A stretch of DNA of 64,000 nucleotides from an uncultured Bacteroidales bacterium (GTDB lineage Bacteria > Bacteroidota > Bacteroidia > Bacteroidales > UBA10428), in the NCBI GenBank assembly GCA_964592225.1, contig CAZQCO010000005.1, forward strand, positions 10,273-74,272, given 5' to 3'. How positions within the stretch are numbered: the stretch's first letter is position 1; every line of letters begins with the position of its first letter. Both the position numbers and the translations under genes were made by a program. The notes beneath the pieces were generated by a model. The model was not told where the DNA came from. It worked only from the letters and a program-made list of their open reading frames with translations, and did not search any database. Of the stretch, positions 1-64,000 are shown piece by piece.

Positions 1-1
1 T

Positions 2-1177
2 ATTGCATACTGGCATTCATTCTGTGGCGATGGAGCTGATCCATTTGGAGGAACAACTCATAATTATGCCTGGGACAAAGGTTCCGATGCCATAACAAAA
101 GGAAAACAAAAAATGGATGCAGCTTTTGAGTTTTTTACAAAGCTTGGTGTTTCCTACTATTGCTTTCACGATTTTGATCTTGTTGAAGAAGGATCGGGAG
201 TAATTGAATCGGACAAAAATATACAGGCCTTAATTGACTATGCTAAACAAAAGCAATCCGAATCGGGCGTTAAACTGCTTTGGGGAACTTCCAATGTATT
301 TGGTAATGCACGTTATATGAATGGTGCAGCAACAAATCCTGATTTCACAGTTGTTACACATGCTGCTACTCAAATAAAGCGTGCTATTGATGCCACCATC
401 GCCCTGGGTGGTGAGAACTATGTTTTCTGGGGCGGTCGCGAAGGGTACATGTCTTTGTTAAATACTGACATGAAGCGTGAAAAGGATCATCTGGCTATGA
501 TGTTAACCAAAGCCAGAGATTATGCCCGTAAAAATGGTTTCAAAGGAACATTCCTCATTGAACCTAAACCGATGGAACCTACCAAGCATCAATATGATTT
601 TGATACGGAAACAGTAATTGGTTTTTTGCGTCACTATGGTCTCGACAAAGATTTTAAGCTTAATATCGAAGTAAATCATGCCACACTGGCTCAACATACA
701 TTCCAACATGAATTGCAGGTAGCTGTTGATGCTGGTTTGCTCGGATCTATCGATGCTAACCGTGGTGATTATCAGAATGGATGGGATACGGATCAATTCC
801 CAATAAATATTTATGAATTAGTTGAAGCCATGCTGGTAATACTTCCAGCAGGTGGATTTAAAACAGGTGGTGTAAATTTTGATGCAAAACGCAGAAGAAA
901 TTCTACTGACAACGAGGATTTATTTATAGCTCATGTTGCGGGTATGGATGTTTTCGCACGGGCATTATTAGTAGCCAATGATATTCTTGAAAAAAGTGAT
1001 TATCTGAAACTCAGAAAATCAAGGTATGCATCTTTCGATACAGGTGAAGGTAAAGCATTTGAAGATGGCAAGCTTGGCCTGGAAGAAATGAGAGAGATAG
1101 CCCTTAAAGCAGGAGAACCTAAGGTTATTAGTGGTAAACAAGAACTTTACGAAAGCTTAATTAATCGATATATTTAG
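2..1177 (+). CDS. xylA: Xylose isomerase, 5'-truncated by the window edge
   Basis: The frame is open from nt 2 ([17 protein letters not shown]...) and runs into the listed ORF 113..1177. Class II xylose isomerase motifs are present: FCFHD-like 'YCFHDFD', 'FLIEPKP' and '[10 protein letters not shown]'. Confidence 0.9.
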
Positions 1178-1181
1178 TTGT

Positions 1182-2156
1182 ATGTTGAATTCTGCGTTCA
1201 GATTTCAAATTGTTGAAGAAGAATTCGGGACAAAAACCTTGTATAAGCTTTATGATAGTGAATACGGGGAATTTGTCTCTATTCTCCCTTATCTGGGAGG
1301 TTCAATCAATCAAATGGTGTTGCGAAAAGATGAAAACCTGGTCGAAATTCTGGATGGTTATATATCACCACAGGATGCTGAAAAAAACTTAGAGACATCA
1401 TTTAAAGGTAGTAATCTGTTACCTTTTCCTAACCGGATAGCTGACGGAAAGTACAGTTTTCATGATCAACTTTTTCACTTCCCCATAAATTTTCATCAGG
1501 AGAATAATGCCATTCATGGATTACTTTTCAACCAAGAATTGAAAGTGATTGATCAGGAAGATGGTGAAATTGGCTGCATGCTTATACTTGAATATCAAGC
1601 CGAAGAATCAGAAGGTTATCCATTTAAATATCACTTCAAAATCAATTACCGGCTGTCGGAAGATCGTGGATTTGAATGTAAAGTTAAATTTACTAACCTC
1701 ATGGATCAATCCATACCTGTCGGACATGGATGGCATCCTTATTTCAGGTTGGGTGAGAACGCAATTGACAATTTACTATTACAATTTCCAGCCAAAGATA
1801 TTTTGAAAGTAGACAAAAGGAGTATTCCAACCGGTGAATTGGAACCCTATAATAAATTCAATCAAATTTCCATTATAGGAAACACAGTGCTTGATAATTG
1901 TTTCCTCCTGAAAGATGAAAATCAGTATGCTGAAATTATTATTATGGACAAATCCAAAGATTTTGGCTATAAAATCTGGCAGGAAACCGGTAAATATAAG
2001 TACAACTATTTGCAGGTGTATACTCCGCCTCACAGAAAATCTATTGCCATTGAACCCATGACCTGTGCTCCTGACGCTTTCAACAATCAGATGGGACTTG
2101 TTATTCTGGCACCACAAGAAGTGATGTCTACAACATTTGGTATATCTAAAATTTAA
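1182..2156 (+). CDS. Aldose 1-epimerase (mutarotase) family protein
   Basis: 324 aa, 4 nt downstream of xylA. It has the 'HGWHPYF' motif typical of the aldose-epimerase fold, and the sugar-utilisation context fits. Confidence 0.72.
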   Translation: MLNSAFRFQIVEEEFGTKTLYKLYDSEYGEFVSILPYLGGSINQMVLRKDENLVEILDGYISPQDAEKNLETSFKGSNLLPFPNRIADGKYSFHDQLFHFPINFHQENNAIHGLLFNQELKVIDQEDGEIGCMLILEYQAEESEGYPFKYHFKINYRLSEDRGFECKVKFTNLMDQSIPVGHGWHPYFRLGENAIDNLLLQFPAKDILKVDKRSIPTGELEPYNKFNQISIIGNTVLDNCFLLKDENQYAEIIIMDKSKDFGYKIWQETGKYKYNYLQVYTPPHRKSIAIEPMTCAPDAFNNQMGLVILAPQEVMSTTFGISKI

Positions 2157-2183
2157 GCAATGAAGAAAAAACAGAAGTCCGTT

Positions 2184-3224
2184 TTATTCCTCTGTCTGTT
2201 GCCTTAATTGTTCATTACGTATTACTCTTCCTTCCAGGATTCTCACATATTCAAGTGCCAGCTTGATTTTATAATCGGTATAAGCTTTCTCTGCCCATTG
2301 AATGGCGATTTCTAAATTTCCATTGATCTCATTGATGATGGCCATATTGTAATGTGCCCTTCCGGCAATTTTCCCTTTCGGATTTTCGGTTTCTTTTTCC
2401 CATAACTGTGCGGCTCCATCCCAATTGCCCGTTTGAGCACGACGTTTGGCAATTTTAAAATTATCACTTCCTCTTACATAATACTTCCGCGATACCCTGA
2501 TTTTATAAGGTAATGTTCTATAGGCATAATTCTGACCGACAGTATAACTAACCTGTTTTACAGCTTCTGTTCGCCCTATAAGAGCGGCGGCCGCTGCGGC
2601 AGGATTAATTCCTTTTCCCGATTTTTCTATACTTTCCATAATCGGAAACTCATCAAGTATAATCCTGTTTTTTGGATCGTAGATTCGCCAGCCAGTTTTA
2701 ACAGTTGTGATCATATGAGCATAATGTTCTACTGCAGGTATATTAACACCCATTGGACCTTTCAGTGTAACCGGTTTGTTACTATATGATATACGTGTAT
2801 CCGTATCGAAAAATTCCAACACAAACAGTGCATCTAAATTATTCTCCATGCAAATTTTCTCCAATGTTTCCCAGGATAAAGGAGAAGGAAATATGCCCAT
2901 ACCAGGACTTCGCAGGTCGAGTTCATTAAGAAATTTTACCTCCGTAAACCTTTCATTTCGTGATAATTCATTATTAATCCCTCTGAGTGCTTCTTTCGAA
3001 CCTTCCCTATCCAGGTTTGCTCCTTCGATAGATAATACCTGGTCGAGTTTATCCTGCTGTTCATTCTCTTCCGAAGGGAGAGTTCTGTCAATAATTCCTA
3101 TCTTTTTAATATGAGAGGATAAAGTCACAGGAGCAGGTTCCAAAACACTCATTGTTACATAATTAGTAGAACTGCAGCCGATAATTGTAAAGGCTATCAA
3201 AAATAATACGATCGCGTTTTTCAT
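2184..3224 (-). CDS. Predicted lipoprotein with a TPR-like C-terminus (function unknown)
   Basis: N-terminus MKNAIVLFLIAFTIIGCSS reads as a signal peptide plus lipobox Cys. The C-terminal helical repeat (...AGRAHYNMAIINEINGNLEIAIQWAEKAY...) is TPR-like. Confidence 0.6.
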   Translation of the reverse strand: MKNAIVLFLIAFTIIGCSSTNYVTMSVLEPAPVTLSSHIKKIGIIDRTLPSEENEQQDKLDQVLSIEGANLDREGSKEALRGINNELSRNERFTEVKFLNELDLRSPGMGIFPSPLSWETLEKICMENNLDALFVLEFFDTDTRISYSNKPVTLKGPMGVNIPAVEHYAHMITTVKTGWRIYDPKNRIILDEFPIMESIEKSGKGINPAAAAAALIGRTEAVKQVSYTVGQNYAYRTLPYKIRVSRKYYVRGSDNFKIAKRRAQTGNWDGAAQLWEKETENPKGKIAGRAHYNMAIINEINGNLEIAIQWAEKAYTDYKIKLALEYVRILEGRVIRNEQLRQQTEE

Positions 3225-3354
3225 TTTTAAAATATTTTAATCCATAATCCTTTCTGATATTCATCTGAACAATACTATGAATTTAAGGATTTTTCCGATA
3301 GTAACTAATATGGAAAAAGAAGTAAATAACCGATATTTTGCTAATAGGTAATAA

Positions 3355-3532
3355 AAAAGAGGCTGTCTCAAAAGCAAAATTATGTAATAACTTGATCTGG
3401 TTTCTCTGTGTAACTCTTTTAAAATTGTCTGTGGACCTCTGTGTTTTAATTATTTAAGAATTTTTCCACAGAGAAACACAGAGCAGACTCAGAGTGACAC
3501 AGAGGCTTTTGGCTTTTGAGACAGCCTCTTTT
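3355..3532. repeat. Composite long inverted repeat (MITE-like) between tkt and the lipoprotein gene
   Basis: 21-nt perfect arms: aaaagaggctgtctcaaaagc (3355-3375) and gcttttgagacagcctctttt (3512-3532). The interior carries CTCTGTG-type units on the left and CACAGAG-type units on the right. No ORF. Confidence 0.85.
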
Positions 3533-3551
3533 AGTATAGCAAGGTAAATCG

Positions 3552-5588
3552 TTATTTTAAAGAATTCAGGTATTCTACAACTTTGTTGAATACGTTCTCA
3601 GATGTATAACCCAGTTTCTCATCCAGAACTTTAGCCGGAGCAGAGAATCCAAAGCTTTCAAGTCCGTAAACCAGACCCCTTGCACCGACAAGGCCTGCAA
3701 GTGTTACGGGTAATCCGGCCGTTAGTCCAAACACCGGTAAATTTTCAGGAATTACCGAATGCTGATAATCAGGATCCTGCTCGTGAAAAAGTCCCTCGGA
3801 AATAACAGATACAACCTGAACATTATATCCCTTTCTCTCCTTTAAAAGATTAGCCCCACCCATAAGGGTTGAAACTTCCGAACCATTCCCGACAAGTACA
3901 ATATCAATATTTCCTTCGTCTTTATGTACTATATATCCTCCCTTTTCAGCCATAAGGGCCTCTTTGTATCGGCTTTTAACAGCAGGAAGGTCTGGAATAC
4001 CTTGACGTGATAGCAGCAGTGCGGTAGGAGTATGAGTGTTCTCAAGTGCCATCTTCCATGCAACATTGGTTTCTATAGCATCGGCAGGACGTAAAACCAG
4101 AACACTTCTCTTACCTGAATGGTTTCTCAATTGTTCTAAAAGTCTTATTTGTGCTTCCTGTTCAACAGGTTGATGTGTAGGTCCATCCTCACCTACACGA
4201 AAAGCATCATGAGTCCAGATATATTTTACAGGTAATTCCATCAGTGCAGCAAGGCGAACAGCTGGTTTCATATAATCAGAAAATACAAAAAAAGTAGCAC
4301 AAGCAGGAATAACTCCACCATGTAAAGCCATACCATTGGCTATTCCTGCCATGGTTAATTCTGAAACACCTGCCTGTAAAAATGCACCACTAAAATCGCC
4401 CTTTACAAATTGTTTTGTCTTCTTTAAGAAGCCATCCGTTTTATCACTATTCGATAGATCGGCTGAAGCAACAATCATATTTTCAACCTTTTCGGCTAAA
4501 TATCCCAGTATAGTAGCAGAGGCCGCACGTGTAGCTATATTTTGTTTCTGCTCAATTAAACTAAAATCAATTTCCGGAATTTTGCCTGAAAAGAATTTGT
4601 GCAATTTTTTAGCCAGTTCCGGATTTTCGATTTCCCATTGAGACTGCCTATCTTTTCTTTCTCTTGCAATCTGAATTTTAGTTCTCTTTATTTTATCCCA
4701 ATAATCTTTGACCTCAGGAAAAAGAGTAAAAGGATTTGAAGGGTCACCACCGAGACTACTAATGGTATTCTCAAATGAAGCTCCCGCATCAGATAAAGGC
4801 ATGCCATGAGTCGATGTTTGTCGTTCGAATGATGTACCATTTTGTGCAATAGCACCTTTACCCATTATTGTTTTACCAATAATCAATGTGGGTTTTTCCT
4901 TCTCATTAACTGCTACCTGAAGAGCATTCCTGATTTCATTCTGATTGTTCCCTTCAATAGTCATCACTTTCCAACCCCAGGCTTCGTACTTTTTAGCAGT
5001 ATCCTCTTTAGTTACAGCCTTAGTTTCAGTTGAAAGTTGAATATCGTTTGAATCGTAAAACATTATCAGATTGTTCAGTCCGAGAAAGCCTGCTATTCTT
5101 CCTGCTCCCTGCGATATCTCTTCTTGAACACCTCCATCAGAGATGAAGGTGAAAATTTTATGTGACATCCAATCGCCAAACCGTGTAACAAGGAATTTTT
5201 CGACAATAGCTGCCCCAACAGCATTTGTATGACCCATTCCTAATGGACCGGAAGTATTTTCGACGCCTTTTGCAGGATTAACTTCGGGATGGCCTGGTGT
5301 AATACTTCCCCATTGTCTGAAATTTTCAATATCTTGAAGTGTATAATAACCAGCCAATATCAGAACGGAATAAAGCATAGGAGACATATGACCGGGATCG
5401 AGAAAAAACCTGTCCCGATTGATCCATATTCCATCTGTCGGATCATAATTAAGAAACTCTGAATAGAGAATATTGATAAAATCGGCTCCTCCCATTGCAC
5501 CACCCGGATGTCCTGATTTAGCTTTTTCGACCATTGCTGCAGATAAGATTCGAATATTGTCCGCCGAGTGTTCAATAACTCCCTTCAT
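3552..5588 (-). CDS. tkt: Transketolase
   Basis: 678 aa. ThDP-binding 'SGHPGGAMG', 'GDGGVQEEIS', and the 'THDAFRVGEDGPTHQPVEQ' signature. Confidence 0.95.
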   Translation of the reverse strand: MKGVIEHSADNIRILSAAMVEKAKSGHPGGAMGGADFINILYSEFLNYDPTDGIWINRDRFFLDPGHMSPMLYSVLILAGYYTLQDIENFRQWGSITPGHPEVNPAKGVENTSGPLGMGHTNAVGAAIVEKFLVTRFGDWMSHKIFTFISDGGVQEEISQGAGRIAGFLGLNNLIMFYDSNDIQLSTETKAVTKEDTAKKYEAWGWKVMTIEGNNQNEIRNALQVAVNEKEKPTLIIGKTIMGKGAIAQNGTSFERQTSTHGMPLSDAGASFENTISSLGGDPSNPFTLFPEVKDYWDKIKRTKIQIARERKDRQSQWEIENPELAKKLHKFFSGKIPEIDFSLIEQKQNIATRAASATILGYLAEKVENMIVASADLSNSDKTDGFLKKTKQFVKGDFSGAFLQAGVSELTMAGIANGMALHGGVIPACATFFVFSDYMKPAVRLAALMELPVKYIWTHDAFRVGEDGPTHQPVEQEAQIRLLEQLRNHSGKRSVLVLRPADAIETNVAWKMALENTHTPTALLLSRQGIPDLPAVKSRYKEALMAEKGGYIVHKDEGNIDIVLVGNGSEVSTLMGGANLLKERKGYNVQVVSVISEGLFHEQDPDYQHSVIPENLPVFGLTAGLPVTLAGLVGARGLVYGLESFGFSAPAKVLDEKLGYTSENVFNKVVEYLNSLK

Positions 5589-5818
5589 AACATTTTGTTT
5601 TGTAAATCCTTAGTATTAATTATAGTCATTTTGACTTAAACTCCTACAAATGTAAGGATAAATCATAAAAAAATTCAATGTAAGATATTTATTTATTCAG
5701 TGAGAATTTCCTCCATTCCCTCCTCATCAAGCTCCACAAGTGATAATCTTTGATAATACTATTTAGCTTCTTTTCGAAAGATTACTATATTTGTCACAAA
5801 AATATTAATTAATAAATT

Positions 5819-6298
5819 ATGATTCAGAGGATTCAAACAGCATTTTTACTCGTAGCAACGATTTTGGCTGTAATTATTGTTGTACATCCTGTTTCAGAAA
5901 TGAATTTAAGCGATGGTTCAGTTGCTCTCTTTACAAGTTTCAGATTAAAGAGTCTTCAAGAACCATTACAAACCTATACTTACACTTTTCCTATTGCTGT
6001 GCTGGCGCTTGCATCGGCTCTCATTAGCTTTATAACCATCCTGTTTTTTCAGAAACGAACTCTTCAAATGCGTTTATGCGTTTATAATATTCTAATAACA
6101 ATAGGCCTTTCAGCTGTGATGTTTTACTATTATTTTACTATTAAGAACGGAGAGATTGCTGAAGGATTATTTGTGAATATACACTCATTTTCATATACGA
6201 TAATATTTCCTTTTGTGAATATTATACTGCTTTTTCAGGCATTTCGAACAATACGAAGAGATGATTTGCTAATAAAATCTTACGACAGACTGCGTTGA
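5819..6298 (+). CDS. Small multi-pass membrane protein (DUF4293-like)
   Basis: 159 aa with about 4 hydrophobic segments. The start MIQRIQTAFLLVA resembles the Bacteroidota DUF4293 family as I recall it. Not searched. Confidence 0.55.
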   Translation: MIQRIQTAFLLVATILAVIIVVHPVSEMNLSDGSVALFTSFRLKSLQEPLQTYTYTFPIAVLALASALISFITILFFQKRTLQMRLCVYNILITIGLSAVMFYYYFTIKNGEIAEGLFVNIHSFSYTIIFPFVNIILLFQAFRTIRRDDLLIKSYDRLR

Positions 6299-6312
6299 TA
6301 GAAAACTTTTAC

Positions 6313-6774
6313 TTAAAGAATTGTCATATGCTCTTTTACTGTAAGTTTCTCGCAGTAGTGACAACGTAATTTTACTTCCTTTTTATCTATAACATGAAAT
6401 CGTGTTGATATTTTCTCATGATTAGTAACGCACTGCGGATTCACACATTTAACTATTCCATTTATTTCATCAGGTATTTCTACAACTTTCTTTTCAACTA
6501 CTGAATAATCACGTATGATGTTTAACTTGGCATCCGGAGCTATAAGTGCAATCCGGTTTATATCTTTATCCTTAAAAAATACACCTGAGAGTTTAATAAT
6601 TCCTTTGCGGCCAAGTTTTTTACTGATAAGATTAGTACCGAAAGTTATCATCCCCTCAATTTTTTCGAGTTTGAGGATTGATACTACTTTAAATAAGCTA
6701 TCAGCCGGGATATGGTCAATAACTGTTCCGTCCTTAATGGCACTTACCTCAAGAAATTTATCTTTCATAGTCAT
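6313..6774 (-). CDS. pyrI: Aspartate carbamoyltransferase regulatory subunit
   Basis: 153 aa. It has an '[10 protein letters not shown]' N-domain and a C-terminal Zn domain with CxxxxC...CxYC (CVNPQC...CHYC). It overlaps pyrB by 4 nt. Confidence 0.9.
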
Positions 6775-7682
6775 GATTTCAATCCAAGAATAAGTGATAT
6801 TATTGCCTGCCTCACATAAACTCCATTTTCAGTTTGCTGAAAGTAATAGGCCTTTGGATTTGCATCTACATCGGTATTTATTTCATTTACCCTGGGAAGC
6901 GGATGTAGTACCCTCATATTCTCCCTGGTTCCTGCCAACATTTCATCTCTTAAAACATAGGCGTTTTTAGTTTTTTCATATTCGATTGGATCAGAAAATC
7001 TTTCTTTCTGAACACGAGTCATATAAACAATATCAGCATTTTTTATATTCCCATTAAGTTCTCGTGATTCATGATATTGCAGTCCAATACTGTTTAATAA
7101 TATTTTATACTCTTCGGGCATTCTTAATTCATCAGGTGATATGAAATAAAAAGTTGCATTAAATTCTGAAAGTGCCATTAAAAGTGAATGTACTGTGCGA
7201 CCGTATTTCAAATCGCCCACCATAAATATATTCAGGTCCGTCAGCTTCCCCTGAGTTTTCTGAATGGAGTATAAATCGAGCAAGGTTTGTGTGGGATGTT
7301 GATTAGCTCCATCACCTGCATTAATAACCGGTATTTTAGTCAATTCGCTGGCATAGCGTGCACTCCCTTCCAGCGGATGCCGCATTACAATCAATTCAGC
7401 ATAGTTGCTCACAACACGAATGGTATCATATAGGGTTTCCCCTTTTGTAACCGACGAAGTAACAGAATCGCTAAAGCCAATAACCTTCCCTCCTATACGA
7501 TTAATGGCACTCTCAAAACTTAATCTTGTACGTGTTGATGGTTCGAAAAAAAGAGTGGCAATTACTTTACCCTTAAGCAGATCCTGATACGATTTTTTTT
7601 CGAAACCAGCTGCAGTATCAAGGATTTTTAAATAATCATCCTTAGAAAAGTCAGTTATTGAAATAAGACTTTTATTCAGCAT
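6771..7682 (-). CDS. pyrB: Aspartate carbamoyltransferase catalytic subunit
   Basis: 303 aa with '[13 protein letters not shown]', 'HPTQ' and 'HPLPR' motifs. Confidence 0.95.
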
Positions 7683-7848
7683 ATGATAACTGATATTTTA
7701 AGTAAAAATAGCCAACAAAACGGGTAAAAGAAAGAGTTGTTAACATCTATTGAAAAATTTACATTATTTACTTAGAAAGCTATTCTCCAGATTATAATTA
7801 AAACCATACAGATATATAGCATTTTCAGTATATCAATAATTCCCGGGC

Positions 7849-8466
7849 TCATTCCTGTAATATTTTAATTTTTAAATTCTTCAGTTTTGAAAACCGTTGT
7901 TCGACAGAATCGAAGGATTTTTTTTCTGCTGTAAGTTTTATCCAGCAGTCCATATCAGAATATTGTTCATTTATTAAGATTGATTCATCCTTAATGATCC
8001 TCATAACCGAATTCATATCCGTATATGGAAAAGAAATTTTAAAGTTGATTTCAGATCTACACTTTAAACATGTTGCTTTTGAAAGACAATCTGCGGCAGC
8101 TGTCCGGTAGGCATTTATTAATCCGGATGTTCCAAGTAGCTTACCTCCAAAATAACGAACCACGACAAGCAGAATATTGGTGAGATTGTTTGATTCTATT
8201 TGGCCTAATATTGGCCTTCCAGCCGTACCCGAAGGTTCTCCATCATCATTCACTCGGTAATACTGCTCTTCTATACCTAAGCGAAAAGCAAAACAAAAAT
8301 GTCTGGCATCGTGGTATTTTTTCTTCACCTGATTCAGAATTTGTCTAATCTCTTCTTCATTAGATACAGAATAAGCAAATGAAAGAAACTTACTGCCTCT
8401 ATCTTTATAAATTCCCTCAGTATCTGATTTAATGGTTAAAAAAGTATCTGGTTCCATATCAGTCAA
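7849..8466 (-). CDS. YigZ / IMPACT family protein
   Basis: 205 aa with the 'DDGEPSGTAGRPIL' motif typical of UPF0029/IMPACT-N. Confidence 0.8.
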   Translation of the reverse strand: MTDMEPDTFLTIKSDTEGIYKDRGSKFLSFAYSVSNEEEIRQILNQVKKKYHDARHFCFAFRLGIEEQYYRVNDDGEPSGTAGRPILGQIESNNLTNILLVVVRYFGGKLLGTSGLINAYRTAAADCLSKATCLKCRSEINFKISFPYTDMNSVMRIIKDESILINEQYSDMDCWIKLTAEKKSFDSVEQRFSKLKNLKIKILQE

Positions 8467-8588
8467 CCGGTATATTTATAGCGACCTATTCATTTGGGAA
8501 AATTAATTCTGCTATTTTAAATAAACTACCCGACAAATTTGACAAAAAAAAACAGGCTCAAAAGAACCTGCCTTTTTGGATTTATGGT

Positions 8589-10037
8589 TTAAAACCTCAG
8601 CTTCTTTTCGATATCTTCTATCTGGCTCTTGAAATGCTTGTCGGTATCCATCAGATTGTTAACAGTTTTACAGGCATGTAGAACTGTAGCATGATCTTTC
8701 CCCCCTATCTGCGCACCTATGGTCGCTAAGGAAGATTTAGTCAGGTTCTTACTAAAATACATCGCAACCTGTCGGGCCTGCACTATCTCCCTTTTCCTTG
8801 TTTTCGACTGTAGCATTTCAATACCAATATCGTAATAATTACATACTACTTTCTGAATGTAATCGATGGAAACCTCACGCTTCGTGCTTTTAATCAGCTT
8901 ATCAATCATTTCTTTTGCCAGGTCAAGAGTAATCTCTTTCCTGTTAAGAGTCGATTGAGCCAGTAAAGAAATTAAGGCTCCTTCAAGTTCCCTGATATTA
9001 TCTGTAATATGAGTAGAGATGTATTCAATTACTTCATCCGGCATATCGATACCGTCCTTATATATTTTCTGTTTAAGGATGGCAATACGAGTTTCAAAAT
9101 CCGGTACTTGCAGATCAGCCGATAGGCCCCATTTAAATCTTGAGAGGAGTCGCTGCTCCATGCCCTGAAGTTCCACAGGAGGTTTATCGGATGTAAGGAT
9201 TAATTGTTTTCCCGACTGATGCAAATGATTAAAAATATGGAAAAAAGTATCCTGTGTCTTCTCTTTCCCTGCAAATTCATGAACATCGTCAATGATCAGT
9301 ACATCTATCATCTGATAAAAGTGAAGAAAATCGTTTTTATTATTGTTCCTGATAGATTCAACAAACTGAGTTTGAAATTTATTGGCGTTGACATATAAAA
9401 CAGTCTTATCCGGGAAACGTTCCTTTACTTCTATGCCAATAGCTTGCGCGAGATGGGTTTTTCCTAATCCCGAGTCACCATAAATTAACAGTGGATTGAA
9501 AGCCGTGCCGCCAGGATTATTTGCAACAGCAATTCCTGCTGAGCGTGCAAGCCGGTTGCATTCACCTTCGACAAAGTTGGTAAAATTATTTTCTGGATTT
9601 AGTCGTGGATCAATATCCAGCTTTTTTAAACCCGGTATAATGAAGGGATTTTTAATGGTTTTTTCGTCCGTATTCAAAGGAACCGATACAGGTCTGTTTT
9701 TTAATTCCCGATGATTCTGGGCAGGTAACTTTACAGTTAAAGGTTTTTTATTCGAGCTTGAATTATAATCCATTACCACGCTATACTCTAACTTAGCATC
9801 ATATCCGAGTTCCTTTCTCAGGGTTTTACTTATAATTTCAATGTATTTTTCTTCAAGATATTCATAAAAGAAGGGACTGGGAACCTGAATTGTGAGAATA
9901 TTCTTTTCGAGTCTTATTGGGACAATAGGTTCAAACCATGTCCTAAAGCTTATCGATGGCACATTATCCTGAATTACTTTTAGACAATTGTCCCAGACTT
10001 CCCTATGCATTTTTATATAGTGTTTAGTTTTAGGCAA
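8589..10037 (-). CDS. dnaA: Chromosomal replication initiator protein DnaA
   Basis: 482 aa. AAA+ Walker A 'GDSGLGKTHL', Walker B 'LIIDDVH', and the C-terminal DnaA-box binding domain '...IGGKDHATVLHA'. Confidence 0.97.
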   Translation of the reverse strand: MPKTKHYIKMHREVWDNCLKVIQDNVPSISFRTWFEPIVPIRLEKNILTIQVPSPFFYEYLEEKYIEIISKTLRKELGYDAKLEYSVVMDYNSSSNKKPLTVKLPAQNHRELKNRPVSVPLNTDEKTIKNPFIIPGLKKLDIDPRLNPENNFTNFVEGECNRLARSAGIAVANNPGGTAFNPLLIYGDSGLGKTHLAQAIGIEVKERFPDKTVLYVNANKFQTQFVESIRNNNKNDFLHFYQMIDVLIIDDVHEFAGKEKTQDTFFHIFNHLHQSGKQLILTSDKPPVELQGMEQRLLSRFKWGLSADLQVPDFETRIAILKQKIYKDGIDMPDEVIEYISTHITDNIRELEGALISLLAQSTLNRKEITLDLAKEMIDKLIKSTKREVSIDYIQKVVCNYYDIGIEMLQSKTRKREIVQARQVAMYFSKNLTKSSLATIGAQIGGKDHATVLHACKTVNNLMDTDKHFKSQIEDIEKKLRF

Positions 10038-10389
10038 TTAAATTTTAGGGTATTGTTAATTTTTCATTAAGCAATTTTGTGAAAAAAAACATAAAAAAAA
10101 AGCCCATTGTCTATTGTTTTTTATGATTATAAGATATCGTTTTTATTATCAACTGATTAAAAATTAAAAAAAAATATTATTTTTATATATTATTGATTAT
10201 CAATATTTTAACTATATTTTTAATCTATTGTATTGTTACTTAATAATTTGGAGAACGTTAAATAAATGTTAACTCTAAGATTAAGTTTTAGTCTTAAAAT
10301 TATTAATTCGAAAAAACAAATTTAAATAAGTAAAAACTATCATTTTTTCGGTTTGTTAATAACTTCACAAGCAATAATACCTAATTCTC
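10038..10389. promoter_or_regulatory. Very AT-rich spacer upstream of dnaA: candidate oriC / DNA-unwinding region plus dnaA promoter
   Basis: About 350 nt with no ORF, long A/T runs and AT-rich repeats (attattgattatcaatatt...). I found no perfect TTATCCACA box by eye, only 2-mismatch sites (ttatcaact, ttatcaata). Confidence 0.35.
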
Positions 10390-11463
10390 TTGAAGAAAAA
10401 ATTGTTTATCATAGGATGCTCAGGCATACCAGCACGATATGGTGGATTTGAAACTTTTGCAGAAAATATTGCCCTTGAATTGACCAAAAATCTCGAAATA
10501 AGCGTCATCTGCAGTTCCAAATTGTATGGTCCGTCTGAACAAGAATTAAACTGGAAATCGATAAGGCGAATCTTCTTCAATGTTGATCCCAATGGTATTC
10601 GAAGCATTTTATATGATCTTAAGGGACTATTATTAGCCGTCAAGGAATCGGATTATATTCTTCTACTTGGTATAGGTGCGGCCATATTGCTGCCATTTAT
10701 CCCTTTCTTAAAATCAAAATATTTATGTGTCCATGTCGATGGTATCGAATGGAAAAGATCAAAATGGAATATTGTCGCTAAATTATTTCTGAGATTAGGT
10801 TATATACTTTCATTGCGCTATGCAAAAACAATTATTCTTGATAGCAAAGCTCTTGCTCAATATGTGCCCAACAAGTATCTGAAAAAAATCGCATATATCA
10901 ATTATGGAGGTAATCATTTACACCAGTTTTTACCTCTTAGTACTCTCAAGGATTCCTCCTATGCCTTGGTAATAGCGAGGGCTGAACCTGAGAATAATTT
11001 ACTTCTTGTACTTAAAGTGTTTCATAAGAATCAAAATCTCAAACTGATAATTATCTCAAACTGGAACCATACCCGATATGGGAAAAAATTATGTGAGTCC
11101 TATTCAAAGGCTCCCAATATTCAAATGATCGATGCAATTTATGATGATATGTCTAAATTGCAGCAATATAGGGCAAATTGCACCCTATATATTCATGGGC
11201 ATAGTGCTGGAGGAACAAATCCTTCACTGGTGGAAGCGATGTTTACAGGGCTGCCAGTAATAGCCTGGGATAATATTTTTAACAGAGTCACAACCCATGA
11301 TCTGGCATTTTATTTTAAAACAGAGGAAGAACTTGAAAAACAGTTAGTATCATTGAAGAAGCCTGAACTATTGAGATGTGCAAAAGAATTGAGTAAGTAC
11401 GCAAAACAGAACTATACCTGGAACATAGCTGCCAAAAAAATACTCGAATTAATTGAGCAATAA
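10390..11463 (+). CDS. Glycosyltransferase (DUF1972 N-domain / GT1-like C-domain)
   Basis: 357 aa with a TTG start. 'GCSGIPARYGGFETFAENIA' is the DUF1972-type N-terminus. The C-terminal 'HGHSAGGTNPSLVEAM' is a GT-B/GT1-like motif. Confidence 0.75.
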   Translation: MKKKLFIIGCSGIPARYGGFETFAENIALELTKNLEISVICSSKLYGPSEQELNWKSIRRIFFNVDPNGIRSILYDLKGLLLAVKESDYILLLGIGAAILLPFIPFLKSKYLCVHVDGIEWKRSKWNIVAKLFLRLGYILSLRYAKTIILDSKALAQYVPNKYLKKIAYINYGGNHLHQFLPLSTLKDSSYALVIARAEPENNLLLVLKVFHKNQNLKLIIISNWNHTRYGKKLCESYSKAPNIQMIDAIYDDMSKLQQYRANCTLYIHGHSAGGTNPSLVEAMFTGLPVIAWDNIFNRVTTHDLAFYFKTEEELEKQLVSLKKPELLRCAKELSKYAKQNYTWNIAAKKILELIEQ

Positions 11464-11544
11464 CATATGAACTAATATTGAATTAAGTATGTCTTTATTC
11501 GATTTCATAAGTAAATAGTTAATTTCGAAGAAATATTATTAAGA

Positions 11545-12870
11545 ATGTATACAATCGAAGAATTTAAAGTACACCGTTTAGGAAAATGCTCAATCCCATC
11601 TCCATTAAACTTATCAAAGGAGCTTGGCGATGGGGTCTTCAATTATACACTGGATGATGAACGTATCATTATGGATCCCAACATTCGTTACTATGAAGAA
11701 TGTCGGAAAAAAAATATTGAACCATTATCCTTTGAAAAGGCCGGTCCAAAAGAATTCGTTTACTTCGACCCTTCAAAAACAAAAGTAGCCATTGTTACAT
11801 GCGGGGGCTTATGCCCGGGGCTTAACAATGTGATCAGGGGTTTGGTAATGCAATTAAATAGCCGGTATGGTGTAAAAAGGATTGTTGGGATCAAGTACGG
11901 TTTTCAGGGTTTTATTCCAAAATACGGGCATGAAACAGTTGATTTGGAACCAGAAACAATTGATTATATCCATATGCACGGAGGTACTGTTCTTGGGACA
12001 TCGAGAGGGCCGCAGGATGTTTCAGAAATTGTCGATGCTATGGAACGAATGAATATCAATATCCTTTTTGCCATAGGAGGTGATGGAACACTTCGAGGAG
12101 CCCAGGCTATATCGGATGAAATTACAAAGCGCGGACTCAAAATTTCTGTAGCATGTATTCCAAAAACCATTGATAATGATATTAGCTTTATTGATAAGTC
12201 GTTTGGTTTTGAAACAGCATTTACCATTGCAACAAGTATTTTACGTAGTGCGCATAACGAAGCTAAAGGCGCTTATAACGGCATAGCACTGGTTAAACTT
12301 ATGGGCCGTGATTCAGGTTTTATTGCTGCCAATGCAGCTCTTGCGGTTCAGGAAGTCAATTTTGTACTCATACCTGAAGTCAGATTTGATTTAAAGGGTT
12401 CCAAGGGTTTTTTGGAACTTATACGTAAACGTCTTGAAAGAAAACACCATGCACTTGTTGTTGTCGCTGAAGGTTCCGGTCAAAATCTTTTTCAGGTTCA
12501 GGAATCTGAGAAAGACGCTTCAGGTAATATTAAATATAAGGATATTGGCCTTTACCTGAAGGATGTTATAATTGAAGAACTTAATAAGATAAATATGCCT
12601 CATACTTTGAAATATATCGACCCCAGCTATATCATACGCAGTGCTCCGGCCAATGCAAATGATAGTCTTTTTTGCAATATACTCGCACAAAATGCCGTAC
12701 ATGCAGCTATGGCCGGCAGAACAGGATTCGTGGTCGGACACTGGAGCTCACAATTTACCGTGCTACCCATTCCCATTACCATCAAACATCGTAAACGTAT
12801 ATCGGCAGAAGATGAACTTTGGTCGAATGTAATTGAAACTACAGGACAACCTAAAATCCTTCATAATTAG
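11545..12870 (+). CDS. pfkA: 6-phosphofructokinase (long form; ATP-dependent predicted)
   Basis: 441 aa with 'TCGGLCPGLNNVIRG', 'IGGDGTLRGA', 'PKTIDNDI' and 'MGRDSGFIA'. The GGDG (Gly, not Asp) at the phosphoryl-donor specificity position suggests ATP rather than PPi. Confidence 0.88.
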   Translation: MYTIEEFKVHRLGKCSIPSPLNLSKELGDGVFNYTLDDERIIMDPNIRYYEECRKKNIEPLSFEKAGPKEFVYFDPSKTKVAIVTCGGLCPGLNNVIRGLVMQLNSRYGVKRIVGIKYGFQGFIPKYGHETVDLEPETIDYIHMHGGTVLGTSRGPQDVSEIVDAMERMNINILFAIGGDGTLRGAQAISDEITKRGLKISVACIPKTIDNDISFIDKSFGFETAFTIATSILRSAHNEAKGAYNGIALVKLMGRDSGFIAANAALAVQEVNFVLIPEVRFDLKGSKGFLELIRKRLERKHHALVVVAEGSGQNLFQVQESEKDASGNIKYKDIGLYLKDVIIEELNKINMPHTLKYIDPSYIIRSAPANANDSLFCNILAQNAVHAAMAGRTGFVVGHWSSQFTVLPIPITIKHRKRISAEDELWSNVIETTGQPKILHN

Positions 12871-13174
12871 TATCCAATTCACAGCTTCGTGTTGGTCGCG
12901 ATCAATAATTTCATTCAATTTGAACCTATATTCTGCTATGGATGAATTATACTTTGCTGCCCGGTCAAGAAATAATTTATTTGAAGTATTAAACTGTGAT
13001 TTAATTTTCTTCAAAACAATATAATTTGAAAACATATACTAAACATCTATCTTGAAATTTTGTTGTACCCTCCGTAAAAAAGAAAGTTGATAACCAACTT
13101 TTACCGGAATCTGATTTTTTTTAACTTTAATGAAACTTTGTTTGATAATTCGCGTTTCAGAAAAAAATTGAGTT

Positions 13175-13492
13175 ATGAATAATTATACAGACAATAAGCG
13201 ACATCAAAAGCGATTTAATATCCCCGTAATAGGCCATTTTTCTAATCGTAGTGTTAGGTTCAATTCAATAGTAGAAGCCGAAAAATATACCAATATTTCC
13301 TATACTCTTATTTACGAAGCATGTGTCGGTAAAATATACAAAGCCCGTAATGTTTACTGGGAATTTGAAAATGGTGTACACTATATCAGGTACAAAGCAC
13401 ATTATCTTCGTGCCCGGCTTAAACTCTCAGAAGAGGCAAATTTCGGACGCCAGCGAAAACGCAAACAGCTCCAGGAAAGAACAGAAAGTTGA
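13175..13492 (+). CDS. Small basic protein with a homing-endonuclease-type (NUMOD1/IENR1-like) DNA-binding motif
   Basis: 105 aa. 'RFNSIVEAEKYTNISYTLIYEACVGKIYKARNVYWEF' follows the F-x-S-x-x-EA-x-K-x-x-x-IS...I...C.GK....A....W.F pattern seen in NUMOD1 modules. The tail is Lys/Arg-rich. No nuclease domain is present. Confidence 0.45.
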   Translation: MNNYTDNKRHQKRFNIPVIGHFSNRSVRFNSIVEAEKYTNISYTLIYEACVGKIYKARNVYWEFENGVHYIRYKAHYLRARLKLSEEANFGRQRKRKQLQERTES

Positions 13493-13498
13493 TTGTAC

Positions 13499-14626
13499 TT
13501 ATTTATCTACCTTGAATCCAAGACGTTTGAGCCTTTTTATATCATCTTCTTTAACATTCGAAGTCTTTATTGTGTAAGTAAAAAATTCACGCCTTAAAGG
13601 ATAATTTCCCCTATATGACTCAAATTTTTTAGGATCGCTATGCAACCAGCTGTTTTCTCTATCAATTGGATAGGTTTGTAATATAATTTCTGTTAAAATA
13701 TCCTGGAACGATTTATTCAGGCCATCACAAAAAATGTCGGATTTTTTTACCGCAGGAATATTATCAGGTTGCCAATCGTCCAATCCTAAATTGAAAAAGC
13801 GACTGAATTGCTGTATAGCCATTTGAGTCCCGTTGGCTTTTCCATCAACCGAATATCCTGCTATGTGAGGTGTGGCTATATTTATGTTTTCAAGAAGTTC
13901 AGTATCAATAACGGGTTCATTTTCCCAAACATCCAGAATGGCATCAGATAATTTACCACTTTTTAACACGTCTTTCAGTGTAGCTGTATCAACAACCTCT
14001 CCGCGACTGGTATTAATTAATAGAGTCCCTTCATTAATCTTTTCGAAAAAATGCTTATCTGCCAGATGGAATGTTTTATCCTCCCCTGTCATGTTCAGAG
14101 GTACATGAAATGAAATAATATCAACTTCTCTTAAAATTCCATCAAGCGATAAAAAGCCACAAAGCCCTTCATTTCTTACCCTTGGAGGATCATTTAAAAC
14201 AACCCTCATATCGAGAACTTCAGCAAGTTTCAAAATATTTCTTCCAACATTCCCAATTCCAATAATACCCAGAACTCGATTATTCAATTTAATATTCTTT
14301 TGCCGTGCATAATATAAAAGAGCCGATGCCACATACTGCAATACAGAACCAGAATTACATCCAGGAGCATTAGTCCATTTTATACCATTTTTTTCACAAT
14401 ATTGAATATCGATGTGATCGTAACCAATTGTGGCGCTTGCAATAAATTTAACAGCCGTACCTTCCAGTAATTCAGCATCACATTTTGTTCGGGTTCTAAT
14501 GATAATAGCATCTGTATTTTTCAACTTTTCTTTTGTGAAGGAGTTTCCTGCCAAATATTCAACATCAGCATACGGTTCAAGGACATTTTCAATAAATGGA
14601 ATTTTATTGTCGATAATTACTTTCAT
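13499..14626 (-). CDS. pdxB: 4-phosphoerythronate dehydrogenase
   Basis: 375 aa with a D-2-hydroxyacid dehydrogenase fold (GIIGIGNVG NAD motif) plus the PdxB-specific C-terminal dimerisation extension. Confidence 0.85.
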   Translation of the reverse strand: MKVIIDNKIPFIENVLEPYADVEYLAGNSFTKEKLKNTDAIIIRTRTKCDAELLEGTAVKFIASATIGYDHIDIQYCEKNGIKWTNAPGCNSGSVLQYVASALLYYARQKNIKLNNRVLGIIGIGNVGRNILKLAEVLDMRVVLNDPPRVRNEGLCGFLSLDGILREVDIISFHVPLNMTGEDKTFHLADKHFFEKINEGTLLINTSRGEVVDTATLKDVLKSGKLSDAILDVWENEPVIDTELLENINIATPHIAGYSVDGKANGTQMAIQQFSRFFNLGLDDWQPDNIPAVKKSDIFCDGLNKSFQDILTEIILQTYPIDRENSWLHSDPKKFESYRGNYPLRREFFTYTIKTSNVKEDDIKRLKRLGFKVDK

Positions 14627-14854
14627 TTATTATTTTGTATAAGTAGAGTTTAACATACAGCATCAGACTGGATACTACAAATGTATATCTTGTTAAAAAA
14701 ATGTTAATTATATGCAATATAAAAAATCCAACGCAACCTTTCTCCTATATTCTTCATCAAGCTAATATTCTGTAAGGGTTAGTACATACTTGCAGTATTT
14801 TGAACTATCCTGAGTGGATAAATAACCCTGAGGATGGAATAAACCCAACAAGTG

Positions 14855-14884
14855 CCCCTATGCTCTGCATAGGGGTTTTCTTTT
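14855..14884 (+). terminator. Intrinsic terminator with no upstream ORF (orphan)
   Basis: cccctatgc (14855-14863) / tct / gcatagggg (14867-14875) gives a 9-bp GC-rich stem. It is followed by ttttctttt (14876-14884). Confidence 0.6.
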
Positions 14885-15065
14885 AAGTTTTACTACCCTA
14901 CTCCATATCTATATTATTAATAATCATCTCAATTATTGTTAAAAATTGATGTTAACATAATTGCTCATTTTATACCAAGGTATTCCGTTGAGCAATTTTT
15001 TTATCAACAAGAAGTGACATTTTATCCAAATAATGAACCATATTTTGTAATTTTCGTAGAATTGT

Positions 15066-18000
15066 ATGTTATTTATTAGTATCAGCATAAATTTCTCAGC
15101 TATATTCATGATAATCTCTACCTTTATCTCACTATTTATTAGTTACATAGGGTTTGGAGTAATCCTGCCAGGTTTGATTTCTTTTGTTATAGGAGTAACA
15201 ACTTCAGTTGTTGCTGTATATACAATAAGAGTATTCAGGAGAAGGAAATATAAAGTATTGTATTCTACAGCGGATAGTATCTTCGATGAAAGCGATCAGC
15301 TAAACATCCTTATTAATAACATCCCCGATTGTGTTTATCTAAAAGATTTTTCAGGTCGATATATACTAACCAATCAAAAATTTGCCAATCTTCTTAAAGC
15401 TGATAATCCTGAAAGTCTGTATGGGAAAACGGATTCTGATTTATTGATGAAGGAAGAAGCTGATATTTCTTTAGAAGAGGATAAAAAGATTCTCAGTGGT
15501 AAAGCTCCATCAATAAAAAGAAAACAAGAGAATATAAAGGATAATCAAAAAACATTTTCCCTTGTAATTAAAGTTCCTATTAAAAATAAAAAAGGTAAGA
15601 TTATCGGTCTTTTTGGAACTCGCTCCGATATCACAGAACAGGAAGAAGCCTCCCTTCAACTCGAAGAAAAGAACAAGACTCTTGAAAAGGAACGAACCCT
15701 TTTCAAAGCCTTAATGGATAATATGCCGGATACTATCTATATTAAAGATACAGAATGCCGGTTTCTTGACGGTAATCCTCAACAAATCACAATAACCAAA
15801 GCTAATACCCATGAGAATTTGTTAGGAAAAACAGACTTTGATTTTTATCCTAAAGACATAGCCGAAATATATTATAAGGATGATAAGCATGTGATTCAAA
15901 CCGGGAAACCTGTAATTAATAAGGAGGAAATCGGTTTCGATGCCGATGGTAATATCCGTATTAAGTCAACTACCAAAGTTCCTTTTAGAGACAATGAGGG
16001 CAAGATAATAGGTTTAGTGGGAATCGGCAGAGATATCACAAGTCAGAAAGATGCAGAAGAAAAATTGAAGGAACAAGCCCAAAGCCTGCAAGAAATAAAT
16101 GTCTTGCTTGAGGAACGACAGGAAGAAGTTAATCAACAATCAGATGAGCTTGGAAACCAGAATCGCATGCTTGAAGAAGAGAGAAATCTTCTTAGAACCT
16201 TAATCGATAGTATTCCGGATTATATCTTTTTAAAAGATACAAGTTGCCGGTTCATTACGGTGAATAAAAAATTGATGAAAGTTTTCAAAACTGACGATCT
16301 GGAAGATATAATTGGTAAAACAGATAAAGATTTTTACCCAAAGGAATATGCTTCAAATTATCTTAAAGATGATCAGGAAGTAATATCAACCGGGAAAGCC
16401 ATTCTTCATAAAGAAGGACCAGGAATCGACAGTGAAGGTAATTTTATCCATTTGCTTACTTCAAAAATCCCTTTTAGCGGACCCGATGGCCAGATAGCTG
16501 GTCTTATAGGAATTGCCCGTGATATCACCATGATTAAAGAAGCTGAAATTAAGCTTCAGGAACAGACCGATAACCTCAAGGAAGTCAATATTCTGCTGGA
16601 AGAAAGGCAGGAAGAAATTCAGCAGCAATCGAGTGAGCTGACTTCACAAAACAGAATACTTGAGAATGAACGAAATCTCCTGCGTACTATCCTTGATACC
16701 TTGCCTGATGTTATTTATATAAAAGATAAAGAAAGTCGTTTCATTGCTGCTAACAAAAGGATTCTTGAAGTAATGAAAGCTCCAAGCTATGAATATCTTG
16801 AGGGAAAAACTGATTTCGATTTTTATCCAAAGAAAATGGCCCAACTCTTTTTCGATGATGAACAAAAAGTTATTAAAACGAAGAAGCCCCTTATTAATAA
16901 AGAAGAAATAGGCCTCGACAGCGAAGGTAAACAGCTAATTCTTTTCACAACTAAAGTTCCTTTTTTTGATGCTGACGGGAATGTATCTGGTATTGTAGGT
17001 GTGGGTAGGGATATTACTGAATTGAAAAAATATGAAGAAGCACTTAAAGCACAAACTTCCGCCCTAACGGAAAAGAACAAATTACTAGAAGAACGACAAG
17101 AAGAAATTCAAAAACAATCTGAATCGCTTGAAGAGCAAAATACTACACTGGAAAATGAAAGAAACTTACTAAGAACCCTAATCGACCACATGCCCGATTA
17201 TATATATATAAAGGATAAGAACAGTAGGTTCCTCACAGTAAACAAAAGACTCCTGAAGGTGATGCATGCAACATCGCTGGATGAAATAATAGGAACAACA
17301 GACTATGATTCCACTCCTAATAAAGAAGCTGCCGATCTTTATTTGCAGGATGATCAGCATATAATTACTACAGGTGAACCTATTATTAACAAAGAAGAAA
17401 TTGGTTTTGATGAGAACGACAAGGAAAGAGTGATATCAACAACAAAGGTACCCTTCTACGGTGCAGATGGTAAAGTAGCTGGAATTGTTGGCATTGGAAG
17501 GGATATCACAAAACAGAAAAAAGCTGAAAGGCAATTGCGTGAGCAGGCTCAAAATCTGCAGGAAGTCAATATAATTCTTGAAGAAAGACAGGAGAAAATT
17601 CAACAACAATCGGAAGAGCTCAATTTACAGGCGCAAACACTGAAGAAAGCAAATACTCAGCTTGAGCAACTTAATGCAACTAAAAATAAGTTTTTCAGCA
17701 TTATTGCACACGATCTGAAAAATCCATTCCAGGCCATTTTCGGGTTCTCTGAATTACTTTTACGAAACTATGATGATTTTGATGCCCCTCAGAAAATGGA
17801 TTTACTTGGCATGATCAAAACCTCTTCAGAAAGTGCATATAGTTTATTGGAAAATCTATTGCAGTGGGCACGTACACAAACCGATCGTATCAAATATAAT
17901 CCGGCTCCGATAGATATAAGCGAGTTGATCGATCAAAATATTACATTAAGCCAGGGTAGCGCTGAGAATAAACATATTTCGCTTATTCATGAATTAAAGT

Positions 18001-18374
18001 GCTCTTCAAAAGCATTTGCCGATAAAAATATGATCAATCTTGTTCTGCGTAATCTGATAAGTAATGCCATTAAGTTCACCAATGACGGCGGAATTGTAAC
18101 TGTTCAATGCAGCGAAAATGAAAAACAACACAATCAGCTTGAAATTTCAATTGTCGATACTGGAATAGGGATATCCGAAGAAAATATCAAGAAATTATTC
18201 CGCATCGATGAATATTTTTCTACCTCGGGTACTGCAGGTGAAAACGGTACAGGTTTGGGCCTTATTATATGTAAGGAATTCGTAGAAAAAAACGGTGGGC
18301 AAATTAAAATTAGTAGCGAATTGGCAGTTGGAACTACTTTTTCTTTTACCCTTCCTATGAACGAAAAAAAATAA
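15066..18374 (+). CDS. Membrane-anchored multi-PAS sensor histidine kinase
   Basis: 1102 aa. N-terminal hydrophobic segments, 5 PAS-like modules, H-box 'FFSIIAHDLKNP', N-box 'LISNAIKFT', G-boxes 'DTGIGI' and 'GTGLGL'. No receiver domain. Confidence 0.9.
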   Translation: MLFISISINFSAIFMIISTFISLFISYIGFGVILPGLISFVIGVTTSVVAVYTIRVFRRRKYKVLYSTADSIFDESDQLNILINNIPDCVYLKDFSGRYILTNQKFANLLKADNPESLYGKTDSDLLMKEEADISLEEDKKILSGKAPSIKRKQENIKDNQKTFSLVIKVPIKNKKGKIIGLFGTRSDITEQEEASLQLEEKNKTLEKERTLFKALMDNMPDTIYIKDTECRFLDGNPQQITITKANTHENLLGKTDFDFYPKDIAEIYYKDDKHVIQTGKPVINKEEIGFDADGNIRIKSTTKVPFRDNEGKIIGLVGIGRDITSQKDAEEKLKEQAQSLQEINVLLEERQEEVNQQSDELGNQNRMLEEERNLLRTLIDSIPDYIFLKDTSCRFITVNKKLMKVFKTDDLEDIIGKTDKDFYPKEYASNYLKDDQEVISTGKAILHKEGPGIDSEGNFIHLLTSKIPFSGPDGQIAGLIGIARDITMIKEAEIKLQEQTDNLKEVNILLEERQEEIQQQSSELTSQNRILENERNLLRTILDTLPDVIYIKDKESRFIAANKRILEVMKAPSYEYLEGKTDFDFYPKKMAQLFFDDEQKVIKTKKPLINKEEIGLDSEGKQLILFTTKVPFFDADGNVSGIVGVGRDITELKKYEEALKAQTSALTEKNKLLEERQEEIQKQSESLEEQNTTLENERNLLRTLIDHMPDYIYIKDKNSRFLTVNKRLLKVMHATSLDEIIGTTDYDSTPNKEAADLYLQDDQHIITTGEPIINKEEIGFDENDKERVISTTKVPFYGADGKVAGIVGIGRDITKQKKAERQLREQAQNLQEVNIILEERQEKIQQQSEELNLQAQTLKKANTQLEQLNATKNKFFSIIAHDLKNPFQAIFGFSELLLRNYDDFDAPQKMDLLGMIKTSSESAYSLLENLLQWARTQTDRIKYNPAPIDISELIDQNITLSQGSAENKHISLIHELKCSSKAFADKNMINLVLRNLISNAIKFTNDGGIVTVQCSENEKQHNQLEISIVDTGIGISEENIKKLFRIDEYFSTSGTAGENGTGLGLIICKEFVEKNGGQIKISSELAVGTTFSFTLPMNEKK
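16026..17520 (+). repeat. Intragenic tandem modules (about 490 nt period) inside the PAS kinase
   Basis: The 'GRDIT...' boundary recurs at about 16026, 16513, 17006 and 17497. Each is followed by the conserved linker LLEERQEE(V/I)(N/Q)QQS(D/E)EL...ERNLLRTLID..PD.I(F/Y).KD. The protein sequence is conserved while synonymous sites have diverged. Confidence 0.8.
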
Positions 18375-18377
18375 CAT

Positions 18378-19709
18378 CTATTTCCTCAGAAGCTTCTGAC
18401 GTAAAATTGCCGATCGGAAAGGATCTATGATGCGAATTAACAAACTTCTTTGGTCCGTTATTATCTCAGCTACTCCGGGCATGTTTTGCTGAAATGCAAG
18501 TGCAATATTATAATTAGTAATCAACCTCATACTGTCAAGACGTATTTCAACTGCATAGGATTCATCATTTGGCACTAGAGAAATAGATTTTATCTTTCCA
18601 GTAATCGTTCCAAACTCCAAATAGGGGTAATTATCGAAACGGATAACTGCACTATGACCCTCCTTCACTTTCCCGGCACCTTTTGCTGAGAGCATAACTT
18701 TGCCCAATAACTCACCCTGCTCCGTGGGCAAAACTGTTAAAACCACCTCACCCTTTTCAACATACTGATTTTCTGACCATATTTTTGTGAATGAAACCTG
18801 ACCTTCAAAAGGTGAGCGAATGATATAATTCTGTTCCCATTGTGCAATTTCTCCCTTAAGTTTCTCATATGACTCCTTGATGTTCTGTTCAAAAGTCCTG
18901 CTGTTTTCTTCAAATTTTAGTTCTAATTCCAAAATTTCCTGCTGCAGGTTGGAAACTTCTATTTGAGATGAAGCTAATTCCGTCTGGGTGTTCTTCCATT
19001 CGGAAAGTTTATTCAACTTCTGTGCTTCAGATTTTTCAAGTTGTGATGAGGAAATAACTCTGTCGACATAAAGAGCAGAATCCCTTTGATATTGTTTTTC
19101 AACCAGACGATATTCCTGCTTTTGAATAACCTCCTTATCTTCCAACCTATCGAGGAATAGAGAATATTTTTTTAATTCGGCATTAACTGAATTGATTTTT
19201 CTCTGATAATAATTAAGTTTTTTAAAATTGATATATTCCTGAATGCGTTTCTGTAAAATTGTATAAGCATCTTGCAAGGATCCAAGTTTAATATTGTCTG
19301 GAAAACTTACTACAGTTAATGAATCAATAGTCATACTTTTTCCTAATAATTCCGACAGGTTGCGTACATCATCGTAATTTGAAGCGGACTCAAATACTAC
19401 AAGCACTTGATTTTTATCAATAAGCTCTGTATCGGTTACATAAAATTTATTAATCCTCGCCGATGTATTTGCCACCATTTCAGCAGGAGGAGTTTCTGTA
19501 GTTAATTTAATTGGGGCTTTAATAATATCAGGGTATTTAAGAAATGCCGATCCGATAAAAAGAAGTTGCAACACAGCTATGATAACAACAGTACCAAAAC
19601 GAACTATCCAGCGGGGAACCTGTCCCAGAATGTCACGAAGTTGTTCGCTGCGCAGTTCAAGACTTCCGGCGGCTTGTTTGTCTTTCTCAGTATAATTTAT
19701 TTTAGCCAT
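18378..19709 (-). CDS. HlyD-family membrane fusion / secretion adaptor protein
   Basis: 443 aa with an N-terminal TM, a long coiled-coil and a C-terminal beta-barrel domain. The start codon overlaps the stop of the upstream ABC exporter by 1 nt (TAATG). Confidence 0.85.
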   Translation of the reverse strand: MAKINYTEKDKQAAGSLELRSEQLRDILGQVPRWIVRFGTVVIIAVLQLLFIGSAFLKYPDIIKAPIKLTTETPPAEMVANTSARINKFYVTDTELIDKNQVLVVFESASNYDDVRNLSELLGKSMTIDSLTVVSFPDNIKLGSLQDAYTILQKRIQEYINFKKLNYYQRKINSVNAELKKYSLFLDRLEDKEVIQKQEYRLVEKQYQRDSALYVDRVISSSQLEKSEAQKLNKLSEWKNTQTELASSQIEVSNLQQEILELELKFEENSRTFEQNIKESYEKLKGEIAQWEQNYIIRSPFEGQVSFTKIWSENQYVEKGEVVLTVLPTEQGELLGKVMLSAKGAGKVKEGHSAVIRFDNYPYLEFGTITGKIKSISLVPNDESYAVEIRLDSMRLITNYNIALAFQQNMPGVAEIITDQRSLLIRIIDPFRSAILRQKLLRK

Positions 19710-21901
19710 TAACTACCTAATTCAAGTTGATTTTTAACCAGTTTATAGTAAGCTCCCTTTAGTTGTGTCAATTCCTGATGAGTTCCATACTCAATAATTT
19801 TTCCTTCTTCCAGTACCACTATCTGATCGGCATTTCGCACTGTACTGAGCCTATGAGCAACCACTACTACTGTCCTTCCATCAAAAAATTTATACAAATT
19901 ATTAATTATTTGTCGTTCGTTGTTCGCATCGAGAGCATTTGTTGCTTCATCGAAGAACAGAAAGGAAGGATTTTTATAAAGAGCCCGTGCTATAAGTATC
20001 CTTTGCTTTTGCCCCTGGCTAAGTCCGAGACCCTCCATTCCAATTTTGGTATTAAAACCCAAAGGCAGACCATCAGCAATTTCATGTACATTAGCCATAC
20101 GTGCCGCATAATATAATTTCTCTTTATCGATCTCTTCGTCTGAAAGTGCAATATTCCGGGCAATTGTATCTGAAAAAAGATAACCATCCTGCATAACAAC
20201 TCCACATATACTTCTCCAGTATGCCGGATTAATAGTATCCAGGTTTTGATCGTCAATTAAAATATCCCCATCAACCGGATCATAAAACTTAAGTATTAAT
20301 TTAATCAGAGTCGTTTTACCGCTTCCGCTTGTACCTACTATAGCTGTTGTTTTATTTTCAGGTATATGCAGATTGATATTTTTCAAGACAAAGGGCGAAT
20401 GGGGCCCTTCATATTGAAAGGCCAAATTCCTGATCGTAATTTCATTTTTATTTCCTGAAAAGTCAGAGATCAGATCAGGTGATGAACTTTCTTCTTCTTC
20501 CAAGTTATGAACCTCTGCCAGACGATTAAGACTTATTTTTGCATCCTGAGTGTTATGAAAAAAGTTAATTAATAGATCGATAGGGCCGGAAAGTTGCCCG
20601 ATAACATATGATATAGCCACCATACTACCTAAGGTCATCTGCCCTTTCATTACCAATAATGCAGTGTAGAATACTATCAGCACATCTTTATACTGGTTGA
20701 ATATAAGTGCTCCGGCTTTTTGATTTTGCAGAAGGGTCAATCCTTTTATATTAAGACGAAATAGCTTTGCCTGGATATCCTCCCATTCCCAGCGTTTTCT
20801 TTTCTCACAATTATTAAGCTTTATTTCAGGCATCCCCGACAGCAATTGCAGGAGATTACTCTGATTACTTGAAAGCTGGGCAAATTTCCGATTATCGAGA
20901 TCTTTTCTCCTCTTCATGAATTGCAAGGTCCATATTAAGTAAAATATACTTCCGGCAATGAAGATTAAGAAAATCTTTATACTGAATATGGCCAGGACGA
21001 TTCCCATTATGACCATAGAAAAAACCGAGTAGAATAAATCGATTGTCGTTTGTGTTAAAAATGTTTCAACACGCTTATGATCAGCTACTCTTTGTAACAA
21101 ATCGCCCCGATTTTTGGTTTCAAAAAACGAAAGCGGCAAACGCATAAGCTTTATTAGAAAATCAGAAATGAGATAAATATTAACTCGCGAACCTAAATGG
21201 AGAATTATCCAGTTCCGGATAAATTCAAGCGAGAACCGGCTGGTTACAAGAATTAATTGCGCAATAAGTATGGTTATAACAAGGGAAAGATTAGGAATCA
21301 CTATTCCTTTATCGACAATAGTTTGAAACAGGAATGGAAAAATAACCTGAATAAGCGCTCCAATAATCACACCCAGAATAATTTGGGTAATCAGTGCTTT
21401 GTATGGGCGAATGTATTTAAATAGAAAACTTAATTGACTTCTGTTGATTTGTTCGTCTTCAGCCTTGTAGAAATCGGGAGTAGGTTCAAGCTGAAGGCAA
21501 ACACCCATGGTCTCTCCGTTTTCAATAGTTGAGGCCCAGCACTGAAGAAACTCTTCCCTGGTATAAACCGCAGCGCCGAAGGCAGGATCGATTACATATA
21601 TTTTGTTTTTTTGAATTTTCCTGACGACAATAAAATGCTCCTGCTTCCAATGAGCTATACATGGGAGAATAAGCTGATGGCGTACCTGCTCAAATGAAAG
21701 TTTAACACCTCTTGTCCGAAAACCAATTGATTCGGCAGCTTCACTGATACCCAGCAACGAAACTCCCGCCCTATTGATATAACTTAATGAACGTAAAGTC
21801 TCGAAAGAAAAATGTTTACCATGATACCTGGCTATCATTCTTAGACAAGCCGGGCCACAATCGTTGGCATCGTGTTGCAGGAATACCGGAAACTTAGGCA
21901 T
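19709..21901 (-). CDS. Peptidase-C39-domain ABC transporter (PCAT; double-glycine peptide cleavage/export)
   Basis: 730 aa. N-terminal C39 motifs are intact: 'QHDANDCGPACLRMI' (catalytic Cys), 'EHFIVV' (His) and 'VIDPA'. It has a 6-TM domain, Walker A 'GTSGSGKTT', signature 'LSQGQKQR' and Walker B 'LFFDEATNALD'. Confidence 0.93.
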   Translation of the reverse strand: MPKFPVFLQHDANDCGPACLRMIARYHGKHFSFETLRSLSYINRAGVSLLGISEAAESIGFRTRGVKLSFEQVRHQLILPCIAHWKQEHFIVVRKIQKNKIYVIDPAFGAAVYTREEFLQCWASTIENGETMGVCLQLEPTPDFYKAEDEQINRSQLSFLFKYIRPYKALITQIILGVIIGALIQVIFPFLFQTIVDKGIVIPNLSLVITILIAQLILVTSRFSLEFIRNWIILHLGSRVNIYLISDFLIKLMRLPLSFFETKNRGDLLQRVADHKRVETFLTQTTIDLFYSVFSMVIMGIVLAIFSIKIFLIFIAGSIFYLIWTLQFMKRRKDLDNRKFAQLSSNQSNLLQLLSGMPEIKLNNCEKRKRWEWEDIQAKLFRLNIKGLTLLQNQKAGALIFNQYKDVLIVFYTALLVMKGQMTLGSMVAISYVIGQLSGPIDLLINFFHNTQDAKISLNRLAEVHNLEEEESSSPDLISDFSGNKNEITIRNLAFQYEGPHSPFVLKNINLHIPENKTTAIVGTSGSGKTTLIKLILKFYDPVDGDILIDDQNLDTINPAYWRSICGVVMQDGYLFSDTIARNIALSDEEIDKEKLYYAARMANVHEIADGLPLGFNTKIGMEGLGLSQGQKQRILIARALYKNPSFLFFDEATNALDANNERQIINNLYKFFDGRTVVVVAHRLSTVRNADQIVVLEEGKIIEYGTHQELTQLKGAYYKLVKNQLELGS

Positions 21902-21970
21902 GAAATTGAATTGTAACCTTAATATTACGAATCTATTAGGTTTTACTGAGAAATACTAAATTTTTTTTAA

Positions 21971-22897
21971 CTATAGTATTACGGTTTGTTGTAAGGTTCG
22001 GCGCAAATTGAGAATGTTTTTTTCCCTTCCTGTTTTTTTTGAACTATTCGACTTTCCCGGCATGTATGGAATGGTGAAGTAAAAAGTTGTTCCCTTTTCA
22101 ACAACAGAATCATACCAGATGGCGCCATTCATAAGCTCGATAAGTTTTTTCGATAAGCTTAATCCGAGTCCAAGTCCCTTGCTCTCGTTTTCAGGGTCAT
22201 TCAGCTTATTAAAATTTCGATATATTTCGTTCTCTTTTCCTTCCAATCCACCTACTCCTGTATCTTTTACAAAAAATTTAATATTACCTGATTTCAAACT
22301 AAATCCAAATTCTATTATTCCGCGAGAAGTGAATTTAAATGCATTAGATATCAGATTAGTTAAAACTTGAGATAATCTGAATGAATCAACCTTGACTTCA
22401 ATCTCTTTTAACTCGGGGGGAACAGATAAAAGCAGAGCAATATTTTTATCTACAATGTGTTTATGCAGGGAAAAATAGGAATGTATTTCAGAAAATAGAT
22501 CACTCAACCTGCAATCTTCATTCGAAATTTTTAATAGTCCTGCTTCAATAATGGAGGCTTCGATAATATTATCCATTTTATTTAAAAACTCCTGGCTGCT
22601 TTCGCGAATATGAGCTATATAAGTTTCTTTTTCTTTCACATTAAGATTATTCATTACAATCAGATCGGAAAAACCCACAATAGAATTTAGTGGGGTTCTG
22701 ATTTCATGATAGAGGTTTCTAAGAAAAACTGATTTTGCCTTTTCTACACAACTAGATTTTTCATCGAGAAGTTTTTCCAATACTTCGATACGCCTTTTCA
22801 TATAATTGTATTCCGTATCCCTTAGCCTGATAGTTTTTTTTCTTCCTCCACCCCAGGATTTCTTCAGAAATTTTGAAATGATGCTAAGGTTCTTCAT
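21971..22897 (-). CDS. Soluble histidine kinase with no sensor domain (coiled-coil + HisKA + HATPase_c)
   Basis: 308 aa. H-box 'LYHEIRTPLNSIVGFSDLI', N-box 'LISNAFKFT', 'VKDTGVG' and 'GLGLGLSLSKKL'. I saw no hydrophobic TM segment and no PAS/GAF domain. Confidence 0.85.
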   Translation of the reverse strand: MKNLSIISKFLKKSWGGGRKKTIRLRDTEYNYMKRRIEVLEKLLDEKSSCVEKAKSVFLRNLYHEIRTPLNSIVGFSDLIVMNNLNVKEKETYIAHIRESSQEFLNKMDNIIEASIIEAGLLKISNEDCRLSDLFSEIHSYFSLHKHIVDKNIALLLSVPPELKEIEVKVDSFRLSQVLTNLISNAFKFTSRGIIEFGFSLKSGNIKFFVKDTGVGGLEGKENEIYRNFNKLNDPENESKGLGLGLSLSKKLIELMNGAIWYDSVVEKGTTFYFTIPYMPGKSNSSKKTGREKNILNLRRTLQQTVIL

Positions 22898-22949
22898 AGA
22901 ATCTTTTTTAATAATTTGCTCCTACTCCAAGTTCACTTTGACAACAATA

Positions 22950-22975
22950 GGGTCCGGGTAAATATACCCGGCCCT
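22950..22975 (-). terminator. Hairpin between the TPR anti-sigma-like gene and the kinase gene (possible terminator/attenuator)
   Basis: ccgggta (22954-22960) / aata / tacccgg (22965-22971), flanked by additional G:C pairs. The downstream minus-strand sequence is only moderately T-rich (tattgttgtc). Confidence 0.4.
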
Positions 22976-23004
22976 TATGAAAACCCTGTACAATTGAAAA
23001 TTAT

Positions 23005-23769
23005 CTAGTTCATTTTTTTAAGTATTCGTTTTGCTTCTTTCCGATAATATCCATTGTTAGAAGCTATGGTATTAAATACCTCTCTTGCTCTTTCGGTTTC
23101 ACCAGTCATAATATAGCACAGTCCCAAATACCATTCTGCTGATTCAACAAAAGCATTTGCCTGGTGATCTATAATCCGTTTAAAGTTTTTATTTGCTTCA
23201 GCATATTGTTCTATTTCCATCCGGGAAATCCCTGAGTAAAGATTCAGACCAATACGTGAGTTGTCCGTTACCAGGATATTTTCAAAATGTTCTATCGCTT
23301 TCGAGAATTCCTTGTTTTCGTAGTATATCATGGCTAGTCGCAAATCACTATCTACAATATCTTCAGCAGTCCTGAAGCTCATATTAATATCTGCCGGTTG
23401 GTAATATTGAGCAAATATTGTAGCAGATGACGATGATCGCTTTATAATCCCCTGAAATAAAACCGTAGCCAAAATCAAAATAGCTGCAACGCCTGAGATC
23501 ACATATAGTTGTTTTTTCTTTAATTTCGGAATATTGATTGTTTTCGTCCAGGGACGATAAGTTTTCAAATACACATCGTTAAGTTGAGATTGAAGTTCAA
23601 AAGTCTCCTGATCAGCTAAAACTTTACCGATTTTCTCCTGTAGATCAATCTCAGATTGCAATTCTGCATTATCTTTTAACTCCTTCTCGAACCATATTTT
23701 TTCACTGGCACTCATAACGCCATCCAGATATCTATCCACATACCTGGAATAGTTTATTTCCTGTTTCAT
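23005..23769 (-). CDS. Single-pass membrane protein: anti-sigma-like N-terminus and TPR C-terminus
   Basis: 254 aa. The N-terminal 'YVDRYLDGVMSASEKIWFEKELKDNAELQSEIDL' resembles the helical N-domains of Bacteroidota anti-sigma factors. TM 'YVISGVAAILILATVLFQGII'. The C-terminal half has TPR-like repeats (YYENKEFSKAIEHFENIL..., WYLGLCYIMTGETERAREVF). Confidence 0.6.
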   Translation of the reverse strand: MKQEINYSRYVDRYLDGVMSASEKIWFEKELKDNAELQSEIDLQEKIGKVLADQETFELQSQLNDVYLKTYRPWTKTINIPKLKKKQLYVISGVAAILILATVLFQGIIKRSSSSATIFAQYYQPADINMSFRTAEDIVDSDLRLAMIYYENKEFSKAIEHFENILVTDNSRIGLNLYSGISRMEIEQYAEANKNFKRIIDHQANAFVESAEWYLGLCYIMTGETERAREVFNTIASNNGYYRKEAKRILKKMN

Positions 23770-24071
23770 AGTAATAAATATTTCAATTTACATAATTTCA
23801 GACATATACATTAATATATACTCTTCCATCAGGTCTCACGATTACGATCCCCTAATATGGATCAGAAATTGATCTTAATAAGGAACTCTATCAATAATAG
23901 AGTACAAATTACTTTTAAAAATTTTTTAAAATTCTTATAACCCGGTTAATTATAACCGGTAGTAAATACTTAATAGTAACAATACTTTATTTTAAAGTGT
24001 TTTTATTTATACCAGTCAATATCTTAATTTCAGAGTTAACTTCAGTTACTCCATTGAACCTTGCATTTTTT

Positions 24072-24150
24072 AAAAAAGGAGGCGAGATAAAATCTAGATT
24101 AGGAAAGGAATTGAAGTTATGTGCCGTTAAAACCATCTTCTATCTCGCCT
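24072..24150 (-). terminator. Long-loop hairpin plus T-run immediately downstream of the small peptide ORF
   Basis: 10-bp perfect inverted repeat: aggcgagata (24080-24089) / tatctcgcct (24141-24150). On the minus strand the stem is followed by CC + TTTTTT (24077-24072). The plus strand also has a T8 run at 24159-24166, so it could act in both directions. Confidence 0.45.
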
Positions 24151-24199
24151 GTATACCCTTTTTTTTATCATTGAGAAAATAATCAAATTTTTAAATAAC

Positions 24200-24331
24200 C
24201 TATTCAAAATCCGGAGGGGGAGGAGGAATTTTTCCGCCGCCACGGATTTTTGACATTTCTTCCAGATTCAATATTCTGAGTTCTCTATTCATCTTTTTCG
24301 AATCGCCGTTTAAAAAGTTTACATTTTTCAT
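24200..24331 (-). CDS. Double-glycine-leader peptide precursor (43 aa; not in the ORF track)
   Basis: Hand translation of the minus strand gives MKNVNFLNGDSKKMNRELRILNLEEMSKIRGGGKIPPPPPDFE*. An alternative start at Met14 (24292) gives an 18-aa leader. 'LNLEEMSKIRGG' fits the L-x-x-E-(L/M)-x-x-I-x-G-G leader consensus. A C39 exporter with intact catalytic residues lies 2.3 kb away. Confidence 0.7.
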   Translation of the reverse strand: MKNVNFLNGDSKKMNRELRILNLEEMSKIRGGGKIPPPPPDFE

Positions 24332-24518
24332 TGTACAGGGGTTTTTGAAATGTTTTTCTTATATAGTATAGTTCCACTCACCATTGAAATGTCACCGCCA
24401 TTTTCCTTTTATTTTTGTTTTTTTTAAAATTATTTTTCTAAGGATCTGTTTAACAATAATTTATATTCTTCATTTTTTCACATTATTTTCCTATTTTCGA
24501 AACATAGAGGCCTTTTCC

Positions 24519-27350
24519 ATGAGAAATCTCAGAATAATATTGGTTTTATTTAGCCTGATTGAATTATGGCAAATTTTGTGGTCACCTGTGTATTCTAATA
24601 CAGATATCCAAAATAGCCAGATACTGATCGATTCAGTTAATATATTAGTCGATTCAGCCAACTTATATAAAAGTATAGGAGACTATGAAAAATCATTGAA
24701 ACTAATTGAAAGAACGCATCTCCTTCGTAAAAGAATATTTAATGATACAAGCCTATTGGTAATTAAAAGCTATATTAATATGGCTAATGCAAATACGCTT
24801 GTTTATGAATATGATAAAGCTTTACAATATTTACGTGAAGCTGAGTCGATATGTAAACGTGTAGAAAAAGAGAGGGCGGAAGAAATAGGTATTATTTATT
24901 CATACTACGGCCGTATTTATAAAGAAATGGGAAATTATATTCAGGCTGAACAATTTCTCAGGAGAGCTGATGAATATTTAATAAATAATAATATTAAAAA
25001 TAAAAAACAGTTAGTATCTCATTATATGTTGTTTGCTGACGTGGAATTGATGCTGGAAAACCTAGAGAGTTCACTAAAGTACTCTCAAAAAAGCCTTGAA
25101 ATAATTCAGAAATTAGATCAAAATGAAGGATTGTTAATTGACTATTTTATGGGTTCGGCTTTGACCTATGCCAAATCAGGAGATTTTAGTAAAAGTATTC
25201 AGCTTCAGCAAACGGCCATTCAATTGGCCAGAAGTGATTCAGCACAAAATGCACTTCGATTAGCTATTCTTTATAATAATATAGGATTAGATTATCTGGA
25301 AATTCAACAATTAGATAAGGCTAACGAAACCTTATTAAAAGCATTTACGATTTTCAATAGTCTTGGAGTAAAAGGATCATTTTTAGCCGAACTTTACGAA
25401 AATTTCGGAAGACTCTGGTGCTTAAAAGGTGATTTCATGAAAGCACTTAATTACTACCAAAAGGGTTTGGAAGTTACAGCATCACTTATGCCCACCAACC
25501 AGGTGTTGGGAAATCCTGAAATTCAGCAGATAGAAGCTGAATTGCCTGCGCTTAAAATACTTAAATCGAAAATTAATTGTCTCACAAAGCTCTATTTTAA
25601 GAAGAAGAATATCGAATACCTGGATGGAGCAATTAATACATCATTGCTGGCTATTGAATTGATTGAGCAACTTAGAAACAGTTATCAGAGTTATGATAGC
25701 AAGCTCCAAACAACAAAACAAGAGTACGAGATATTTAATAATACTCTGGATTTGCTGAAGATCGCTTATCGACTTACAGGCAAATCAAAATATAGTGAGA
25801 TTACTTTTACAGTTTCGGAAAAATCAAAATCTTCTATCCTCTTATCAGTTTTAAGTGAACTGGATGCAAAGCAATTTGGTGATATCCCCGATAGTTTATT
25901 GAAAAAGGAAAAAAATCTTTCGAAATCCATTGCCTTTTATAAAGAAAACCTATATGAAGAAAGGCAGAATAACGATCCGGATCTGGCAAAAATCAATACA
26001 TGGGAAAAGTATCTTTTTAATGCACAACATGAACATGAACAGCTTATTGCTTTTTTCGAACTCAACTACCCAAAATATTATCATTTAAAATATGACTATT
26101 CAGTAACAGATATTCGAAAATTACAAAAACATTTACCGCTTCGAACATCACTTATCGAATACAGTCTTTCTGACTCTGTTCTTATTACTTTTATTATTAC
26201 CAGGAATAGTTTTCATATGCTTGAACAAACTGTTGATAAAGATTTTTTTAAAAACCTTAATCAGTATTTATATAAATTTCATCATTTCGATTTTAGCATA
26301 CAGTCCCTGAACGATTTTTCTGAATTCTGCGATATTAGCTCTTCTCTCTATAATATTTTAATAGCACCTGCCTATGAATATATGTCCGGAAATTCACTAA
26401 TCGTTGTACCGGATGGAATATTATCGTATTTACCCTTCGAAACATTGATAAAGCAGATACCTGAGGGAATATCTACAAATCTTTACCGGAACCTGGAATA
26501 TCTGATCAACGAATTCAATGTTTCGTACTCCTATTCTGCAACATTACTTAACCAGGTGAGTGGTAAACAAAGACTGTCTGCCAATAAAAGACTTCTTGCT
26601 TTTGCTCCTGTATATTCTGAAGATCAAAATGAGAATATCTCTGCAAATCGTTACGTAACAAGGCAAAATTACAGAAAGAACTTGTTTCCAATTCCCGGAG
26701 TTATTGAAGAAGTTGAAACCATTCATAAACTTATACCCGGAGATGTATTTATAGGTATAAATGCTACTGAAAAGAATTTTAAAGATACGGCCAGTTTTTA
26801 TGATATACTGCATCTTGCCATGCATACTGTAATAGATAACAGCAATCCTCTTTACTCCAAATTAATTTTTACACTGAACCGGGATTCCACTCAGGATGGT
26901 TTGCTCAATACATACGAAATTTTCGATCTCGCTTTAAATGCCCGAATGGTTGTATTAAGTGCATGCAGTACAGGAGGTGGCGAGTTCAATAATGGAGAAG
27001 GAGTTATTAGTCTTGCCCGGGGGTTTGTTTATGCCGGTTCACCCAGTATTGTGATGACTATGTGGGAGGTTGAAGATAAATCGGGTTCAGAGCTTATGAG
27101 ATACTTTTATAAGAATTTAATTAAAGGACAATCCAAATCGAAGGCCATGCGAAATGCAAAACTTCAATGTCTTAGAGAGGCACGTCCTGAAAATACTCAT
27201 CCCTTCTTCTGGTCGTCATTTGTTGTATTGGGTAACTCACAACCATTATATGCAAGAAAATATTTAATTGCAATTATCAGCTTAATCAGTATTGTATTAC
27301 TCTTTCTGATCCTAAAAAAAATCCGGAAAATCAGTACTCATTATCAATAA
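24519..27350 (+). CDS. TPR-CHAT protein (caspase-like CHAT protease domain), membrane-anchored
   Basis: The ORF-track start (TTG 24384) translates AT-rich spacer. ATG 24519 gives MRNLRIILVLFSLIELWQILW..., which reads as a signal peptide or anchor. About 400 aa of TPR-like repeats follow. The C-terminal CHAT domain has a His/Cys dyad in 'ILHLAMHT' and 'VVLSACSTGGG'. Terminal TM 'LIAIISLISIVLLFLIL' is followed by KKIRK. Confidence 0.88.
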   Translation: MRNLRIILVLFSLIELWQILWSPVYSNTDIQNSQILIDSVNILVDSANLYKSIGDYEKSLKLIERTHLLRKRIFNDTSLLVIKSYINMANANTLVYEYDKALQYLREAESICKRVEKERAEEIGIIYSYYGRIYKEMGNYIQAEQFLRRADEYLINNNIKNKKQLVSHYMLFADVELMLENLESSLKYSQKSLEIIQKLDQNEGLLIDYFMGSALTYAKSGDFSKSIQLQQTAIQLARSDSAQNALRLAILYNNIGLDYLEIQQLDKANETLLKAFTIFNSLGVKGSFLAELYENFGRLWCLKGDFMKALNYYQKGLEVTASLMPTNQVLGNPEIQQIEAELPALKILKSKINCLTKLYFKKKNIEYLDGAINTSLLAIELIEQLRNSYQSYDSKLQTTKQEYEIFNNTLDLLKIAYRLTGKSKYSEITFTVSEKSKSSILLSVLSELDAKQFGDIPDSLLKKEKNLSKSIAFYKENLYEERQNNDPDLAKINTWEKYLFNAQHEHEQLIAFFELNYPKYYHLKYDYSVTDIRKLQKHLPLRTSLIEYSLSDSVLITFIITRNSFHMLEQTVDKDFFKNLNQYLYKFHHFDFSIQSLNDFSEFCDISSSLYNILIAPAYEYMSGNSLIVVPDGILSYLPFETLIKQIPEGISTNLYRNLEYLINEFNVSYSYSATLLNQVSGKQRLSANKRLLAFAPVYSEDQNENISANRYVTRQNYRKNLFPIPGVIEEVETIHKLIPGDVFIGINATEKNFKDTASFYDILHLAMHTVIDNSNPLYSKLIFTLNRDSTQDGLLNTYEIFDLALNARMVVLSACSTGGGEFNNGEGVISLARGFVYAGSPSIVMTMWEVEDKSGSELMRYFYKNLIKGQSKSKAMRNAKLQCLREARPENTHPFFWSSFVVLGNSQPLYARKYLIAIISLISIVLLFLILKKIRKISTHYQ

Positions 27351-27365
27351 TAAAATTCTCCATTC

Positions 27366-27938
27366 TCACTGATCTTGAATATTTCTGTACTCAGGATCAG
27401 ATTTTATCATCTTTATTAAAGCTTCCTTACACTTATATTTTTTATTACGGACAATTTTTTCGCTCTTATAACCCATTTCTCTGGCTATCTGATCATAGGG
27501 TACGCTATCCGAGATAAGTTTTAGCACTTTCTGGCATTCAGGTCCTAATTTTAAAAAGTACTTTCTGAAGAGCCTCAGCTCCAACTCCTCTTCAATAAGA
27601 TGTTCCGGGGTATTATAATTAAACTCGGTTTCTTCTATCTTGTTGATATTCCGCTTATGAATTGATCTGTTTCTTAATATTTTCAGCCACACCAAACGGG
27701 CAATACCATAGAGGTATGAATCGAAACCTGACTTCAATTCAAAGTTGTTCTGATTAATTTGTTTAAAGGCTATAATGATCGATTCCTGGAAAACATCCTT
27801 AGCGTCATCATGGTTTCCACCGTTATTGATGACATAATACCTTACCACCGGAAATATTTCTCTGTAAACAGTAGTAAGAACCTGGTTGTCCCGATTCCTA
27901 ATACCTTCAACAACCTCACCAAGTAATAGTTTTTTCAC
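27366..27938 (-). CDS. Sigma-70 family (ECF-type) RNA polymerase sigma factor
   Basis: 190 aa with a GTG start. The region-2-like segment is 'DAKDVFQESIIIAFKQI...YLYGIARLVWLKILR'. The region-4 HTH is 'VPYDQIAREMGYKSEKIVRNKKYKCKEAL'. It is convergent with the CHAT gene across a 15-nt gap. Confidence 0.85.
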   Translation of the reverse strand: MKKLLLGEVVEGIRNRDNQVLTTVYREIFPVVRYYVINNGGNHDDAKDVFQESIIIAFKQINQNNFELKSGFDSYLYGIARLVWLKILRNRSIHKRNINKIEETEFNYNTPEHLIEEELELRLFRKYFLKLGPECQKVLKLISDSVPYDQIAREMGYKSEKIVRNKKYKCKEALIKMIKSDPEYRNIQDQ

Positions 27939-28110
27939 ATTAATTCATGTTTCGTACCTTTTATATAGTACAATATACCAGGTATTAAATTCCTAAAAAG
28001 TTTAAAAACGAAACATCCTGAAAACCCCCGTTCAAATATAAAAAAAAATCAGGGTAATGCTATTATCATTTGATTATTTGAGAGATTCTATGGAATACCT
28101 AAAGTAAAAC

Positions 28111-28314
28111 TTAATAACGATAAGAATTAATTTCAGTAACTACATTTCCTATTTTGTTTTTAAATAATTTATTTGCATGGTTAATTGTGCAATGTTTACA
28201 GCCAGAATAATTTGTTGTGGCCTTTTCATTCTTTCTAAAGAAATCCCATATCGCTAAAACCGTTCTTAAAACAGCCAGTAAAATAATTATATATACTATC
28301 AAATCCTGTAACAT
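28111..28314 (-). CDS. FeoB-associated Cys-rich small membrane protein (probable)
   Basis: Taking Met14 of the listed ORF as start gives MLQDLIVYIIILLAVLRTVLAIWDFF...GCKHC, which is one TM plus Cys residues. It lies directly downstream of feoB, as in many Bacteroidota. Confidence 0.5.
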   Translation of the reverse strand: MLQDLIVYIIILLAVLRTVLAIWDFFRKNEKATTNYSGCKHCTINHANKLFKNKIGNVVTEINSYRY

Positions 28315-28336
28315 AATGTTTAATAAATTTAAAATT

Positions 28337-30832
28337 CTAAAGCAATAGATCACCCATCTGAAATACCATCAGGGAGACCAAATAAGCCAGGAGTGTGGTA
28401 TAAAATACCATGAATACTGCCCACCACACACTGCCCGATTCTTTTTTTACAGCGGCAAATACGGCTATACATGGAAAATATAATAATGTAAAAATCAGAA
28501 ACGATATTGTAGCAAGCGGACTAAATACAAATTGTCCTTTCCGCGATCCTGTTTCATAAATTTGCGTACTTAGTCTATCTGCCAAATTATTTTTACCCTC
28601 GCGTGTATCGGTTTCCACATGATGCAATACTCCAAGCGTACTCACAACAATTTCTTTTGCGGCTATTCCGGTAATAAGACTTACCCCCATTTTCCAATCG
28701 AACCCCAGGGGTCTGATAGCAGGTTCAATAAACTTACCCAAGCGGCCAATATATGAGTTTTCCAGTTGGTTGTTTTTAACGTCATCATTACTATAATTAT
28801 TGCTTTGTGTCGACTCCTGTGTATAAACATTCTGAATTGAGTTTTCCTGATCAAAAATAATCTGAGAACCAGAAACACTATTTTTAGAATTTTGTATCGG
28901 TGGTTTATACCTTGGGAAATAACCCATTGCCCAAATTAATATAGACGCAATCAGGATAACACCACTCATTTTTTTCAGATATTGAGAGGCTTTTACCCAC
29001 ATATGTTTAAATGTGGAGCGGGCAGTGGGCATCCTATAGGGTGGAAGTTCCATCACAAAAGGTGTTCCCTCTGAACGAAACAAGGTTTTCTTAAAAAATA
29101 TTGCGAAAATAATGGCCATTAAAATACCAAGAATATAAAGAGAGAAGAGCATAGTACCCTGAAAGGCAGGAAAAATAGCTCCGATCAGCAATAGATAAAC
29201 TGGCAGCCGGGCTGAACACGACATAAAAGGATTGATAAGTATAGTCAGCATCCGGTTATTTCTGTCCTCTATTGTTCTTGTCGCCATTATTGCCGGCACA
29301 TTACAACCGAACCCCATAATCAGAGGTATAAAAGATTTCCCATGAAGTCCGATCTTGTGCATTAACCGATCCATAATAAATACAGCCCGGGCCATATATC
29401 CTGAATCTTCCATAAAAGAAATAAAAAGAAAGAGTATCAGAATATTTGGGAGAAATATAACTACACCTCCTACTCCTCCAATAACACCATCTATCAGAAG
29501 ATCTTTAAGTGATCCCTCAGCCATATTCCCGGAAATAATTGCACTCAACCAATTAATGCCGCTATTTATCCAATTCTGAGGATATTGCCCTACTTTAAAT
29601 GTCGCAGCAAACATTATCCACATAAAGAAAAAGAAAAATGGAAATCCAAATAGCTTATGGGTAAGAAAACTATCTAGAATATCAGTTGTTTTTATTTGCT
29701 GTTTTTGATTCTTGTAATAAGTTTCCTTTAGAGCGCCGCTTATAAAGCCATATCTTTTACCTGTAATAATTGATACAATATCCTCATCATACAAAACCTC
29801 CAATCTATGTTGTTCCCTGGCAACAAGTTCAGTGATCTGTTTCAGGTTTTTGGCATCATAAAGATAGGTTTCAATATGGCGATCGTTTTCCAATAGTTTT
29901 ATCGAAATAAACCTTGATGATACTTTATCCGTAATTGAGTAATTCTCGGGCACTTTTATTAATGTCTGTATCCGTTCGATGGAGGTTTCCATCTCATCAC
30001 CGTAATTGATATGAATATGCCTCAGCGATAATTCCTTGTCGTTGAAAACATCAATTATTTTTCGGAAAAGCTTTTTAATTCCTTTCCCTTTTGATCCAAC
30101 AGTAGGAACGATAGGAATTCCCAGTAGTTTTCCTAATAATTTATAATCCAATCGATCTTGTCTTCGCACCAACTCGTCGTACATATTCAGAGCCATTACG
30201 ACTTTAATATCCATATCGATAAGCTGTGTAGTAAGATATAAATTTCGTTCCAGGTTCGATACATCTACAACATTTACGATAACATCAGGGATTGTATCCG
30301 TAATATATTTGCGCACAAATAATTCCTCGGGTGAATAGGATGAAAGAGAATAAGTACCAGGTAAGTCTGTTATATTAAAAATATATTCGTACAAACTTAT
30401 TTGAGCTAATTTTGAATCGATAGTAACACCAGGGTAATTTCCTGTGTGTTCATGAGAACGGGAGGCATAATTAAATACCGATGTTTTTCCTGCATTCGGA
30501 TTACCAACGAAAGCAACATTAATCAGATTGCTACTACTGGAATTTGAATGGATTTCCTTTAGAGTTATTTTTGAGCCATTTTTTTCAATAACTTTCTGAT
30601 CCCATTCATGCTCCGGTATCACTTCTATCAATTCGGCTTCCGATCGACGAAGCGATACCCTGTAATCCATTAAAGAATATTCGATAGGATCTTTTAAGGG
30701 GGCATTCTTAATTACAATAACTTTTTTACCCTTAACGAATCCCATTTCCATTATTCTCCGGCGAAATGCTCCCCTTCCACGAACTTTTACTATTATTCCC
30801 TCCCCTCCCGATCTTAATTTTGAAAGTTGCAT
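28337..30832 (-). CDS. feoB: Ferrous iron transporter, fused FeoA-FeoB
   Basis: 831 aa. N-terminal FeoA/SH3-like domain (GEGIIVKVRGRGAFRRRIMEMGF), G-domain 'GNPNAGKTSVFN', 'DLPGTYSL', and a polytopic C-terminal permease. Confidence 0.93.
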   Translation of the reverse strand: MQLSKLRSGGEGIIVKVRGRGAFRRRIMEMGFVKGKKVIVIKNAPLKDPIEYSLMDYRVSLRRSEAELIEVIPEHEWDQKVIEKNGSKITLKEIHSNSSSSNLINVAFVGNPNAGKTSVFNYASRSHEHTGNYPGVTIDSKLAQISLYEYIFNITDLPGTYSLSSYSPEELFVRKYITDTIPDVIVNVVDVSNLERNLYLTTQLIDMDIKVVMALNMYDELVRRQDRLDYKLLGKLLGIPIVPTVGSKGKGIKKLFRKIIDVFNDKELSLRHIHINYGDEMETSIERIQTLIKVPENYSITDKVSSRFISIKLLENDRHIETYLYDAKNLKQITELVAREQHRLEVLYDEDIVSIITGKRYGFISGALKETYYKNQKQQIKTTDILDSFLTHKLFGFPFFFFFMWIMFAATFKVGQYPQNWINSGINWLSAIISGNMAEGSLKDLLIDGVIGGVGGVVIFLPNILILFLFISFMEDSGYMARAVFIMDRLMHKIGLHGKSFIPLIMGFGCNVPAIMATRTIEDRNNRMLTILINPFMSCSARLPVYLLLIGAIFPAFQGTMLFSLYILGILMAIIFAIFFKKTLFRSEGTPFVMELPPYRMPTARSTFKHMWVKASQYLKKMSGVILIASILIWAMGYFPRYKPPIQNSKNSVSGSQIIFDQENSIQNVYTQESTQSNNYSNDDVKNNQLENSYIGRLGKFIEPAIRPLGFDWKMGVSLITGIAAKEIVVSTLGVLHHVETDTREGKNNLADRLSTQIYETGSRKGQFVFSPLATISFLIFTLLYFPCIAVFAAVKKESGSVWWAVFMVFYTTLLAYLVSLMVFQMGDLLL

Positions 30833-31004
30833 ATCTTGAAAATAAGCACAATTTTAATTTAATTGTCTGACTGAAACAATACCAAATAATAGGGATTTAA
30901 GTTATTATAATAATTACCTTAATTATTGTTAATAAATTGGGATTGGAAAAATGTTTTTCATATATTAGTTATACGAAGCTTTTTTCATTTTAATCAGGAA
31001 TAGC

Positions 31005-31733
31005 GTGAGTCCATCGGAAAATATATATGATATTTTAAATGAGTATCTTGAGGTAGGGGAAGATAGTATTAGTTTATTGGAGGAACCTATCGATGCTGAT
31101 ACTCAGTTTGAGTATTTTGAATGTTCTAAAAATCAGGAGAATCATCTTACGAATGATGAAATAATCAGTAGGAAAGATCTTATTTTTGATGATTCGGTTT
31201 CGAATGAACAAAAGAAGTTACTTCTTGTACAATTGGCCTCAATAAGCAACATTGAAGCATACAGAACTATAGAAAAGTATCTGAAAAAACCTAATACGAA
31301 ACTTATCAATTGGGCCTATCTGGCATTTCTTGAAAGCCGTCTTCTGCTGGAAAGTACCTTTTTAAATGAAAACAAAGTACTGATTACAACTGGTTTAGGT
31401 GGAAAAGGAAATAAGTTAAGGTATTTCATAGTTTTTTTTACCAATGATGGTTTGCCTATCACCCATCTGCAGCAGAAAATAATTAAAAGCGAGTTAGATT
31501 ATGCATTCTGCCGGAATGAGGCTGAAATCGAAAATCTTTTTTTTGAAGATGGTTTTGCCTATATCCTGACTATGGTACCTATTAACATTCCTGTTCAACA
31601 ATTCTTCAATAAAATTCTCAAAGAATGCAATGAATTCGGAGATTTTCTATTTCACGACTTTATTATTTCTAATGTTAAAATTCTTTCCATAGAGGAAATT
31701 CGTGAACTTCTGGCCATCAACGATATTTATTAA
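31005..31733 (+). CDS. Hypothetical protein
   Basis: 242-aa ORF with a GTG start and no motif I recognise. The only support is non-overlapping placement and protein-like composition. Confidence 0.45.
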   Translation: MSPSENIYDILNEYLEVGEDSISLLEEPIDADTQFEYFECSKNQENHLTNDEIISRKDLIFDDSVSNEQKKLLLVQLASISNIEAYRTIEKYLKKPNTKLINWAYLAFLESRLLLESTFLNENKVLITTGLGGKGNKLRYFIVFFTNDGLPITHLQQKIIKSELDYAFCRNEAEIENLFFEDGFAYILTMVPINIPVQQFFNKILKECNEFGDFLFHDFIISNVKILSIEEIRELLAINDIY

Positions 31734-31744
31734 ATCAATTTTCC

Positions 31745-32038
31745 ATGCCACACAAGGTCAATATTGCACTACAGGTATTGCCTTCATCTACTACAAAACA
31801 TCCCTATGCCATTGTAGATAAAGCTATTGAAATAATTCAGAACTCCGGATTAAAGTATAGAGTATGTCCTTTTGAGACTGTTATCGAGGGAGACTACGAT
31901 CAAATAATGGAGCTCATAAAACGAATACAACTTGAATGTATCAGTTACGGCGCTGAGAAACTTCTTACTTATGTTAAAATTGAAATGAACCGTGATTCTG
32001 ATGTTAAAATCGAGGACAAGACCGGAAAATACGATTAA
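31745..32038 (+). CDS. MTH1187/YkoF-family (thiamine-binding, DUF77) protein
   Basis: 97 aa. 'VNIALQVLPS...AIVDKAIEIIQNSGLKYRVCPFETVIEGDYDQIMELI' fits the family pattern. Confidence 0.78.
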   Translation: MPHKVNIALQVLPSSTTKHPYAIVDKAIEIIQNSGLKYRVCPFETVIEGDYDQIMELIKRIQLECISYGAEKLLTYVKIEMNRDSDVKIEDKTGKYD

Positions 32039-32042
32039 AAAA

Positions 32043-32059
32043 AGGGCCTCTGAAGCCCT
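32043..32059. terminator. Short hairpin between convergent genes (possible bidirectional terminator)
   Basis: agggc (32043-32047) / ctctgaa / gccct (32055-32059), with an A-run before it and T-rich sequence after it. The stem is only 5 bp. Confidence 0.3.
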
Positions 32060-32071
32060 CTCTTTATGAAT

Positions 32072-32485
32072 CTAAGAAGATTTTTCCTCTTCTCCGTCAT
32101 CGCTTGAGGCTGTGGCTTCCACTTTTTCAAGGTCCTCAAATTCAACGTCTGTATAAGAAGATGGAGTTTTTTGCGAATCAATAACTTCATCAAGTAATTC
32201 TTCAGGTCCGTTTACCTTGATATAATCAATTGATTCCGTTAAACCTTCGACGAATTTATCAAAATCTTCCTTGTACAAGAAAACTTTGTGTTTTTCATAG
32301 AAAAAGCGACCATCCTTATGATAACGTTTCTTACTTTCAGTTATAGTAAGGTAGTAATCATTCCTTCTGGTGGCTTTCACATCGAAGAAATAAGTGCGCT
32401 TTCCTGCACGAACGGCTTTTGAAAAAATCTCCTCTCTCTCAGAGGATTCAATGCCTTCATTTTTTTCTTTACCTTCTTCCATCAT
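32072..32485 (-). CDS. PUR-alpha-like nucleic-acid-binding protein (DUF3276)
   Basis: 137 aa. 'EIFSKAVRAGKRTYFFDVKATRRNDYYLTITESKK' matches the DUF3276 pattern. The tail is acidic. Confidence 0.75.
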   Translation of the reverse strand: MMEEGKEKNEGIESSEREEIFSKAVRAGKRTYFFDVKATRRNDYYLTITESKKRYHKDGRFFYEKHKVFLYKEDFDKFVEGLTESIDYIKVNGPEELLDEVIDSQKTPSSYTDVEFEDLEKVEATASSDDGEEEKSS

Positions 32486-32683
32486 AAATCGTTTTTTCCA
32501 GTTCTACTCACATCAAAAATATAAAAAAAATTAGAATACAGAACTTTTATGCCTTTTTTCTAAATTACTGACTTACTAAAATTTATCTCAACAGGTGTTA
32601 TAAATTTTCTTGTATAAACAATATGCAGGATTTAAAAAAATCACTTTACTTTGCATTCCTATATTCATAAGGTTCTTTGTGAT

Positions 32684-33637
32684 ATGATAAGCAGGAGAAT
32701 ATTGAGAATAAAGATAATGCAGGCATTATATGCTTATTTTAAGCATGATGGGAAATCTTCATTGAAAAAAGCTGAACAAGAGCTCTTTTTCAGTATTGAA
32801 AAGACCTTCGACCTGTATCATTATCTTTTGTTATTGCCAATTGATATAGCAAACTATGCTGAATCGAGGATTGAGATTGCAAAAATTAAAAAAATACCTT
32901 TATATGACGATCTGCATCCAAATACAAAATTTATGGATAACAGAATCATATCACAACTCAGGATTAATAGAGGACTTTTGCGTTATCTTGAAAATAAAAA
33001 ACTTAGCTGGGTAAAATATCCCGAGTTAATTAAAGGTTTATACACCGAAACCCAGGTAAGCCTTTGCTATAAAGAATATATGAGCAATGAAACTTCATCC
33101 TATGAAGCTGATAAATCTTTTATATGTACTTGGTATAAAGATGTTGTAGCACAGTATGAATCATTGTATCAAAATCTTGAGGAACAAAGCATATATTGGA
33201 ACGATGAACCTGAATTTATTATTGGAATAATCATTAAAACGATTAAAAAATTTATGGAATCTGATGGCGATTCATCCGAGTTATTGCCGCTTTATAAAAG
33301 TCATGAAGATGAGGAATATGCCAGAAAACTACTCCACAAAGTAGTATTAAACCATAAAGAATACCAGGTTTATATTGAAAAATATAGTAAGAACTGGGAT
33401 TTTGATCGTATTGCTTTTCTTGATATAATTCTTATGCAGATGGCCATTGCCGAAGGAATTGAATTTTCGTCGATCCCAACAAAAGTAACTCTAAACGAGT
33501 ATCTCGAACTCGCAAAATATTACAGTACAACTAAAAGTAATCTTTTTATTAATGGAATTCTGGATAAAATCTTTTCATATCTTAAGGAACAAAATCAAAT
33601 AAAAAAGCAAGGCCGAGGTCTGATTGGAGAAATATAG
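32684..33637 (+). CDS. nusB: Transcription antitermination factor NusB (long Bacteroidota form)
   Basis: Starts at ATG 32684 (MISRRILRIKIMQALYAY...). The C-terminal part 'DRIAFLDIILMQMAIAE...VTLNEYLELAKYYSTTKSNLFINGILDKI' is the NusB core. Confidence 0.8.
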   Translation: MISRRILRIKIMQALYAYFKHDGKSSLKKAEQELFFSIEKTFDLYHYLLLLPIDIANYAESRIEIAKIKKIPLYDDLHPNTKFMDNRIISQLRINRGLLRYLENKKLSWVKYPELIKGLYTETQVSLCYKEYMSNETSSYEADKSFICTWYKDVVAQYESLYQNLEEQSIYWNDEPEFIIGIIIKTIKKFMESDGDSSELLPLYKSHEDEEYARKLLHKVVLNHKEYQVYIEKYSKNWDFDRIAFLDIILMQMAIAEGIEFSSIPTKVTLNEYLELAKYYSTTKSNLFINGILDKIFSYLKEQNQIKKQGRGLIGEI

Positions 33638-33704
33638 TCTTGTCATTCCCAAAGTTTTGTCTTTACTTTGCAGCTTAAATTTAAATATGTAAAAACAACT
33701 AACA

Positions 33705-34034
33705 ATGAACAGTTTATTAAACTTCATTTTAATGCCCCAGACACAAGGAGGCGAATCGAATCAGATGTCTTTTTTCATAATGATGGCTCTGATGATTGTG
33801 GTTTTTTATTTTTTTATGATCCGTCCCAATATGAAGAAGCAGAAAGAATTACGGAATTTCAGGAGTGCGCTTAAAAAAGGAGATAAAGTAATAACCACAG
33901 GTGGAATTTATGGTAAAATCAATAACATTTCGGAAAACATAGCCACAGTCGATGTTGGCAATAATGTTATTATTAAGGTTGATAAAAATGCAATTCTGAA
34001 AGATATTGCTGATTTACAGACACAGCAGAAGTAA
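33705..34034 (+). CDS. yajC: Preprotein translocase subunit YajC
   Basis: 109 aa with a single TM and 'LKKGDKVITTGGIYGKI'. Confidence 0.9.
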   Translation: MNSLLNFILMPQTQGGESNQMSFFIMMALMIVVFYFFMIRPNMKKQKELRNFRSALKKGDKVITTGGIYGKINNISENIATVDVGNNVIIKVDKNAILKDIADLQTQQK

Positions 34035-34087
34035 TTAATTAATCAGGAGTTTAAGGTATATTTGTAATATTTTAAACTCTTTGTATT

Positions 34088-35167
34088 TTGATCCCGACGG
34101 AAAATAATGCATTCATAGCAAATTTCATAAGGAGAACAACTGAAAATCTCCGTAAAATTCTAAGACAGATTCGTCAGAAATACCTGGCGTTTCTTTTTTT
34201 TATTGTTCTTTCCATGATTGCATGGTTTCTTCGGGCTCTCAGTGACGAATACATCGCCAATATTGAATATCCTGTAAAATATATCAATCTTCCACCCAAT
34301 CGAATCCTTTCTCAACCGCCTCCTGAAAAACTCACTTTACAGGTACAATCCGATGGATATACTATTTTAAGCAGCCGGTTTAAATATAAACGCCCCTTGA
34401 GTTACAATGTTAATGCATTTGCTTTATATTCTCTTTCGGAAGATTCTACATCGGTTTATACTTTAACATGGTATGCAAAAGAGAGGCTTTCTACAGAATT
34501 AAGCCTGTCAAATAAGAATATCCAAATCCTGGATATAAAGCCTGATACTCTGATTTTCAATTTTACAAGGGTAAAAAGGAAAAAAGTCCCTGTTATTGTT
34601 CGTCTGCAATACCCTCCCGATTTATTTTCAAAACAGTATATGCTAAATGGTGATCCCTATTCCGAACCTGATTCGGTTGAAGTTACAGGACCTTCCTATA
34701 TTATTGATACATTGAAAAATATTTATACTGAATATGTAAACTTCAAGAATCTCTCTGATACAACTGAAAAAAAAGTTCAACTGGTAAAGATAAACAAGCT
34801 GAGTTGTCCGGTTAAAAAAGTTAATGTTATAGTTCCGGTAGATGAATTTACTGAGTCGGATTTTACTATCCCAATTATACCTGTAAATGTGCCAGATTCT
34901 CTCACAATAAAAACATTTCCTAAAAATGTTCGGGTAAAATATATTGTCACTCTTTCTCATTTCGATAATATAACCATTGATCTTTTTCGCGCCTATGTCG
35001 ATTTCAGTTCAGTTGATATCAGTTTAACTTCGGAAGCAACAAAACTTCGTATCCAACTGGACTCAATCCCTCCATTCGTTCATAACTTAAATTTAGCACC
35101 ACGCAACGTTGAATTCCTAATTGAAAAAAAGAATGATGAAACTGGGAATAACCGGGGGAATAGGTAG
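34088..35167 (+). CDS. YbbR-like domain protein (start uncertain)
   Basis: 359 aa with a TTG start in the track. It has an N-terminal TM followed by repeated beta-rich units. Position after yajC and before coaE is typical of Bacteroidota YbbR-like genes as I recall them. Confidence 0.55.
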   Translation: MIPTENNAFIANFIRRTTENLRKILRQIRQKYLAFLFFIVLSMIAWFLRALSDEYIANIEYPVKYINLPPNRILSQPPPEKLTLQVQSDGYTILSSRFKYKRPLSYNVNAFALYSLSEDSTSVYTLTWYAKERLSTELSLSNKNIQILDIKPDTLIFNFTRVKRKKVPVIVRLQYPPDLFSKQYMLNGDPYSEPDSVEVTGPSYIIDTLKNIYTEYVNFKNLSDTTEKKVQLVKINKLSCPVKKVNVIVPVDEFTESDFTIPIIPVNVPDSLTIKTFPKNVRVKYIVTLSHFDNITIDLFRAYVDFSSVDISLTSEATKLRIQLDSIPPFVHNLNLAPRNVEFLIEKKNDETGNNRGNR

Positions 35168-35729
35168 TGGAAAGTCCACTGTCTGCAAAATATTTGATTC
35201 AATGGGAGTCCCGGTTTATCACGCCGACGAAAGGGCAAAAGTATTGGTAAATACAGATGAAGAATTACAAAAGGCCATCATCAGAGAATTTGGTAGTGAA
35301 TCATTCACTCATTCAACTTATAACAGACAATACATGGCTTCGATCGTATTCAGAGATAAGCATAAATTACAGGTACTTAACGAGATAATTCATCCCCTTG
35401 TTGAAAAGGATTTTGCCATATGGTGTCAACAACAACACTATTATTATATAGTACACGAAGCTGCTATTCTCTTTGAAAGTGGAGCCTATAAACAAATGGA
35501 TTATACCATTTTGATAGATGCCCCTTTGAATTATCGTATCGATAGAGTGGTAAAAAGAGATAAGACTTCAATTGAAGAAGTGAATTTAAGACTCAAAAAT
35601 CAGTGGCCAGCCGATAAAATTAGTGAAATGGCCGATTGGGTTATCATGAATGACGGGAAAACTTTAATTTTACCGCAGATTTTAGAAATACATAAATATA
35701 TAGTTGAATTAGATAAATCGCATGGCTAA
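35133..35729 (+). CDS. coaE: Dephospho-CoA kinase
   Basis: [17 protein letters not shown]-loop sits right at the N-terminus, so the start at ATG 35133/35136 is preferred over 35121. 'HPLV' motif is present. Confidence 0.88.
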
Positions 35730-36444
35730 ATATGGAAAATGGGTTGGTGCCGGCCTGGGATGGGCATTTGGCGGTCCTATTGGCGCTGTAATTGGATTAG
35801 GATTAGGATGGATGTTCGACACGGCACAGGATACCGATATTCAAAAGGGATACCAAAAAACAACACGGGGCGATTTTGCAGTTAGTTTGCTGGTACTTAT
35901 TGCTGCTGTAATGAAAGCCGATGGAAAGGTAATGCAATCGGAACTAAATTATGTCAAAACTTTTTTCATTCAAAAATTTGGTAAATCATCGGCAACAGAA
36001 GCATTACGTATGCTTCGCGATTTGCTGAAACAAACTATTCCTCTCGAGGATATTTCGTATCAGATCCGTGATCGGCTCGATTATCCCTCCCGTCTGGAGT
36101 TGCTTCATCTTTTATATGGTGTTGCCTATGCCGATGGAGCACTTCATCCTTCAGAACTGAATCTGATTAATAAAATTTCAGGGTATTTAGGAATAAGTGT
36201 TTCCGATCAGCAATCGTTGAAAAACATGTTTGTTCCGGATACCGATAATGCCTATAGAATTATGGGTGTCAGCAAAAATGCTTCAATCGAAGATATTAAA
36301 AAAGCTTATCGAAAGCTTGCAACAGAACATCATCCTGATAAGGTTAGCTACCTTGGGGAAGATTTCAGAAAAAATGCTGAGGAAAAATTTCAAAAGATAA
36401 ATGAGGCATATGAAATAATAAAAAAAGAGAAAGGATTTAAATAA
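35722..36444 (+). CDS. DjlA-like co-chaperone (TM + TerB-like domain + C-terminal J domain)
   Basis: 240 aa. Gly-rich N-terminal TM, a TerB-like middle region ([16 protein letters not shown]...), and the C-terminal J domain '[30 protein letters not shown]'. Confidence 0.8.
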
Positions 36445-36559
36445 TAGATAGGTTATTATTCTCATTTATTTCAAAAAATCTTTGTAATTTGTTAACTCTT
36501 GGTGTTATTCTATCATTCAGAATATTAATTTTATGCACTAATTATTTATCAGTATTCAA

Positions 36560-37132
36560 ATGAAACTAAAAGACATTCTTTCAATATCAGGTAAAGGGGG
36601 ACTCTATAAATTTGTCTCACAGGCACGAAATGGTATTATAGTTGAATCATTTGAAGATGGCAAACGTTTAGCTGTTCATTCCAGTGCAAAAGTTAGTGCA
36701 CTTGAAGACATAGCTATTTTTACAAATACTGAAGAAGTGCCGCTGGCAGATATTTTTAAGAAAATCCATAAAAAAGAAAGTGGCAAGGAAACTATCAGCC
36801 ATAAATCAACAACTGATGAGCTAAAAGCGTTCATTGAATCGATCCTGCCAGATTATGACAAGGAGAGAGTCTATATTTCAGATATAAAAAAATTAGTGAT
36901 GTGGTACAACATTCTAATAAGTCATAATCTTCTTAATCCTGAGGTGGAAGAAGAGGAAAAGAAAGAGGTGAAAGATAAAAAGGATAATGATTCAACTGAA
37001 AAACCAATTAGTAAGGAGGCCAAGCCTGTTATTAAACATAGCAAACCGCAAACTGTAAAAAGTGTAAAAGCCAGTACATCAGCGAAAATTGCACCAAGAA
37101 CGATTAAACCAAAGACAGGAAAAGCCAATTAA
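36560..37132 (+). CDS. Conserved hypothetical protein (DUF5606-like) with a Lys/Glu-rich tail
   Basis: 190 aa. The N-terminus 'MKLKDILSISGKGGLYKFVSQARNGIIVES' resembles a family recurrent in Bacteroidota. Not searched. Confidence 0.5.
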   Translation: MKLKDILSISGKGGLYKFVSQARNGIIVESFEDGKRLAVHSSAKVSALEDIAIFTNTEEVPLADIFKKIHKKESGKETISHKSTTDELKAFIESILPDYDKERVYISDIKKLVMWYNILISHNLLNPEVEEEEKKEVKDKKDNDSTEKPISKEAKPVIKHSKPQTVKSVKASTSAKIAPRTIKPKTGKAN

Positions 37133-37145
37133 ACAGCTTGTTATC

Positions 37146-37529
37146 TTACTTTATAACTATACCTTTAATATATAACTGAATCATTCCACCTTCAGCGTTT
37201 GAGTAAACCATAATCGTTTTGCTGAATTGTCCCTCGCTTTCTGCATCGAATGTTACAAGTATTTTTCCTTCCTCACCCGATACAACAGGTTGTTTCGGAA
37301 AATTGGCCACAGTACACCCGCATGATGATTTTACATCGTTGATCAGCAGGGGTATAAGACCCTGATTTTTAAAAGTGAATTCAGCAGTAACAGGCTTTTT
37401 ATACACTACCTCTCCAAAATCAATTGATGTTTCCTGCCATTCAATATTGGCTTTAGGATTGGCTGATGCGACCAAGGAGATAATTATGCCTGCAAGAATA
37501 ATAAGTATTTGAACCTCTCTTTTCATCAA
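37146..37529 (-). CDS. DUF1573 domain protein (secreted)
   Basis: 127 aa with a signal peptide and the 'FGEV...FTFKNQG..PLLINDVKSSCGCTV' motif. Confidence 0.75.
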   Translation of the reverse strand: MMKREVQILIILAGIIISLVASANPKANIEWQETSIDFGEVVYKKPVTAEFTFKNQGLIPLLINDVKSSCGCTVANFPKQPVVSGEEGKILVTFDAESEGQFSKTIMVYSNAEGGMIQLYIKGIVIK

Positions 37530-37755
37530 TATTTTTAATTGTCATACGAAATTACAACAATCAAAGATTCAAAAACAGTGCCGGAGAATTAAAAAATGTT
37601 AATAATACCCAAACAGATACATAAAAATAATTGAAATTATAATGGACTGATCGTACCATCACTTTTTCATAATTAGAAATGGAATTATCAATGTAATGCT
37701 ATCTTTGACGTTTTAAACCGGAAATTTATTTTCACAATTTGGGTATTTTTCATCA

Positions 37756-38940
37756 ATGAAGCGTAACACAATTGTAAGTATCTCAGGAAAACAGGGACCA
37801 TTTGAAAACGTTAAAAATGCTTTAGCTGCACTTGATCTTACTCGCCTTAATGGAAAGCGGGTACTGATAAAACCAAATATTGGCCGGGCCGCCACCTATG
37901 GCCGCGGTTATAATACCCACCCTCAGGCAATTGCAGGTGTTATTGAAATGGTTATAAAAGCCGGGGCTAATAAAATTGTTATTGCTGAAAGTCCGCTTGT
38001 GGGGGTTGATACAATGGAAGCCTTTAAAAAAGGAGGAGTTACCGACGTTGCGAAAAAATATAAAGTTGATCTTATCGATCTGGATGCCTTCAAACCAATT
38101 TCGAAAAAGATTGCAAACGGACGCGTGCTGGAGAGTACAAAAGTTTGTTCGCCCATTTATGAATTCGACTATATCATTTCAGTACCAGTATCAAAAACCC
38201 ATATGCATACCGGTGTAACCCTGGGTATTAAGAATATGAAGGGTTGTCTTTACAGGCATGAAAAAGTAAGGTATCACCAGCTTGAATATCTCAATGAAGT
38301 ATACCCGGAAAAAACCCTCGATTCAGCCATCTCCGATCTGGCCACTATTCTCCTCCCTGATCTTACAGTGATTGACGGTTATATTGGTATGGAAGGTTTG
38401 GGACCATCGGGCGGTGTGGCAAAACAGTCCGATTTTTGTGTAGCTTCCTGGCACCCAATGGGAGCCGATGTTTACGGATGTTTGCTTATGGGCCTTAACC
38501 CGGAAGATATACCTCATCTGCGGCTGGTCTCAGAGCGCTGTAATATGCCTTTACATCCTGATTCCTATCAGGTAATACCTGAAAAATTTGAGAAGTATAT
38601 CTCCCCTTATCAGGTTCCACCTACCAATCTTTCCATTCAATTTGAAAATATCCGGATTTACGATAAGGAATCCTGTAGTGCATGCCAATCAACTTTAATG
38701 TTGTTCCTCCGAAGATTTAAAGACGATATGACACAATATGTGCTGCACGATGGTAAATTTCATATTGCTATCGGTAAAGGTGTGGATGATGCTATTGATG
38801 GAACAGTTTTTGTGGGAAATTGTACTCGATTTATGAAGGATAAGGGCGTGGTTGTTTTAGGATGCCCTCCGGTTCCAACACGAATTTATGAAGCTATTAC
38901 AGGCAGAGAACCCGATGAAAACGAACCTGAAGTGCAATAG
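37756..38940 (+). CDS. DUF362 domain protein
   Basis: 394 aa with 'VLIKPNIGRAA', 'SVPVSKTHMHTGVTLGIKN' and C-terminal Cys clusters (CSACQS, GNCT, GCPP). Confidence 0.72.
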   Translation: MKRNTIVSISGKQGPFENVKNALAALDLTRLNGKRVLIKPNIGRAATYGRGYNTHPQAIAGVIEMVIKAGANKIVIAESPLVGVDTMEAFKKGGVTDVAKKYKVDLIDLDAFKPISKKIANGRVLESTKVCSPIYEFDYIISVPVSKTHMHTGVTLGIKNMKGCLYRHEKVRYHQLEYLNEVYPEKTLDSAISDLATILLPDLTVIDGYIGMEGLGPSGGVAKQSDFCVASWHPMGADVYGCLLMGLNPEDIPHLRLVSERCNMPLHPDSYQVIPEKFEKYISPYQVPPTNLSIQFENIRIYDKESCSACQSTLMLFLRRFKDDMTQYVLHDGKFHIAIGKGVDDAIDGTVFVGNCTRFMKDKGVVVLGCPPVPTRIYEAITGREPDENEPEVQ

Positions 38941-39039
38941 AGAAATTTTTAGTAACATTCCTAATATATCTGATATTTCAAAAAGCTTATTTATTATTTT
39001 TATTAATCTAAACTGTCGTTGGATATAAAATAATTCCCT

Positions 39040-40314
39040 ATGAAACGTGTTCAACTAATCCTGCTCCTGAGCATCCTGGCTTTATCTTCTCTCTATCCGC
39101 AGTATGCTGATAAAGGATATACTAAATATGTCAAATGTATCGATCAGAATAATTTATCTAAAGCTCAAAAATTCTTAAATAAAGGATTTGATATCAATTC
39201 CCGCGATATCGACGGAAAGACTCCGTTCTTATACTGTTTACAACAGAATAAAGTAGATTTTGCCAGATTCTTTATCAATGCAGGTGCGAATATAAATCTC
39301 ACCGATTACCAGGGCAATACCTGTTTGCATTATGCTATAGAAAATTGTCAATCAGATAGTATTGTCTATAATTTAATTGAAAAAGGTGTCAATTTCAGGG
39401 TTATTAATAAAGAGGGTTATACCCCTTTACATTTCAGTATCCTTTATTCCTGTTACGAGCTGCCGTTTTATTTGATTGGTAAGGGTGCAGATTATCACCT
39501 GGTGACCGGTTTGAATGAAAGTACGTTGCACCTGTCGCTGGAATCGGGTTGCGATACATTATCCTATTTTCTGCTGGCTAATGATATCAATTTCCGTCAG
39601 CGGGATAATATGGGAAATACAGCCTTACTTGCTGCTCTGGATTTTCGGCGGCACAATCTGGCTATCAAACTGATTGAAATGGGTGCCGATATTCATGAAG
39701 TCAATACCAATAATTTCGATGCCCTATTATTTGCAGTATTGAATCAGGATACTGAAATCGTAAAACTACTTCTCGAAAAGGGAGCGAAAATTGAAAGACC
39801 TAATGATCAGGATCCCTTACTATATTTTGCTGCTAATCAGGGAAATGCCGATATAGTCGAATTACTCCTGCTTCATGGTGCCGAGATCCCCGACAGCTGT
39901 CAAAGAAATGATGAATACTACTTTACAGCTTTTATTTATGCTGTAAATGCCAACATTGTACCTGACAGTTTAAAAGCAGACTATTTGCAAAAAAGTCTTG
40001 ACCATTATGTTAAAGCGAAAGAAAAATATAAAAATGAACTTATTGACGTGATCGCTAAAAACACTGGACTTGTTTTTGCCGAAATACTCTTAACTGCCTC
40101 AGCCGCGCTTACCGACACGTATTATGATCCTGGTTTTGATTATGAAGCAGAGAAGAGATATTATTTGAAAAATCAGATTGAAAAATGTGAGGATAAAATT
40201 GCTGAATTAAAAATAGCTATCTACACCCTGACTTCGGATGATCAGGATGTGACATTTGATATTATAAACGAAGCTGACACCATAATCCAGCCAGACAGTA
40301 TACAATTAAAGTGA
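39040..40314 (+). CDS. Secreted ankyrin-repeat protein
   Basis: 424 aa with signal peptide MKRVQLILLLSILALSSLYPQYA. It has about 7-8 ANK units (e.g. DGKTPFLYCLQQNKVDFARFFINAGANIN, QGNTCLHYAIEN, EGYTPLHFSI, MGNTALLAAL). Confidence 0.85.
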   Translation: MKRVQLILLLSILALSSLYPQYADKGYTKYVKCIDQNNLSKAQKFLNKGFDINSRDIDGKTPFLYCLQQNKVDFARFFINAGANINLTDYQGNTCLHYAIENCQSDSIVYNLIEKGVNFRVINKEGYTPLHFSILYSCYELPFYLIGKGADYHLVTGLNESTLHLSLESGCDTLSYFLLANDINFRQRDNMGNTALLAALDFRRHNLAIKLIEMGADIHEVNTNNFDALLFAVLNQDTEIVKLLLEKGAKIERPNDQDPLLYFAANQGNADIVELLLLHGAEIPDSCQRNDEYYFTAFIYAVNANIVPDSLKADYLQKSLDHYVKAKEKYKNELIDVIAKNTGLVFAEILLTASAALTDTYYDPGFDYEAEKRYYLKNQIEKCEDKIAELKIAIYTLTSDDQDVTFDIINEADTIIQPDSIQLK

Positions 40315-40827
40315 AATACAAAGTTGCACACGTATAAGTGCTTTCCATATCCATTCATTCCGGTACCATGCATCGAGTGAAGTATCTTTAAACTCTCTCT
40401 TTTCTCTGACCTGGCATATCCAACCCATATCGGCATTAATAGCAAGCAAGCTGTTTATGTTAAAATCACGACCAGCGGACAAATTAATATAGGAATATTT
40501 AAAAATACGGTCGGCAGTAGTGTGTATGGAATAGGTAAATCCCTGGCGGGCATACCATACGGGCCGATTTGAGAAGTACGAATGCTTACCAAAACTAAAT
40601 AAATGATCAAAGTTCCAGGTGCGAATAATTGCAGATGTCAATCCGAGATCACCTCCATAGTAAAAACCCACTTGAGTCAACGGTGAATACTGGTACCTTA
40701 TTCCACCGTGAATAAATTCAGGGAAACCCAAACCACCAACAAAATCGAGCTTTGTTTTCAAAAGCTGGGCTGAAACAGTAATTGAAAAGAAAAATAGTAG
40801 GATCAGTAGAGCAATATTTTTTCTCAT
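40306..40827 (-). CDS. Hypothetical secreted / outer-membrane beta-rich protein
   Basis: 173 aa with signal peptide MRKNIALLILLFFFSITVSAQ and alternating aromatic/Gly beta-strand-like segments. Its 3' end overlaps the ankyrin gene by 9 nt in convergent orientation. Confidence 0.45.
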   Translation of the reverse strand: MRKNIALLILLFFFSITVSAQLLKTKLDFVGGLGFPEFIHGGIRYQYSPLTQVGFYYGGDLGLTSAIIRTWNFDHLFSFGKHSYFSNRPVWYARQGFTYSIHTTADRIFKYSYINLSAGRDFNINSLLAINADMGWICQVREKREFKDTSLDAWYRNEWIWKALIRVQLCISL

Positions 40828-40843
40828 AATTCACCTAAAGCAT

Positions 40844-41623
40844 TTAATTCATGTCAAATTTCTTGGCTTCTTCCCAGATAGTATTCATTTCATTAAGGGT
40901 CATATCCTTTAACGAACGTCCCTTTTTTAGCGTTTGACTTTCTAAGTAGTCAAACCTTTTAATAAATTTCCGGTTGGTTTTTTCAAGGGCCGTTTCAGGA
41001 TCCACATTATATAAACGTGCGGCATTTACAACAGAAAATAATAAATCGCCAAATTCCTTTTCAATCTCCTCCTGATTCTTTGCTATTACCTGTTCCTGAA
41101 GTTCCTGTAATTCCTCCGCTACTTTGTCCCAAATTTGTTCCTTAACATCCCAGTCGAAACCAACCGCACGAACCTTATCCTGGATACGATTAGCTTTGAT
41201 GAGTGCAGGAAGTAAGCTGGGTACGCCCGCCAGTACCGATTTATTGCCTTCTCTTTGCTTCAATTCCTCCCAGTTTTTCTTCACATTTTCACTACTTCCT
41301 TGTACATCTACATCTCCAAAAATATGCGGATGACGGAAAATAAGCTTTTCACAAAGGCAATCTATGATATCTTTTATATCAAAGGCATTTTTCTCCGAGG
41401 CAATTTTTGCATAGAAAACAATATGAAGTAACAAATCGCCTAACTCTTTCTTCATTTCCGGCAGGTCATTCTCCATAATGGACTCGGCAAGTTCATAGGT
41501 TTCCTCAATGGTTAAATTGCGAAGCGATTCAAAAGTCTGCTCCTTGTCCCATGGACATTTCGCCCGCAATTCGTCCATAATATCCAGTAATTTTTCAAAA
41601 GATTCAAGTTGTTCTTTTCTCAT
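40844..41623 (-). CDS. mazG: Nucleoside triphosphate pyrophosphohydrolase MazG
   Basis: 259 aa with tandem MazG domains: 'CPWDKEQTFESLRNLTIEETYEL', 'ELGDLLLHIVFYA' and 'EFGDLLFSVVNAARL'. Confidence 0.9.
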   Translation of the reverse strand: MRKEQLESFEKLLDIMDELRAKCPWDKEQTFESLRNLTIEETYELAESIMENDLPEMKKELGDLLLHIVFYAKIASEKNAFDIKDIIDCLCEKLIFRHPHIFGDVDVQGSSENVKKNWEELKQREGNKSVLAGVPSLLPALIKANRIQDKVRAVGFDWDVKEQIWDKVAEELQELQEQVIAKNQEEIEKEFGDLLFSVVNAARLYNVDPETALEKTNRKFIKRFDYLESQTLKKGRSLKDMTLNEMNTIWEEAKKFDMN

Positions 41624-41632
41624 GATTTTATG

Positions 41633-42445
41633 CTATCCGCCTGTCAGTGTTAATTTACTAACTGGTTTTTCATCGTAAAATTTTATGCGAATTGCAGAGT
41701 TGATCGCCAGATTGAGTAAATCGGCCGCATTTCCATTGTTGATTGCAATTTCAAGAAGCCCGATTGAATTGAACAAAGCAAGTAATTCACCCGAAATGGA
41801 ATCGGAATAAGTAGTATTGATTTTATCAAGCTTATAATGATTACTTTGTATAAAAATTTCGAAGGCTTTTCCCTGTCCCACCTTTTCAAAAGTTTCTTTC
41901 GAAACATTAGTAATAGCATTGGAAAATGAATCGACATAAATTACACTTCCGTTGATCAGATTCTTTTCAATAACCGGTCTGTAGGGTATCTGAGATTCGA
42001 ACCTGGTAATGGTATCAACAAAAGTTTCATACTCAATGCCCTTTATAATATTTATAGCAGTATCAATAAATAAATCAAGGCTCAGAAAATTAGTAACATT
42101 CTTGTTATTTTTTACCTTAAATATTTTATCAGGTTTCTCTCCGGAGAGTAAACCAACAATACCGTTATCGGGAGCAATAAAAATTTGTTTGTTAATCTCA
42201 AATACCAATAACGAATGTTTGGGCCCGAGTGCTGCATTAACAGCTATCAAATGAATGGTGCCGTTAGGAAAATTAAAACAACAATTCCTTACAATAAATG
42301 CTGCCTGCATCAGATTAAATGGCTGTACCTGATGGCTGATATCAACGATCTGAATTGATGCATCAATGGAAAGGATTTTACCCTTTACGGTACCTACATA
42401 ATAATCGCTTTTGTTCCAATCGGTTGTAAGTGTAATAATAGCCAT
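41633..42445 (-). CDS. SAM hydroxide adenosyltransferase / DUF62 family protein
   Basis: 270 aa. 'IITLTTDWNKSDYYVGTVKGKI' corresponds to the TDFG..D.YVG..KG motif. The size and two-domain layout fit. Confidence 0.78.
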   Translation of the reverse strand: MAIITLTTDWNKSDYYVGTVKGKILSIDASIQIVDISHQVQPFNLMQAAFIVRNCCFNFPNGTIHLIAVNAALGPKHSLLVFEINKQIFIAPDNGIVGLLSGEKPDKIFKVKNNKNVTNFLSLDLFIDTAINIIKGIEYETFVDTITRFESQIPYRPVIEKNLINGSVIYVDSFSNAITNVSKETFEKVGQGKAFEIFIQSNHYKLDKINTTYSDSISGELLALFNSIGLLEIAINNGNAADLLNLAINSAIRIKFYDEKPVSKLTLTGG

Positions 42446-42539
42446 CTAACAAGTTATGCAGGTTTGGTGATTAATTGTTAATCTAAAAAAATGACTTTAC
42501 TTTGTAAAGCTTAAAAGTACATATTATTGTTAAATTTTT

Positions 42540-43502
42540 ATGATCGAAAAGTCGATATATTTGGAGGGCATTGATCCTATTAATCTTTACGGTGCCAATA
42601 ATGTCTTACTCAATCGCATAACCTCCAATTATCCTAAACTCCGGATCGTAGCAAGAGGTAACGAAGTTATAGCAATAGGTGATGAAAATGAGATTCTAAG
42701 CTTCGAGGAAAAACTTGCCGGCCTGATCTCCTTTTTTCAAAAATACAATAAACTAACACTTGCCGATCTCGATGAGTTACTGGCCTCGACTAATACTGCA
42801 TGGATTCATTCAAAAACAGAAAATAGTGATATTCTTGTTTATGGAAATCACGGACGAGAAATAAAAGCAACATCCGTTAATCAGCAAAAGCTTGTTGAAG
42901 AATATGAGAAAAATGATTTGGTCTTTGCCCTGGGACCTGCAGGTACCGGTAAAACATATACCGCCATTGCACTTGCAGTCAGGGCCCTTCGAAATAAAGA
43001 AGTCAGAAGAATTATACTTTGCCGGCCGGCAGTTGAAGCCGGGGAAAGTCTTGGCTTTCTACCTGGTGATATGAAAGAGAAACTGGATCCCTATCTGCAA
43101 CCTTTATACGATGCACTCAGGGACATGATTCCTCCAAAACGATTAGTGACCTATATTGAAGAAGGTACCATTGAAATAGCTCCACTGGCCTATATGAGAG
43201 GACGAACTCTCGACCATGCTTTTGTTATTTTTGATGAAGGGCAGAATACAACTGTGAACCAAATGAAAATGTTTCTGACCCGTATGGGAAAAAATGCTAA
43301 ATTTATCATCACGGGCGATACTACACAAATTGATCTTCCGGCTAAGCAATATTCAGGTTTGCTTAAGGCTCTCGAAATTTTAAAAAATGTTTCGGGAATA
43401 GGAGTAGTTAATTTCGACATGCGGGATGTTGTAAGGCATAAACTTGTTAAACTTATCATTCAGGCATACAATAAATCGCAAAAAAACGAGGAAGTAAAAT
43501 AA
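42540..43502 (+). CDS. phoH: PhoH family ATPase
   Basis: 320 aa with Walker A 'GPAGTGKTYTA', 'RPAVEAGESLGFLPGD' and 'FVIFDEGQN'. Confidence 0.92.
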   Translation: MIEKSIYLEGIDPINLYGANNVLLNRITSNYPKLRIVARGNEVIAIGDENEILSFEEKLAGLISFFQKYNKLTLADLDELLASTNTAWIHSKTENSDILVYGNHGREIKATSVNQQKLVEEYEKNDLVFALGPAGTGKTYTAIALAVRALRNKEVRRIILCRPAVEAGESLGFLPGDMKEKLDPYLQPLYDALRDMIPPKRLVTYIEEGTIEIAPLAYMRGRTLDHAFVIFDEGQNTTVNQMKMFLTRMGKNAKFIITGDTTQIDLPAKQYSGLLKALEILKNVSGIGVVNFDMRDVVRHKLVKLIIQAYNKSQKNEEVK

Positions 43503-43517
43503 TAACTATTAGACTTT

Positions 43518-44468
43518 ATGACTATGCAGGCATTAACCCAAACCAACTTTAATTTCAAAGGGCAGAAGAATATTTATCACGGTAAAGTTCGCGATGTCTA
43601 TAATATCGATGATAAATTACTGGTGATGGTTGTTTCTGATCGAATATCTGCATTCGATGTGGTACTTCCCAGGGGCATACCCTATAAAGGGCAGGTTCTT
43701 AACCAGATAGCTTTGAAATTTCTGGATGCTACTTCCGATATTGTACCTAACTGGAAAATTGCTTCGCCAGATCCTATGGTCACTGTTGGTCATTTTGCCG
43801 AACCCTATAAAGTTGAAATGGTAATCAGGGGGTATCTTACCGGACATGCCTGGCGCGAATACCGTGATGGTAAGCGCTTGTTGTGCGGTATACCTCTCGC
43901 CGAAGGCATGAGTGAGAGTCAGAAATTCGACAAACCCATAATTACGCCTACAACAAAAGCAGAAACGGGACATGACGAGGATTTATCGCGTGAAGAAATC
44001 ATTTCAAAGGGTTTGATACCGGAAAATGAATATACCCAGTTGGAGGATTATACTTATAAACTCTTTGAGCGGGGCACCCGGATAGCTGAAAATATGGGAC
44101 TCATCCTGGTGGATACTAAATATGAATTCGGGAAAAAAGAGGGCAAAATCTATCTTATTGATGAAATTAATACGCCCGATTCTTCCAGGTACTTTTATAA
44201 AGACGGATATGAAGAACGCTTTAAAAATGGTCAGCAACAAAAACAATTATCAAAAGAATTTGTGCGCCAGTGGCTTATCAGTAATGGATTTCAGGGAAAG
44301 GAGGGACAATCGGCACCCGAAATGTCTGACGATTTTATACATGAAGTAAGTGACAGATATATTGAATTGTTTGAAAATATTACAGGTGATGAATTCGTTA
44401 AAGCTGATATAAAAAATCTGGAAAAGAGAATTGAAGACAATATCAATCATTTTCTCTCTAAAATATAA
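43518..44468 (+). CDS. purC: Phosphoribosylaminoimidazole-succinocarboxamide synthase (long form)
   Basis: 316 aa with 'YHGKVRDVY', 'VSDRISAFD' and 'LVDTKYEFG'. Confidence 0.92.
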
Positions 44469-44529
44469 TCAGATAGTGTAGTAATCTATTACAAGATATC
44501 AAAAACGAATTACAATCCTTACAGCACAG

Positions 44530-46485
44530 ATGATGAATAAATCATACAAATGTTTCTGGTTCGCGACATGTTTTATTTTTATTTTTCTTCTTCCTGCCTA
44601 TAATCAGTTTGAAACTTCTCCGGTCGAAAAATCAGATCAGAAAATTCGTTATCAGGGAAAGACTTATTACATCCATACTGTCAAACAAGGAAATACTTTG
44701 TATTCAATATGTAAAGCCTATGCAGTTACTCAGGACGATATCTCCCTGGCTAATCCCGATGCAATTCTCAGTCCTTTATCAGTAGGCCTTGTTCTGAAAA
44801 TTCCTGTTCATGAAGTATTATCACCTTCCGCAACAGAAGCCAATGCTACATCGGATCAATCTGATAATAACTTTATCTTCCATACAGTTCAATCCAAGGA
44901 AAATCCCTTTTTCCTGCATCAAAAATATAATGTCCCCCTCGAAGAAATTTACAGGTACAATCCGGGTTCGGAAGATGGTATCCAGATTGGACAAGTTATT
45001 AAAATACCCAAAAAGCACTTGTACGATAAAATAGATTTTCAACCTGAAATTTCTCAGGAAGGAGTGAAAAGGTACACAGTAAAACAAGGTGATACACTAT
45101 ACAGAATCGCACAAATCTATAATATAACTATTGGAGATATTCTTAATGCCAATGAAGAACTTAGATGGGGATTGAAGGCAGGCCAAGTTATTAATATTCC
45201 TGTAATTACCGAAATCATTGGTACCTCAATTACATTACCTGATACTGTTTTTATGGTTTCTTCCAGATCCCGTTTAAGTTATTATCAGTGCGATTCGATT
45301 GCAACATTAAAAAGAATGCGACCCCCGGTAAAGGTTGCTTTGCTATTACCTTTCTATGCTAGTGAAAACTTCGATTTGGATATAAGTACCTCATCCGATA
45401 TTCTTTCAGAAACAGATAGGGAAAAACCAAAAGCATACAAAGGACGTGCAGCAGCAGAAATTTATGAAGGCATGTTATTGGCTCTCGATTCACTAAAAAA
45501 ATCCAATCATAGCGTTAGCCTTTTTGTATACGATACCGAGGCAGATACTAATAAAATTAAAAAAATCCTTAGTGATCTTGATATTATTGAACCCGATTTA
45601 ATAATCGGCCCTCTTGCTCCGGATAATATTAAAATTGTATCACTTTACTCATTCGAAAGAAAAATACCCTTTGTTCTCCCATTAGCTCCGGACGAATCTG
45701 ATTTGAAGACTAATCCCTTTCTTTTTAAAGTCATCCCCACCGATCTTATTCTTTACGAACAGTACATAAAATACCTATCAACACTAAATGAAAGAAATTT
45801 CATACTCATTTCAAAAAACAATCTGAAACAGAATGAAGAAGTAACTCTCTTTAAGAATATGCTATTGCATCAATTGAATCAAAAACCCGGCTTAAATTCT
45901 GTTTCTATTGAGGAAGTTTTTATTGACGATTTATTACAAACCAATCTGAGTGAAATTCTTTTACCCGATACCTTAAACAACGTAATAGTTTTCTCATCAT
46001 ACGAACCCGATGTAATTAATGCTCTTGCACATTTGCATTTTCTTCTTCGCGACTACCCCATCAGGGTTTTTGGATTTCCTGCCTGGCAAAAATTCGATAA
46101 TATAAGAATAGATGTTGTTCATGAATTACAGGTTACTTTGTATTCGCCATTTTTCATCGATTATACCGAAAATTCCGTAATGGCATTTGTTCAAAAATGT
46201 CGGGAGGAGTTACATTCAGAACCTTTTAAAACTACCGGCAAAGGAAATGGAATTAACTATACATACCTGGGATACGACCTGGCTATGTATTACATACAGG
46301 CTATAAATAAGTATGAGGATAATATGTGCGATTGTATTGAATACTACAATAATCCTCTTTTGCTCTCCGATTATAATTTTAAGCGCATCAATCCTCAGGA
46401 AGGTTTTATAAATACAAGTACAAGTTTTGTGACTTACAGTAAAGATTATAATGTTACTAAAATTCGGACACCCCGAGAGGAATAA
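44530..46485 (+). CDS. LysM-domain protein fused to a periplasmic-binding-protein (type 1)-like domain
   Basis: 651 aa with a signal peptide. Three LysM-like units (YIHTVKQGNTLYSICKAY, IFHTVQSKENPFFLHQKY, YTVKQGDTLYRIAQIY) are followed by a roughly 380-aa alpha/beta domain. Confidence 0.78.
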   Translation: MMNKSYKCFWFATCFIFIFLLPAYNQFETSPVEKSDQKIRYQGKTYYIHTVKQGNTLYSICKAYAVTQDDISLANPDAILSPLSVGLVLKIPVHEVLSPSATEANATSDQSDNNFIFHTVQSKENPFFLHQKYNVPLEEIYRYNPGSEDGIQIGQVIKIPKKHLYDKIDFQPEISQEGVKRYTVKQGDTLYRIAQIYNITIGDILNANEELRWGLKAGQVINIPVITEIIGTSITLPDTVFMVSSRSRLSYYQCDSIATLKRMRPPVKVALLLPFYASENFDLDISTSSDILSETDREKPKAYKGRAAAEIYEGMLLALDSLKKSNHSVSLFVYDTEADTNKIKKILSDLDIIEPDLIIGPLAPDNIKIVSLYSFERKIPFVLPLAPDESDLKTNPFLFKVIPTDLILYEQYIKYLSTLNERNFILISKNNLKQNEEVTLFKNMLLHQLNQKPGLNSVSIEEVFIDDLLQTNLSEILLPDTLNNVIVFSSYEPDVINALAHLHFLLRDYPIRVFGFPAWQKFDNIRIDVVHELQVTLYSPFFIDYTENSVMAFVQKCREELHSEPFKTTGKGNGINYTYLGYDLAMYYIQAINKYEDNMCDCIEYYNNPLLLSDYNFKRINPQEGFINTSTSFVTYSKDYNVTKIRTPREE

Positions 46486-46521
46486 AACTGCATTACGGTA
46501 GTATTTCGGGATTTAATTTTC

Positions 46522-47046
46522 TCAAATTATCTGATTATTGTAAAGTAAAATAATAAGTATGAAGATCATACTGAACATTCCTAATGAAAATACTGCCGTC
46601 CTTAATTGTTTCTGTTTCCGGCAAGTCAATTGATAAGAGTTAATAAGTTTATCCAATCTCCTGACCATACGTTCTAAACCTGATTTGCTCTTGACAATAT
46701 AATCATAGGCTCCTGCGCGTATTGAGTCTACAGCAACATCAAGGTTTGTACTCGATGAAAGAAATATAAAACGCGTATTGGGGAAATGTGACAAACCATA
46801 AGCACGTACAAAATCTAAACCTGTAAGTTTATTCTCACCCATCAGATGATCGAGAATTATGATGTCGGGTTGAATTTTTTCAGAGATCAATTGTTCGCAA
46901 CTGTCCGAAGTAGTTATCTTACCATCTCCAAGTACACGAATAAATCCTTCTATGACTTTTCGATAGGCCGAATTTTTATCGATAATATGTATCAGCGGTC
47001 GCTTTCTGTTTTTCATCCCAGGTAAACATTCTAATAATCGTTTCAA
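46522..47046 (-). CDS. Stand-alone receiver (REC) domain protein with a C-terminal TM anchor
   Basis: REC features 'LIHIIDKN', 'DIIILDHLM' (phospho-acceptor Asp), 'FIFLSSS' and 'DYIVKS'. The C-terminus 'AVFSLGMFSMIFILIILLY' is hydrophobic. The likely true start is Met11 (47016). Confidence 0.75.
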   Translation of the reverse strand: MKRLLECLPGMKNRKRPLIHIIDKNSAYRKVIEGFIRVLGDGKITTSDSCEQLISEKIQPDIIILDHLMGENKLTGLDFVRAYGLSHFPNTRFIFLSSSTNLDVAVDSIRAGAYDYIVKSKSGLERMVRRLDKLINSYQLTCRKQKQLRTAVFSLGMFSMIFILIILLYNNQII

Positions 47047-47252
47047 AAATAACAGATAGAATTTCCTGAACGAAAAAATTACGACCGTATTTGATTAACG
47101 CACTGAATGCAGGCACCAATATCAAGTTTTCTTCAATAACCATTATGAATGATGGAACAAATCTTGTCGAATACTTAACTTTCGTCACATGATTCGTCAC
47201 GAATCCCGGGTACAAGATATAATTATACCGGATATTAGTACGGGCTGTAATT

Positions 47253-47993
47253 TTAAATTAAGTCGGCAGCCAACGAATCAAGATACCAGTCGAGTGTGCC
47301 ATTTTTCGGAACAATTTTGGCAGCAGGATATTTTTTTGAAGGAGGTTCATTATTGATAATACTGCCGACAATTCCCTGTTTCTCTTCTCCTGTAGCCATG
47401 AATGTCACACGGCGAGCCATATTAATCACGGTACCCGTTAGTGTAATACGCTGCTGTTCCGATTCAGGATGTACCGACACGCAACATATTTTAGGGGAGT
47501 TTATTAATTCAATATGGTTTGGAAAAATCGACGCCGTATGGCCATCATCTCCCACACCTAAAAAAATCCAATCGAAAATTGGCAGACCACTTTTTGAAGG
47601 CACCAACTGAAGTATTAGCTGTGAATATCGTTCTGCTTCCTCTTCCGGATTATTTTCTGCTTCTATTCTGTGAATATTACCTTCAGGAATATTAATCAGG
47701 CTAAACAGTACTTCGTTTGCACTCCCGAAGTTACTGTCTTCATGCGTTGGTGGCACACATCGTTCATCACCCCAAAAAAAGTGAATTTTTTTCCAGTCGA
47801 CCTTATTCTTTTTCTGCTGATCAAATTGACTTAGATTCTGGAAAAACAACATAGGTGTTGATCCCCCTGACAGAGCGATATACAGTGTGTTTTTAGTAAG
47901 AAATAAATTATTAACATACCGGTAAAACTCTTCGGCAAGTGAATCAGCCATTATTTCAGGCTTTGTAAATATGCGTATATTAGGTTCCATCAA
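47253..47993 (-). CDS. pgl: 6-phosphogluconolactonase
   Basis: 246 aa with 'IALSGGSTP' and 'FWGDERCVP' motifs, immediately downstream of zwf. Confidence 0.9.
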   Translation of the reverse strand: MMEPNIRIFTKPEIMADSLAEEFYRYVNNLFLTKNTLYIALSGGSTPMLFFQNLSQFDQQKKNKVDWKKIHFFWGDERCVPPTHEDSNFGSANEVLFSLINIPEGNIHRIEAENNPEEEAERYSQLILQLVPSKSGLPIFDWIFLGVGDDGHTASIFPNHIELINSPKICCVSVHPESEQQRITLTGTVINMARRVTFMATGEEKQGIVGSIINNEPPSKKYPAAKIVPKNGTLDWYLDSLAADLI

Positions 47994-48001
47994 CTTGTAA
48001 A

Positions 48002-49522
48002 TTATAACTCACAGTAAATACCATCGTTCGTCAGGTTTTTGCAGGGATAGCGCCAAGTCATATTTTCTCCCTCGATAATATCATCGGCTACTTGCGGCCC
48101 CCATGTCCCGGCAGGATATCCGTGAAGGGGATAATCAGTATTTCCTTCCCAGTAACGAAGTAATGGGTCGAAAAATCTCCACGCTTCTTCCGCCGCATCA
48201 CTCCTTGTGTAAAGAGTGGCATTGTTGTTCATACAATCCAGAATCAATCTCTGATAGGCATCCGGAATAGCCTCCTCACCCAGATCGGAGTAATGAAAAT
48301 CCATATTCACCTGTTGTACCCGGAATCCAATTCCGGGAATTTTCATGCCAAATTTAAGCAAAATACCTTCGTCAGGCTGAATTCTTATAACAAGTTGATT
48401 ATCGTGATTCAATTCCTGTTCGTTAAAACAGTATAATTTGTGAGGTGTAGGCTTGAAATGTATCACTGCCTCAGTAACACGGGTAGGGAGTCGTTTACCT
48501 GTACGAATATAAAACGGGACACCTCCCCAGCGCCAGTTATCAATAAATAATTTCATAGCCAGGAAGGTTTCTGTACGTGAATTGGACGCAATATTTTTCT
48601 CGTCCCGATAACTCTTCATATTTTGTCCTCTAACAGATGAATCCATATACTGACCCCTAATTACCTGCTGTTCAATATTTCGTATATCAATGGGCTTCAG
48701 AGCCTGAAAGATTTTAAGCGTTTCGTTCCTGATTGCCGTCGGGTTATTCACTGCCGGTGGTTCCATGGCTATTATGGCTGTCAGCTGCAAGAGATGGTTC
48801 TGCACCATATCGCGCAAAGCACCTGTCGAATCATAATAACCTCCCCTATCTTCAACGCCTTCACTCTCTGCCGAAGTAATTTCGACATGGTGAATATAAT
48901 TACGATTCCACAGCGGCTCAAAGATTCCATTTGAAAACCTTGTTACCATAATATTCTGGACTGTCTCTTTCCCCAGGTAGTGATCAATACGGAAAATCTG
49001 ATCCTCCTTAAAATATGACTGCAACTGTCGATTAAGTTCCCTGGCCGAAACAAGATTGAAGCCGAAGGGTTTCTCAATTACAATTCGCCGCCAGTGATTA
49101 TCGGTTTCAATAGTAATTCCCAATTCTGATAAGGCAGCGGGAATTATCTGATACAGTGATGGTGGTGTGGCAAGGTAAAATATATAATTTGCGGGGATGT
49201 TAAGATTAGTTGTTATCTCTTCCAGTCTTGATTTCAGTTTACTATATTCTCCCTGAGAGTTAGTATCAAGTGAAACATAATGAAGTTGTTGAATAAATTG
49301 CTCCCAACTCTTATTATTATCATTATCAATCTTTACATCAACATCGATTTTTTTCCGGAAAGTGTCATCGTCATAGGCGGTACGTCCTACTCCAAGAACC
49401 GCAAAATTATCGGGTAGTAGATTCTGAAGATACAGTTGAAAGAGGGCAGGAATTAATTTTCTTTTTGCCAGATCGCCAGATGCACCAAAAATTATTAAGA
49501 CATGATCCTGAGGTTTTTTCAT
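48002..49522 (-). CDS. zwf: Glucose-6-phosphate 1-dehydrogenase
   Basis: 506 aa with 'IFGASGDLAKRKL', 'RIDHYLGKE' and the 'EKPFG' region. Confidence 0.95.
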   Translation of the reverse strand: MKKPQDHVLIIFGASGDLAKRKLIPALFQLYLQNLLPDNFAVLGVGRTAYDDDTFRKKIDVDVKIDNDNNKSWEQFIQQLHYVSLDTNSQGEYSKLKSRLEEITTNLNIPANYIFYLATPPSLYQIIPAALSELGITIETDNHWRRIVIEKPFGFNLVSARELNRQLQSYFKEDQIFRIDHYLGKETVQNIMVTRFSNGIFEPLWNRNYIHHVEITSAESEGVEDRGGYYDSTGALRDMVQNHLLQLTAIIAMEPPAVNNPTAIRNETLKIFQALKPIDIRNIEQQVIRGQYMDSSVRGQNMKSYRDEKNIASNSRTETFLAMKLFIDNWRWGGVPFYIRTGKRLPTRVTEAVIHFKPTPHKLYCFNEQELNHDNQLVIRIQPDEGILLKFGMKIPGIGFRVQQVNMDFHYSDLGEEAIPDAYQRLILDCMNNNATLYTRSDAAEEAWRFFDPLLRYWEGNTDYPLHGYPAGTWGPQVADDIIEGENMTWRYPCKNLTNDGIYCEL

Positions 49523-49554
49523 GAGAAAATATAACTATGAATAATTTGTCAAAA

Positions 49555-51771
49555 TTAGCCAATTTCTCTGAGTTGCGACGCATTAACAAAAAGCATATCG
49601 CCTATATCATCATAACCTGAGAAAAGTTTGTCATCGAATTTCAACTGATCTTCAATAAAACCAACCATTGTCAGTCCGGCGTTTTTCGATCGTTCGTTTA
49701 TTAAACTCTTATAGCTAATATTTTCTTCCATTTCCAAAATTTCAATATTTTTCGGGGATATGGGTAACCTGCCACTTTGTATCAGTTCGGTAAGTTTATC
49801 TTTGCTTTCTTCAACCTGCTGTTTTCGTGCTATTTCGAAGATTTTTATCTTTCCCTTTCTCCAGGCAGGATGTCCGAGTATAATATAACTTAAAAGGATC
49901 ATGAGGTTTGCATTCTCCTGATCGATACTTCGAATCCATACATGTATTCCCTGTTTGATATTTATTTGATGATGAGTAGATGCCAATACACAAATATCCA
50001 TTTTAGCAGCTTTAGCCAGCGCCATATTCTGTAGAATTGGATGAACCTGTTCAGATTTTTGTTTATCAAATTCAAACAGTATCATGTTATTCGGCATACC
50101 GGAAATACCGGGAAGCTGAACAGTCTGAGCAATTGCCGATGTAAATGAAGGCGAAATCAGCGTATCCATATACACATTGTTATTCTCACCACCTAGTTCA
50201 ATAAGCTGTCGTAATATTTCTTTCGCTTTCGAATTTGAAGCATTTGAAAAATAATCTTCAATAAGATGAATATAAGTACCAAAACCATACCGAACTGATA
50301 TCCAACCCAGCAATTGCAATGCTTTCTCATTTTCGAATGTTCGTTTTGACACACACACTACTGATGGCCTCCAGCGATCACTATCTCTTGCTTTACGTTT
50401 CTTCTGCATATAAACCTGGATTATTCGGCTAAACTGGAAAATGGACCCTTGAAAAATTGCAGCCATCCCTCCACGGTCATTATGCTGATAGGATACGATC
50501 AGATATAGCAGTATCATAACAATAAATGCTAATAAGGCATAATAGGGTTGCATCTTAAACATCAACCATGTGCACATAAGAAATCCAAATAGCGAAAAAT
50601 ACCAGCGAGAACGGTATACAGGACGATAGGATGGATCGGCTCCAAAATGATAGAGAAATGAGATAAGACAAATGGATCCGTAGGTTACCATGAAAAACAT
50701 AGAAATAATCTGAGCAACAAAATTAACACCGCCTATAAATACAAATACCAGGGCTAAAAGACTTGTAAAAAAAGTTGCGTTATAAGGCTCATTTGCTTTT
50801 CCTCTGCCTTTGGCCATTATCCTATTCATACCGGTCAGGGGGATTGAACCGTCGAGTGCGAGTGCCTGAAGTGTACGGGGGGCAACAAGAATAGAACCAA
50901 TGGCCGAGGATAATGTAGATGCCGCCAGACCAATAGGAATAAATACGGTACCAAATAGTGCGATCTTACCCATAATTAACTGATCCCCCACCAAATCATC
51001 GGGCGATGCCGATATGGCAAGTTTATAGGCAATAAAGAAATATATGATCATACCCAAAACAGTAGCTAATGTAGTACCCAGTGGAATTGAGCGGCTTGGA
51101 TTCTTTAAATCGCCTGAAAGTCCTACACCAGCAGTCATTCCAGTAAAAGCCGGAAAAATAATAGCAAAAACGACGAAAAATGAAGCCTGAATATTACCCG
51201 ATTTCAGAGAAAACAGATGGGCTGGGTAAACATCATTGTAGCCTGTATCGCCTAGGAAAAATAAAAATAAACTCAGAGCAAGTATCGCTACAATAATATA
51301 AAGAGTTTTTACTCCGATATTTGCGCCTTTTTTTAAAATAACATATGATAATAATATCATACTCGGAACACTAATAATCCTGCGTGCCCATGCTTCAGGC
51401 ATATCAAGAAGATTGAGAAGAGGAGAAAATGCTTCGGTGAATGCTATTACATAGAATGCTACGCTTATTGCCTGTGATAAATATAATGAAATACCAATGG
51501 TTGCTCCAATATTTAATCCGAACGAACGACTGATAATGAAGTATTCTCCCCCACCCTCGACACGCTGGTTTGTTGCCAACTCAGAAATTGCCAGAGCAGT
51601 GGGAATAGTTACAAGATGTCCGAGGATAATTATACCAAGGGTGCCGATGAAACCAAGCATGCCCACCGCAAATCCAAAACGAAGAAAAAGGATAGCACCA
51701 AGTATTGTTGATATCGCAGTAAAAAATACCGGTGCCGTACCAAAACTTTTACCTGATTTATCAATTGCCAT
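49555..51771 (-). CDS. APC-superfamily permease with a large cytoplasmic C-domain (SLC12 / cation-chloride-cotransporter-like)
   Basis: 738 aa. About 12 TM segments with amino-acid-permease-like motifs, followed by a roughly 280-aa soluble C-terminal domain. Confidence 0.8.
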   Translation of the reverse strand: MAIDKSGKSFGTAPVFFTAISTILGAILFLRFGFAVGMLGFIGTLGIIILGHLVTIPTALAISELATNQRVEGGGEYFIISRSFGLNIGATIGISLYLSQAISVAFYVIAFTEAFSPLLNLLDMPEAWARRIISVPSMILLSYVILKKGANIGVKTLYIIVAILALSLFLFFLGDTGYNDVYPAHLFSLKSGNIQASFFVVFAIIFPAFTGMTAGVGLSGDLKNPSRSIPLGTTLATVLGMIIYFFIAYKLAISASPDDLVGDQLIMGKIALFGTVFIPIGLAASTLSSAIGSILVAPRTLQALALDGSIPLTGMNRIMAKGRGKANEPYNATFFTSLLALVFVFIGGVNFVAQIISMFFMVTYGSICLISFLYHFGADPSYRPVYRSRWYFSLFGFLMCTWLMFKMQPYYALLAFIVMILLYLIVSYQHNDRGGMAAIFQGSIFQFSRIIQVYMQKKRKARDSDRWRPSVVCVSKRTFENEKALQLLGWISVRYGFGTYIHLIEDYFSNASNSKAKEILRQLIELGGENNNVYMDTLISPSFTSAIAQTVQLPGISGMPNNMILFEFDKQKSEQVHPILQNMALAKAAKMDICVLASTHHQINIKQGIHVWIRSIDQENANLMILLSYIILGHPAWRKGKIKIFEIARKQQVEESKDKLTELIQSGRLPISPKNIEILEMEENISYKSLINERSKNAGLTMVGFIEDQLKFDDKLFSGYDDIGDMLFVNASQLREIG

Positions 51772-51852
51772 GTTTTATAGAATCTGCATAATTCTTGCGA
51801 AGATATTAAATCAATGTTGCTTCCTGACATATAGGAATTAAAATCGTTGTTG

Positions 51853-51880
51853 ATAAAAAAACCCGGTGAGATTCACCGGG
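51853..51880 (-). terminator. Intrinsic terminator for the 51905..52324 gene
   Basis: cccggtga (51862-51869) / gat / tcaccggg (51873-51880). On the minus strand the stem is followed by a T8 run (plus-strand A-run 51854-51861). Confidence 0.72.
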
Positions 51881-51904
51881 TATATAGTTGTAAGTATTTA
51901 TTGT

Positions 51905-52324
51905 TCATTGAATCATAACTATATCAATTACGGAATTACCTTTCAGATTATCGCGAAATTTAACCAACAAATCATAAAAACCTGTTTTGCTGCAAACAAA
52001 GCTGACATTTTCAAAATACTTATCACCAAGCACATTTGTTAATACTAATATGTCAGCATCCATTAATTCAATTACTGCTTCTCCAATATAATCATCTAAA
52101 TGATTCGCAATTTTGAATATATACTTAGTTCCTTTATTAAATTTCAGCGTTACAAAATATTCATTTTCATAATCAATATCACTTATATGGTCAAGTCTGA
52201 AATCAACTTGTTTTATAAAAATTTCTCTCTGCCCAAATGATCTTCCTGATACTCCGAACAAACAAATTACCAGCAGGCCCAATCTAAATAATTTTATCAT
52301 TTGACAATGTTTTACTGATTTCAA
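51905..52324 (-). CDS. Hypothetical secreted protein
   Basis: 139 aa with an N-terminal hydrophobic signal-like segment (LFRLGLLVICLFGVSGRSFG). No motif recognised. Confidence 0.5.
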   Translation of the reverse strand: MKSVKHCQMIKLFRLGLLVICLFGVSGRSFGQREIFIKQVDFRLDHISDIDYENEYFVTLKFNKGTKYIFKIANHLDDYIGEAVIELMDADILVLTNVLGDKYFENVSFVCSKTGFYDLLVKFRDNLKGNSVIDIVMIQ

Positions 52325-52350
52325 TTTATACCTGATTAATTTTTAAACTA

Positions 52351-53133
52351 CTATTCCATGTTTTTATTCTTCAGCCAGATAAACTTAGTGTCATAAAGAA
52401 TCAACCTGGCATGTTCCGAAACCCTCTGCGTGTCTGAGGTGCTGAGTCGTACAATTTCTTTCGATATGTATTCGATATAGTATTCTTTAGTCAGCCCCGT
52501 ACATTTTGTATCACCGTTCCGCATATAAAACAATGCCTTAACCTGCCGTTTCTCATCGAAACTTTTAAGTGCTTCAACCAAGGCTTCTAATCGGGTCCAT
52601 GAACTTCCATAAGTTCTCCACCATTCTTTTGCATTCATAATACTCAATTTCAATATTGTATTCCTCAGTTCTGCTTCAGCACTGGCTTCAAGCATTTTTC
52701 TATTGTTTGCATTGTTATAGTATTCGGGAAAAGTAATTTTTATAAATGACATTAAATCATCCTTCGGTAAATGATAACCGGTAAATCCAAAATTATTAAA
52801 GCTTATCTCTTCAAGAAGCCAACCGGCACGAATTGAAACATTATCGATATCATAAGCTACAATCTGTCCGTATCCGAAAACTTTTTCAGCTCCTGGATAT
52901 ATTAATGAGCCGGTATTAGTCAGTTTGACTACTTCATTGCGATCCAGTAGTTTAATGATCATAGGAATTGCTTGAGCTTCATAATTTTCGAGCTTGTCCC
53001 CAGCTTCTTTGACTGTTGTCCAGTCATTAGAAGTAAAATCTTTAACAAGGTTACCTATGTCATCCTGTATTTTGGCAAAGGTAATGGAGCATGTAAAGGC
53101 TGTTAGTAAAAATAAAAATCCAATTTTTCTCAT
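52351..53133 (-). CDS. Hypothetical secreted protein
   Basis: 260 aa with signal peptide MRKIGFLFLLTAFTCSITFA. No motif recognised. Confidence 0.5.
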   Translation of the reverse strand: MRKIGFLFLLTAFTCSITFAKIQDDIGNLVKDFTSNDWTTVKEAGDKLENYEAQAIPMIIKLLDRNEVVKLTNTGSLIYPGAEKVFGYGQIVAYDIDNVSIRAGWLLEEISFNNFGFTGYHLPKDDLMSFIKITFPEYYNNANNRKMLEASAEAELRNTILKLSIMNAKEWWRTYGSSWTRLEALVEALKSFDEKRQVKALFYMRNGDTKCTGLTKEYYIEYISKEIVRLSTSDTQRVSEHARLILYDTKFIWLKNKNME

Positions 53134-53371
53134 ACTTCTTTAATTTATTTGCTGATAGTTATAAAATTAATAAAATTTCGAATAATCCCAACCTTTGAGA
53201 TTATTGGTATTACCATAAAAAATTAAAGCCGGTTTAGCTAATCTTTTAATATCAGAATTACACTAAATTCAAATTAAGCTGGAAAATATAGTAAAATTTA
53301 TTATTCATCAATTTTCATTTTATAATTATGAGAACTATCTTTATAGTGAAAAATCTCTTAGTGTCTTTATA

Positions 53372-53527
53372 ATGCGTAAATTACTCTATATATTCTCTGT
53401 CTTTTTAATACTGACATCGCTGTCATGTCAGGCCAGCTATCGTGCTTCTGAGCGAAGAAGAAGAAAACAATGTGACTGCCCAAAGGAGACAAAAATCAAA
53501 CAAAGGAAAGCACACAGGTACAAATGA
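53372..53527 (+). CDS. Possible 51-aa secreted or lipid-anchored, highly basic micro-protein (not in the ORF track)
   Basis: Hand translation gives MRKLLYIFSVFLILTSLSCQASYRASERRRRKQCDCPKETKIKQRKAHRYK*. That is a signal-like N-terminus ending in Cys19, then an Arg/Lys-rich tail with CDC. It ends 34-79 nt before the HMA gene start, depending on which start is used. Confidence 0.3.
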   Translation: MRKLLYIFSVFLILTSLSCQASYRASERRRRKQCDCPKETKIKQRKAHRYK

Positions 53528-53606
53528 TTTCTATGTTTTTTTCATTACTAATTAACACTTATTGAATATATTAGCAATCCGAAAAGTACACCTGAATTAT
53601 TCACCT

Positions 53607-53945
53607 ATGAAAACTCCGGGAATCATATTTTTTCTATTTATACTTATTGGGTGTAAAAATAATTTCCCTGGCACAAATCAAAAGCCAGTTGAGGTTGCTG
53701 ATACGCTTGCATTAAAGACCGCCATACTTCGAGTTGACGGAATGACATGTGAAGGCTGTGAAAATACAATTAAGAAAATGGTCGGGAAAATTGAAGGTGT
53801 TAAAGAGGTTCATGCTTCCTTTACCGATTCTTTAACTACAGTTGTGTTTGATACATCGCTAGTAAATATTGTAGTTATTAGTGAAACCATTAATAATCTA
53901 GGCTATAAAGTAGTTGGTGAAATATTACCTCAGAAACGGGACTAA
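53607..53945 (+). CDS. Heavy-metal-associated (HMA) domain lipoprotein
   Basis: Preferred start is Met16 (MKTPGIIFFLFILIGCKNN, lipobox LIGC). The HMA motif 'VDGMTCEGCENTIKK' is present. Confidence 0.8.
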   Translation: MKTPGIIFFLFILIGCKNNFPGTNQKPVEVADTLALKTAILRVDGMTCEGCENTIKKMVGKIEGVKEVHASFTDSLTTVVFDTSLVNIVVISETINNLGYKVVGEILPQKRD

Positions 53946-53978
53946 ATAATAAATTTACATTCTTAAATAAAAAAAAAT

Positions 53979-54015
53979 ATATTCTTCCTTTAATAAGGGA
54001 AGAATATTATTTTTG
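53979..54015 (+). terminator. Intrinsic terminator after the HMA gene
   Basis: atattcttcc (53979-53988) / 9-nt loop / ggaagaatat (53998-54007) gives a 10-bp stem, followed by tatttttg. Confidence 0.75.
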
Positions 54016-54186
54016 CCAATTATTCAGTGCTGTTTGTGACTAAAAAATATTGGTGAGCATTTCGTAAAAAATTCTCAATAAAAATGTACCTTATGTAGGC
54101 TATTATTTTAATGCAATTTAAATAATGGCCGAGCTTAAATAAAGAGTTTATCTTAAATAAAAGTTTCACTAAATTGTGGCCTTTTA

Positions 54187-54222
54187 ATTAAAAAAAACAA
54201 TAACAATAACAATAACAATAAC
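54187..54222. repeat. Hexanucleotide microsatellite (ACAATA)x6
   Basis: Six perfect tandem copies at 54187-54222 plus a degenerate seventh. It ends 22 nt before the ATG of the first V-ATPase gene. Confidence 0.95.
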
Positions 54223-54244
54223 AATAACAATAAACAATATATCG

Positions 54245-54856
54245 ATGCAGAATAAACTTCAGGAGCTGACCGAAAAAATATACCAGGAAGGTGTCGAAAA
54301 GGGTAATGCTGAAGCACAGCAAATTCTAGAAAAAGCAAAGGCAGATGCGATTGAAATTATAGCAAATTCTAAAAAAGAAGCAGTAACTATTGTTGAAGAA
54401 GCCAAGAAAAAGGCTATTGAAATTAAAAGTAATACTGAATCGGAGATTAAACTATCAGGCAAACAAGCTTTCAATGCACTTAAACAACAGATAGTCGATC
54501 TGATAAATGGCGATATTACTTCTGCCTCAGTTAAAAGCGCTTTTGATAAGGACTTCATTAAAAAAATTATAGAAATAACTTTGGCTAATTGGGCAAAATC
54601 CGGCCAGAAAATGGATTTAGCTCTTCTTCTTCCTGCAAATGATGAAAAAACACTCTCCGATTTCTTTAAGAAAGAAGCAAAACAATATATCGACAAGGGT
54701 ATTACCGTTAAGTATGATTCATCAATAAATTCAGGGTTTCAGATCGGACCAAAAGACGGAAGTTATAAAGTATCCTTTACCGATAAAGATTTTATCAACT
54801 TCTTCAAACGATACTTGCGTCCCAAACTGGTTGAAATGCTTTTTAGTGCCAAATAG
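54245..54856 (+). CDS. ntpE: V-type ATPase subunit E
   Basis: 203 aa with a long Lys/Glu/Ala-rich N-terminal helix (peripheral-stalk type) and a globular C-terminus. It is the first gene of the operon. Confidence 0.78.
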   Translation: MQNKLQELTEKIYQEGVEKGNAEAQQILEKAKADAIEIIANSKKEAVTIVEEAKKKAIEIKSNTESEIKLSGKQAFNALKQQIVDLINGDITSASVKSAFDKDFIKKIIEITLANWAKSGQKMDLALLLPANDEKTLSDFFKKEAKQYIDKGITVKYDSSINSGFQIGPKDGSYKVSFTDKDFINFFKRYLRPKLVEMLFSAK

Positions 54857-54858
54857 TT

Positions 54859-55710
54859 ATGAGCAGACAATATCATTATCTGATTGCCGGCTTTCCCGAT
54901 TTATTTTTTGATGATTCAAAAATCTCAATTAAACTAAATGAATTCAGAGAATTGCTGAATGAAAACCTTCCGCAAAGCGATATGAATATTATACGCTTAT
55001 TCTTTTACAGGTACGACAATCAGAATATCCTGGCAAGACTTATGAGTAAGGATAACATTCATGACACGAGAGGCAATTTAACTGATACTGACATAGAAGC
55101 CCTGTTTGAGGCTGTAAAAGAGGGGGCCGATAGTACTGTTTCGCTTGGAATACCCTCCTATCTCGGAAAATTTATTGAAGCATACAAAGCCGAGACATCG
55201 CTTTTTGAAGGTAAAAACTGGGATATACAAATTAGTGAACTTTATTACGAATATATCACCTCCTTCCCTAATGCATTTGTTCGTAACTGGTTCTTATTTG
55301 AAAGAGATTTTCAAAATATACTCACTGCCGGTCAGTGCAGAAAACACAATATTCCAGTTGAAAACCAGCTTGTTGGTTCCGATGAACATATTGAAAAATT
55401 ATCGCGGAGCAACGCACGCGATTTCGGACTCGATAATGAATTTCCTTTTATCGAACAAATATTAAAAATTATTGAAGAGGAGGACCTTAAAGAATACGAA
55501 AAGAAAATTGATCGTATTAAATGGGATTACCTCGATGATGCTGTCTTTTTTTACTATTTCACAATCGAAAAACTTTTCTCATTTCTTGTTAAATTATCTA
55601 TTGTAGAACGGTGGTTAAGTTTGGATAAGGAGACCGGGAAAGAGTTATTTAATGAATTATTAAGCAACCTGGAGGCAACCTATGAGTTTCCTGAAGAATT
55701 TAAATTATAA
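54859..55710 (+). CDS. DUF2764 protein (V-ATPase subunit C/d-like in Bacteroidota operons)
   Basis: 283 aa. N-terminus 'YHYLIAGFPDL'. It holds the conserved position between E and A. Confidence 0.7.
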   Translation: MSRQYHYLIAGFPDLFFDDSKISIKLNEFRELLNENLPQSDMNIIRLFFYRYDNQNILARLMSKDNIHDTRGNLTDTDIEALFEAVKEGADSTVSLGIPSYLGKFIEAYKAETSLFEGKNWDIQISELYYEYITSFPNAFVRNWFLFERDFQNILTAGQCRKHNIPVENQLVGSDEHIEKLSRSNARDFGLDNEFPFIEQILKIIEEEDLKEYEKKIDRIKWDYLDDAVFFYYFTIEKLFSFLVKLSIVERWLSLDKETGKELFNELLSNLEATYEFPEEFKL

Positions 55711-55726
55711 CATTTAGTATATTGTT

Positions 55727-57496
55727 ATGTCAGTAAAAGGTAAAGTAAAAGGTATAATAGCGAATCTGGTAATTGTTGAAGTCAATGACCCGGTATCACA
55801 AAATGAAATATGTTACATAACTTCAGCCGGCACAAAACTTATGGCTGAGGTAATTAAGATAAATGGCCAGAATGCATTTGTGCAGGTATTTGAAAGTACA
55901 CGTGGGGTTAAAATTGATTCCGAAGTAGAATTTGCCGGACATTTACTTGAAGTAATGTTGGGTCCCGGAATTCTTTCAAAAAATTACGACGGCCTGCAGA
56001 ACGATCTGGACAAAATGGAAGGTGTTTTTCTGAAACGTGGCGAACATACCCATCCACTCGATCCGGATAAAGAATGGGAATTTAAACCGCTTGCAAAACC
56101 CGGTGATACAGTTGAAGCAGCTTCGTGGCTTGGACAGGTCGATGAAAACGGAATGACCCATAAAATCATGGTGCCTTTTACATTTAAGGGAACTTTTTCA
56201 GTAAAAAATATTGTAAAAGAAGGTAACTATAAAATTAATGATACAATAGCCGTTTTACTGGATAAGGATAATAAAGAAGTACCTGTTACTATGGTTCAGA
56301 AATGGCCCGTAAAAGTCCCTATCACTGCTTACAAGAAAAAGCCGCGTCCGTTTAAATTGCTGGAAACAGGTGTTCGTACTATAGATACACTGAATCCTAT
56401 TGTTGAAGGAGGAACCGGTTTTATTCCCGGCCCCTTTGGTTGCGGAAAAACCGTGCTTCAACATGCCATTTCGAAACAGGCCGAAGCCGATATTGTGATT
56501 ATGGCTGCTTGTGGCGAGCGTGCCAATGAGGTTGTGGAATTGTTCACAGAATTCCCCGAACTGGAAGATATCCGCACCGGAAAAAAACTGATGGAACGTA
56601 CCATAATCATTGCCAATACTTCTAACATGCCTGTTGCCGCCCGTGAAGCTTCGGTTTATACTGCCATGACATTGGGTGAATATTACCGGACCATGGGTCT
56701 GAAGGTGCTTATGCTTGCCGATTCCACTTCGCGCTGGGCCCAGGCACTAAGAGAAATGTCGAACCGACTTGAAGAACTTCCCGGTCCCGATGCATTCCCC
56801 ATGGATCTTCCGGCAATTATATCGAACTTTTATTCACGTGCAGGTTTCGTCTACCTTACAAACGGAGAAACAGGATCAATTACATTTATTGGTACCGTAT
56901 CACCTGCCGGTGGTAACTTGAAGGAACCTGTGACTGAATCGACAAAAAAAGTAGCCCGGTGTTTTTATGGACTGTCTCAACAACGTGCCGACAGCAAACG
57001 CTATCCGGCTGTGGACCCTATCGACAGCTATTCAAAATACCTTGAGTACCCTGAATTTGAAGAATATGTTGCAGATAGAATATCGGACAACTGGATTGAA
57101 CTGGTTAACCATGCAAAAACCGTTTTGCAAAGAGGAAAGGAAATCTACGAACAGATCAATATTCTTGGTGATGATGGAGTACCTGTTGAATATCACATAA
57201 CTTTCTGGAAATCGGAAATAATTGACTTTGTCATTCTCCAACAGGATGCTTTCGATGCGGTTGACCAATCGACTCCCATTGAAAGACAACAATATATGCT
57301 GGAGCATGTTCTCGCTGTCTGTGATTCCAATTTTAACTTCGAATCGTTCACTGATGTTGATGGTTACTTCAAACGGGTTATCAACTTATATAAGCAAATG
57401 AATTATTCTGAATTCAAGTCGGAGAAGTTCAATAAATTCAGTGATGAGCTTGAAGAAGTATTGAAAGAAAAACAGGTTGTATCAGAATTAGTCTAA
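55727..57496 (+). CDS. ntpA: V-type ATPase catalytic subunit A
   Basis: 589 aa with P-loop 'GPFGCGKTV', 'ERANEV' and 'LMLADSTSRWAQALRE'. Confidence 0.96.
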   Translation: MSVKGKVKGIIANLVIVEVNDPVSQNEICYITSAGTKLMAEVIKINGQNAFVQVFESTRGVKIDSEVEFAGHLLEVMLGPGILSKNYDGLQNDLDKMEGVFLKRGEHTHPLDPDKEWEFKPLAKPGDTVEAASWLGQVDENGMTHKIMVPFTFKGTFSVKNIVKEGNYKINDTIAVLLDKDNKEVPVTMVQKWPVKVPITAYKKKPRPFKLLETGVRTIDTLNPIVEGGTGFIPGPFGCGKTVLQHAISKQAEADIVIMAACGERANEVVELFTEFPELEDIRTGKKLMERTIIIANTSNMPVAAREASVYTAMTLGEYYRTMGLKVLMLADSTSRWAQALREMSNRLEELPGPDAFPMDLPAIISNFYSRAGFVYLTNGETGSITFIGTVSPAGGNLKEPVTESTKKVARCFYGLSQQRADSKRYPAVDPIDSYSKYLEYPEFEEYVADRISDNWIELVNHAKTVLQRGKEIYEQINILGDDGVPVEYHITFWKSEIIDFVILQQDAFDAVDQSTPIERQQYMLEHVLAVCDSNFNFESFTDVDGYFKRVINLYKQMNYSEFKSEKFNKFSDELEEVLKEKQVVSELV

Positions 57497-57519
57497 GTGA
57501 AACAAAAAAGAAAGATCAA

Positions 57520-58842
57520 ATGAACTCAATAGCTTTTCAGAAAATATATACCAAGATCACTCAGATTACAAAAGCAACCTGTTCTTTACATGCTTCAGGT
57601 ATTGGTTACGATGAACTGGCCTATGTACATGGTAAACTTGCCCAGGTTGTTAAAATTATTGGTGACACGGTTACTCTACAGGTTTTTGGTGGGACAGAAG
57701 GAATCCCCACCGATGCGGAGGTTACATTTCTTGGAAAAGCTCCCTCGCTAAAAGTCAGCGAAGATCTGGCGGGACGTTTTTTCAATGCCTACGGTGATCC
57801 TATCGATGGTGGACCCCCTGTCGATGGAGAAGAGCGCGAAATCGGAGGACCTTCGGTTAATCCGGTCCGCAGAGAACAACCTTCGGAACTTATTGCTACC
57901 GGTATTGCCGGAATCGACCTGAACAATACACTCGTTTCGGGACAAAAAATTCCCTTCTTTGCCGATCCTGACCAGCCCTATAACCAGGTGATGGCCATGG
58001 TGGCTCTTCGGGCAAAGACCGATAAAATTATTCTTGGTGGTATGGGGCTTACCAACGATGATTACCTGTTTTATAAAAATATTTTCGATAACGCTGGCGC
58101 CCTCAATCGTATAATCAGTTTTGTGAATACTACTGATAATCCTCCCGTCGAACGTTTACTGGTTCCTGATATGGCCCTGACAGCAGCTGAATATTTCGCT
58201 GTCGATAAAAACGAGACCGTGCTGGTGCTACTCACCGATATGACACTTTTTGCCGATGCCTTAAGTATTGTTTCTAACCGGATGGATCAAATCCCATCAA
58301 AGGATAGTATGCCCGGTTCACTTTACTCCGATCTGGCAAAAATATATGAAAAGGCAGTGCAATTCCCATCGGGCGGATCTATTACCATTATCGCAGTTAC
58401 AACACTTTCAGGCGGTGATATAACCCATGCTATTCCCGATAATACCGGCTATATTACTGAAGGCCAGCTTTTCCTTCGACGGGATACCGATATTGGAAAA
58501 GTTATTGTCGACCCGTTCAGGAGTCTTTCACGTCTGAAACAGCTCGTGATTGGTAAAAAAACCCGGGCCGATCATCCACAGGTGATGAATACGGCGGTTC
58601 GTTTATTTGCCGATGCTGCCAACGCCAAAACTAAACTCGAAAATGGTTTCGATCTCACCGATTATGATCAGCGAAGTTTGGAATATGCAAAGGAGTATTC
58701 GGAAAAACTACTGGCTATTGATGTGAATATTGATATTGACGAAATGCTCAACACAGGATGGAATCTGTTTGGAAAATATTTTAAACGCGAAGAATTAGGT
58801 ATTAAGAAGGAATTAGTTGATAAATATTGGAAGGAAAATTAA
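57520..58842 (+). CDS. ntpB: V-type ATPase subunit B
   Basis: 440 aa with 'LTDMTLFADALSIVS', 'PGSLYSDLAKIYE' and 'GSITIIAVTTLSGGDITHAIPDNTGYITEGQ'. Confidence 0.96.
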   Translation: MNSIAFQKIYTKITQITKATCSLHASGIGYDELAYVHGKLAQVVKIIGDTVTLQVFGGTEGIPTDAEVTFLGKAPSLKVSEDLAGRFFNAYGDPIDGGPPVDGEEREIGGPSVNPVRREQPSELIATGIAGIDLNNTLVSGQKIPFFADPDQPYNQVMAMVALRAKTDKIILGGMGLTNDDYLFYKNIFDNAGALNRIISFVNTTDNPPVERLLVPDMALTAAEYFAVDKNETVLVLLTDMTLFADALSIVSNRMDQIPSKDSMPGSLYSDLAKIYEKAVQFPSGGSITIIAVTTLSGGDITHAIPDNTGYITEGQLFLRRDTDIGKVIVDPFRSLSRLKQLVIGKKTRADHPQVMNTAVRLFADAANAKTKLENGFDLTDYDQRSLEYAKEYSEKLLAIDVNIDIDEMLNTGWNLFGKYFKREELGIKKELVDKYWKEN

Positions 58843-58899
58843 AAAATCTTTTTCTAGTTACAAGTTACTAGAGATAAGAATCAAGATATTTCAGAATAA

Positions 58900-58953
58900 A
58901 TGAATAATTATAAGGAATTAAAAATATGGCAGAAAGGAATGGAGATTGTATAA
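58900..58953 (+). pseudogene. 17-codon remnant of a four-helix-bundle (23S-IVS-type) protein gene
   Basis: ATG...TAA encodes MNNYKELKIWQKGMEIV*. This has the characteristic N-terminal pattern (aromatic/E-x-L-x-(V/I)-WQK-(A/G)-x-x-(L/I)) also seen in the intact copy 100 nt downstream (FEDIVAWQKARELA). Confidence 0.5.
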
Positions 58954-58961
58954 AGTTTAAT

Positions 58962-58996
58962 GTTTTGAGTTTTGAGTTTTGAGTTTTGAGTTTTGA
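58962..58996. repeat. Heptanucleotide tandem repeat (GTTTTGA)x5: left arm of the four-helix-bundle cassette
   Basis: Five perfect copies at 58962-58996, then a degenerate gtttttttga. Confidence 0.95.
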
Positions 58997-59051
58997 GTTT
59001 TTTTGAACAAAAATTGAAATCTTTTAGTAATTAATAAAATATCCTTAAATA

Positions 59052-59450
59052 ATGGCAACTATTACATGTTTTGAAGATATAGTGGCCTGGCAAAAAGCCA
59101 GAGAGTTGGCTAAGGATGTATGGTGCCTTACAGTTAACGAACCTATATCAAAAGACTTCTCCTTGATTGATCAAATGAGAAGATCGAGTGGCTCTGTTAT
59201 GGATAATATTGCTGAAGGATTTGAGAGAGGTGGTAATAAAGAATTTGTACAATTTCTTTCATACTCTAAAGGATCTTTGGGTGAAACAAAATCCCAACTT
59301 TACCGGGCATTCGATAGAAATCATATTAATCAGGAGACTCTTAATAATCAGTTTTTAAAAATTGATGAATTGGGGAATATGATTGGAGGATTAATGAGGT
59401 ACTTGAAAAACTCAAAAATAAAAGGTACAAAATTCAACACAAACTACTAA
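59052..59450 (+). CDS. Four-helix-bundle protein (23S rRNA intervening-sequence protein family)
   Basis: 132 aa. 'FEDIVAWQKARELAKDVW', 'DQMRRSSGSVMDNIAEGFERGGNKEFVQFLSYSKGSLGETKSQL' matches the family pattern (R-(A/S)-x-x-S-(I/V)-x-x-NIAEG..R....E..(Q/R)FL..(A/S).GS..E). Confidence 0.88.
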   Translation: MATITCFEDIVAWQKARELAKDVWCLTVNEPISKDFSLIDQMRRSSGSVMDNIAEGFERGGNKEFVQFLSYSKGSLGETKSQLYRAFDRNHINQETLNNQFLKIDELGNMIGGLMRYLKNSKIKGTKFNTNY

Positions 59451-59452
59451 CC

Positions 59453-59487
59453 CGAAACACGAAACAAAAAAACACGAGACACGAAAC
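59453..59487. repeat. Simple-repeat right arm (CGAAACA / CGAGACA units) of the four-helix-bundle cassette
   Basis: The sequence cgaaacacgaaacaaaaaaacacgagacacgaaac ends 7 nt before the ntpD ATG. As RNA it can pair with the GUUUUGAG units of the left arm if G:U wobble is allowed (7 of 8 positions per unit). Confidence 0.7.
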
Positions 59488-59494
59488 TAAAGAA

Positions 59495-60094
59495 ATGGCA
59501 ATAAAATTTCAATATAACAAGACTTCGTTACAAAGCCTGGAAAAACAACTCAAGGTCAGGGTACGTGCTCTACCGACCATTAAAAATAAGGAGTCGGCTT
59601 TGAGGGTTGAAGTTAAGAAGGCCAAGGATGAGACCAAACGCTTTGAAGATGAGTTAAATAAAGCCATTCAATCGTATGAAAGTATGATCGAACTATGGGG
59701 CGAGTTTGATACAAGTCTTATTAGTATAGAAGATGTTAAACTGGGTATTAAAAAAATTGCCGGTGTGAAAACTCCTGTGCTGGAAGGAATCGACTATTAT
59801 ATAAAAGAATTTAGTGTATTCAATCAACCCAAATGGTTCCTTGAAGGTTTAGCTATAATTAAAAAAATGGTTGATCTGGCAATAAACCGCGAAGTGTTTG
59901 CAAGGAAAACGGAATTGCTCGATCATGCCCGGAAAAAAACCACTCAGAAAGTTAATCTCTTCGAAAAGGTACAGATTCCCGGCTACGAAGATGCTATCCG
60001 TAAAATCAAACGGTTCATGGAAGATGAAGATAATCTCTCAAAATCGGCACAGAAAATTGTGAAAACCCGTCAGCAAAAGGAGGCAGTAGCATGA
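59495..60094 (+). CDS. ntpD: V-type ATPase subunit D
   Basis: 199 aa. N-terminus 'NKTSLQSLEKQLKVRVRALPTIKNKESAL' shows the central-stalk coiled coil. It overlaps ntpI by 4 nt. Confidence 0.9.
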   Translation: MAIKFQYNKTSLQSLEKQLKVRVRALPTIKNKESALRVEVKKAKDETKRFEDELNKAIQSYESMIELWGEFDTSLISIEDVKLGIKKIAGVKTPVLEGIDYYIKEFSVFNQPKWFLEGLAIIKKMVDLAINREVFARKTELLDHARKKTTQKVNLFEKVQIPGYEDAIRKIKRFMEDEDNLSKSAQKIVKTRQQKEAVA

Positions 60095-62103
60095 TAGTAC
60101 CGATGAAAAAATATTCTTTCCTGATTTATCACAGGGAATATATCGAGTTTCTGAAAGGAATTCAGGAACTGGGAGTATTACATGTTATTGAGAAGGAATC
60201 GGGAGAAATTCAGGACGAAGAAACACGAATAAACTATCAGCATATAAATGAACTCAGCAATGCCATAAAATTTCTCTCAAAACGTATTGTTAATTCTCAA
60301 CCCGACGAAAAAGAAAAGGACGGACTCAAAATATTAGATGAGCTAAAGAAGCTTCAGGATGATCAGGAATCCTATCAACATGAACTGACACAACTCAGAA
60401 AAGAGAAATCGTTGCTTGAATCCTGGGGCGATTTTAGCTGGGAATTGATAGAAAAACTTAAAAAATCGGGGTACCGGATTGAATTTTTTAATTGTCAGAG
60501 CCGGAATTTTAATCCCGACTGGGAAGATTCGTACACTATCTTTCGTATCAATGAATTGAGCGGACAGGTCTATTTTATTATAATAGGAAAATCCGATGAA
60601 CCGATTGAGATCGATGCAGAAAATATCAGACTTCCTGAAGTATCACTATCAAAACTCAATAAGTCGATAGGGGAAGTTGAAGGTATTCTTAAAAAAACGG
60701 AAGACCTTTTCAATGATTTTGCGGCTCAGTATCTTGAGTTACTCAAAGAGACTAAAGAAAAAATAAGCGCTCATCTCAATTTCAGCCGGGTAATTCTAAA
60801 TACTCAGAAAGAAGCGGAGGATAAGCTCATGTTTCTTGAAGGATGGGTACCGAAAGAGAAGCAAGAGAATATTAATGCTTATCTTAAGGAGCAAGGCGTT
60901 TATTATGTTGTATCAAAACCTGATCCCGATGAAAATGTACCCATTAAACTGAAAAACAGTAAATTTTCAAGGCTTTTTGAACCTGTTGGTGAACTTTACA
61001 CCATGCCCGATTACAAAGAGTTGGACTTAACCCCGTTCTTCGCGCCCTTTTTCATGATGTTTTTTGGCTTTTGCCTGGGCGATATGGGCTACGGCTTATT
61101 AATTCTCATAGCAGCCATAATTTTGCGTTTCAGAGTTAAACCCCAATTAAAACCCATTCTTACATTAGGGATTTTTCTGGGTGCCGCCACCATATTCATG
61201 GGCATGCTGGGAGGTACATTATTTGGAATCAATCTTATCGATTCGGGCTACACAATAACTGCAAAAACACTTGAAGCTCTTAAAAATTCAGGACTTCCTC
61301 ACAATCTTATTGACCAATTATCTGTCCTGACTAATTCCCATATTGAAAAGCAAAGTAATTTTCTTTCGCAAGTTAAATCGGTAATTGGCGAACCAGCCTT
61401 TCGGATGTATCGATCGCAAATCTTAAGATTCGTTGAATCTGACTATACTATTCTTAATTCATTCCGCTTCTTAATGCTCAATACCGACCAACTTATGTTA
61501 TTGGCCTTTGCAGTCGGTTTTGTTCAGACCATATTTGGAATGGGTATCAAAGCCGCCAACAAAGCCATTCAGTTTGGTATTGTGCATGCACTTTCGACCA
61601 TAGGATGGATTGCGTTAATACTGGGTGGTGTAGTTTTATACGCATTGAAGCATTTTGATGTCATTACACCCGCTCAGTTTAAAACCACTTTCATAATAAT
61701 TGGTGCGGTAACAGGTTTCTTCATTTTCTTTGTTAATAGCCCGGGTAAAAATCCTTTCCTCAACCTGGGCCTCGGAGTATGGGATACATACAATATGGCT
61801 TCAGGGCTCCTTGGCGATCTTTTATCCTATGTAAGGTTATTTGCACTGGGAATTTCAAGTGCTGTATTGGGCAATGTATTTAATCAGCTCGCTTTCAGCT
61901 TAAGTCCTGACATTATTGTCGTCGGACAGCTTGTTACCCTGATTATATTACTTTTCGGACACAGCCTCAATCTTTTCATGGCGGCCTTAGGTGCATTCGT
62001 TCATCCTCTGCGCCTGACCTTTGTTGAATTTTATAAAAATGCTGGTTTTGCCGGAGGAGGCAAAAAATATGACCCTTTCAGAAATGCTGTTAACACTCAA
62101 TAA
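60091..62103 (+). CDS. ntpI: V-type ATPase subunit I (a-subunit)
   Basis: 670 aa. A cytoplasmic N-terminal half is followed by about 7-8 TM segments. The essential Arg context is 'SYVRLFALGISS'. Confidence 0.9.
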   Translation: MIVPMKKYSFLIYHREYIEFLKGIQELGVLHVIEKESGEIQDEETRINYQHINELSNAIKFLSKRIVNSQPDEKEKDGLKILDELKKLQDDQESYQHELTQLRKEKSLLESWGDFSWELIEKLKKSGYRIEFFNCQSRNFNPDWEDSYTIFRINELSGQVYFIIIGKSDEPIEIDAENIRLPEVSLSKLNKSIGEVEGILKKTEDLFNDFAAQYLELLKETKEKISAHLNFSRVILNTQKEAEDKLMFLEGWVPKEKQENINAYLKEQGVYYVVSKPDPDENVPIKLKNSKFSRLFEPVGELYTMPDYKELDLTPFFAPFFMMFFGFCLGDMGYGLLILIAAIILRFRVKPQLKPILTLGIFLGAATIFMGMLGGTLFGINLIDSGYTITAKTLEALKNSGLPHNLIDQLSVLTNSHIEKQSNFLSQVKSVIGEPAFRMYRSQILRFVESDYTILNSFRFLMLNTDQLMLLAFAVGFVQTIFGMGIKAANKAIQFGIVHALSTIGWIALILGGVVLYALKHFDVITPAQFKTTFIIIGAVTGFFIFFVNSPGKNPFLNLGLGVWDTYNMASGLLGDLLSYVRLFALGISSAVLGNVFNQLAFSLSPDIIVVGQLVTLIILLFGHSLNLFMAALGAFVHPLRLTFVEFYKNAGFAGGGKKYDPFRNAVNTQ

Positions 62104-62135
62104 TCAGAAAAATAAATGTTTAATACAAATTATAA

Positions 62136-62600
<465 letters not shown>

Positions 62601-62623
62601 TTAAAATTTTTTAAAAATACTTT

Positions 62624-62672
62624 AAATCCTCCCGGAAAATTTTATAATTTTTGAGAGGATTTTTTGTTTTTT
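62624..62672 (+). terminator. Terminator at the end of the V-ATPase operon
   Basis: aaatcctc (62624-62631) / 23-nt loop / gaggattt (62655-62662), followed by tttttgtttttt. Confidence 0.6.
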
Positions 62673-62678
62673 ATTTTA

Positions 62679-63188
62679 ATGGATTATTTACTACTTATCC
62701 TTTCGATTATTATTATAGTACTCGGCTTTATTGGTTGCCTTCTGCCCATTTTGCCCGGACCTCCTTTGAGTTTTATCGGAATTCTTATCCTGCATTTCAC
62801 CCGTTTTGCTGACTTAACTCCCGGCACATTATTATTTCTTGGAGGATTGGCTCTTATCGTTCAGGTACTCGATTATTTTGTTCCTGCATGGGGAACGAAA
62901 AAATTCGGCGGATCGAAATATGGTACATGGGGCAGTATTCTGGGCCTTATTGCAGGATTATTCTTTATACCAGCTATAGGCCCTTTTGGTATTATAACCA
63001 TACTTGGAGGACCGTTTGTTGGTGCATTGATCGGTGAGAAAATTGCCGGGAAAGATTCAAACGTGGCTATGAAGGCTGCATTCGGATCATTTGTCGGATT
63101 TCTTACAGGTACTCTTATGAAGTTGATCACCTCATCGATCATTACCTTTTATTATGTCCGTGAAATCATCCTGCATTTTAAAAATTAA
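62679..63188 (+). CDS. DUF456 family membrane protein
   Basis: ATG 62679 (MDYLLLILS...) is preferred over the TTG at 62664, which lies inside the terminator T-run. 'LPILPGPPLSFIGIL' and Gly-rich TM segments are present. Confidence 0.7.
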   Translation: MDYLLLILSIIIIVLGFIGCLLPILPGPPLSFIGILILHFTRFADLTPGTLLFLGGLALIVQVLDYFVPAWGTKKFGGSKYGTWGSILGLIAGLFFIPAIGPFGIITILGGPFVGALIGEKIAGKDSNVAMKAAFGSFVGFLTGTLMKLITSSIITFYYVREIILHFKN

Positions 63189-63190
63189 GC

Positions 63191-63871
63191 ATGATTTACC
63201 AATTTCTTTGTTATATTCTTGTCATCCTCAGTTTTGCATGGCCGGCGGGCAAACAGGAAAGCTATTATGACTGCACACTTGAGAACTTTCGTAACGCAGA
63301 ACCATTCCTTGAATCCATTGATTTATTAAATCCTGATTATCCCAGACTAAATGCTGTGATTTTTTATCTCACAAATGAAGTAAGAAAAAAAAAGAAACTC
63401 AATATACTTCAATATGAAAAAAGACTCGAAGAGAGTGCAAGCATTCATTGCAACAGTATGATAGAGTACAGTTTTTTCGACCATATTAATCCTAAATCGA
63501 AAGAACTACGAAGTCCTAACGACCGGGCAAAATTTGCAGGTATAGCCAATCCTTATCTGGCCGAAAATATCATCGAAACATTTGTTTTACAGTATAGTGC
63601 AGGAAAGCCTGTTTTTACAGGTGAAAAAGGAATTTTCCGCTACCATCAGGAAGATGATGCGATTAAGCCTCACACCTATCTGAGTTTGGGAGAGGCATTG
63701 TTAGAAGGTTGGATGAATTCTTCCCAGCACAAGGAAAATATCCTATCCCAACAAGCAGTACAACTAGGATGTGGTACAGCCTTCTATCTCAATGAAAATT
63801 TTAATGATATGCCGACTGTAATTGCCACTCAAAATTTTCAATTGTTTGAATCTGCCAGGAGTAATCCCTGA
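63191..63871 (+). CDS. CAP (SCP/PR-1-like) domain protein
   Basis: 226 aa with an N-terminal hydrophobic segment. 'HCNSMIEYSFFDHINP' and 'GWMNSSQHKENIL' are CAP-domain signatures. Confidence 0.75.
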   Translation: MIYQFLCYILVILSFAWPAGKQESYYDCTLENFRNAEPFLESIDLLNPDYPRLNAVIFYLTNEVRKKKKLNILQYEKRLEESASIHCNSMIEYSFFDHINPKSKELRSPNDRAKFAGIANPYLAENIIETFVLQYSAGKPVFTGEKGIFRYHQEDDAIKPHTYLSLGEALLEGWMNSSQHKENILSQQAVQLGCGTAFYLNENFNDMPTVIATQNFQLFESARSNP

Positions 63872-63904
63872 CAAACAGAAGGCATTAAAATGTGTATCAC
63901 CAGG

Positions 63905-64000
63905 TTAATCCTGTAAAGCAGCAACAGCCACTCTTACCTTGTTGGTGTGCGCACGCAGAACTCTGAGATTTCTTCCGGCAACTGTTTTTCCGTCAAGGGT
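63905..64000 (-). CDS. 3' end of an unidentified gene running off the window
   Basis: The minus-strand frame is open to the window edge: ...TLDGKTVAGRNLRVLRAHTNKVRVAVAALQD*. It is too short to identify. Confidence 0.3.
   Translation of the reverse strand, partial: TLDGKTVAGRNLRVLRAHTNKVRVAVAALQD

Follow-up and report, generated by a model that had tools for sequence, protein, structure and literature searches.

A short open reading frame (ORF) in the stretch of DNA analysed here (the 64-kb window) is, in our reading, translated into the precursor of a small regulatory peptide that is exported from the cell, and belongs to a conserved Bacteroidales cassette; we put the probability of this reading at about 0.5. 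The conserved cassette consists of an ECF sigma factor, a membrane-anchored periplasmic TPR-CHAT protease, the peptide, a transmembrane TPR protein, a sensorless histidine kinase, a PCAT exporter, and HlyD (Table 1). Literature searches for this gene combination returned no description of the system, and the cassette of these uncultured Bacteroidales is apparently undescribed. All carriers of the peptide cassette are uncultured MAGs or metagenome contigs.

Table 1. Positions of the peptide gene, its flanking elements, and neighbouring genes in the window.
Feature	Position	Strand	Properties	Matches
Multi-PAS histidine kinase	15066..18374	+	1102 aa	Pfam
HlyD-family periplasmic adaptor	18378..19709	-	443 aa	Pfam HlyD_3, TIGR01843
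PCAT	19709..21901	-	C39 peptidase, ABC membrane domain, ATPase	Pfam, NCBIfam
Histidine kinase	21971..22897	-	308 aa; H-box HEIRTPL	Pfam HisKA, HATPase_c
Single-pass membrane TPR protein	23005..23769	-	254 aa	Pfam TPR
Structured RNA element with T-run	24072..24152	-	10-bp stem GGCGAGATA/TATCTCGCC	
Precursor peptide gene	24200..24331	-	43 codons plus stop	
Stop codon of the peptide gene	24200-24202			
Predicted core	24203-24235		GKIPPPPPDFE	
Leader	24236-24331		codons 1-32	
Bipartite promoter-like motif	24371..24396	-	GGTGACATTT-N10-GTGGAAC; 40-65 nt upstream of ATG	
TPR-CHAT caspase-like protease	24519..27350	+	943 aa from conserved ATG	Pfam CHAT (E 7.8e-60), TPR_12
ECF-type sigma-70 family factor	27366..27938	-	190 aa	TIGR02937 (53.8 bits, cutoff 42.9), Pfam Sigma70_r2

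Reverse-complement translation of positions 24200-24331 gives MKNVNFLNGDSKKMNRELRILNLEEMSKIRGGGKIPPPPPDFE followed by a stop codon, in agreement with the minus-strand ORF of 43 codons that had been predicted originally; the ORF was skipped by a list restricted to ORFs of at least 60 aa, and appears when the limit is lowered to at least 20 aa. The leader segment, LNLEEMSKIRGG, follows the canonical double-glycine (GG) pattern, as had been proposed, with L-12, E-8, M-7, I-4, G-2, and G-1 occupied by L21, E25, M26, I29, G31, and G32. A strict form of this pattern was defined as a Met-started ORF with L-x3-[ED]-[LM]-x2-[IV]-x-GG and a tail of 3-30 aa. Such ORFs are expected 0.01 times per 64 kb and were present in 3 of 300 first-order Markov resamples, and the ORF described here is the only small double-glycine ORF of the window. 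Cleavage by a C39 peptidase after Gly32 is predicted to yield an 11-residue core, GKIPPPPPDFE, whose described features (11 aa, five consecutive prolines, no Cys) were confirmed; its pI is 4.75, its GRAVY score -1.09, and its monoisotopic mass 1192.61 Da. The suggestion that Met14 might serve as an alternative start had to be given up in favour of Met1 as the conserved start, since locus L001 has Leu at position 14 and the five closest loci all carry ATGAAAAAT unchanged.

A peptide-profile search retrieved 52 called homologues. In homologues of the window peptide (P0001-P0005), the leader is invariant and changes in length are in-frame. The original prediction had staked itself on conservation of the frame and of the GG motif in syntenic loci, and both are kept: a double-glycine-leader small ORF lies at the same position in 41 of the 46 related loci with enough upstream sequence, distant ones included. 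The neighbouring proteins of loci with such a positionally matching peptide are down to 29% identical. In five loci, the 16-codon leader block LNLEEMSKIRGGGKIP contains 12 variable nucleotide columns and no amino-acid change; 11 of these 12 columns are third codon positions, and the alternative frames hold stops. An untranslated chance frame, with conservation acting on DNA or RNA only, would suit the shortness of the ORF and its lack of a match to a curated family, but it is effectively refuted by the purely synonymous variation of the leader block, by the in-frame indels, and by the recurrence in place, even where the locus DNA is unalignable, of an ORF type expected only 0.01 times per window. 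Thus, judged by its pattern of sequence variation, the ORF is a genuine gene under purifying selection and its leader is of the GG type.

Across 49 peptides of the family, M/L-7, I/V-4, and the GG pair are each present in 49 of 49, E/D-8 in 45 of 49, and L-12 in 47 of the 48 that are long enough. The cores are 9-26 residues long (median 15 aa), contain 22.5% Pro and 21.5% Asp plus Glu, and are poor in Ser and Thr; 43 of 48 are net negative and 46 of 48 are free of Cys. Pro is present in 41 of 48 cores and a run of PPPP or longer in five of 48, with polyproline reappearing across separate lineages. Close relatives, with neighbouring proteins 75-81% identical, carry GKIPVENEPDFE, GKIPADGDDVLK, and GKIPDDDDPGFN, and thus lack PPPPP. 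It had been suggested that the dependence of PPPPP translation on EF-P could tie peptide output to translational status; this did not hold as a property of the family, and because the run is missing in close relatives, such coupling would be lineage-specific at most. Attenuation through translational arrest at PPPPP was considered and is not supported, the run not being conserved and the hairpin of the 3' RNA element (see below) lying, by the estimate from coordinates, ~35-50 nt past the stop codon. One subfamily has a DNDP-xx-PIKK frame that is hypervariable at two positions only, and the cores of clade B are rather conserved, with the consensus (D/E)x(D/E)PIVKPxxPPIxI. The clade B cores also fit a structural or inhibitory ligand. 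Tandem copies of the peptide gene exist, each with its own promoter.

The claim that the peptide was unannotated was right in part: homologues have already been called as genes in public data, but they are named just "hypothetical protein", with one exception, named "bacteriocin-like protein" by JGI. No curated family matches the window peptide, which scores 14.8 bits against the NCBIfam lactococcin G-beta leader model (cutoff 37) and 11.8 bits against the Pfam Mersacidin model (PF16934); one family member reaches 19.2 bits against TIGR01847 (bacteriocin_sig), above the cutoff of 15.7. As the family has no curated model, it is overlooked by annotation pipelines or receives no name from them.

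The JGI name and the NCBIfam matches, which are to bacteriocin leader models only, raise the possibility of a small unmodified bacteriocin or microcin that would leave the cell through PCAT/HlyD and kill competitors. Class II bacteriocins and class II microcins are normally exported by just this combination of GG leader, PCAT, and HlyD. We nevertheless consider an antimicrobial role improbable. The database matches span the leader only, and the cores (9-26 aa, net acidic, ca. 22% Pro, Cys in two of 48) have no amphipathic or hydrophobic stretches and do not show the features typical of class II bacteriocin or microcin cores (a length of at least 25-30 aa and a cationic, amphipathic/hydrophobic, or disulfide-containing sequence). 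Known proline-rich antimicrobial peptides, too, are cationic. No conserved small membrane ORF that could confer immunity was seen, and the conserved neighbours of the peptide gene are, besides the exporter, regulators (sigma, kinase, TPR, and CHAT proteins). The original view that the product does not resemble a pore-forming bacteriocin was thus upheld; it is too short, too acidic, and has too few hydrophobic segments.

GG leaders also guide the maturation of RiPPs, and the core might be modified by enzymes encoded elsewhere before export by PCAT. Two clade B peptides weakly match the leader model TIGR04149 of rSAM-modified RiPPs (12-13 bits, cutoff 25), and clade B loci have a small radical SAM gene ~3 kb further downstream. 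This radical SAM protein, however, is ~206 aa long, has no SPASM match, and is absent from clade A. The cassette contains neither conserved modification genes nor conserved immunity genes, almost all cores lack Cys, and Ser/Thr content is low, making a RiPP precursor very improbable. The extra genes of clade B (TPR-PD40-OmpA, small radical SAM, 5'-nucleotidase, and NamZ) were rejected as cassette members and judged unrelated, because they are not common to clade A.

The exporter gene encodes a full-length PCAT, matching PCAT1 (4ry2) with an E-value of 7e-107 and ComA (8hf4) with ~1e-95. Its C39 domain had been described as intact, and in alignments with LahT150 (6mpz), PCAT1 (4ry2), and ComA (3k8u), Gln9, Cys15, His89, and Asp105 indeed occupy the catalytic positions. 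The HlyD gene overlaps the PCAT stop codon, and the HlyD-PCAT pairing is kept in both gene orders. Of the 17 loci that carry the peptide and extend at least 6.5 kb to either side, 13 have PCAT in the cluster, and four peptide-bearing loci (L015, L027, L043, and L093) have no neighbouring PCAT/HlyD. In clade B, PCAT/HlyD is relocated to the other side, still within the cluster. No gene for an outer-membrane channel was found in the cassette. The core would be exported through PCAT/HlyD.

The peptide gene and the CHAT gene are divergent and share an intergenic region. The CHAT gene is present in 28 of the 30 loci with at least 2 kb of upstream sequence, and the peptide is present in all 28 of these. 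The CHAT protein has a hydrophobic, signal-like N-terminus and, at its C-terminus, a single transmembrane helix followed by a short basic tail; His769 and Cys816 are invariant among nine homologues that are 28-70% identical. Its fastest-evolving part is the N-terminal TPR region (58% identity between the window and L001, vs 83% for the CHAT domain). No anti-sigma domain of this protein was matched in Pfam, and comparison with DdvA, craspase, and separase structures revealed no sequence similarity other than TPR matches. The sigma gene adjoins the CHAT gene in 19 of the 22 loci with at least 5 kb of upstream sequence, rearranged gene orders included, and is not accompanied by a co-transcribed candidate anti-sigma gene.

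The 254-aa TPR protein was modelled with AlphaFold2 (pLDDT 79.6) as a three-helix N-terminal domain, a transmembrane helix at residues 85-109, and a 3.5-repeat TPR domain. By the positive-inside rule, its N-terminus is predicted to be cytoplasmic and its TPR domain periplasmic. In Foldseek searches, which were dominated by the TPR domain when the whole model was used, it resembled the peptide-binding three-TPR domains of BamD, YbgF, SycD/PcrH/IpgC, Hop, and CHIP. The motif G-x-NLYSGIS-x-x-E is invariant, and the family comprises 691 clusters (50% identity) at E<=1e-30. The protein is a candidate sensor or anti-sigma-like partner. An anti-sigma assignment is only hinted at: the most frequent weak Pfam match of the family is zf-HC2, seen in three of 17 members with a best E-value of 0.044, and nothing significant was obtained for the N-terminal domain in a single-sequence Pfam search, a profile search against PDB, in which no solved anti-sigma factor was matched, or a Pfam search with 17 members. 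The 308-aa kinase, which has neither a sensor domain nor a transmembrane segment, lies directly 3' of the TPR protein gene in 48 of the 49 loci with enough downstream sequence. The multi-PAS kinase adjoins HlyD or the kinase in clade A but does not occur in clade B loci; as its conservation as a neighbour is limited to clade A, it is an uncertain member of the cassette.

No response regulator was found in any locus examined, and no further conserved ORF lies between the CHAT and TPR genes, where the peptide is the sole coding-type conservation. PADLOC defence models gave generic ABC-ATPase matches for PCAT only, and none for the sigma, CHAT, TPR, kinase, and HlyD proteins; no link of the cassette to CBASS or CRISPR was seen.

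The motif upstream of the peptide gene is a candidate alternative (ECF-type) sigma promoter, which a sigma factor may recognise. Each locus has one copy, invariably placed 5' of the peptide gene, and the motif is unique within the 64-kb window; in L021, L027, and L049, it is duplicated along with extra peptide or RNA units. In clade B, the bipartite motif differs (GTGTCACAAA-N12-14-CGACATGTA), and the motif switches between clades together with the cassette while staying restricted to the upstream regions of peptide/RNA units. A motif of the peptide type was not found upstream of the remaining cassette genes. A weaker variant lies upstream of the PAS kinase gene and is kept in the closest relatives only. 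In one sub-clade, a related promoter motif persists along with the kinase and the TPR protein, with no peptide, CHAT, or sigma gene nearby; since the motif is retained there, the promoter may not depend on the cassette's own sigma factor.

A structured RNA element follows the peptide gene, its hairpin starting ~35-50 nt past the stop codon, as estimated from coordinates. The stem, which is 96% paired with three covarying pairs, encloses ~60 nt including the invariant GGTTTTAAYGGCAC. The element is conserved above every coding sequence of the locus, as five loci share it with 100% identity although their proteins match those of the window at only 64-97%. A covariance model of the element, R1, has one match in the window (89.5 bits) and matches in 17 related loci, which always fall between the peptide gene and the TPR gene. 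No Rfam family was matched in either an E-value scan or a gathering scan, and the element is a candidate new small RNA family. In the window, it would form the 3' end of the peptide transcript (a terminator and/or an sRNA). A coding role (ORF MVLTAHNF...) was rejected: L014 and L021 have no start codon at this place, and further downstream the frames are not the same.

These properties allow the view that the RNA is the main product, acting as an sRNA through its structured 3' element, with the peptide an accessory of a dual-function RNA. The element is the most conserved part of the locus, has a covarying stem, carries its own promoter copy in L027, L021, and L049, and is present in L035, where no peptide gene is detectable. 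On the other hand, it is absent from clade B, where no conserved RNA element was seen 3' of the peptides, and from several other peptide-bearing loci; the peptide frame is under clear purifying selection; and potential base-pairing targets within the window were only 10-12-mers, at chance level. We regard this view as quite improbable. Peptide and RNA may simply be co-regulated outputs.

The mechanism we propose for an exported regulatory peptide is as follows. The peptide gene would be transcribed from its own bipartite promoter of the alternative-sigma type. The C39 domain of PCAT would recognise the 32-residue GG leader and cleave behind Gly32, and the acidic, proline-rich 11-mer GKIPPPPPDFE would leave the cytoplasm via PCAT/HlyD. 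A TPR module would then bind the extended, polyproline-type core, either in the periplasm or after release and re-entry. The likeliest receptor would be the CHAT protease, which strictly co-occurs with the peptide, through its fast-evolving array of N-terminal TPRs; the conserved TPR domain of the 254-aa protein would be the alternative. Binding would alter CHAT proteolysis and/or signalling by the TPR-protein/kinase pair, and the activity of the ECF sigma factor, set in this way, would in turn influence the promoter of the peptide gene as well as the RNA element regulated along with it. Cleavage site, export, receptor identity, protease target, the link between sigma factor and promoter, and a role in cell density as opposed to the single cell are points that we infer.

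In its most specific form, a cell-cell circuit, the exported peptide would act on the periplasmic TPR array, CHAT would cleave the membrane TPR/anti-sigma-like protein, and the freed ECF sigma factor would transcribe the peptide gene and the small RNA. We put this form forward tentatively, as a possible but doubtful version; if true, it would be a pheromone pathway assembled from parts not combined before. In favour of a signal over a toxin, the gene order (peptide, sensor-like protein, kinase, PCAT, HlyD) mirrors Gram-positive pheromone operons. A point against the exported-regulator reading is that a 1.2-kDa acidic peptide, once outside, must re-enter the periplasm to meet the TPR domains.

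The peptide may instead be a cell-autonomous ligand, i.e., a securin-like pseudosubstrate inhibitor or a substrate of the periplasmic TPR-CHAT protease, with no population signal. Tripartite exporters without an outer-membrane partner would release their cargo into the periplasm, and PCAT/HlyD would accordingly deliver the peptide to the site of the CHAT domain. The strict co-occurrence of peptide and CHAT genes, divergent from a shared intergenic region, and the well-conserved clade B cores, as expected of an active-site or groove ligand, point the same way, as does the precedent of separase, which is held by securin along a TPR-like domain (cited in PMC11506125). Such a role would, however, leave unexplained why export should rely on a GG leader and a dedicated, ATP-driven PCAT when a Sec signal peptide would do, the tandem peptide copies with their own promoters, and the two-position hypervariability of the DNDPxxPIKK subfamily, and we consider it unlikely. 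It overlaps the exported-regulator reading and differs from it in scope only.

The cassette is widespread in uncultured Bacteroidales, with dozens of distinct peptide variants, and its linkage of a GG-leader peptide with a caspase-like protease of the periplasm and an ECF sigma factor suggests a new coupling of a secreted peptide to transcription. The peptide is a candidate natural ligand for a bacterial TPR-CHAT protease, a group with few characterised activating signals. For direct experiments, the locus provides a specific 11-mer that can be synthesised, together with a defined promoter.

Linear peptide pheromones that leave the cell through PCATs are characteristic of Gram-positive bacteria, and gene-encoded peptide signals are rare and poorly understood in Gram-negatives. 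The cassette resembles the ComC/CSP-ComAB-ComDE system and the BlpC, PlnA, and EntF-type induction peptides of class II bacteriocin loci in having a short unmodified GG-leader peptide, a PCAT, and an accessory protein; as in ComC/CSP-type loci, a kinase gene lies directly downstream of the peptide gene and the mature product is of pheromone size. The comparison with ComC/CSP made in the original prediction therefore holds for size, leader, and PCAT, but not for the receptor, as the cassette lacks both a polytopic HPK10 kinase and a response regulator of the LytTR type. The cassette host is, moreover, Gram-negative, the core is acidic and proline-rich, and we propose that sensing is by periplasmic TPR and output via the ECF sigma factor, possibly with CHAT.

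In Myxococcus xanthus, DdvA is an anti-sigma factor with a periplasmic TPR-CHAT domain that is paired with the ECF sigma factor DdvS, and the proposed logic leads from a signal through CHAT proteolysis to sigma factor release (PMC11506125), a precedent for control of an ECF sigma factor by such a module. The cassette likewise has an ECF sigma gene beside a gene for a membrane-anchored periplasmic TPR-CHAT protein with a His-Cys dyad. Unlike DdvA, this protein lacks an N-terminal anti-sigma domain and has a signal-like N-terminus and a C-terminal anchor, and the cassette also includes a secreted peptide with a PCAT, a kinase, and a TPR membrane protein encoded by a gene of its own. In the DegS/RseA/sigma-E envelope-stress pathway of E. 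coli, the C-termini of misfolded porins activate a PDZ-sensing serine protease, and the resulting cascade frees an ECF sigma factor. The proposed action of the cassette is similar, in that a short peptide, recognised in part through its C-terminus, would activate a periplasmic protease upstream of an ECF sigma factor, but the peptide would be an exported one with a dedicated gene, the sensors would be TPR domains, and the protease would be caspase-like.

Heterocystous cyanobacteria use the peptidase-domain ABC exporter HetC and the short regulatory peptide PatS (PMC4133259). With HetF, they provide a Gram-negative example of one developmental signalling process that involves a CHAT-family protease as well as a short peptide and its type of exporter, a likeness at the level of domain families. 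The Anabaena genes are unclustered, PatS has no comparable GG leader or proline-rich core, and its receptor is HetR. The TPR domains of RRNPP receptors (Rap, NprR, PlcR, and PrgX) directly bind short linear signalling peptides. RRNPP receptors are cytoplasmic, and their peptides are exported by Sec and re-imported by Opp, whereas the TPR domains of the cassette are predicted to be periplasmic and its peptide would be exported by PCAT.

Window positions 24200-24331, read as the reverse complement, translate to MKNVNFLNGDSKKMNRELRILNLEEMSKIRGGGKIPPPPPDFE followed by a stop codon. The segment LNLEEMSKIRGG has the spacing of a double-glycine (GG) leader (L-12, E-8, M-7, I-4, G-2, G-1), and the ORF is lacking from the ORF list with a 60-aa minimum and included in that with a 20-aa minimum. 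Translation, leader spacing, and ORF lists thus agree with the original prediction, both on the existence of the ORF and on length as the reason for its omission. When all six frames of the window were scanned, no second small GG-leader ORF of this kind was found; the strict GG-leader pattern has an expectation of 0.01 per 64 kb and turned up in 3 of 300 Markov resamples. For the predicted core, GKIPPPPPDFE, the pI is 4.75 and the monoisotopic mass 1192.61 Da.

The 43-mer, used as a query, returned five homologues of 41-44 aa, from contigs with the same gene order as the window. The LNLEEMSKIRGGGKIP block was invariant in all of them, while the tails differed (PPPPELE, VENEPDFE, NDDPGGFD, ADGDDVLK, and DDDDPGFN). 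Within the 16-codon invariant block, 12 nucleotide columns varied among five loci with no protein change: 11 were third codon positions, and one was a synonymous TTG/CTG exchange. Length differences between the peptide genes were all in frame, and stops were abundant in the alternative frames. The start at ATGAAAAAT was conserved; Met14, earlier offered as an alternative start, was not, being Leu in the related locus L001. Judged by this pattern, the ORF is a translated gene with purifying selection on its frame. The codon pattern excludes the reading as a chance ORF, which we regard as having next to no probability.

Distant loci were reached by way of the TPR protein (254 aa) encoded downstream of the peptide. 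A search with this protein gave at least 281 relatives, and those with a named source were all "Bacteroidales bacterium" MAGs. A genome scan added L011 (38% identity), look-ups added L012-L015, and a metagenome scan yielded 80 loci with identities from 100% down to 29%. A locus was scored as peptide-bearing if a Met-started small ORF with [hydrophobic]-x-x-[hydrophobic]-x-GG and a short tail lay on the same strand as the TPR gene. Of the 46 non-redundant loci whose upstream sequence extends for 700 nt or more, 41 have such an ORF directly upstream of the TPR gene; the predicted conservation of frame and GG motif in syntenic loci was thereby borne out, with synonymous variation in the leader block. 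A profile built from the 41 peptides matched 52 called proteins of 41-73 aa; those with a name were "hypothetical protein", except for one "bacteriocin-like protein", and those with an organism name came from Bacteroidales MAGs. All carriers are uncultured. Databases carry the peptides nameless or as hypothetical proteins, and full-text literature searches found no description of the cassette or peptide family. Tandem peptide copies occur at L015 (7134-7304 and 7400-7528), L065 (1164 and 1350), and L066 (639 and 825); their leaders differ, and their cores are identical or nearly so (DDNTTGLET twice in L015).

Across 49 family peptides with 48 distinct cores, the leader is strongly constrained: L-12 in 47/48, S/T/N at -11, E/D-8 in 45/49, M/L-7 in 49/49, I/V-4 in 49/49, R/K-3 in 45/49, and GG in 49/49. 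Curated family libraries contain no model for the family and gave weak leader matches to generic GG-leader/bacteriocin models; one member exceeded the TIGR01847 cutoff (19.2 versus 15.7 bits). By its defining sequence features, the peptide belongs with GG-leader PCAT substrates, and we consider it very probably a real substrate of the C39 peptidase-containing ABC exporter (PCAT) encoded nearby.

The cores have a median length of 15 residues (range 9-26), and are composed of 22.5% Pro (leaders, 0.2%), 21.5% Asp+Glu, 12% Ile, and 10% Gly. Forty-three of the 48 are net-negative, and two contain Cys. In the window group, a variable acidic tail comes after GKIP; the distant loci of clade B have (D/E)x(D/E)PI(V/I)KPxxPP(I/V)x(I/L), and in the DNDP-xx-PIKK subfamily two positions vary while the rest are fixed. 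Pro is present in 41 of the 48 cores, PP in 30, PPP in 9, and PPPP or longer in 5. Since the long runs are scattered among separate lineages (the window, L044 with PPPPPPP, L051 with PPPPPP, and L068 with PPPPP), the five-Pro run of the window is lineage-specific, yet an extreme of a family-wide Pro tendency. The central role originally given to the polyproline run and EF-P is therefore not upheld. Export machinery of this kind would fit a bacteriocin or microcin, but such short, acidic, proline-rich, and nearly Cys-free cores, together with the absence of immunity genes, make this reading improbable, in line with the non-bacteriocin character first proposed. A ribosomally made and modified product (RiPP) is more doubtful still, as no modification enzyme was conserved across loci. 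No immunity-like gene was conserved either.

Features of the peptide locus in the window, with neighbouring proteins annotated using Pfam and NCBIfam
Feature	Position	Strand	Annotation
ECF-type sigma factor	27366-27938	-	Pfam/NCBIfam
TPR-CHAT protein	24519-27350	+	Pfam/NCBIfam
Promoter motif, GGTGACATTT-N10-GTGGAAC	24371-24396	-	
Peptide gene	24200-24331	-	
RNA element, 81 nt	24072-24152	-	
Inverted repeat	23976-24000	-	
Inverted repeat	23934-23962	-	
254-aa TPR protein	23005-23769	-	Pfam/NCBIfam
308-aa HisKA/HATPase kinase, without sensor or transmembrane segment	21971-22897	-	Pfam/NCBIfam
C39-ABC exporter (PCAT)	19709-21901	-	Pfam/NCBIfam
HlyD adaptor	18378-19709	-	Pfam/NCBIfam
Multi-PAS kinase	15066-18374	+	Pfam/NCBIfam
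Promoter-motif variant, GTGACATTTTATCCAAATAATGAAC	15014-15038	+	

The PCAT gave full-length matches to PCAT1 and ComA. Alignment of its C39 domain with LahT150, PCAT1, and ComA showed that Gln9, Cys15, His89, and Asp105 are kept; the exporter is intact, as had been claimed, and, by its conserved residues, catalytically competent and accompanied by an adaptor. The CHAT protein has a signal-like hydrophobic N-terminus, a single C-terminal transmembrane helix, and a His769/Cys816 dyad invariant across nine homologues that are 28-70% identical, and therefore its bulk should, with the topology so predicted, be an active periplasmic protease. No solved CHAT protease resembles it in sequence. The conserved start of its gene is ATG 24519 (MRNLRIIL..., 943 aa; homologues, 892-964 aa), and the mechanical ORF 24384-27350 (TTG start, 988 aa) begins too early, by the segment 24384-24518 (+).

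An AlphaFold2 model of the 254-aa protein (pLDDT 79.6) places a transmembrane helix at residues 85-109, with three helices before it and 3.5 TPR repeats after it. Foldseek matched it to small TPR domains (BamD, YbgF, SycD/PcrH/IpgC, Hop, and CHIP), several of which were solved with short peptides bound. With regard to a possible anti-sigma function, the N-terminal domain found no match in the PDB; zf-HC2, the commonest weak match, occurred in 3 of the 17 family members scanned, with an E-value of 0.044 at best. Proteins of ~500 aa (P0176, P0179, P0185, and others) with two tandem copies of this TPR architecture make up about a quarter of the 150 best representative matches. At L006/L010 883-1642 (MAG contig CAYUAV010000446.1), the TPR gene is split into ORFs of 61 and 187 aa, which points to a frameshift pseudogene or else to an assembly error.

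Window proteins were mapped on all loci by tblastn. The order in window-type loci (clade A) is sigma(+) CHAT(-), peptide(+) TPR(+) kinase(+) PCAT(+) HlyD(+), and that in clade B (about 30% identity) is HlyD(-) PCAT(-), sigma(+) CHAT(-), peptide(+) TPR(+) kinase(+). In clade B, the exporter has thus moved to the opposite side while staying in the cluster, which argues for its functional linkage to the cassette. Where 2 kb or more of upstream sequence was available (30 loci), 28 loci had the CHAT gene, and all 28 had the peptide; where 5 kb or more was available (22 loci), 19 had the sigma factor. The kinase directly followed the TPR gene in 48 of 49. Seventeen peptide-bearing loci had 6.5 kb or more on both sides, and in 13 of them PCAT and HlyD were nearby; a linked PCAT was lacking in L015, L027, L043, and L093. 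Five loci lacked the peptide, and CHAT, sigma factor, and PCAT were likewise absent from their available sequence: L013 and L030-L032 form a TPR-plus-kinase sub-clade (42-45% identity), and L038 lies on a contig too short to be placed. Neither a response regulator nor a gene for an outer-membrane channel is part of the cassette. Downstream of it, in clade B only, lie a small radical SAM gene (~206 aa; L081 10659-11279 (-) and L087 10592-11221 (-)) and a TPR-PD40-OmpA gene, both provisionally judged unrelated to the peptide.

All clade A loci carry GGTGACATTT-N10-(G/A)TGG(A/T)AC upstream of the peptide gene, in a single copy per locus, with additional copies preceding additional units. In clade B, the equivalent position holds GTGTCACAAA-N12-14-CGACATGTA (e.g., L072 6532-6559); across the family, the second block is roughly ATG(G/T)AA(C/T). 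The bipartite motif is specific to peptide and RNA units. Its layout, with a GGT(A/G)AC-type first block, resembles that of ECF-type promoters, and the sigma factor of the cassette may recognise it. A related motif, GGTAACCTTTT-N8-TTATGTAATTAA, lies ~350 nt upstream in the TPR-plus-kinase sub-clade (L013, about 7650-8000; L030, L031, and L032), is followed by the conserved non-coding sequence AACCCTGTTAYTTGARACATATTAATTAAACCCTGAGAGCTG, and occurs without a sigma gene within sequenced flanks. The same motif is found in L028 1-342, with PCAT/HlyD downstream and no GG peptide in those 342 nt. The GTGACATTTTATCCAAATAATGAAC variant, 27 nt upstream of the multi-PAS kinase gene, is kept in L001 and partly in L003, and not in more distant loci.

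The RNA element directly follows the peptide stop. Its sequence shows 100% identity across five loci, against 64-97% for their proteins compared with those of the window. A 10-bp stem (GGCGAGATA/TATCTCGCC) encloses ~60 nt with an invariant GGTTTTAAYGGCAC, and a T-run follows; pairing in the stem reaches 96%, and three pairs covary (e.g., GGCAGGA/TCCTGCC in L014, GGCGGGA/TCCCGCC in L021). A covariance model gave a single match in the window and also matched 17 related clade A loci, the element lying between the peptide and TPR genes in every case; L035 has two tandem copies. There was no Rfam match, no conserved ORF, and no convincing target within the window. The element has its own copy of the peptide-type promoter in L027, L021, and L049, and therefore behaves as a separate small-RNA unit there; in the window, it behaves as the 3' end or terminator of the peptide mRNA. 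We take it as a candidate for a new family of sRNAs or terminators, confined to clade A. A reading of the locus centred on this RNA is weakened because clade B has the peptide without the element, and we give it little credence. Conserved inverted repeats, CTACCGGTTATAATTAACCGGGTTATAAG and a ACTTTAAAATAAAGT palindrome inside ACACTTTAAAATAAAGTATTGTTAC (five-locus consensus AATACTTTTAAATAAAGTATT), lie between the RNA element and the TPR gene, and may be operators or terminators preceding the TPR-kinase-PCAT-HlyD operon.

The neighbourhood of the peptide is conserved and rich in regulators. We put a probability of about 0.5 on the peptide being a regulatory or signalling ligand of the cassette and not a toxin. 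The C39 domain would cut after Gly32, PCAT/HlyD would export GKIPPPPPDFE, and a periplasmic TPR module would bind the extended, acidic, proline-rich core. Binding might alter CHAT proteolysis and/or signalling by the TPR-protein/kinase pair, which would control the ECF sigma factor and, by feedback, the promoters of the peptide and the RNA. As receptor, we favour the CHAT protein's TPR array on comparative grounds, because peptide-CHAT co-occurrence is strict, while the TPR-protein/kinase pair also occurs alone, and because this N-terminal region is the fastest-evolving part of the cassette (58% identity between the window and L001, versus 83% in the CHAT domain), alongside the variability of the cores. 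The particular receptor and the protease steps are proposed with low confidence. Once exported, a 1.2-kDa acidic peptide would have to re-enter the periplasm, unless first released there. The closest rival, a purely cell-autonomous, securin-like CHAT ligand, differs in scope only and appears unlikely; with this variant included, a ligand rather than a toxin is the probable role.

In a Gram-negative order, the Bacteroidales, a GG-leader/PCAT peptide thus appears to be wired to an ECF sigma factor and a TPR-CHAT protease, together with a candidate sRNA and a split pair of TPR sensor and kinase. Comparison with known defence systems gave no cassette-protein match beyond generic ATPase matches, and the peptide and cassette did not classify with class II bacteriocins, RiPPs, or known defence systems. 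Gene order in Gram-positive three-component pheromone loci resembles that of the cassette; a ComCDE-type system was rejected, as the cassette has neither an HPK10 kinase nor a LytTR regulator. In the DegS/RseA/sigma-E pathway, the site-1 protease is activated by a peptide, a logic similar to that proposed here. In DdvA/DdvS, a periplasmic TPR-CHAT module has been proposed to initiate ECF sigma release (PMC11506125). A DdvA-type anti-sigma factor was considered and rejected, no anti-sigma domain being fused to the TPR-CHAT module of the cassette. In its pairing of a TPR-CHAT module with an ECF sigma factor, the logic of the cassette resembles that of DdvA/DdvS.

Follow-up and report, generated by a model that had tools for sequence, protein, structure and literature searches.

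The window analyzed here is a stretch of 64,000 nucleotides taken from a contig of an uncultured Bacteroidales bacterium, and it contains an operon coding for a V-type ATPase. One junction of this operon is enlarged: ntpB and ntpD are separated by 652 nt, as stated in a preliminary description of this DNA, while the remaining junctions measure 2, 16, 23, -4 and 38 nt. The features found at this junction are listed in Table 1. The spacer holds, as previously proposed, a complete gene for a four-helix-bundle (FHB) protein, recognized by PF05635 (2.8e-34, 118 bits for a cut-off of 33.8) and by TIGR02436 (5.7e-32, 110 bits for a cut-off of 24). The cassette to which this gene belongs is ~530 nt long in the window, where it contains the only FHB gene. 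No rRNA was found in the region 58000-60500, an Rfam scan at a permissive E-value gave nothing relevant, and the cassette lies between ntpB and ntpD and not in helix 25 or 45 of a 23S rRNA. No TAnnTTTG box (the Bacteroidetes -7 box) is present on the + strand between 55623 and 61118, and a scan for sigma-70 promoters and terminators found neither within the cassette. The A/T-rich spacer preceding the FHB gene likewise has no such box on the + strand and no sigma-70-like promoter of note; despite being non-coding, it is ~85-90% identical to its counterpart in L083, one of the loci used for comparison.

Table 1. Features of the ntpB-ntpD junction (positions in the window)
Feature	Position	Strand	Evidence
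ntpB (V-type ATPase subunit B), upstream host gene	57520..58842	+	PF00006 + PF22919
Relic left arm (ctagttacaagttactag) of older, type-A FHB cassette	58854..58871	+	aligns with L001, L005
17-codon relic of type-A FHB gene (MNNYKELKIWQKGMEIV*)	58900..58953	+	matches L001, L005
Left arm of resident (type-B) cassette, with (GTTTTGA)x5.7 at 58962-59001	58954..59008	+	TRF, fold
A/T-rich spacer, FHB translation start region	59009..59051	+	sequence; inside predicted loop
Intact four-helix-bundle protein gene, 132 aa	59052..59450	+	PF05635, TIGR02436, AF2 fold
Right arm, degenerate CGAAACA/CGAGACA heptamer array	59449..59487	+	TRF, period 7
ntpD (V-type ATPase subunit D), downstream host gene	59495..60094	+	PF01813

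The structure of the FHB protein was modelled with AF2 as a monomer (pLDDT 91), with helices at residues 11-28, 36-59, 62-88 and 94-120. A Foldseek search with this model gave 2GSC as best PDB match (TM 0.80/0.91, rmsd 1.5 A), followed by 2RLD and then by Avd (4DWL), three entries which each comprise chains A-E. The gene has a dN/dS of ~0.1 when compared with that of locus L081, and on this comparison the ORF is under purifying selection. Profile matches to Avd, the accessory protein of diversity-generating retroelements (DGR), are distant (PF22296 at 0.0038, NF033474 at 20 bits). Identity with a DGR Avd was rejected, the NF033474 score being well under its cut-off of 80, and no ORF of the size of a reverse transcriptase is present on either side of the FHB gene, over ~7 kb upstream and 4.5 kb downstream: the ORFs of more than 300 aa between 52000 and 64000 are V-ATPase subunits only. 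Searches in defence systems with PADLOC gave zero matches, and the sole match in PHROGs is a weak match to Avd, obtained for the type-A protein. A tblastn search against phages gave no match, and thus no sign of a phage vector.

The two arms of the resident cassette contain the only multi-copy heptamer arrays of the 64-kb window. The left array is made of perfect copies (100% matches in TRF), and the right one stops 7 nt short of the ATG of ntpD, so that tandem 7-nt units are found in an intergenic region near a start codon, in the manner of TAACTGA and STRR-like arrays. It had been claimed that the arms could pair as RNA, and indeed GUUUUGAG is predicted to pair with CACGAAAC at 7 of 8 positions, one G:U included. 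Cofolding of the arms alone predicts 37 bp, of which 4 are G:U, at -31.1 kcal/mol, against -19.0 +/- 3.5 for a shuffled right arm and -20.8 kcal/mol for the antisense strand. When the region 58940-59500 is folded, as the preliminary description had suggested, both the MFE and the centroid structures close the cassette (z = -3.75), and the ORF is enclosed in a predicted stem of terminal complementary sequences as in the intervening sequences (IVS) of 23S rRNA. This stem would be A/U-rich, with a 1x1 mismatch recurring at 7-nt intervals, two properties that weigh against it. The exact complement ctcaaaa reported inside the 3' end of the ORF does exist, but at 59412-59418 and not at 59411-59417, and it takes no part in the predicted stem.

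The left array changes quickly: among otherwise identical cassettes it has 1.5 copies in L081 and 5 in L083, numbers to be read with the caveat that assemblies may collapse repeats. In L081-L083 the right arm comprises 8 units. With just 5 pairs, the stem predicted for L081 is nearly gone, hence a stem is not strictly required in the short term. Duplex energies computed on 100-nt flanks are noisy because arms of different loci share a GTT/AAC core (-33.6 for the left arm of the window with its own partner, versus a mean of -32.4 with right arms of other loci); tests based on unit consensus and alignment were therefore used instead.

The distribution of the cassette among relatives was then considered. 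The ntpB gene of the window is 82-93% identical at the amino acid level to its counterparts in 80 genomic loci. Empty sites, expected if the cassette had been inserted, are frequent: the gap between ntpB and ntpD (B|D) is at most 100 nt in 53 of 79 relatives, which supports the proposal of an inserted FHB cassette of IVS type. The occupants seen at B|D are distributed as follows: in 10 of the 79 relatives, a PF05635 gene is present, these genes belonging to at least 5 FHB lineages; in 4 cases, the occupant is an ORF6N gene; in 2 cases, other ORFs are found. Four junctions (L024, L054, L047 and L002) contain arrays only or the relic of a single arm. Gaps longer than 250 nt are seen at 17/79 loci for B|D versus 4/363 for the other five junctions. 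Below ~80% identity no signal linking FHB lineage to junction is left (medians 55.5% vs 53.9%), so that no V-ATPase-specific FHB clade exists. The presence of the cassette is sporadic, and it is accompanied by horizontal transfer, as is the case for IVSs.

The comparison with L081 is the clearest case of such a transfer. The FHB genes of the two loci are 94% identical in nucleotides (87% at third positions, dS 0.22), whereas ntpB and ntpD are 81% identical, with 49-52% at third positions and a dS of ~2.5 or saturated. This discordance (dS 0.22 for the cassette, above 2 for its flanks) indicates a horizontal exchange by recombination; a weaker discordance between cassette and flanks is observed in 4-5 other pairs. 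The tract of high identity common to the window and L081/L083 starts in the left arm. Downstream, third-position differences with L081 number 5/20 in codons 1-20 of ntpD and 35/60 in codons 21-80; judging from this contrast, the first ~20 codons of ntpD belong to the exchanged tract. The tract is therefore bounded on its right side ~20 codons into ntpD and on its left side inside an older cassette, with a recombination junction located within ~10 nt of 58953. A transposon or MITE was considered and rejected: arm units vary by locus, the cassette has no transposase and exists as a single copy in 64 kb, and the limits of the exchanged tract fall within ntpD and within the old cassette instead of coinciding with the arm ends.

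The older cassette is visible through its relics. Directly past the ntpB stop codon, the relic arm lines up with the left arms of L001 and L005, and MNNYKELKIWQKGMEIV* matches codons 1-17 of the intact PF05635 genes present at the same junction in L001 (MNNYKDLKIWQKGMDVV...) and L005; in the closest relative, the ntpB-ntpD site holds an intact FHB gene which aligns with the 17 codons. The fragment had been regarded as the remnant of a second cassette inserted at this site. Its origin in an earlier, different FHB cassette is confirmed, but replacement by recombination accounts for the arrangement rather than a second independent insertion: the incoming type-B cassette would have displaced the type-A cassette, except for its left arm and 17 codons. 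A second case of replacement is given by L168 compared with L125. As judged from these alignments, different FHB lineages replace one another at a site.

These observations bear on the possibility that the host keeps the cassette as a domesticated regulatory module, in which a site placed between ntpB and ntpD for processing or decoupling, with the FHB protein as RNA-binding partner, would let the abundant A3B3 subunits and the single-copy D and I subunits differ in expression. In its favour, large inserts in the operon are nearly all found at B|D, where high-stoichiometry subunits give way to low-stoichiometry ones; purifying selection acts on the FHB ORF; and the protein folds like Avd, an RNA-binding component of the DGR ribonucleoprotein (4DWL, 8UB7). 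We nevertheless consider such a module quite improbable, as two thirds of the relatives do without the cassette, unrelated and armless genes (ORF6N and others) occupy B|D as well, the same cassettes occur in numerous operons of unrelated function, one FHB lineage can take the place of another, and the evolutionary history of the cassette is unlike that of its flanks.

To characterize the arms in general we compared 89 FHB cassettes, mostly from MAG or metagenome contigs; within this sample, L096-L175 are relatives of a single FHB lineage. Equivalent arms are common around other copies. They are complementary within a locus and different between loci, with the common form (GTTYNNN)n ... (NNNRAAC)n: 43/50 left units contain GTT, and 46/50 right units contain AAC. 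The anatomy of the cassette is precise, with a median distance of 1 nt from the upstream stop codon to the start of the left array, and of 9 nt from the end of the right array to the downstream ATG. In 30/50 cases the consensus left unit departs by at most 1 nt from the reverse complement of its right counterpart, compared to 11% for mismatched loci (p = 7e-16), and a reverse-complement alignment score of at least 30 is reached by 65/89 cassettes versus 17/89 mismatched-locus pairs (p = 4e-13). In full-length MFE structures, 69/89 cassettes are closed by 15 or more pairs between the two flanks (median 32), versus 19/80 control segments (median 7, p = 1.5e-12). Clear arms are absent in about a quarter of the cassettes; from locus to locus, the two arms covary.

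The position inside operons is also a recurrent property. Neighbours are co-directional for 47/53 cassettes, with gaps of 81 and 64 nt, and include SufB/SufC, PyrG/YidC, E2/E1, NuoF and PurE; cassettes of this layout are found again between conserved housekeeping genes of many Bacteroidota, and on at least one cyanobacterial plasmid. FHB pairs that are more than 70% identical and located at different junctions have a mean arm-unit distance of 0.8, compared to ~2.7 for pairs below 70% that are likewise at different junctions, from which it appears that arms travel with the gene to new junctions; the correlation between FHB similarity and arm unit is weak (rho -0.12). Within 150 nt of FHB genes, the density of period-7 arrays is raised 22-fold (4.08 vs 0.18 per kb). 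Because of this enrichment, and because the ORF6N inserts at B|D have no arms, the arms are on present comparisons a property of the FHB cassette, not of the B|D site.

The same statistics bear on the simplest reading of the locus, that of an ordinary accessory gene in a spacer rich in slippage-prone repeats, with neither a cassette nor any meaningful pairing. Such a reading can draw on the 73 heptamer arrays located far from FHB genes, on a published account of heptamer arrays preceding start codons in which FHB genes are not mentioned (PMC4679880), and on the 24% of random control segments that close with at least 15 MFE pairs. It is however already contradicted by the comparative statistics, namely the array enrichment next to FHB genes and a complementarity within loci far above that of mismatched-locus controls, as well as by the polymorphism of empty and filled sites, the relic of a previous cassette and the discordant divergence of cassette and flanks, and we regard it as extremely improbable.

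The level at which the complementarity acts is more delicate. The G:U wobbles had been presented as an argument for pairing at the RNA level. This argument stands at the window's locus but not across 65 cassettes, where 160 wobbles are of sense type and 162 of antisense type. Duplex energies are similar for antisense and sense strands (-43.0 vs -43.3 kcal/mol, the sense being more stable in 46/89 cases), and so is MFE closure (66/89 vs 69/89). Since wobbles and folds are equal on both strands, sequence alone cannot separate RNA pairing from DNA pairing, and the complementarity could be kept at the DNA level. The arrays might accordingly act in DNA as determinants of mobility or turnover, any RNA stem being a by-product: they would be hairpin or cruciform substrates, sites for a trans-acting enzyme, or slipped-strand or template-switch sites that would create, homogenise and delete cassettes. 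Besides this lack of strand asymmetry, the quick change in array copy number, the joint movement of arms and gene, and the array-only or one-arm junctions, expected after deletion between arms, are all in favour of a role in DNA, and the conservation of a GTT/AAC core with a period of 7 nt suggests that a motif is recognized, beyond mere pairing. On the other side, no recombinase accompanies the cassette, unit sequences vary by locus apart from the GTT core, and the sole exchange that could be mapped ends inside ntpD and the older cassette, not at array ends. Moreover, the precise fit of the arrays against the stop and start codons of the host, and the nearly constant co-directional placement of cassettes in operons, point to constraints at the level of transcript or translation, and at the window pairing is much stronger for the sense RNA than for the antisense. 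All its forms taken together, we hold the DNA-level role to be credible but unlikely.

The explanation that we prefer is a promoterless selfish cassette, of the type of 23S rRNA IVSs, residing in a protein-coding operon. It is composed of an Avd-like FHB gene with its own A/T-rich start region, a (GTTYNNN)n array and a complementary (NNNRAAC)n array, and would be expressed solely through read-through of the host operon. On the operon transcript the arrays may zip into a long imperfect stem, which would loop out the cassette and bring host stop and start codons together again, as IVS stems do in 23S rRNA. The predicted stem is, by analogy, a plausible substrate for RNase III, so that the insertion would be tolerated and the FHB message might be released. 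The cassette codes for no recombinase and would spread via host recombination, as seen in part in the exchange with L081, the homology being provided by conserved flanking housekeeping genes or by resident cassettes. We infer that folding may occur in vivo, that RNase III may cleave the stem, and that the insertion may be beneficial or neutral for the host. The cassette and its mobility, considered alone, are in our opinion very probable; the whole package, including the RNA-level stem, is just on the probable side.

A broader hypothesis can be formulated, in which FHB cassettes are a phylum-spanning class of RNA-centred selfish elements and the classical 23S rRNA IVSs are their rRNA-resident special case. 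An Avd-like FHB pentamer would bind the GTT/AAC arrays of its own transcript, and the 7-nt GTT phasing, kept across FHB lineages that are ~30% identical, would be a protein recognition code. The pentamer might direct excision by RNase III and protect the released RNA; it might allow ribosomes that terminate at the stem to be shunted past it, onto the next cistron; or it might recruit a reverse transcriptase in trans, which would copy the excised RNA back into conserved, highly transcribed genes. We judge this class, together with the pentamer's binding to its arrays, to be improbable.

The function and the origin of 23S rRNA IVSs and of their S23p/FHB ORFs are questions dating from the early 1990s, and PF05635 is a very large family with no assigned function, of which the DGR protein Avd is the only studied relative. 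As FHB genes are commonly found within operons, in the layout stop-array-gene-array-start and with horizontal exchange, IVSs can be recast as one habitat of a general cassette. The heptamer arrays of Bacteroidota and Cyanobacteria, so far unexplained, are now tied to a gene family. FHB cassettes are also a recurrent cause of false N-terminal extensions and of seemingly split operons in annotations. Tractable experimental systems exist with sufA/FHB/sufB in Riemerella and gmk/FHB/nadD in Flavobacterium columnare. In the literature searched, which included few subscription papers, neither FHB cassettes in mRNA operons nor paired heptamer arms around them were found to be described, and an earlier description may exist.

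Several known elements resemble the cassette. The Correia elements of Neisseria, processed by RNase III, and the enterobacterial ERIC/IRU are selfish transcribed intergenic inserts whose inverted ends fold into an RNA hairpin and alter mRNA processing. They are non-coding, with conserved terminal inverted repeats, target-site duplications and many near-identical copies per genome, whereas in FHB cassettes a protein gene is present and conserved, and the sequences of the arms are not. Avd of diversity-generating retroelements (4DWL, 8UB7) has the FHB fold in common with the protein of the window (TM ~0.7-0.88), and is a pentamer that binds structured RNA. The TAACTGA arrays of Beggiatoaceae, Cyanobacteria and some Bacteroidetes, treated as stand-alone and possibly translational signals (PMC4679880), are also AAC-core tandem heptamers placed directly upstream of start codons, and their unit is closely approached by (GAACTGA)n, the right arm of L032/L084. 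Together with cyanobacterial STRR and long simple-sequence repeats, they occur in phyla that overlap with those of the FHB arrays (Bacteroidota, Cyanobacteria). They were however described with no link to FHB genes or to a partner array, while FHB arrays are complementary pairs around a gene.

The closest parallel is that of the 23S rRNA IVSs of Leptospira and Coxiella burnetii, which code for a PF05635 protein as the window cassette does. The Coxiella IVS has 428 nt (428-444 nt), a 28-bp terminal stem cut in its middle by RNase III, and an S23p/FHB ORF (PMC4990558). The host differs, being in the window a protein-coding operon and not helix 25 or 45 of 23S rRNA; the stem would be formed by tandem GTT/AAC-core heptamers instead of a single 28-bp inverted repeat of unique sequence; a stop codon and a start codon directly border the arrays; and excision by RNase III is proven for IVSs and putative for the window cassette. 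The likeness nevertheless extends to a comparable size, an ORF enclosed by terminal complementary sequences forming a stem (predicted in the window), an insertion embedded in a highly conserved host transcript and presumably transcribed with it, and a sporadic distribution with signs of horizontal transfer.

The V-ATPase operon of the window (G+C 36%) is of the Bacteroidales type, and its ntpB/ntpD gap amounts to 652 nt compared to 2, 16, 23, -4 and 38 nt at the remaining operon junctions, in agreement with the outsized spacer noted in the preliminary description. The complete 132-aa gene reported there is a member of the four-helix-bundle (FHB) family, known from 23S rRNA intervening sequences (IVS). 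Its product matches PF05635 (23S_rRNA_IVP, 2.8e-34) and TIGR02436 (four helix bundle protein, 5.7e-32), with weak matches to the bAvd/Avd models, and the AlphaFold model (35 homologues) has four helices with a pLDDT of 91. The nearest PDB structures are 2GSC (Xanthomonas XCC0516) and 2RLD (B. thetaiotaomicron BT_0352, annotated S23 ribosomal protein family), then the DGR protein Avd (4DWL, 8UB7). The 64-kb window contains no second FHB gene and, according to TRF, no multi-copy heptamer arrays other than the two arms of this cassette.

Features of the V-ATPase operon and of the cassette between ntpB and ntpD
Feature	Position	Strand	Description
-7 box	54008-54015	+	TATTTTTG, Bacteroidetes-type, 5' of operon; only + strand candidate promoter for operon
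Hexamer array	54196-54239		(AACAAT)x7, immediately 5' of first V-ATPase gene
E	54245 (start)		ATG of first V-ATPase gene
DUF2764/C	54859 (start)
A	55727 (start)
B	57520 (start)
Type-A relic	58900-58953	+	MNNYKELKIWQKGMEIV*, 17 codons; aligns with start of type-A FHB gene
Left array	58962-59001	+	(GTTTTGA)x5.7, perfect; TRF
FHB ORF	59052-59450	+	132 aa; PF05635, TIGR02436; single intact ORF of gap
Right array	59449-59487	+	degenerate, period 7; TRF
D	59495 (start)
I	60091-62103		670 aa; 605 aa in cassette-sharing relative L081 (4057-5874)
K	62142 (start)

Folding of the arms by themselves yields 37 intermolecular pairs (10 G-C, 23 A-U, 4 G-U) at -31.1 kcal/mol, against -19.0 +/- 3.5 kcal/mol for a shuffled right arm and -20.8 for the antisense strand. 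When the region 58940-59500 was folded as the preliminary description had proposed, both the MFE and centroid structures closed the cassette through its arms (z = -3.75), the predicted stem being a run of 6-bp helices with 1x1 A.A mismatches between them. That description was accurate overall; one heptamer was misplaced by 1 nt.

The occupancy of the junction was analyzed in 80 loci, mostly Bacteroidales MAGs, retrieved by an NtpB scan of species-representative genomes (NtpB 82-93% identical). Empty sites, which the preliminary description had suggested looking for, are common: the gap is near-empty (100 nt or less) in 53 of 79 loci. Nine loci have gaps of 101-250 nt with mixed content, including some simple repeats, and 17 have gaps above 250 nt, containing PF05635 (10 cases), ORF6N (4), other ORFs (2) or repeats only (1). 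Gaps above 250 nt are found at 17/79 ntpB/ntpD junctions versus 4/363 at five other operon junctions (p = 1e-10). The ten FHB genes represent at least five lineages, whose identity to the protein of the window is 31-67%. The ORF6N genes (PF10543, 180-216 aa) belong to four Paludibacter-type genomes (L022, L034, L042, L048); they are co-directional with the operon and lack heptamer arms. Spacers of simple repeats without ORF were observed in L024 (5311-5685), L054 (5317-5556), L047 (5314-5444) and L002 (5320-5387), the last of which, 63 nt long, retains the right-arm-like relic cgacttgaaacttgaacc; these may be scars of lost cassettes. At ntpA/ntpB, the Paludibacter-like loci L022, L043 and L046 carry an IS200/RAYT-like Y1 transposase ORF (MDFIENNIYHVYNQGNN...) about 740-1000 nt 5' of ntpB, flanked by REP-like hairpins (gtctgacgcgaagcggctgac), and L034 has a P-loop, zeta-toxin-like ORF in its place. 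Different elements have thus inserted themselves at two junctions of the operon.

The window itself retains traces of two cassettes, the resident one (type B) and an older lineage (type A). Type-A FHB genes, with the N terminus MNNYK(D/E)LKIWQ(K/N)GM(D/E)(V/I)V, occupy the same junction in L001, the relative with the most similar NtpB (93%), and in the likewise close L005. Positions 58843-58953 align with the left arm of L001 (ctagtYRcaagtYac) and the first 17 type-A codons. The short ORF, earlier interpreted as a remnant of a previous FHB cassette, therefore indicates that the window's lineage formerly held a type-A cassette, in which the type-B cassette has taken the place of everything 3' of codon 17.

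A 95%-identical FHB is present at ntpB/ntpD in a metagenomic relative (L081-L083), without the type-A relic. Compared with L081, the FHB gene is 94% identical (third positions 87%, dS 0.22, dN/dS about 0.1), whereas ntpB and ntpD are each 81% identical, with third positions at 49% (dS about 2.5) and 52% (dS saturated) respectively. Identity is likewise about 85-90% in the cassette's non-coding spacer. The similar tract starts at the left arm, near 58953, and reaches approximately codon 20 of ntpD; third positions differ at 5/20 in codons 1-20 versus 35/60 beyond them (p = 0.02). Such an excess over the flanks indicates that the cassette was exchanged between lineages long after the V-ATPase genes diverged. 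The route of exchange was recombination; since the tract ends within ntpD and inside the resident cassette, it was no precise transposition. A milder excess of cassette over flank similarity was observed for L043/L067, L036/L043, L101/L110 and L142/L128. FHB proteins more than 80% identical always occupy the same junction, and below 80% junction and lineage are uncoupled. The few pairs above 70% identity at different junctions share alike arm units, so that arms travel with the gene. In L168, two cassettes (2495-2881, 4104-4490) flank a wza-like gene and are 94% identical over 614 nt, arms included; in the related L125 (1103-1489, 2498-2929) the second belongs to a different FHB lineage, a further replacement or conversion event.

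Each FHB gene at ntpB/ntpD is bracketed by left and right arrays that are mutually reverse-complementary, with a unit varying by locus: AGTGAAC and GTTCACT in L003, AAGTTTC and GAAACTT in L005, AGTTCAG and CTGAACT in L032, GATTGTA and TCTACAA in L049, and, in L036, L043 and L067, longer hairpin-containing left units with complementary longer right units. Other contexts were sampled through proteins 57-67% identical (protein search) and 80 metagenome loci. Both neighbours are visible for 53 cassettes, 47 of which are placed between co-directional genes (median gaps 81 and 64 nt), repeatedly at ntpB/ntpD, sufB/sufC, pyrG/yidC, E2/E1 (2-oxoacid dehydrogenase), lacI/sugar symporter, nuoF-type and purE junctions; a published gene table gives the order gmk-FHB-nadD in Flavobacterium columnare (PMC5524665). 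Within 150 nt of FHB genes, the density of period-7 arrays is 22 times that of the remainder of these loci. The similar arms sought around further FHB genes do recur, with alignment scores of at least 30 in 65/89 cassettes versus 17/89 for arms from different loci. For the 50 cassettes having TRF arrays at both sides, the left consensus unit is the reverse complement of the right one (1 nt tolerated) in 30, the mismatched-locus rate being 11%. Of the 50 left units 43 contain GTT, and of the 50 right units 46 contain AAC, giving the general form (GTTYNNN)n ... (NNNRAAC)n. Left arrays begin a median 1 nt past the upstream stop codon and right arrays end a median 9 nt before the downstream ATG. 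Full-length folding closes 69/89 cassettes by 15 or more flank-to-flank pairs (median 32), versus 19/80 control segments (median 7). The Riemerella sufA-FHB-sufB cassette carries (GGTTYAA)n on one side and (TTRAACC)n on the other. On the Nostoc sp. ATCC 53789 plasmid pNsp_c (L178, 1441-1945) the FHB gene lies between (GGGGAAAA)n and (TTTTCCCC)n, complementary as elsewhere but without the GTT core, which may point to a connection with the STRR repeats of cyanobacteria.

Decaying cassettes were also observed: L152 (4501-5147) has (GCTGGTT)x9, a frame-disrupted FHB ORF and (CCAGCAA)x4, and in L006 (5363-5746) the FHB gene is interrupted by an in-frame stop after codon 84. In L112 (3784-4680), 3' of a DUF62 gene and without FHB gene, (GTTTGAG)n precedes at least four tandem units of about 172 nt, each closing in (CAAACTT)-type heptamers. 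Mechanical ORF calling reads the heptamers of the right arm as part of the gene that follows, which then acquires a spurious N-terminal extension (L115, 1944-; L159, 666-; ERGTQNAEHGTQNAERGTRNTKP in the case of a sugar symporter), likely a recurrent annotation artefact.

Oriented like the operon, the cassette shows no promoter-like signal of its own and contains no terminator according to a terminator scan, so that it would have to be expressed by read-through; no + strand TAnnTTTG box occurs between 55623 and 61118. Its layout, an FHB ORF enclosed by a terminal stem, is that of a 23S rRNA IVS such as the Coxiella one (428 nt, 28-bp stem, S23p ORF of the FHB family, RNase III cut mid-stem; PMC4990558) and favours a reading at the RNA level. 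By analogy, the arrays would zip up on the operon transcript, and the stem would loop the cassette out, bringing the host stop and start codons close again, and would probably serve as an RNase III substrate. Pairing of the arms as DNA would leave the same sequence record, since sense-type and antisense-type wobbles are equally frequent (160 vs 162) and antisense folds equally good. The RNA-level reading is further weakened by changes of array copy number between otherwise identical cassettes (left arrays of 1.5 to 5 copies in L081-L083, right arms 4 units apart in length between L084 and L085), and by the quarter or so of cassettes without convincing arms. Some constraint beyond pairing is suggested by the conserved GTT/AAC phasing, and the obvious putative binder of the arrays would be the Avd-like FHB pentamer.

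Besides IVS work, including the Coxiella study, the literature already remarks on the resemblance of PF05635 to Avd (PMC10053308), and describes TAACTGA heptamer arrays 5' of start codons in Beggiatoaceae, Cyanobacteria and five Bacteroidetes (PMC4679880), without link to FHB genes. In the searchable literature, whose coverage is incomplete, no description turned up of FHB cassettes within protein-coding operons or of complementary heptamer arrays around them. Heptamer arrays so far unexplained are now tied to the FHB gene family, and a 30-year-old IVS oddity is generalized. The initial idea of an IVS-type FHB cassette in the V-ATPase operon was right: the cassette is probably IVS-like in its working, yet it is no IVS by the defining criterion, since an IVS sits in rRNA whereas this cassette sits in a protein-coding operon.
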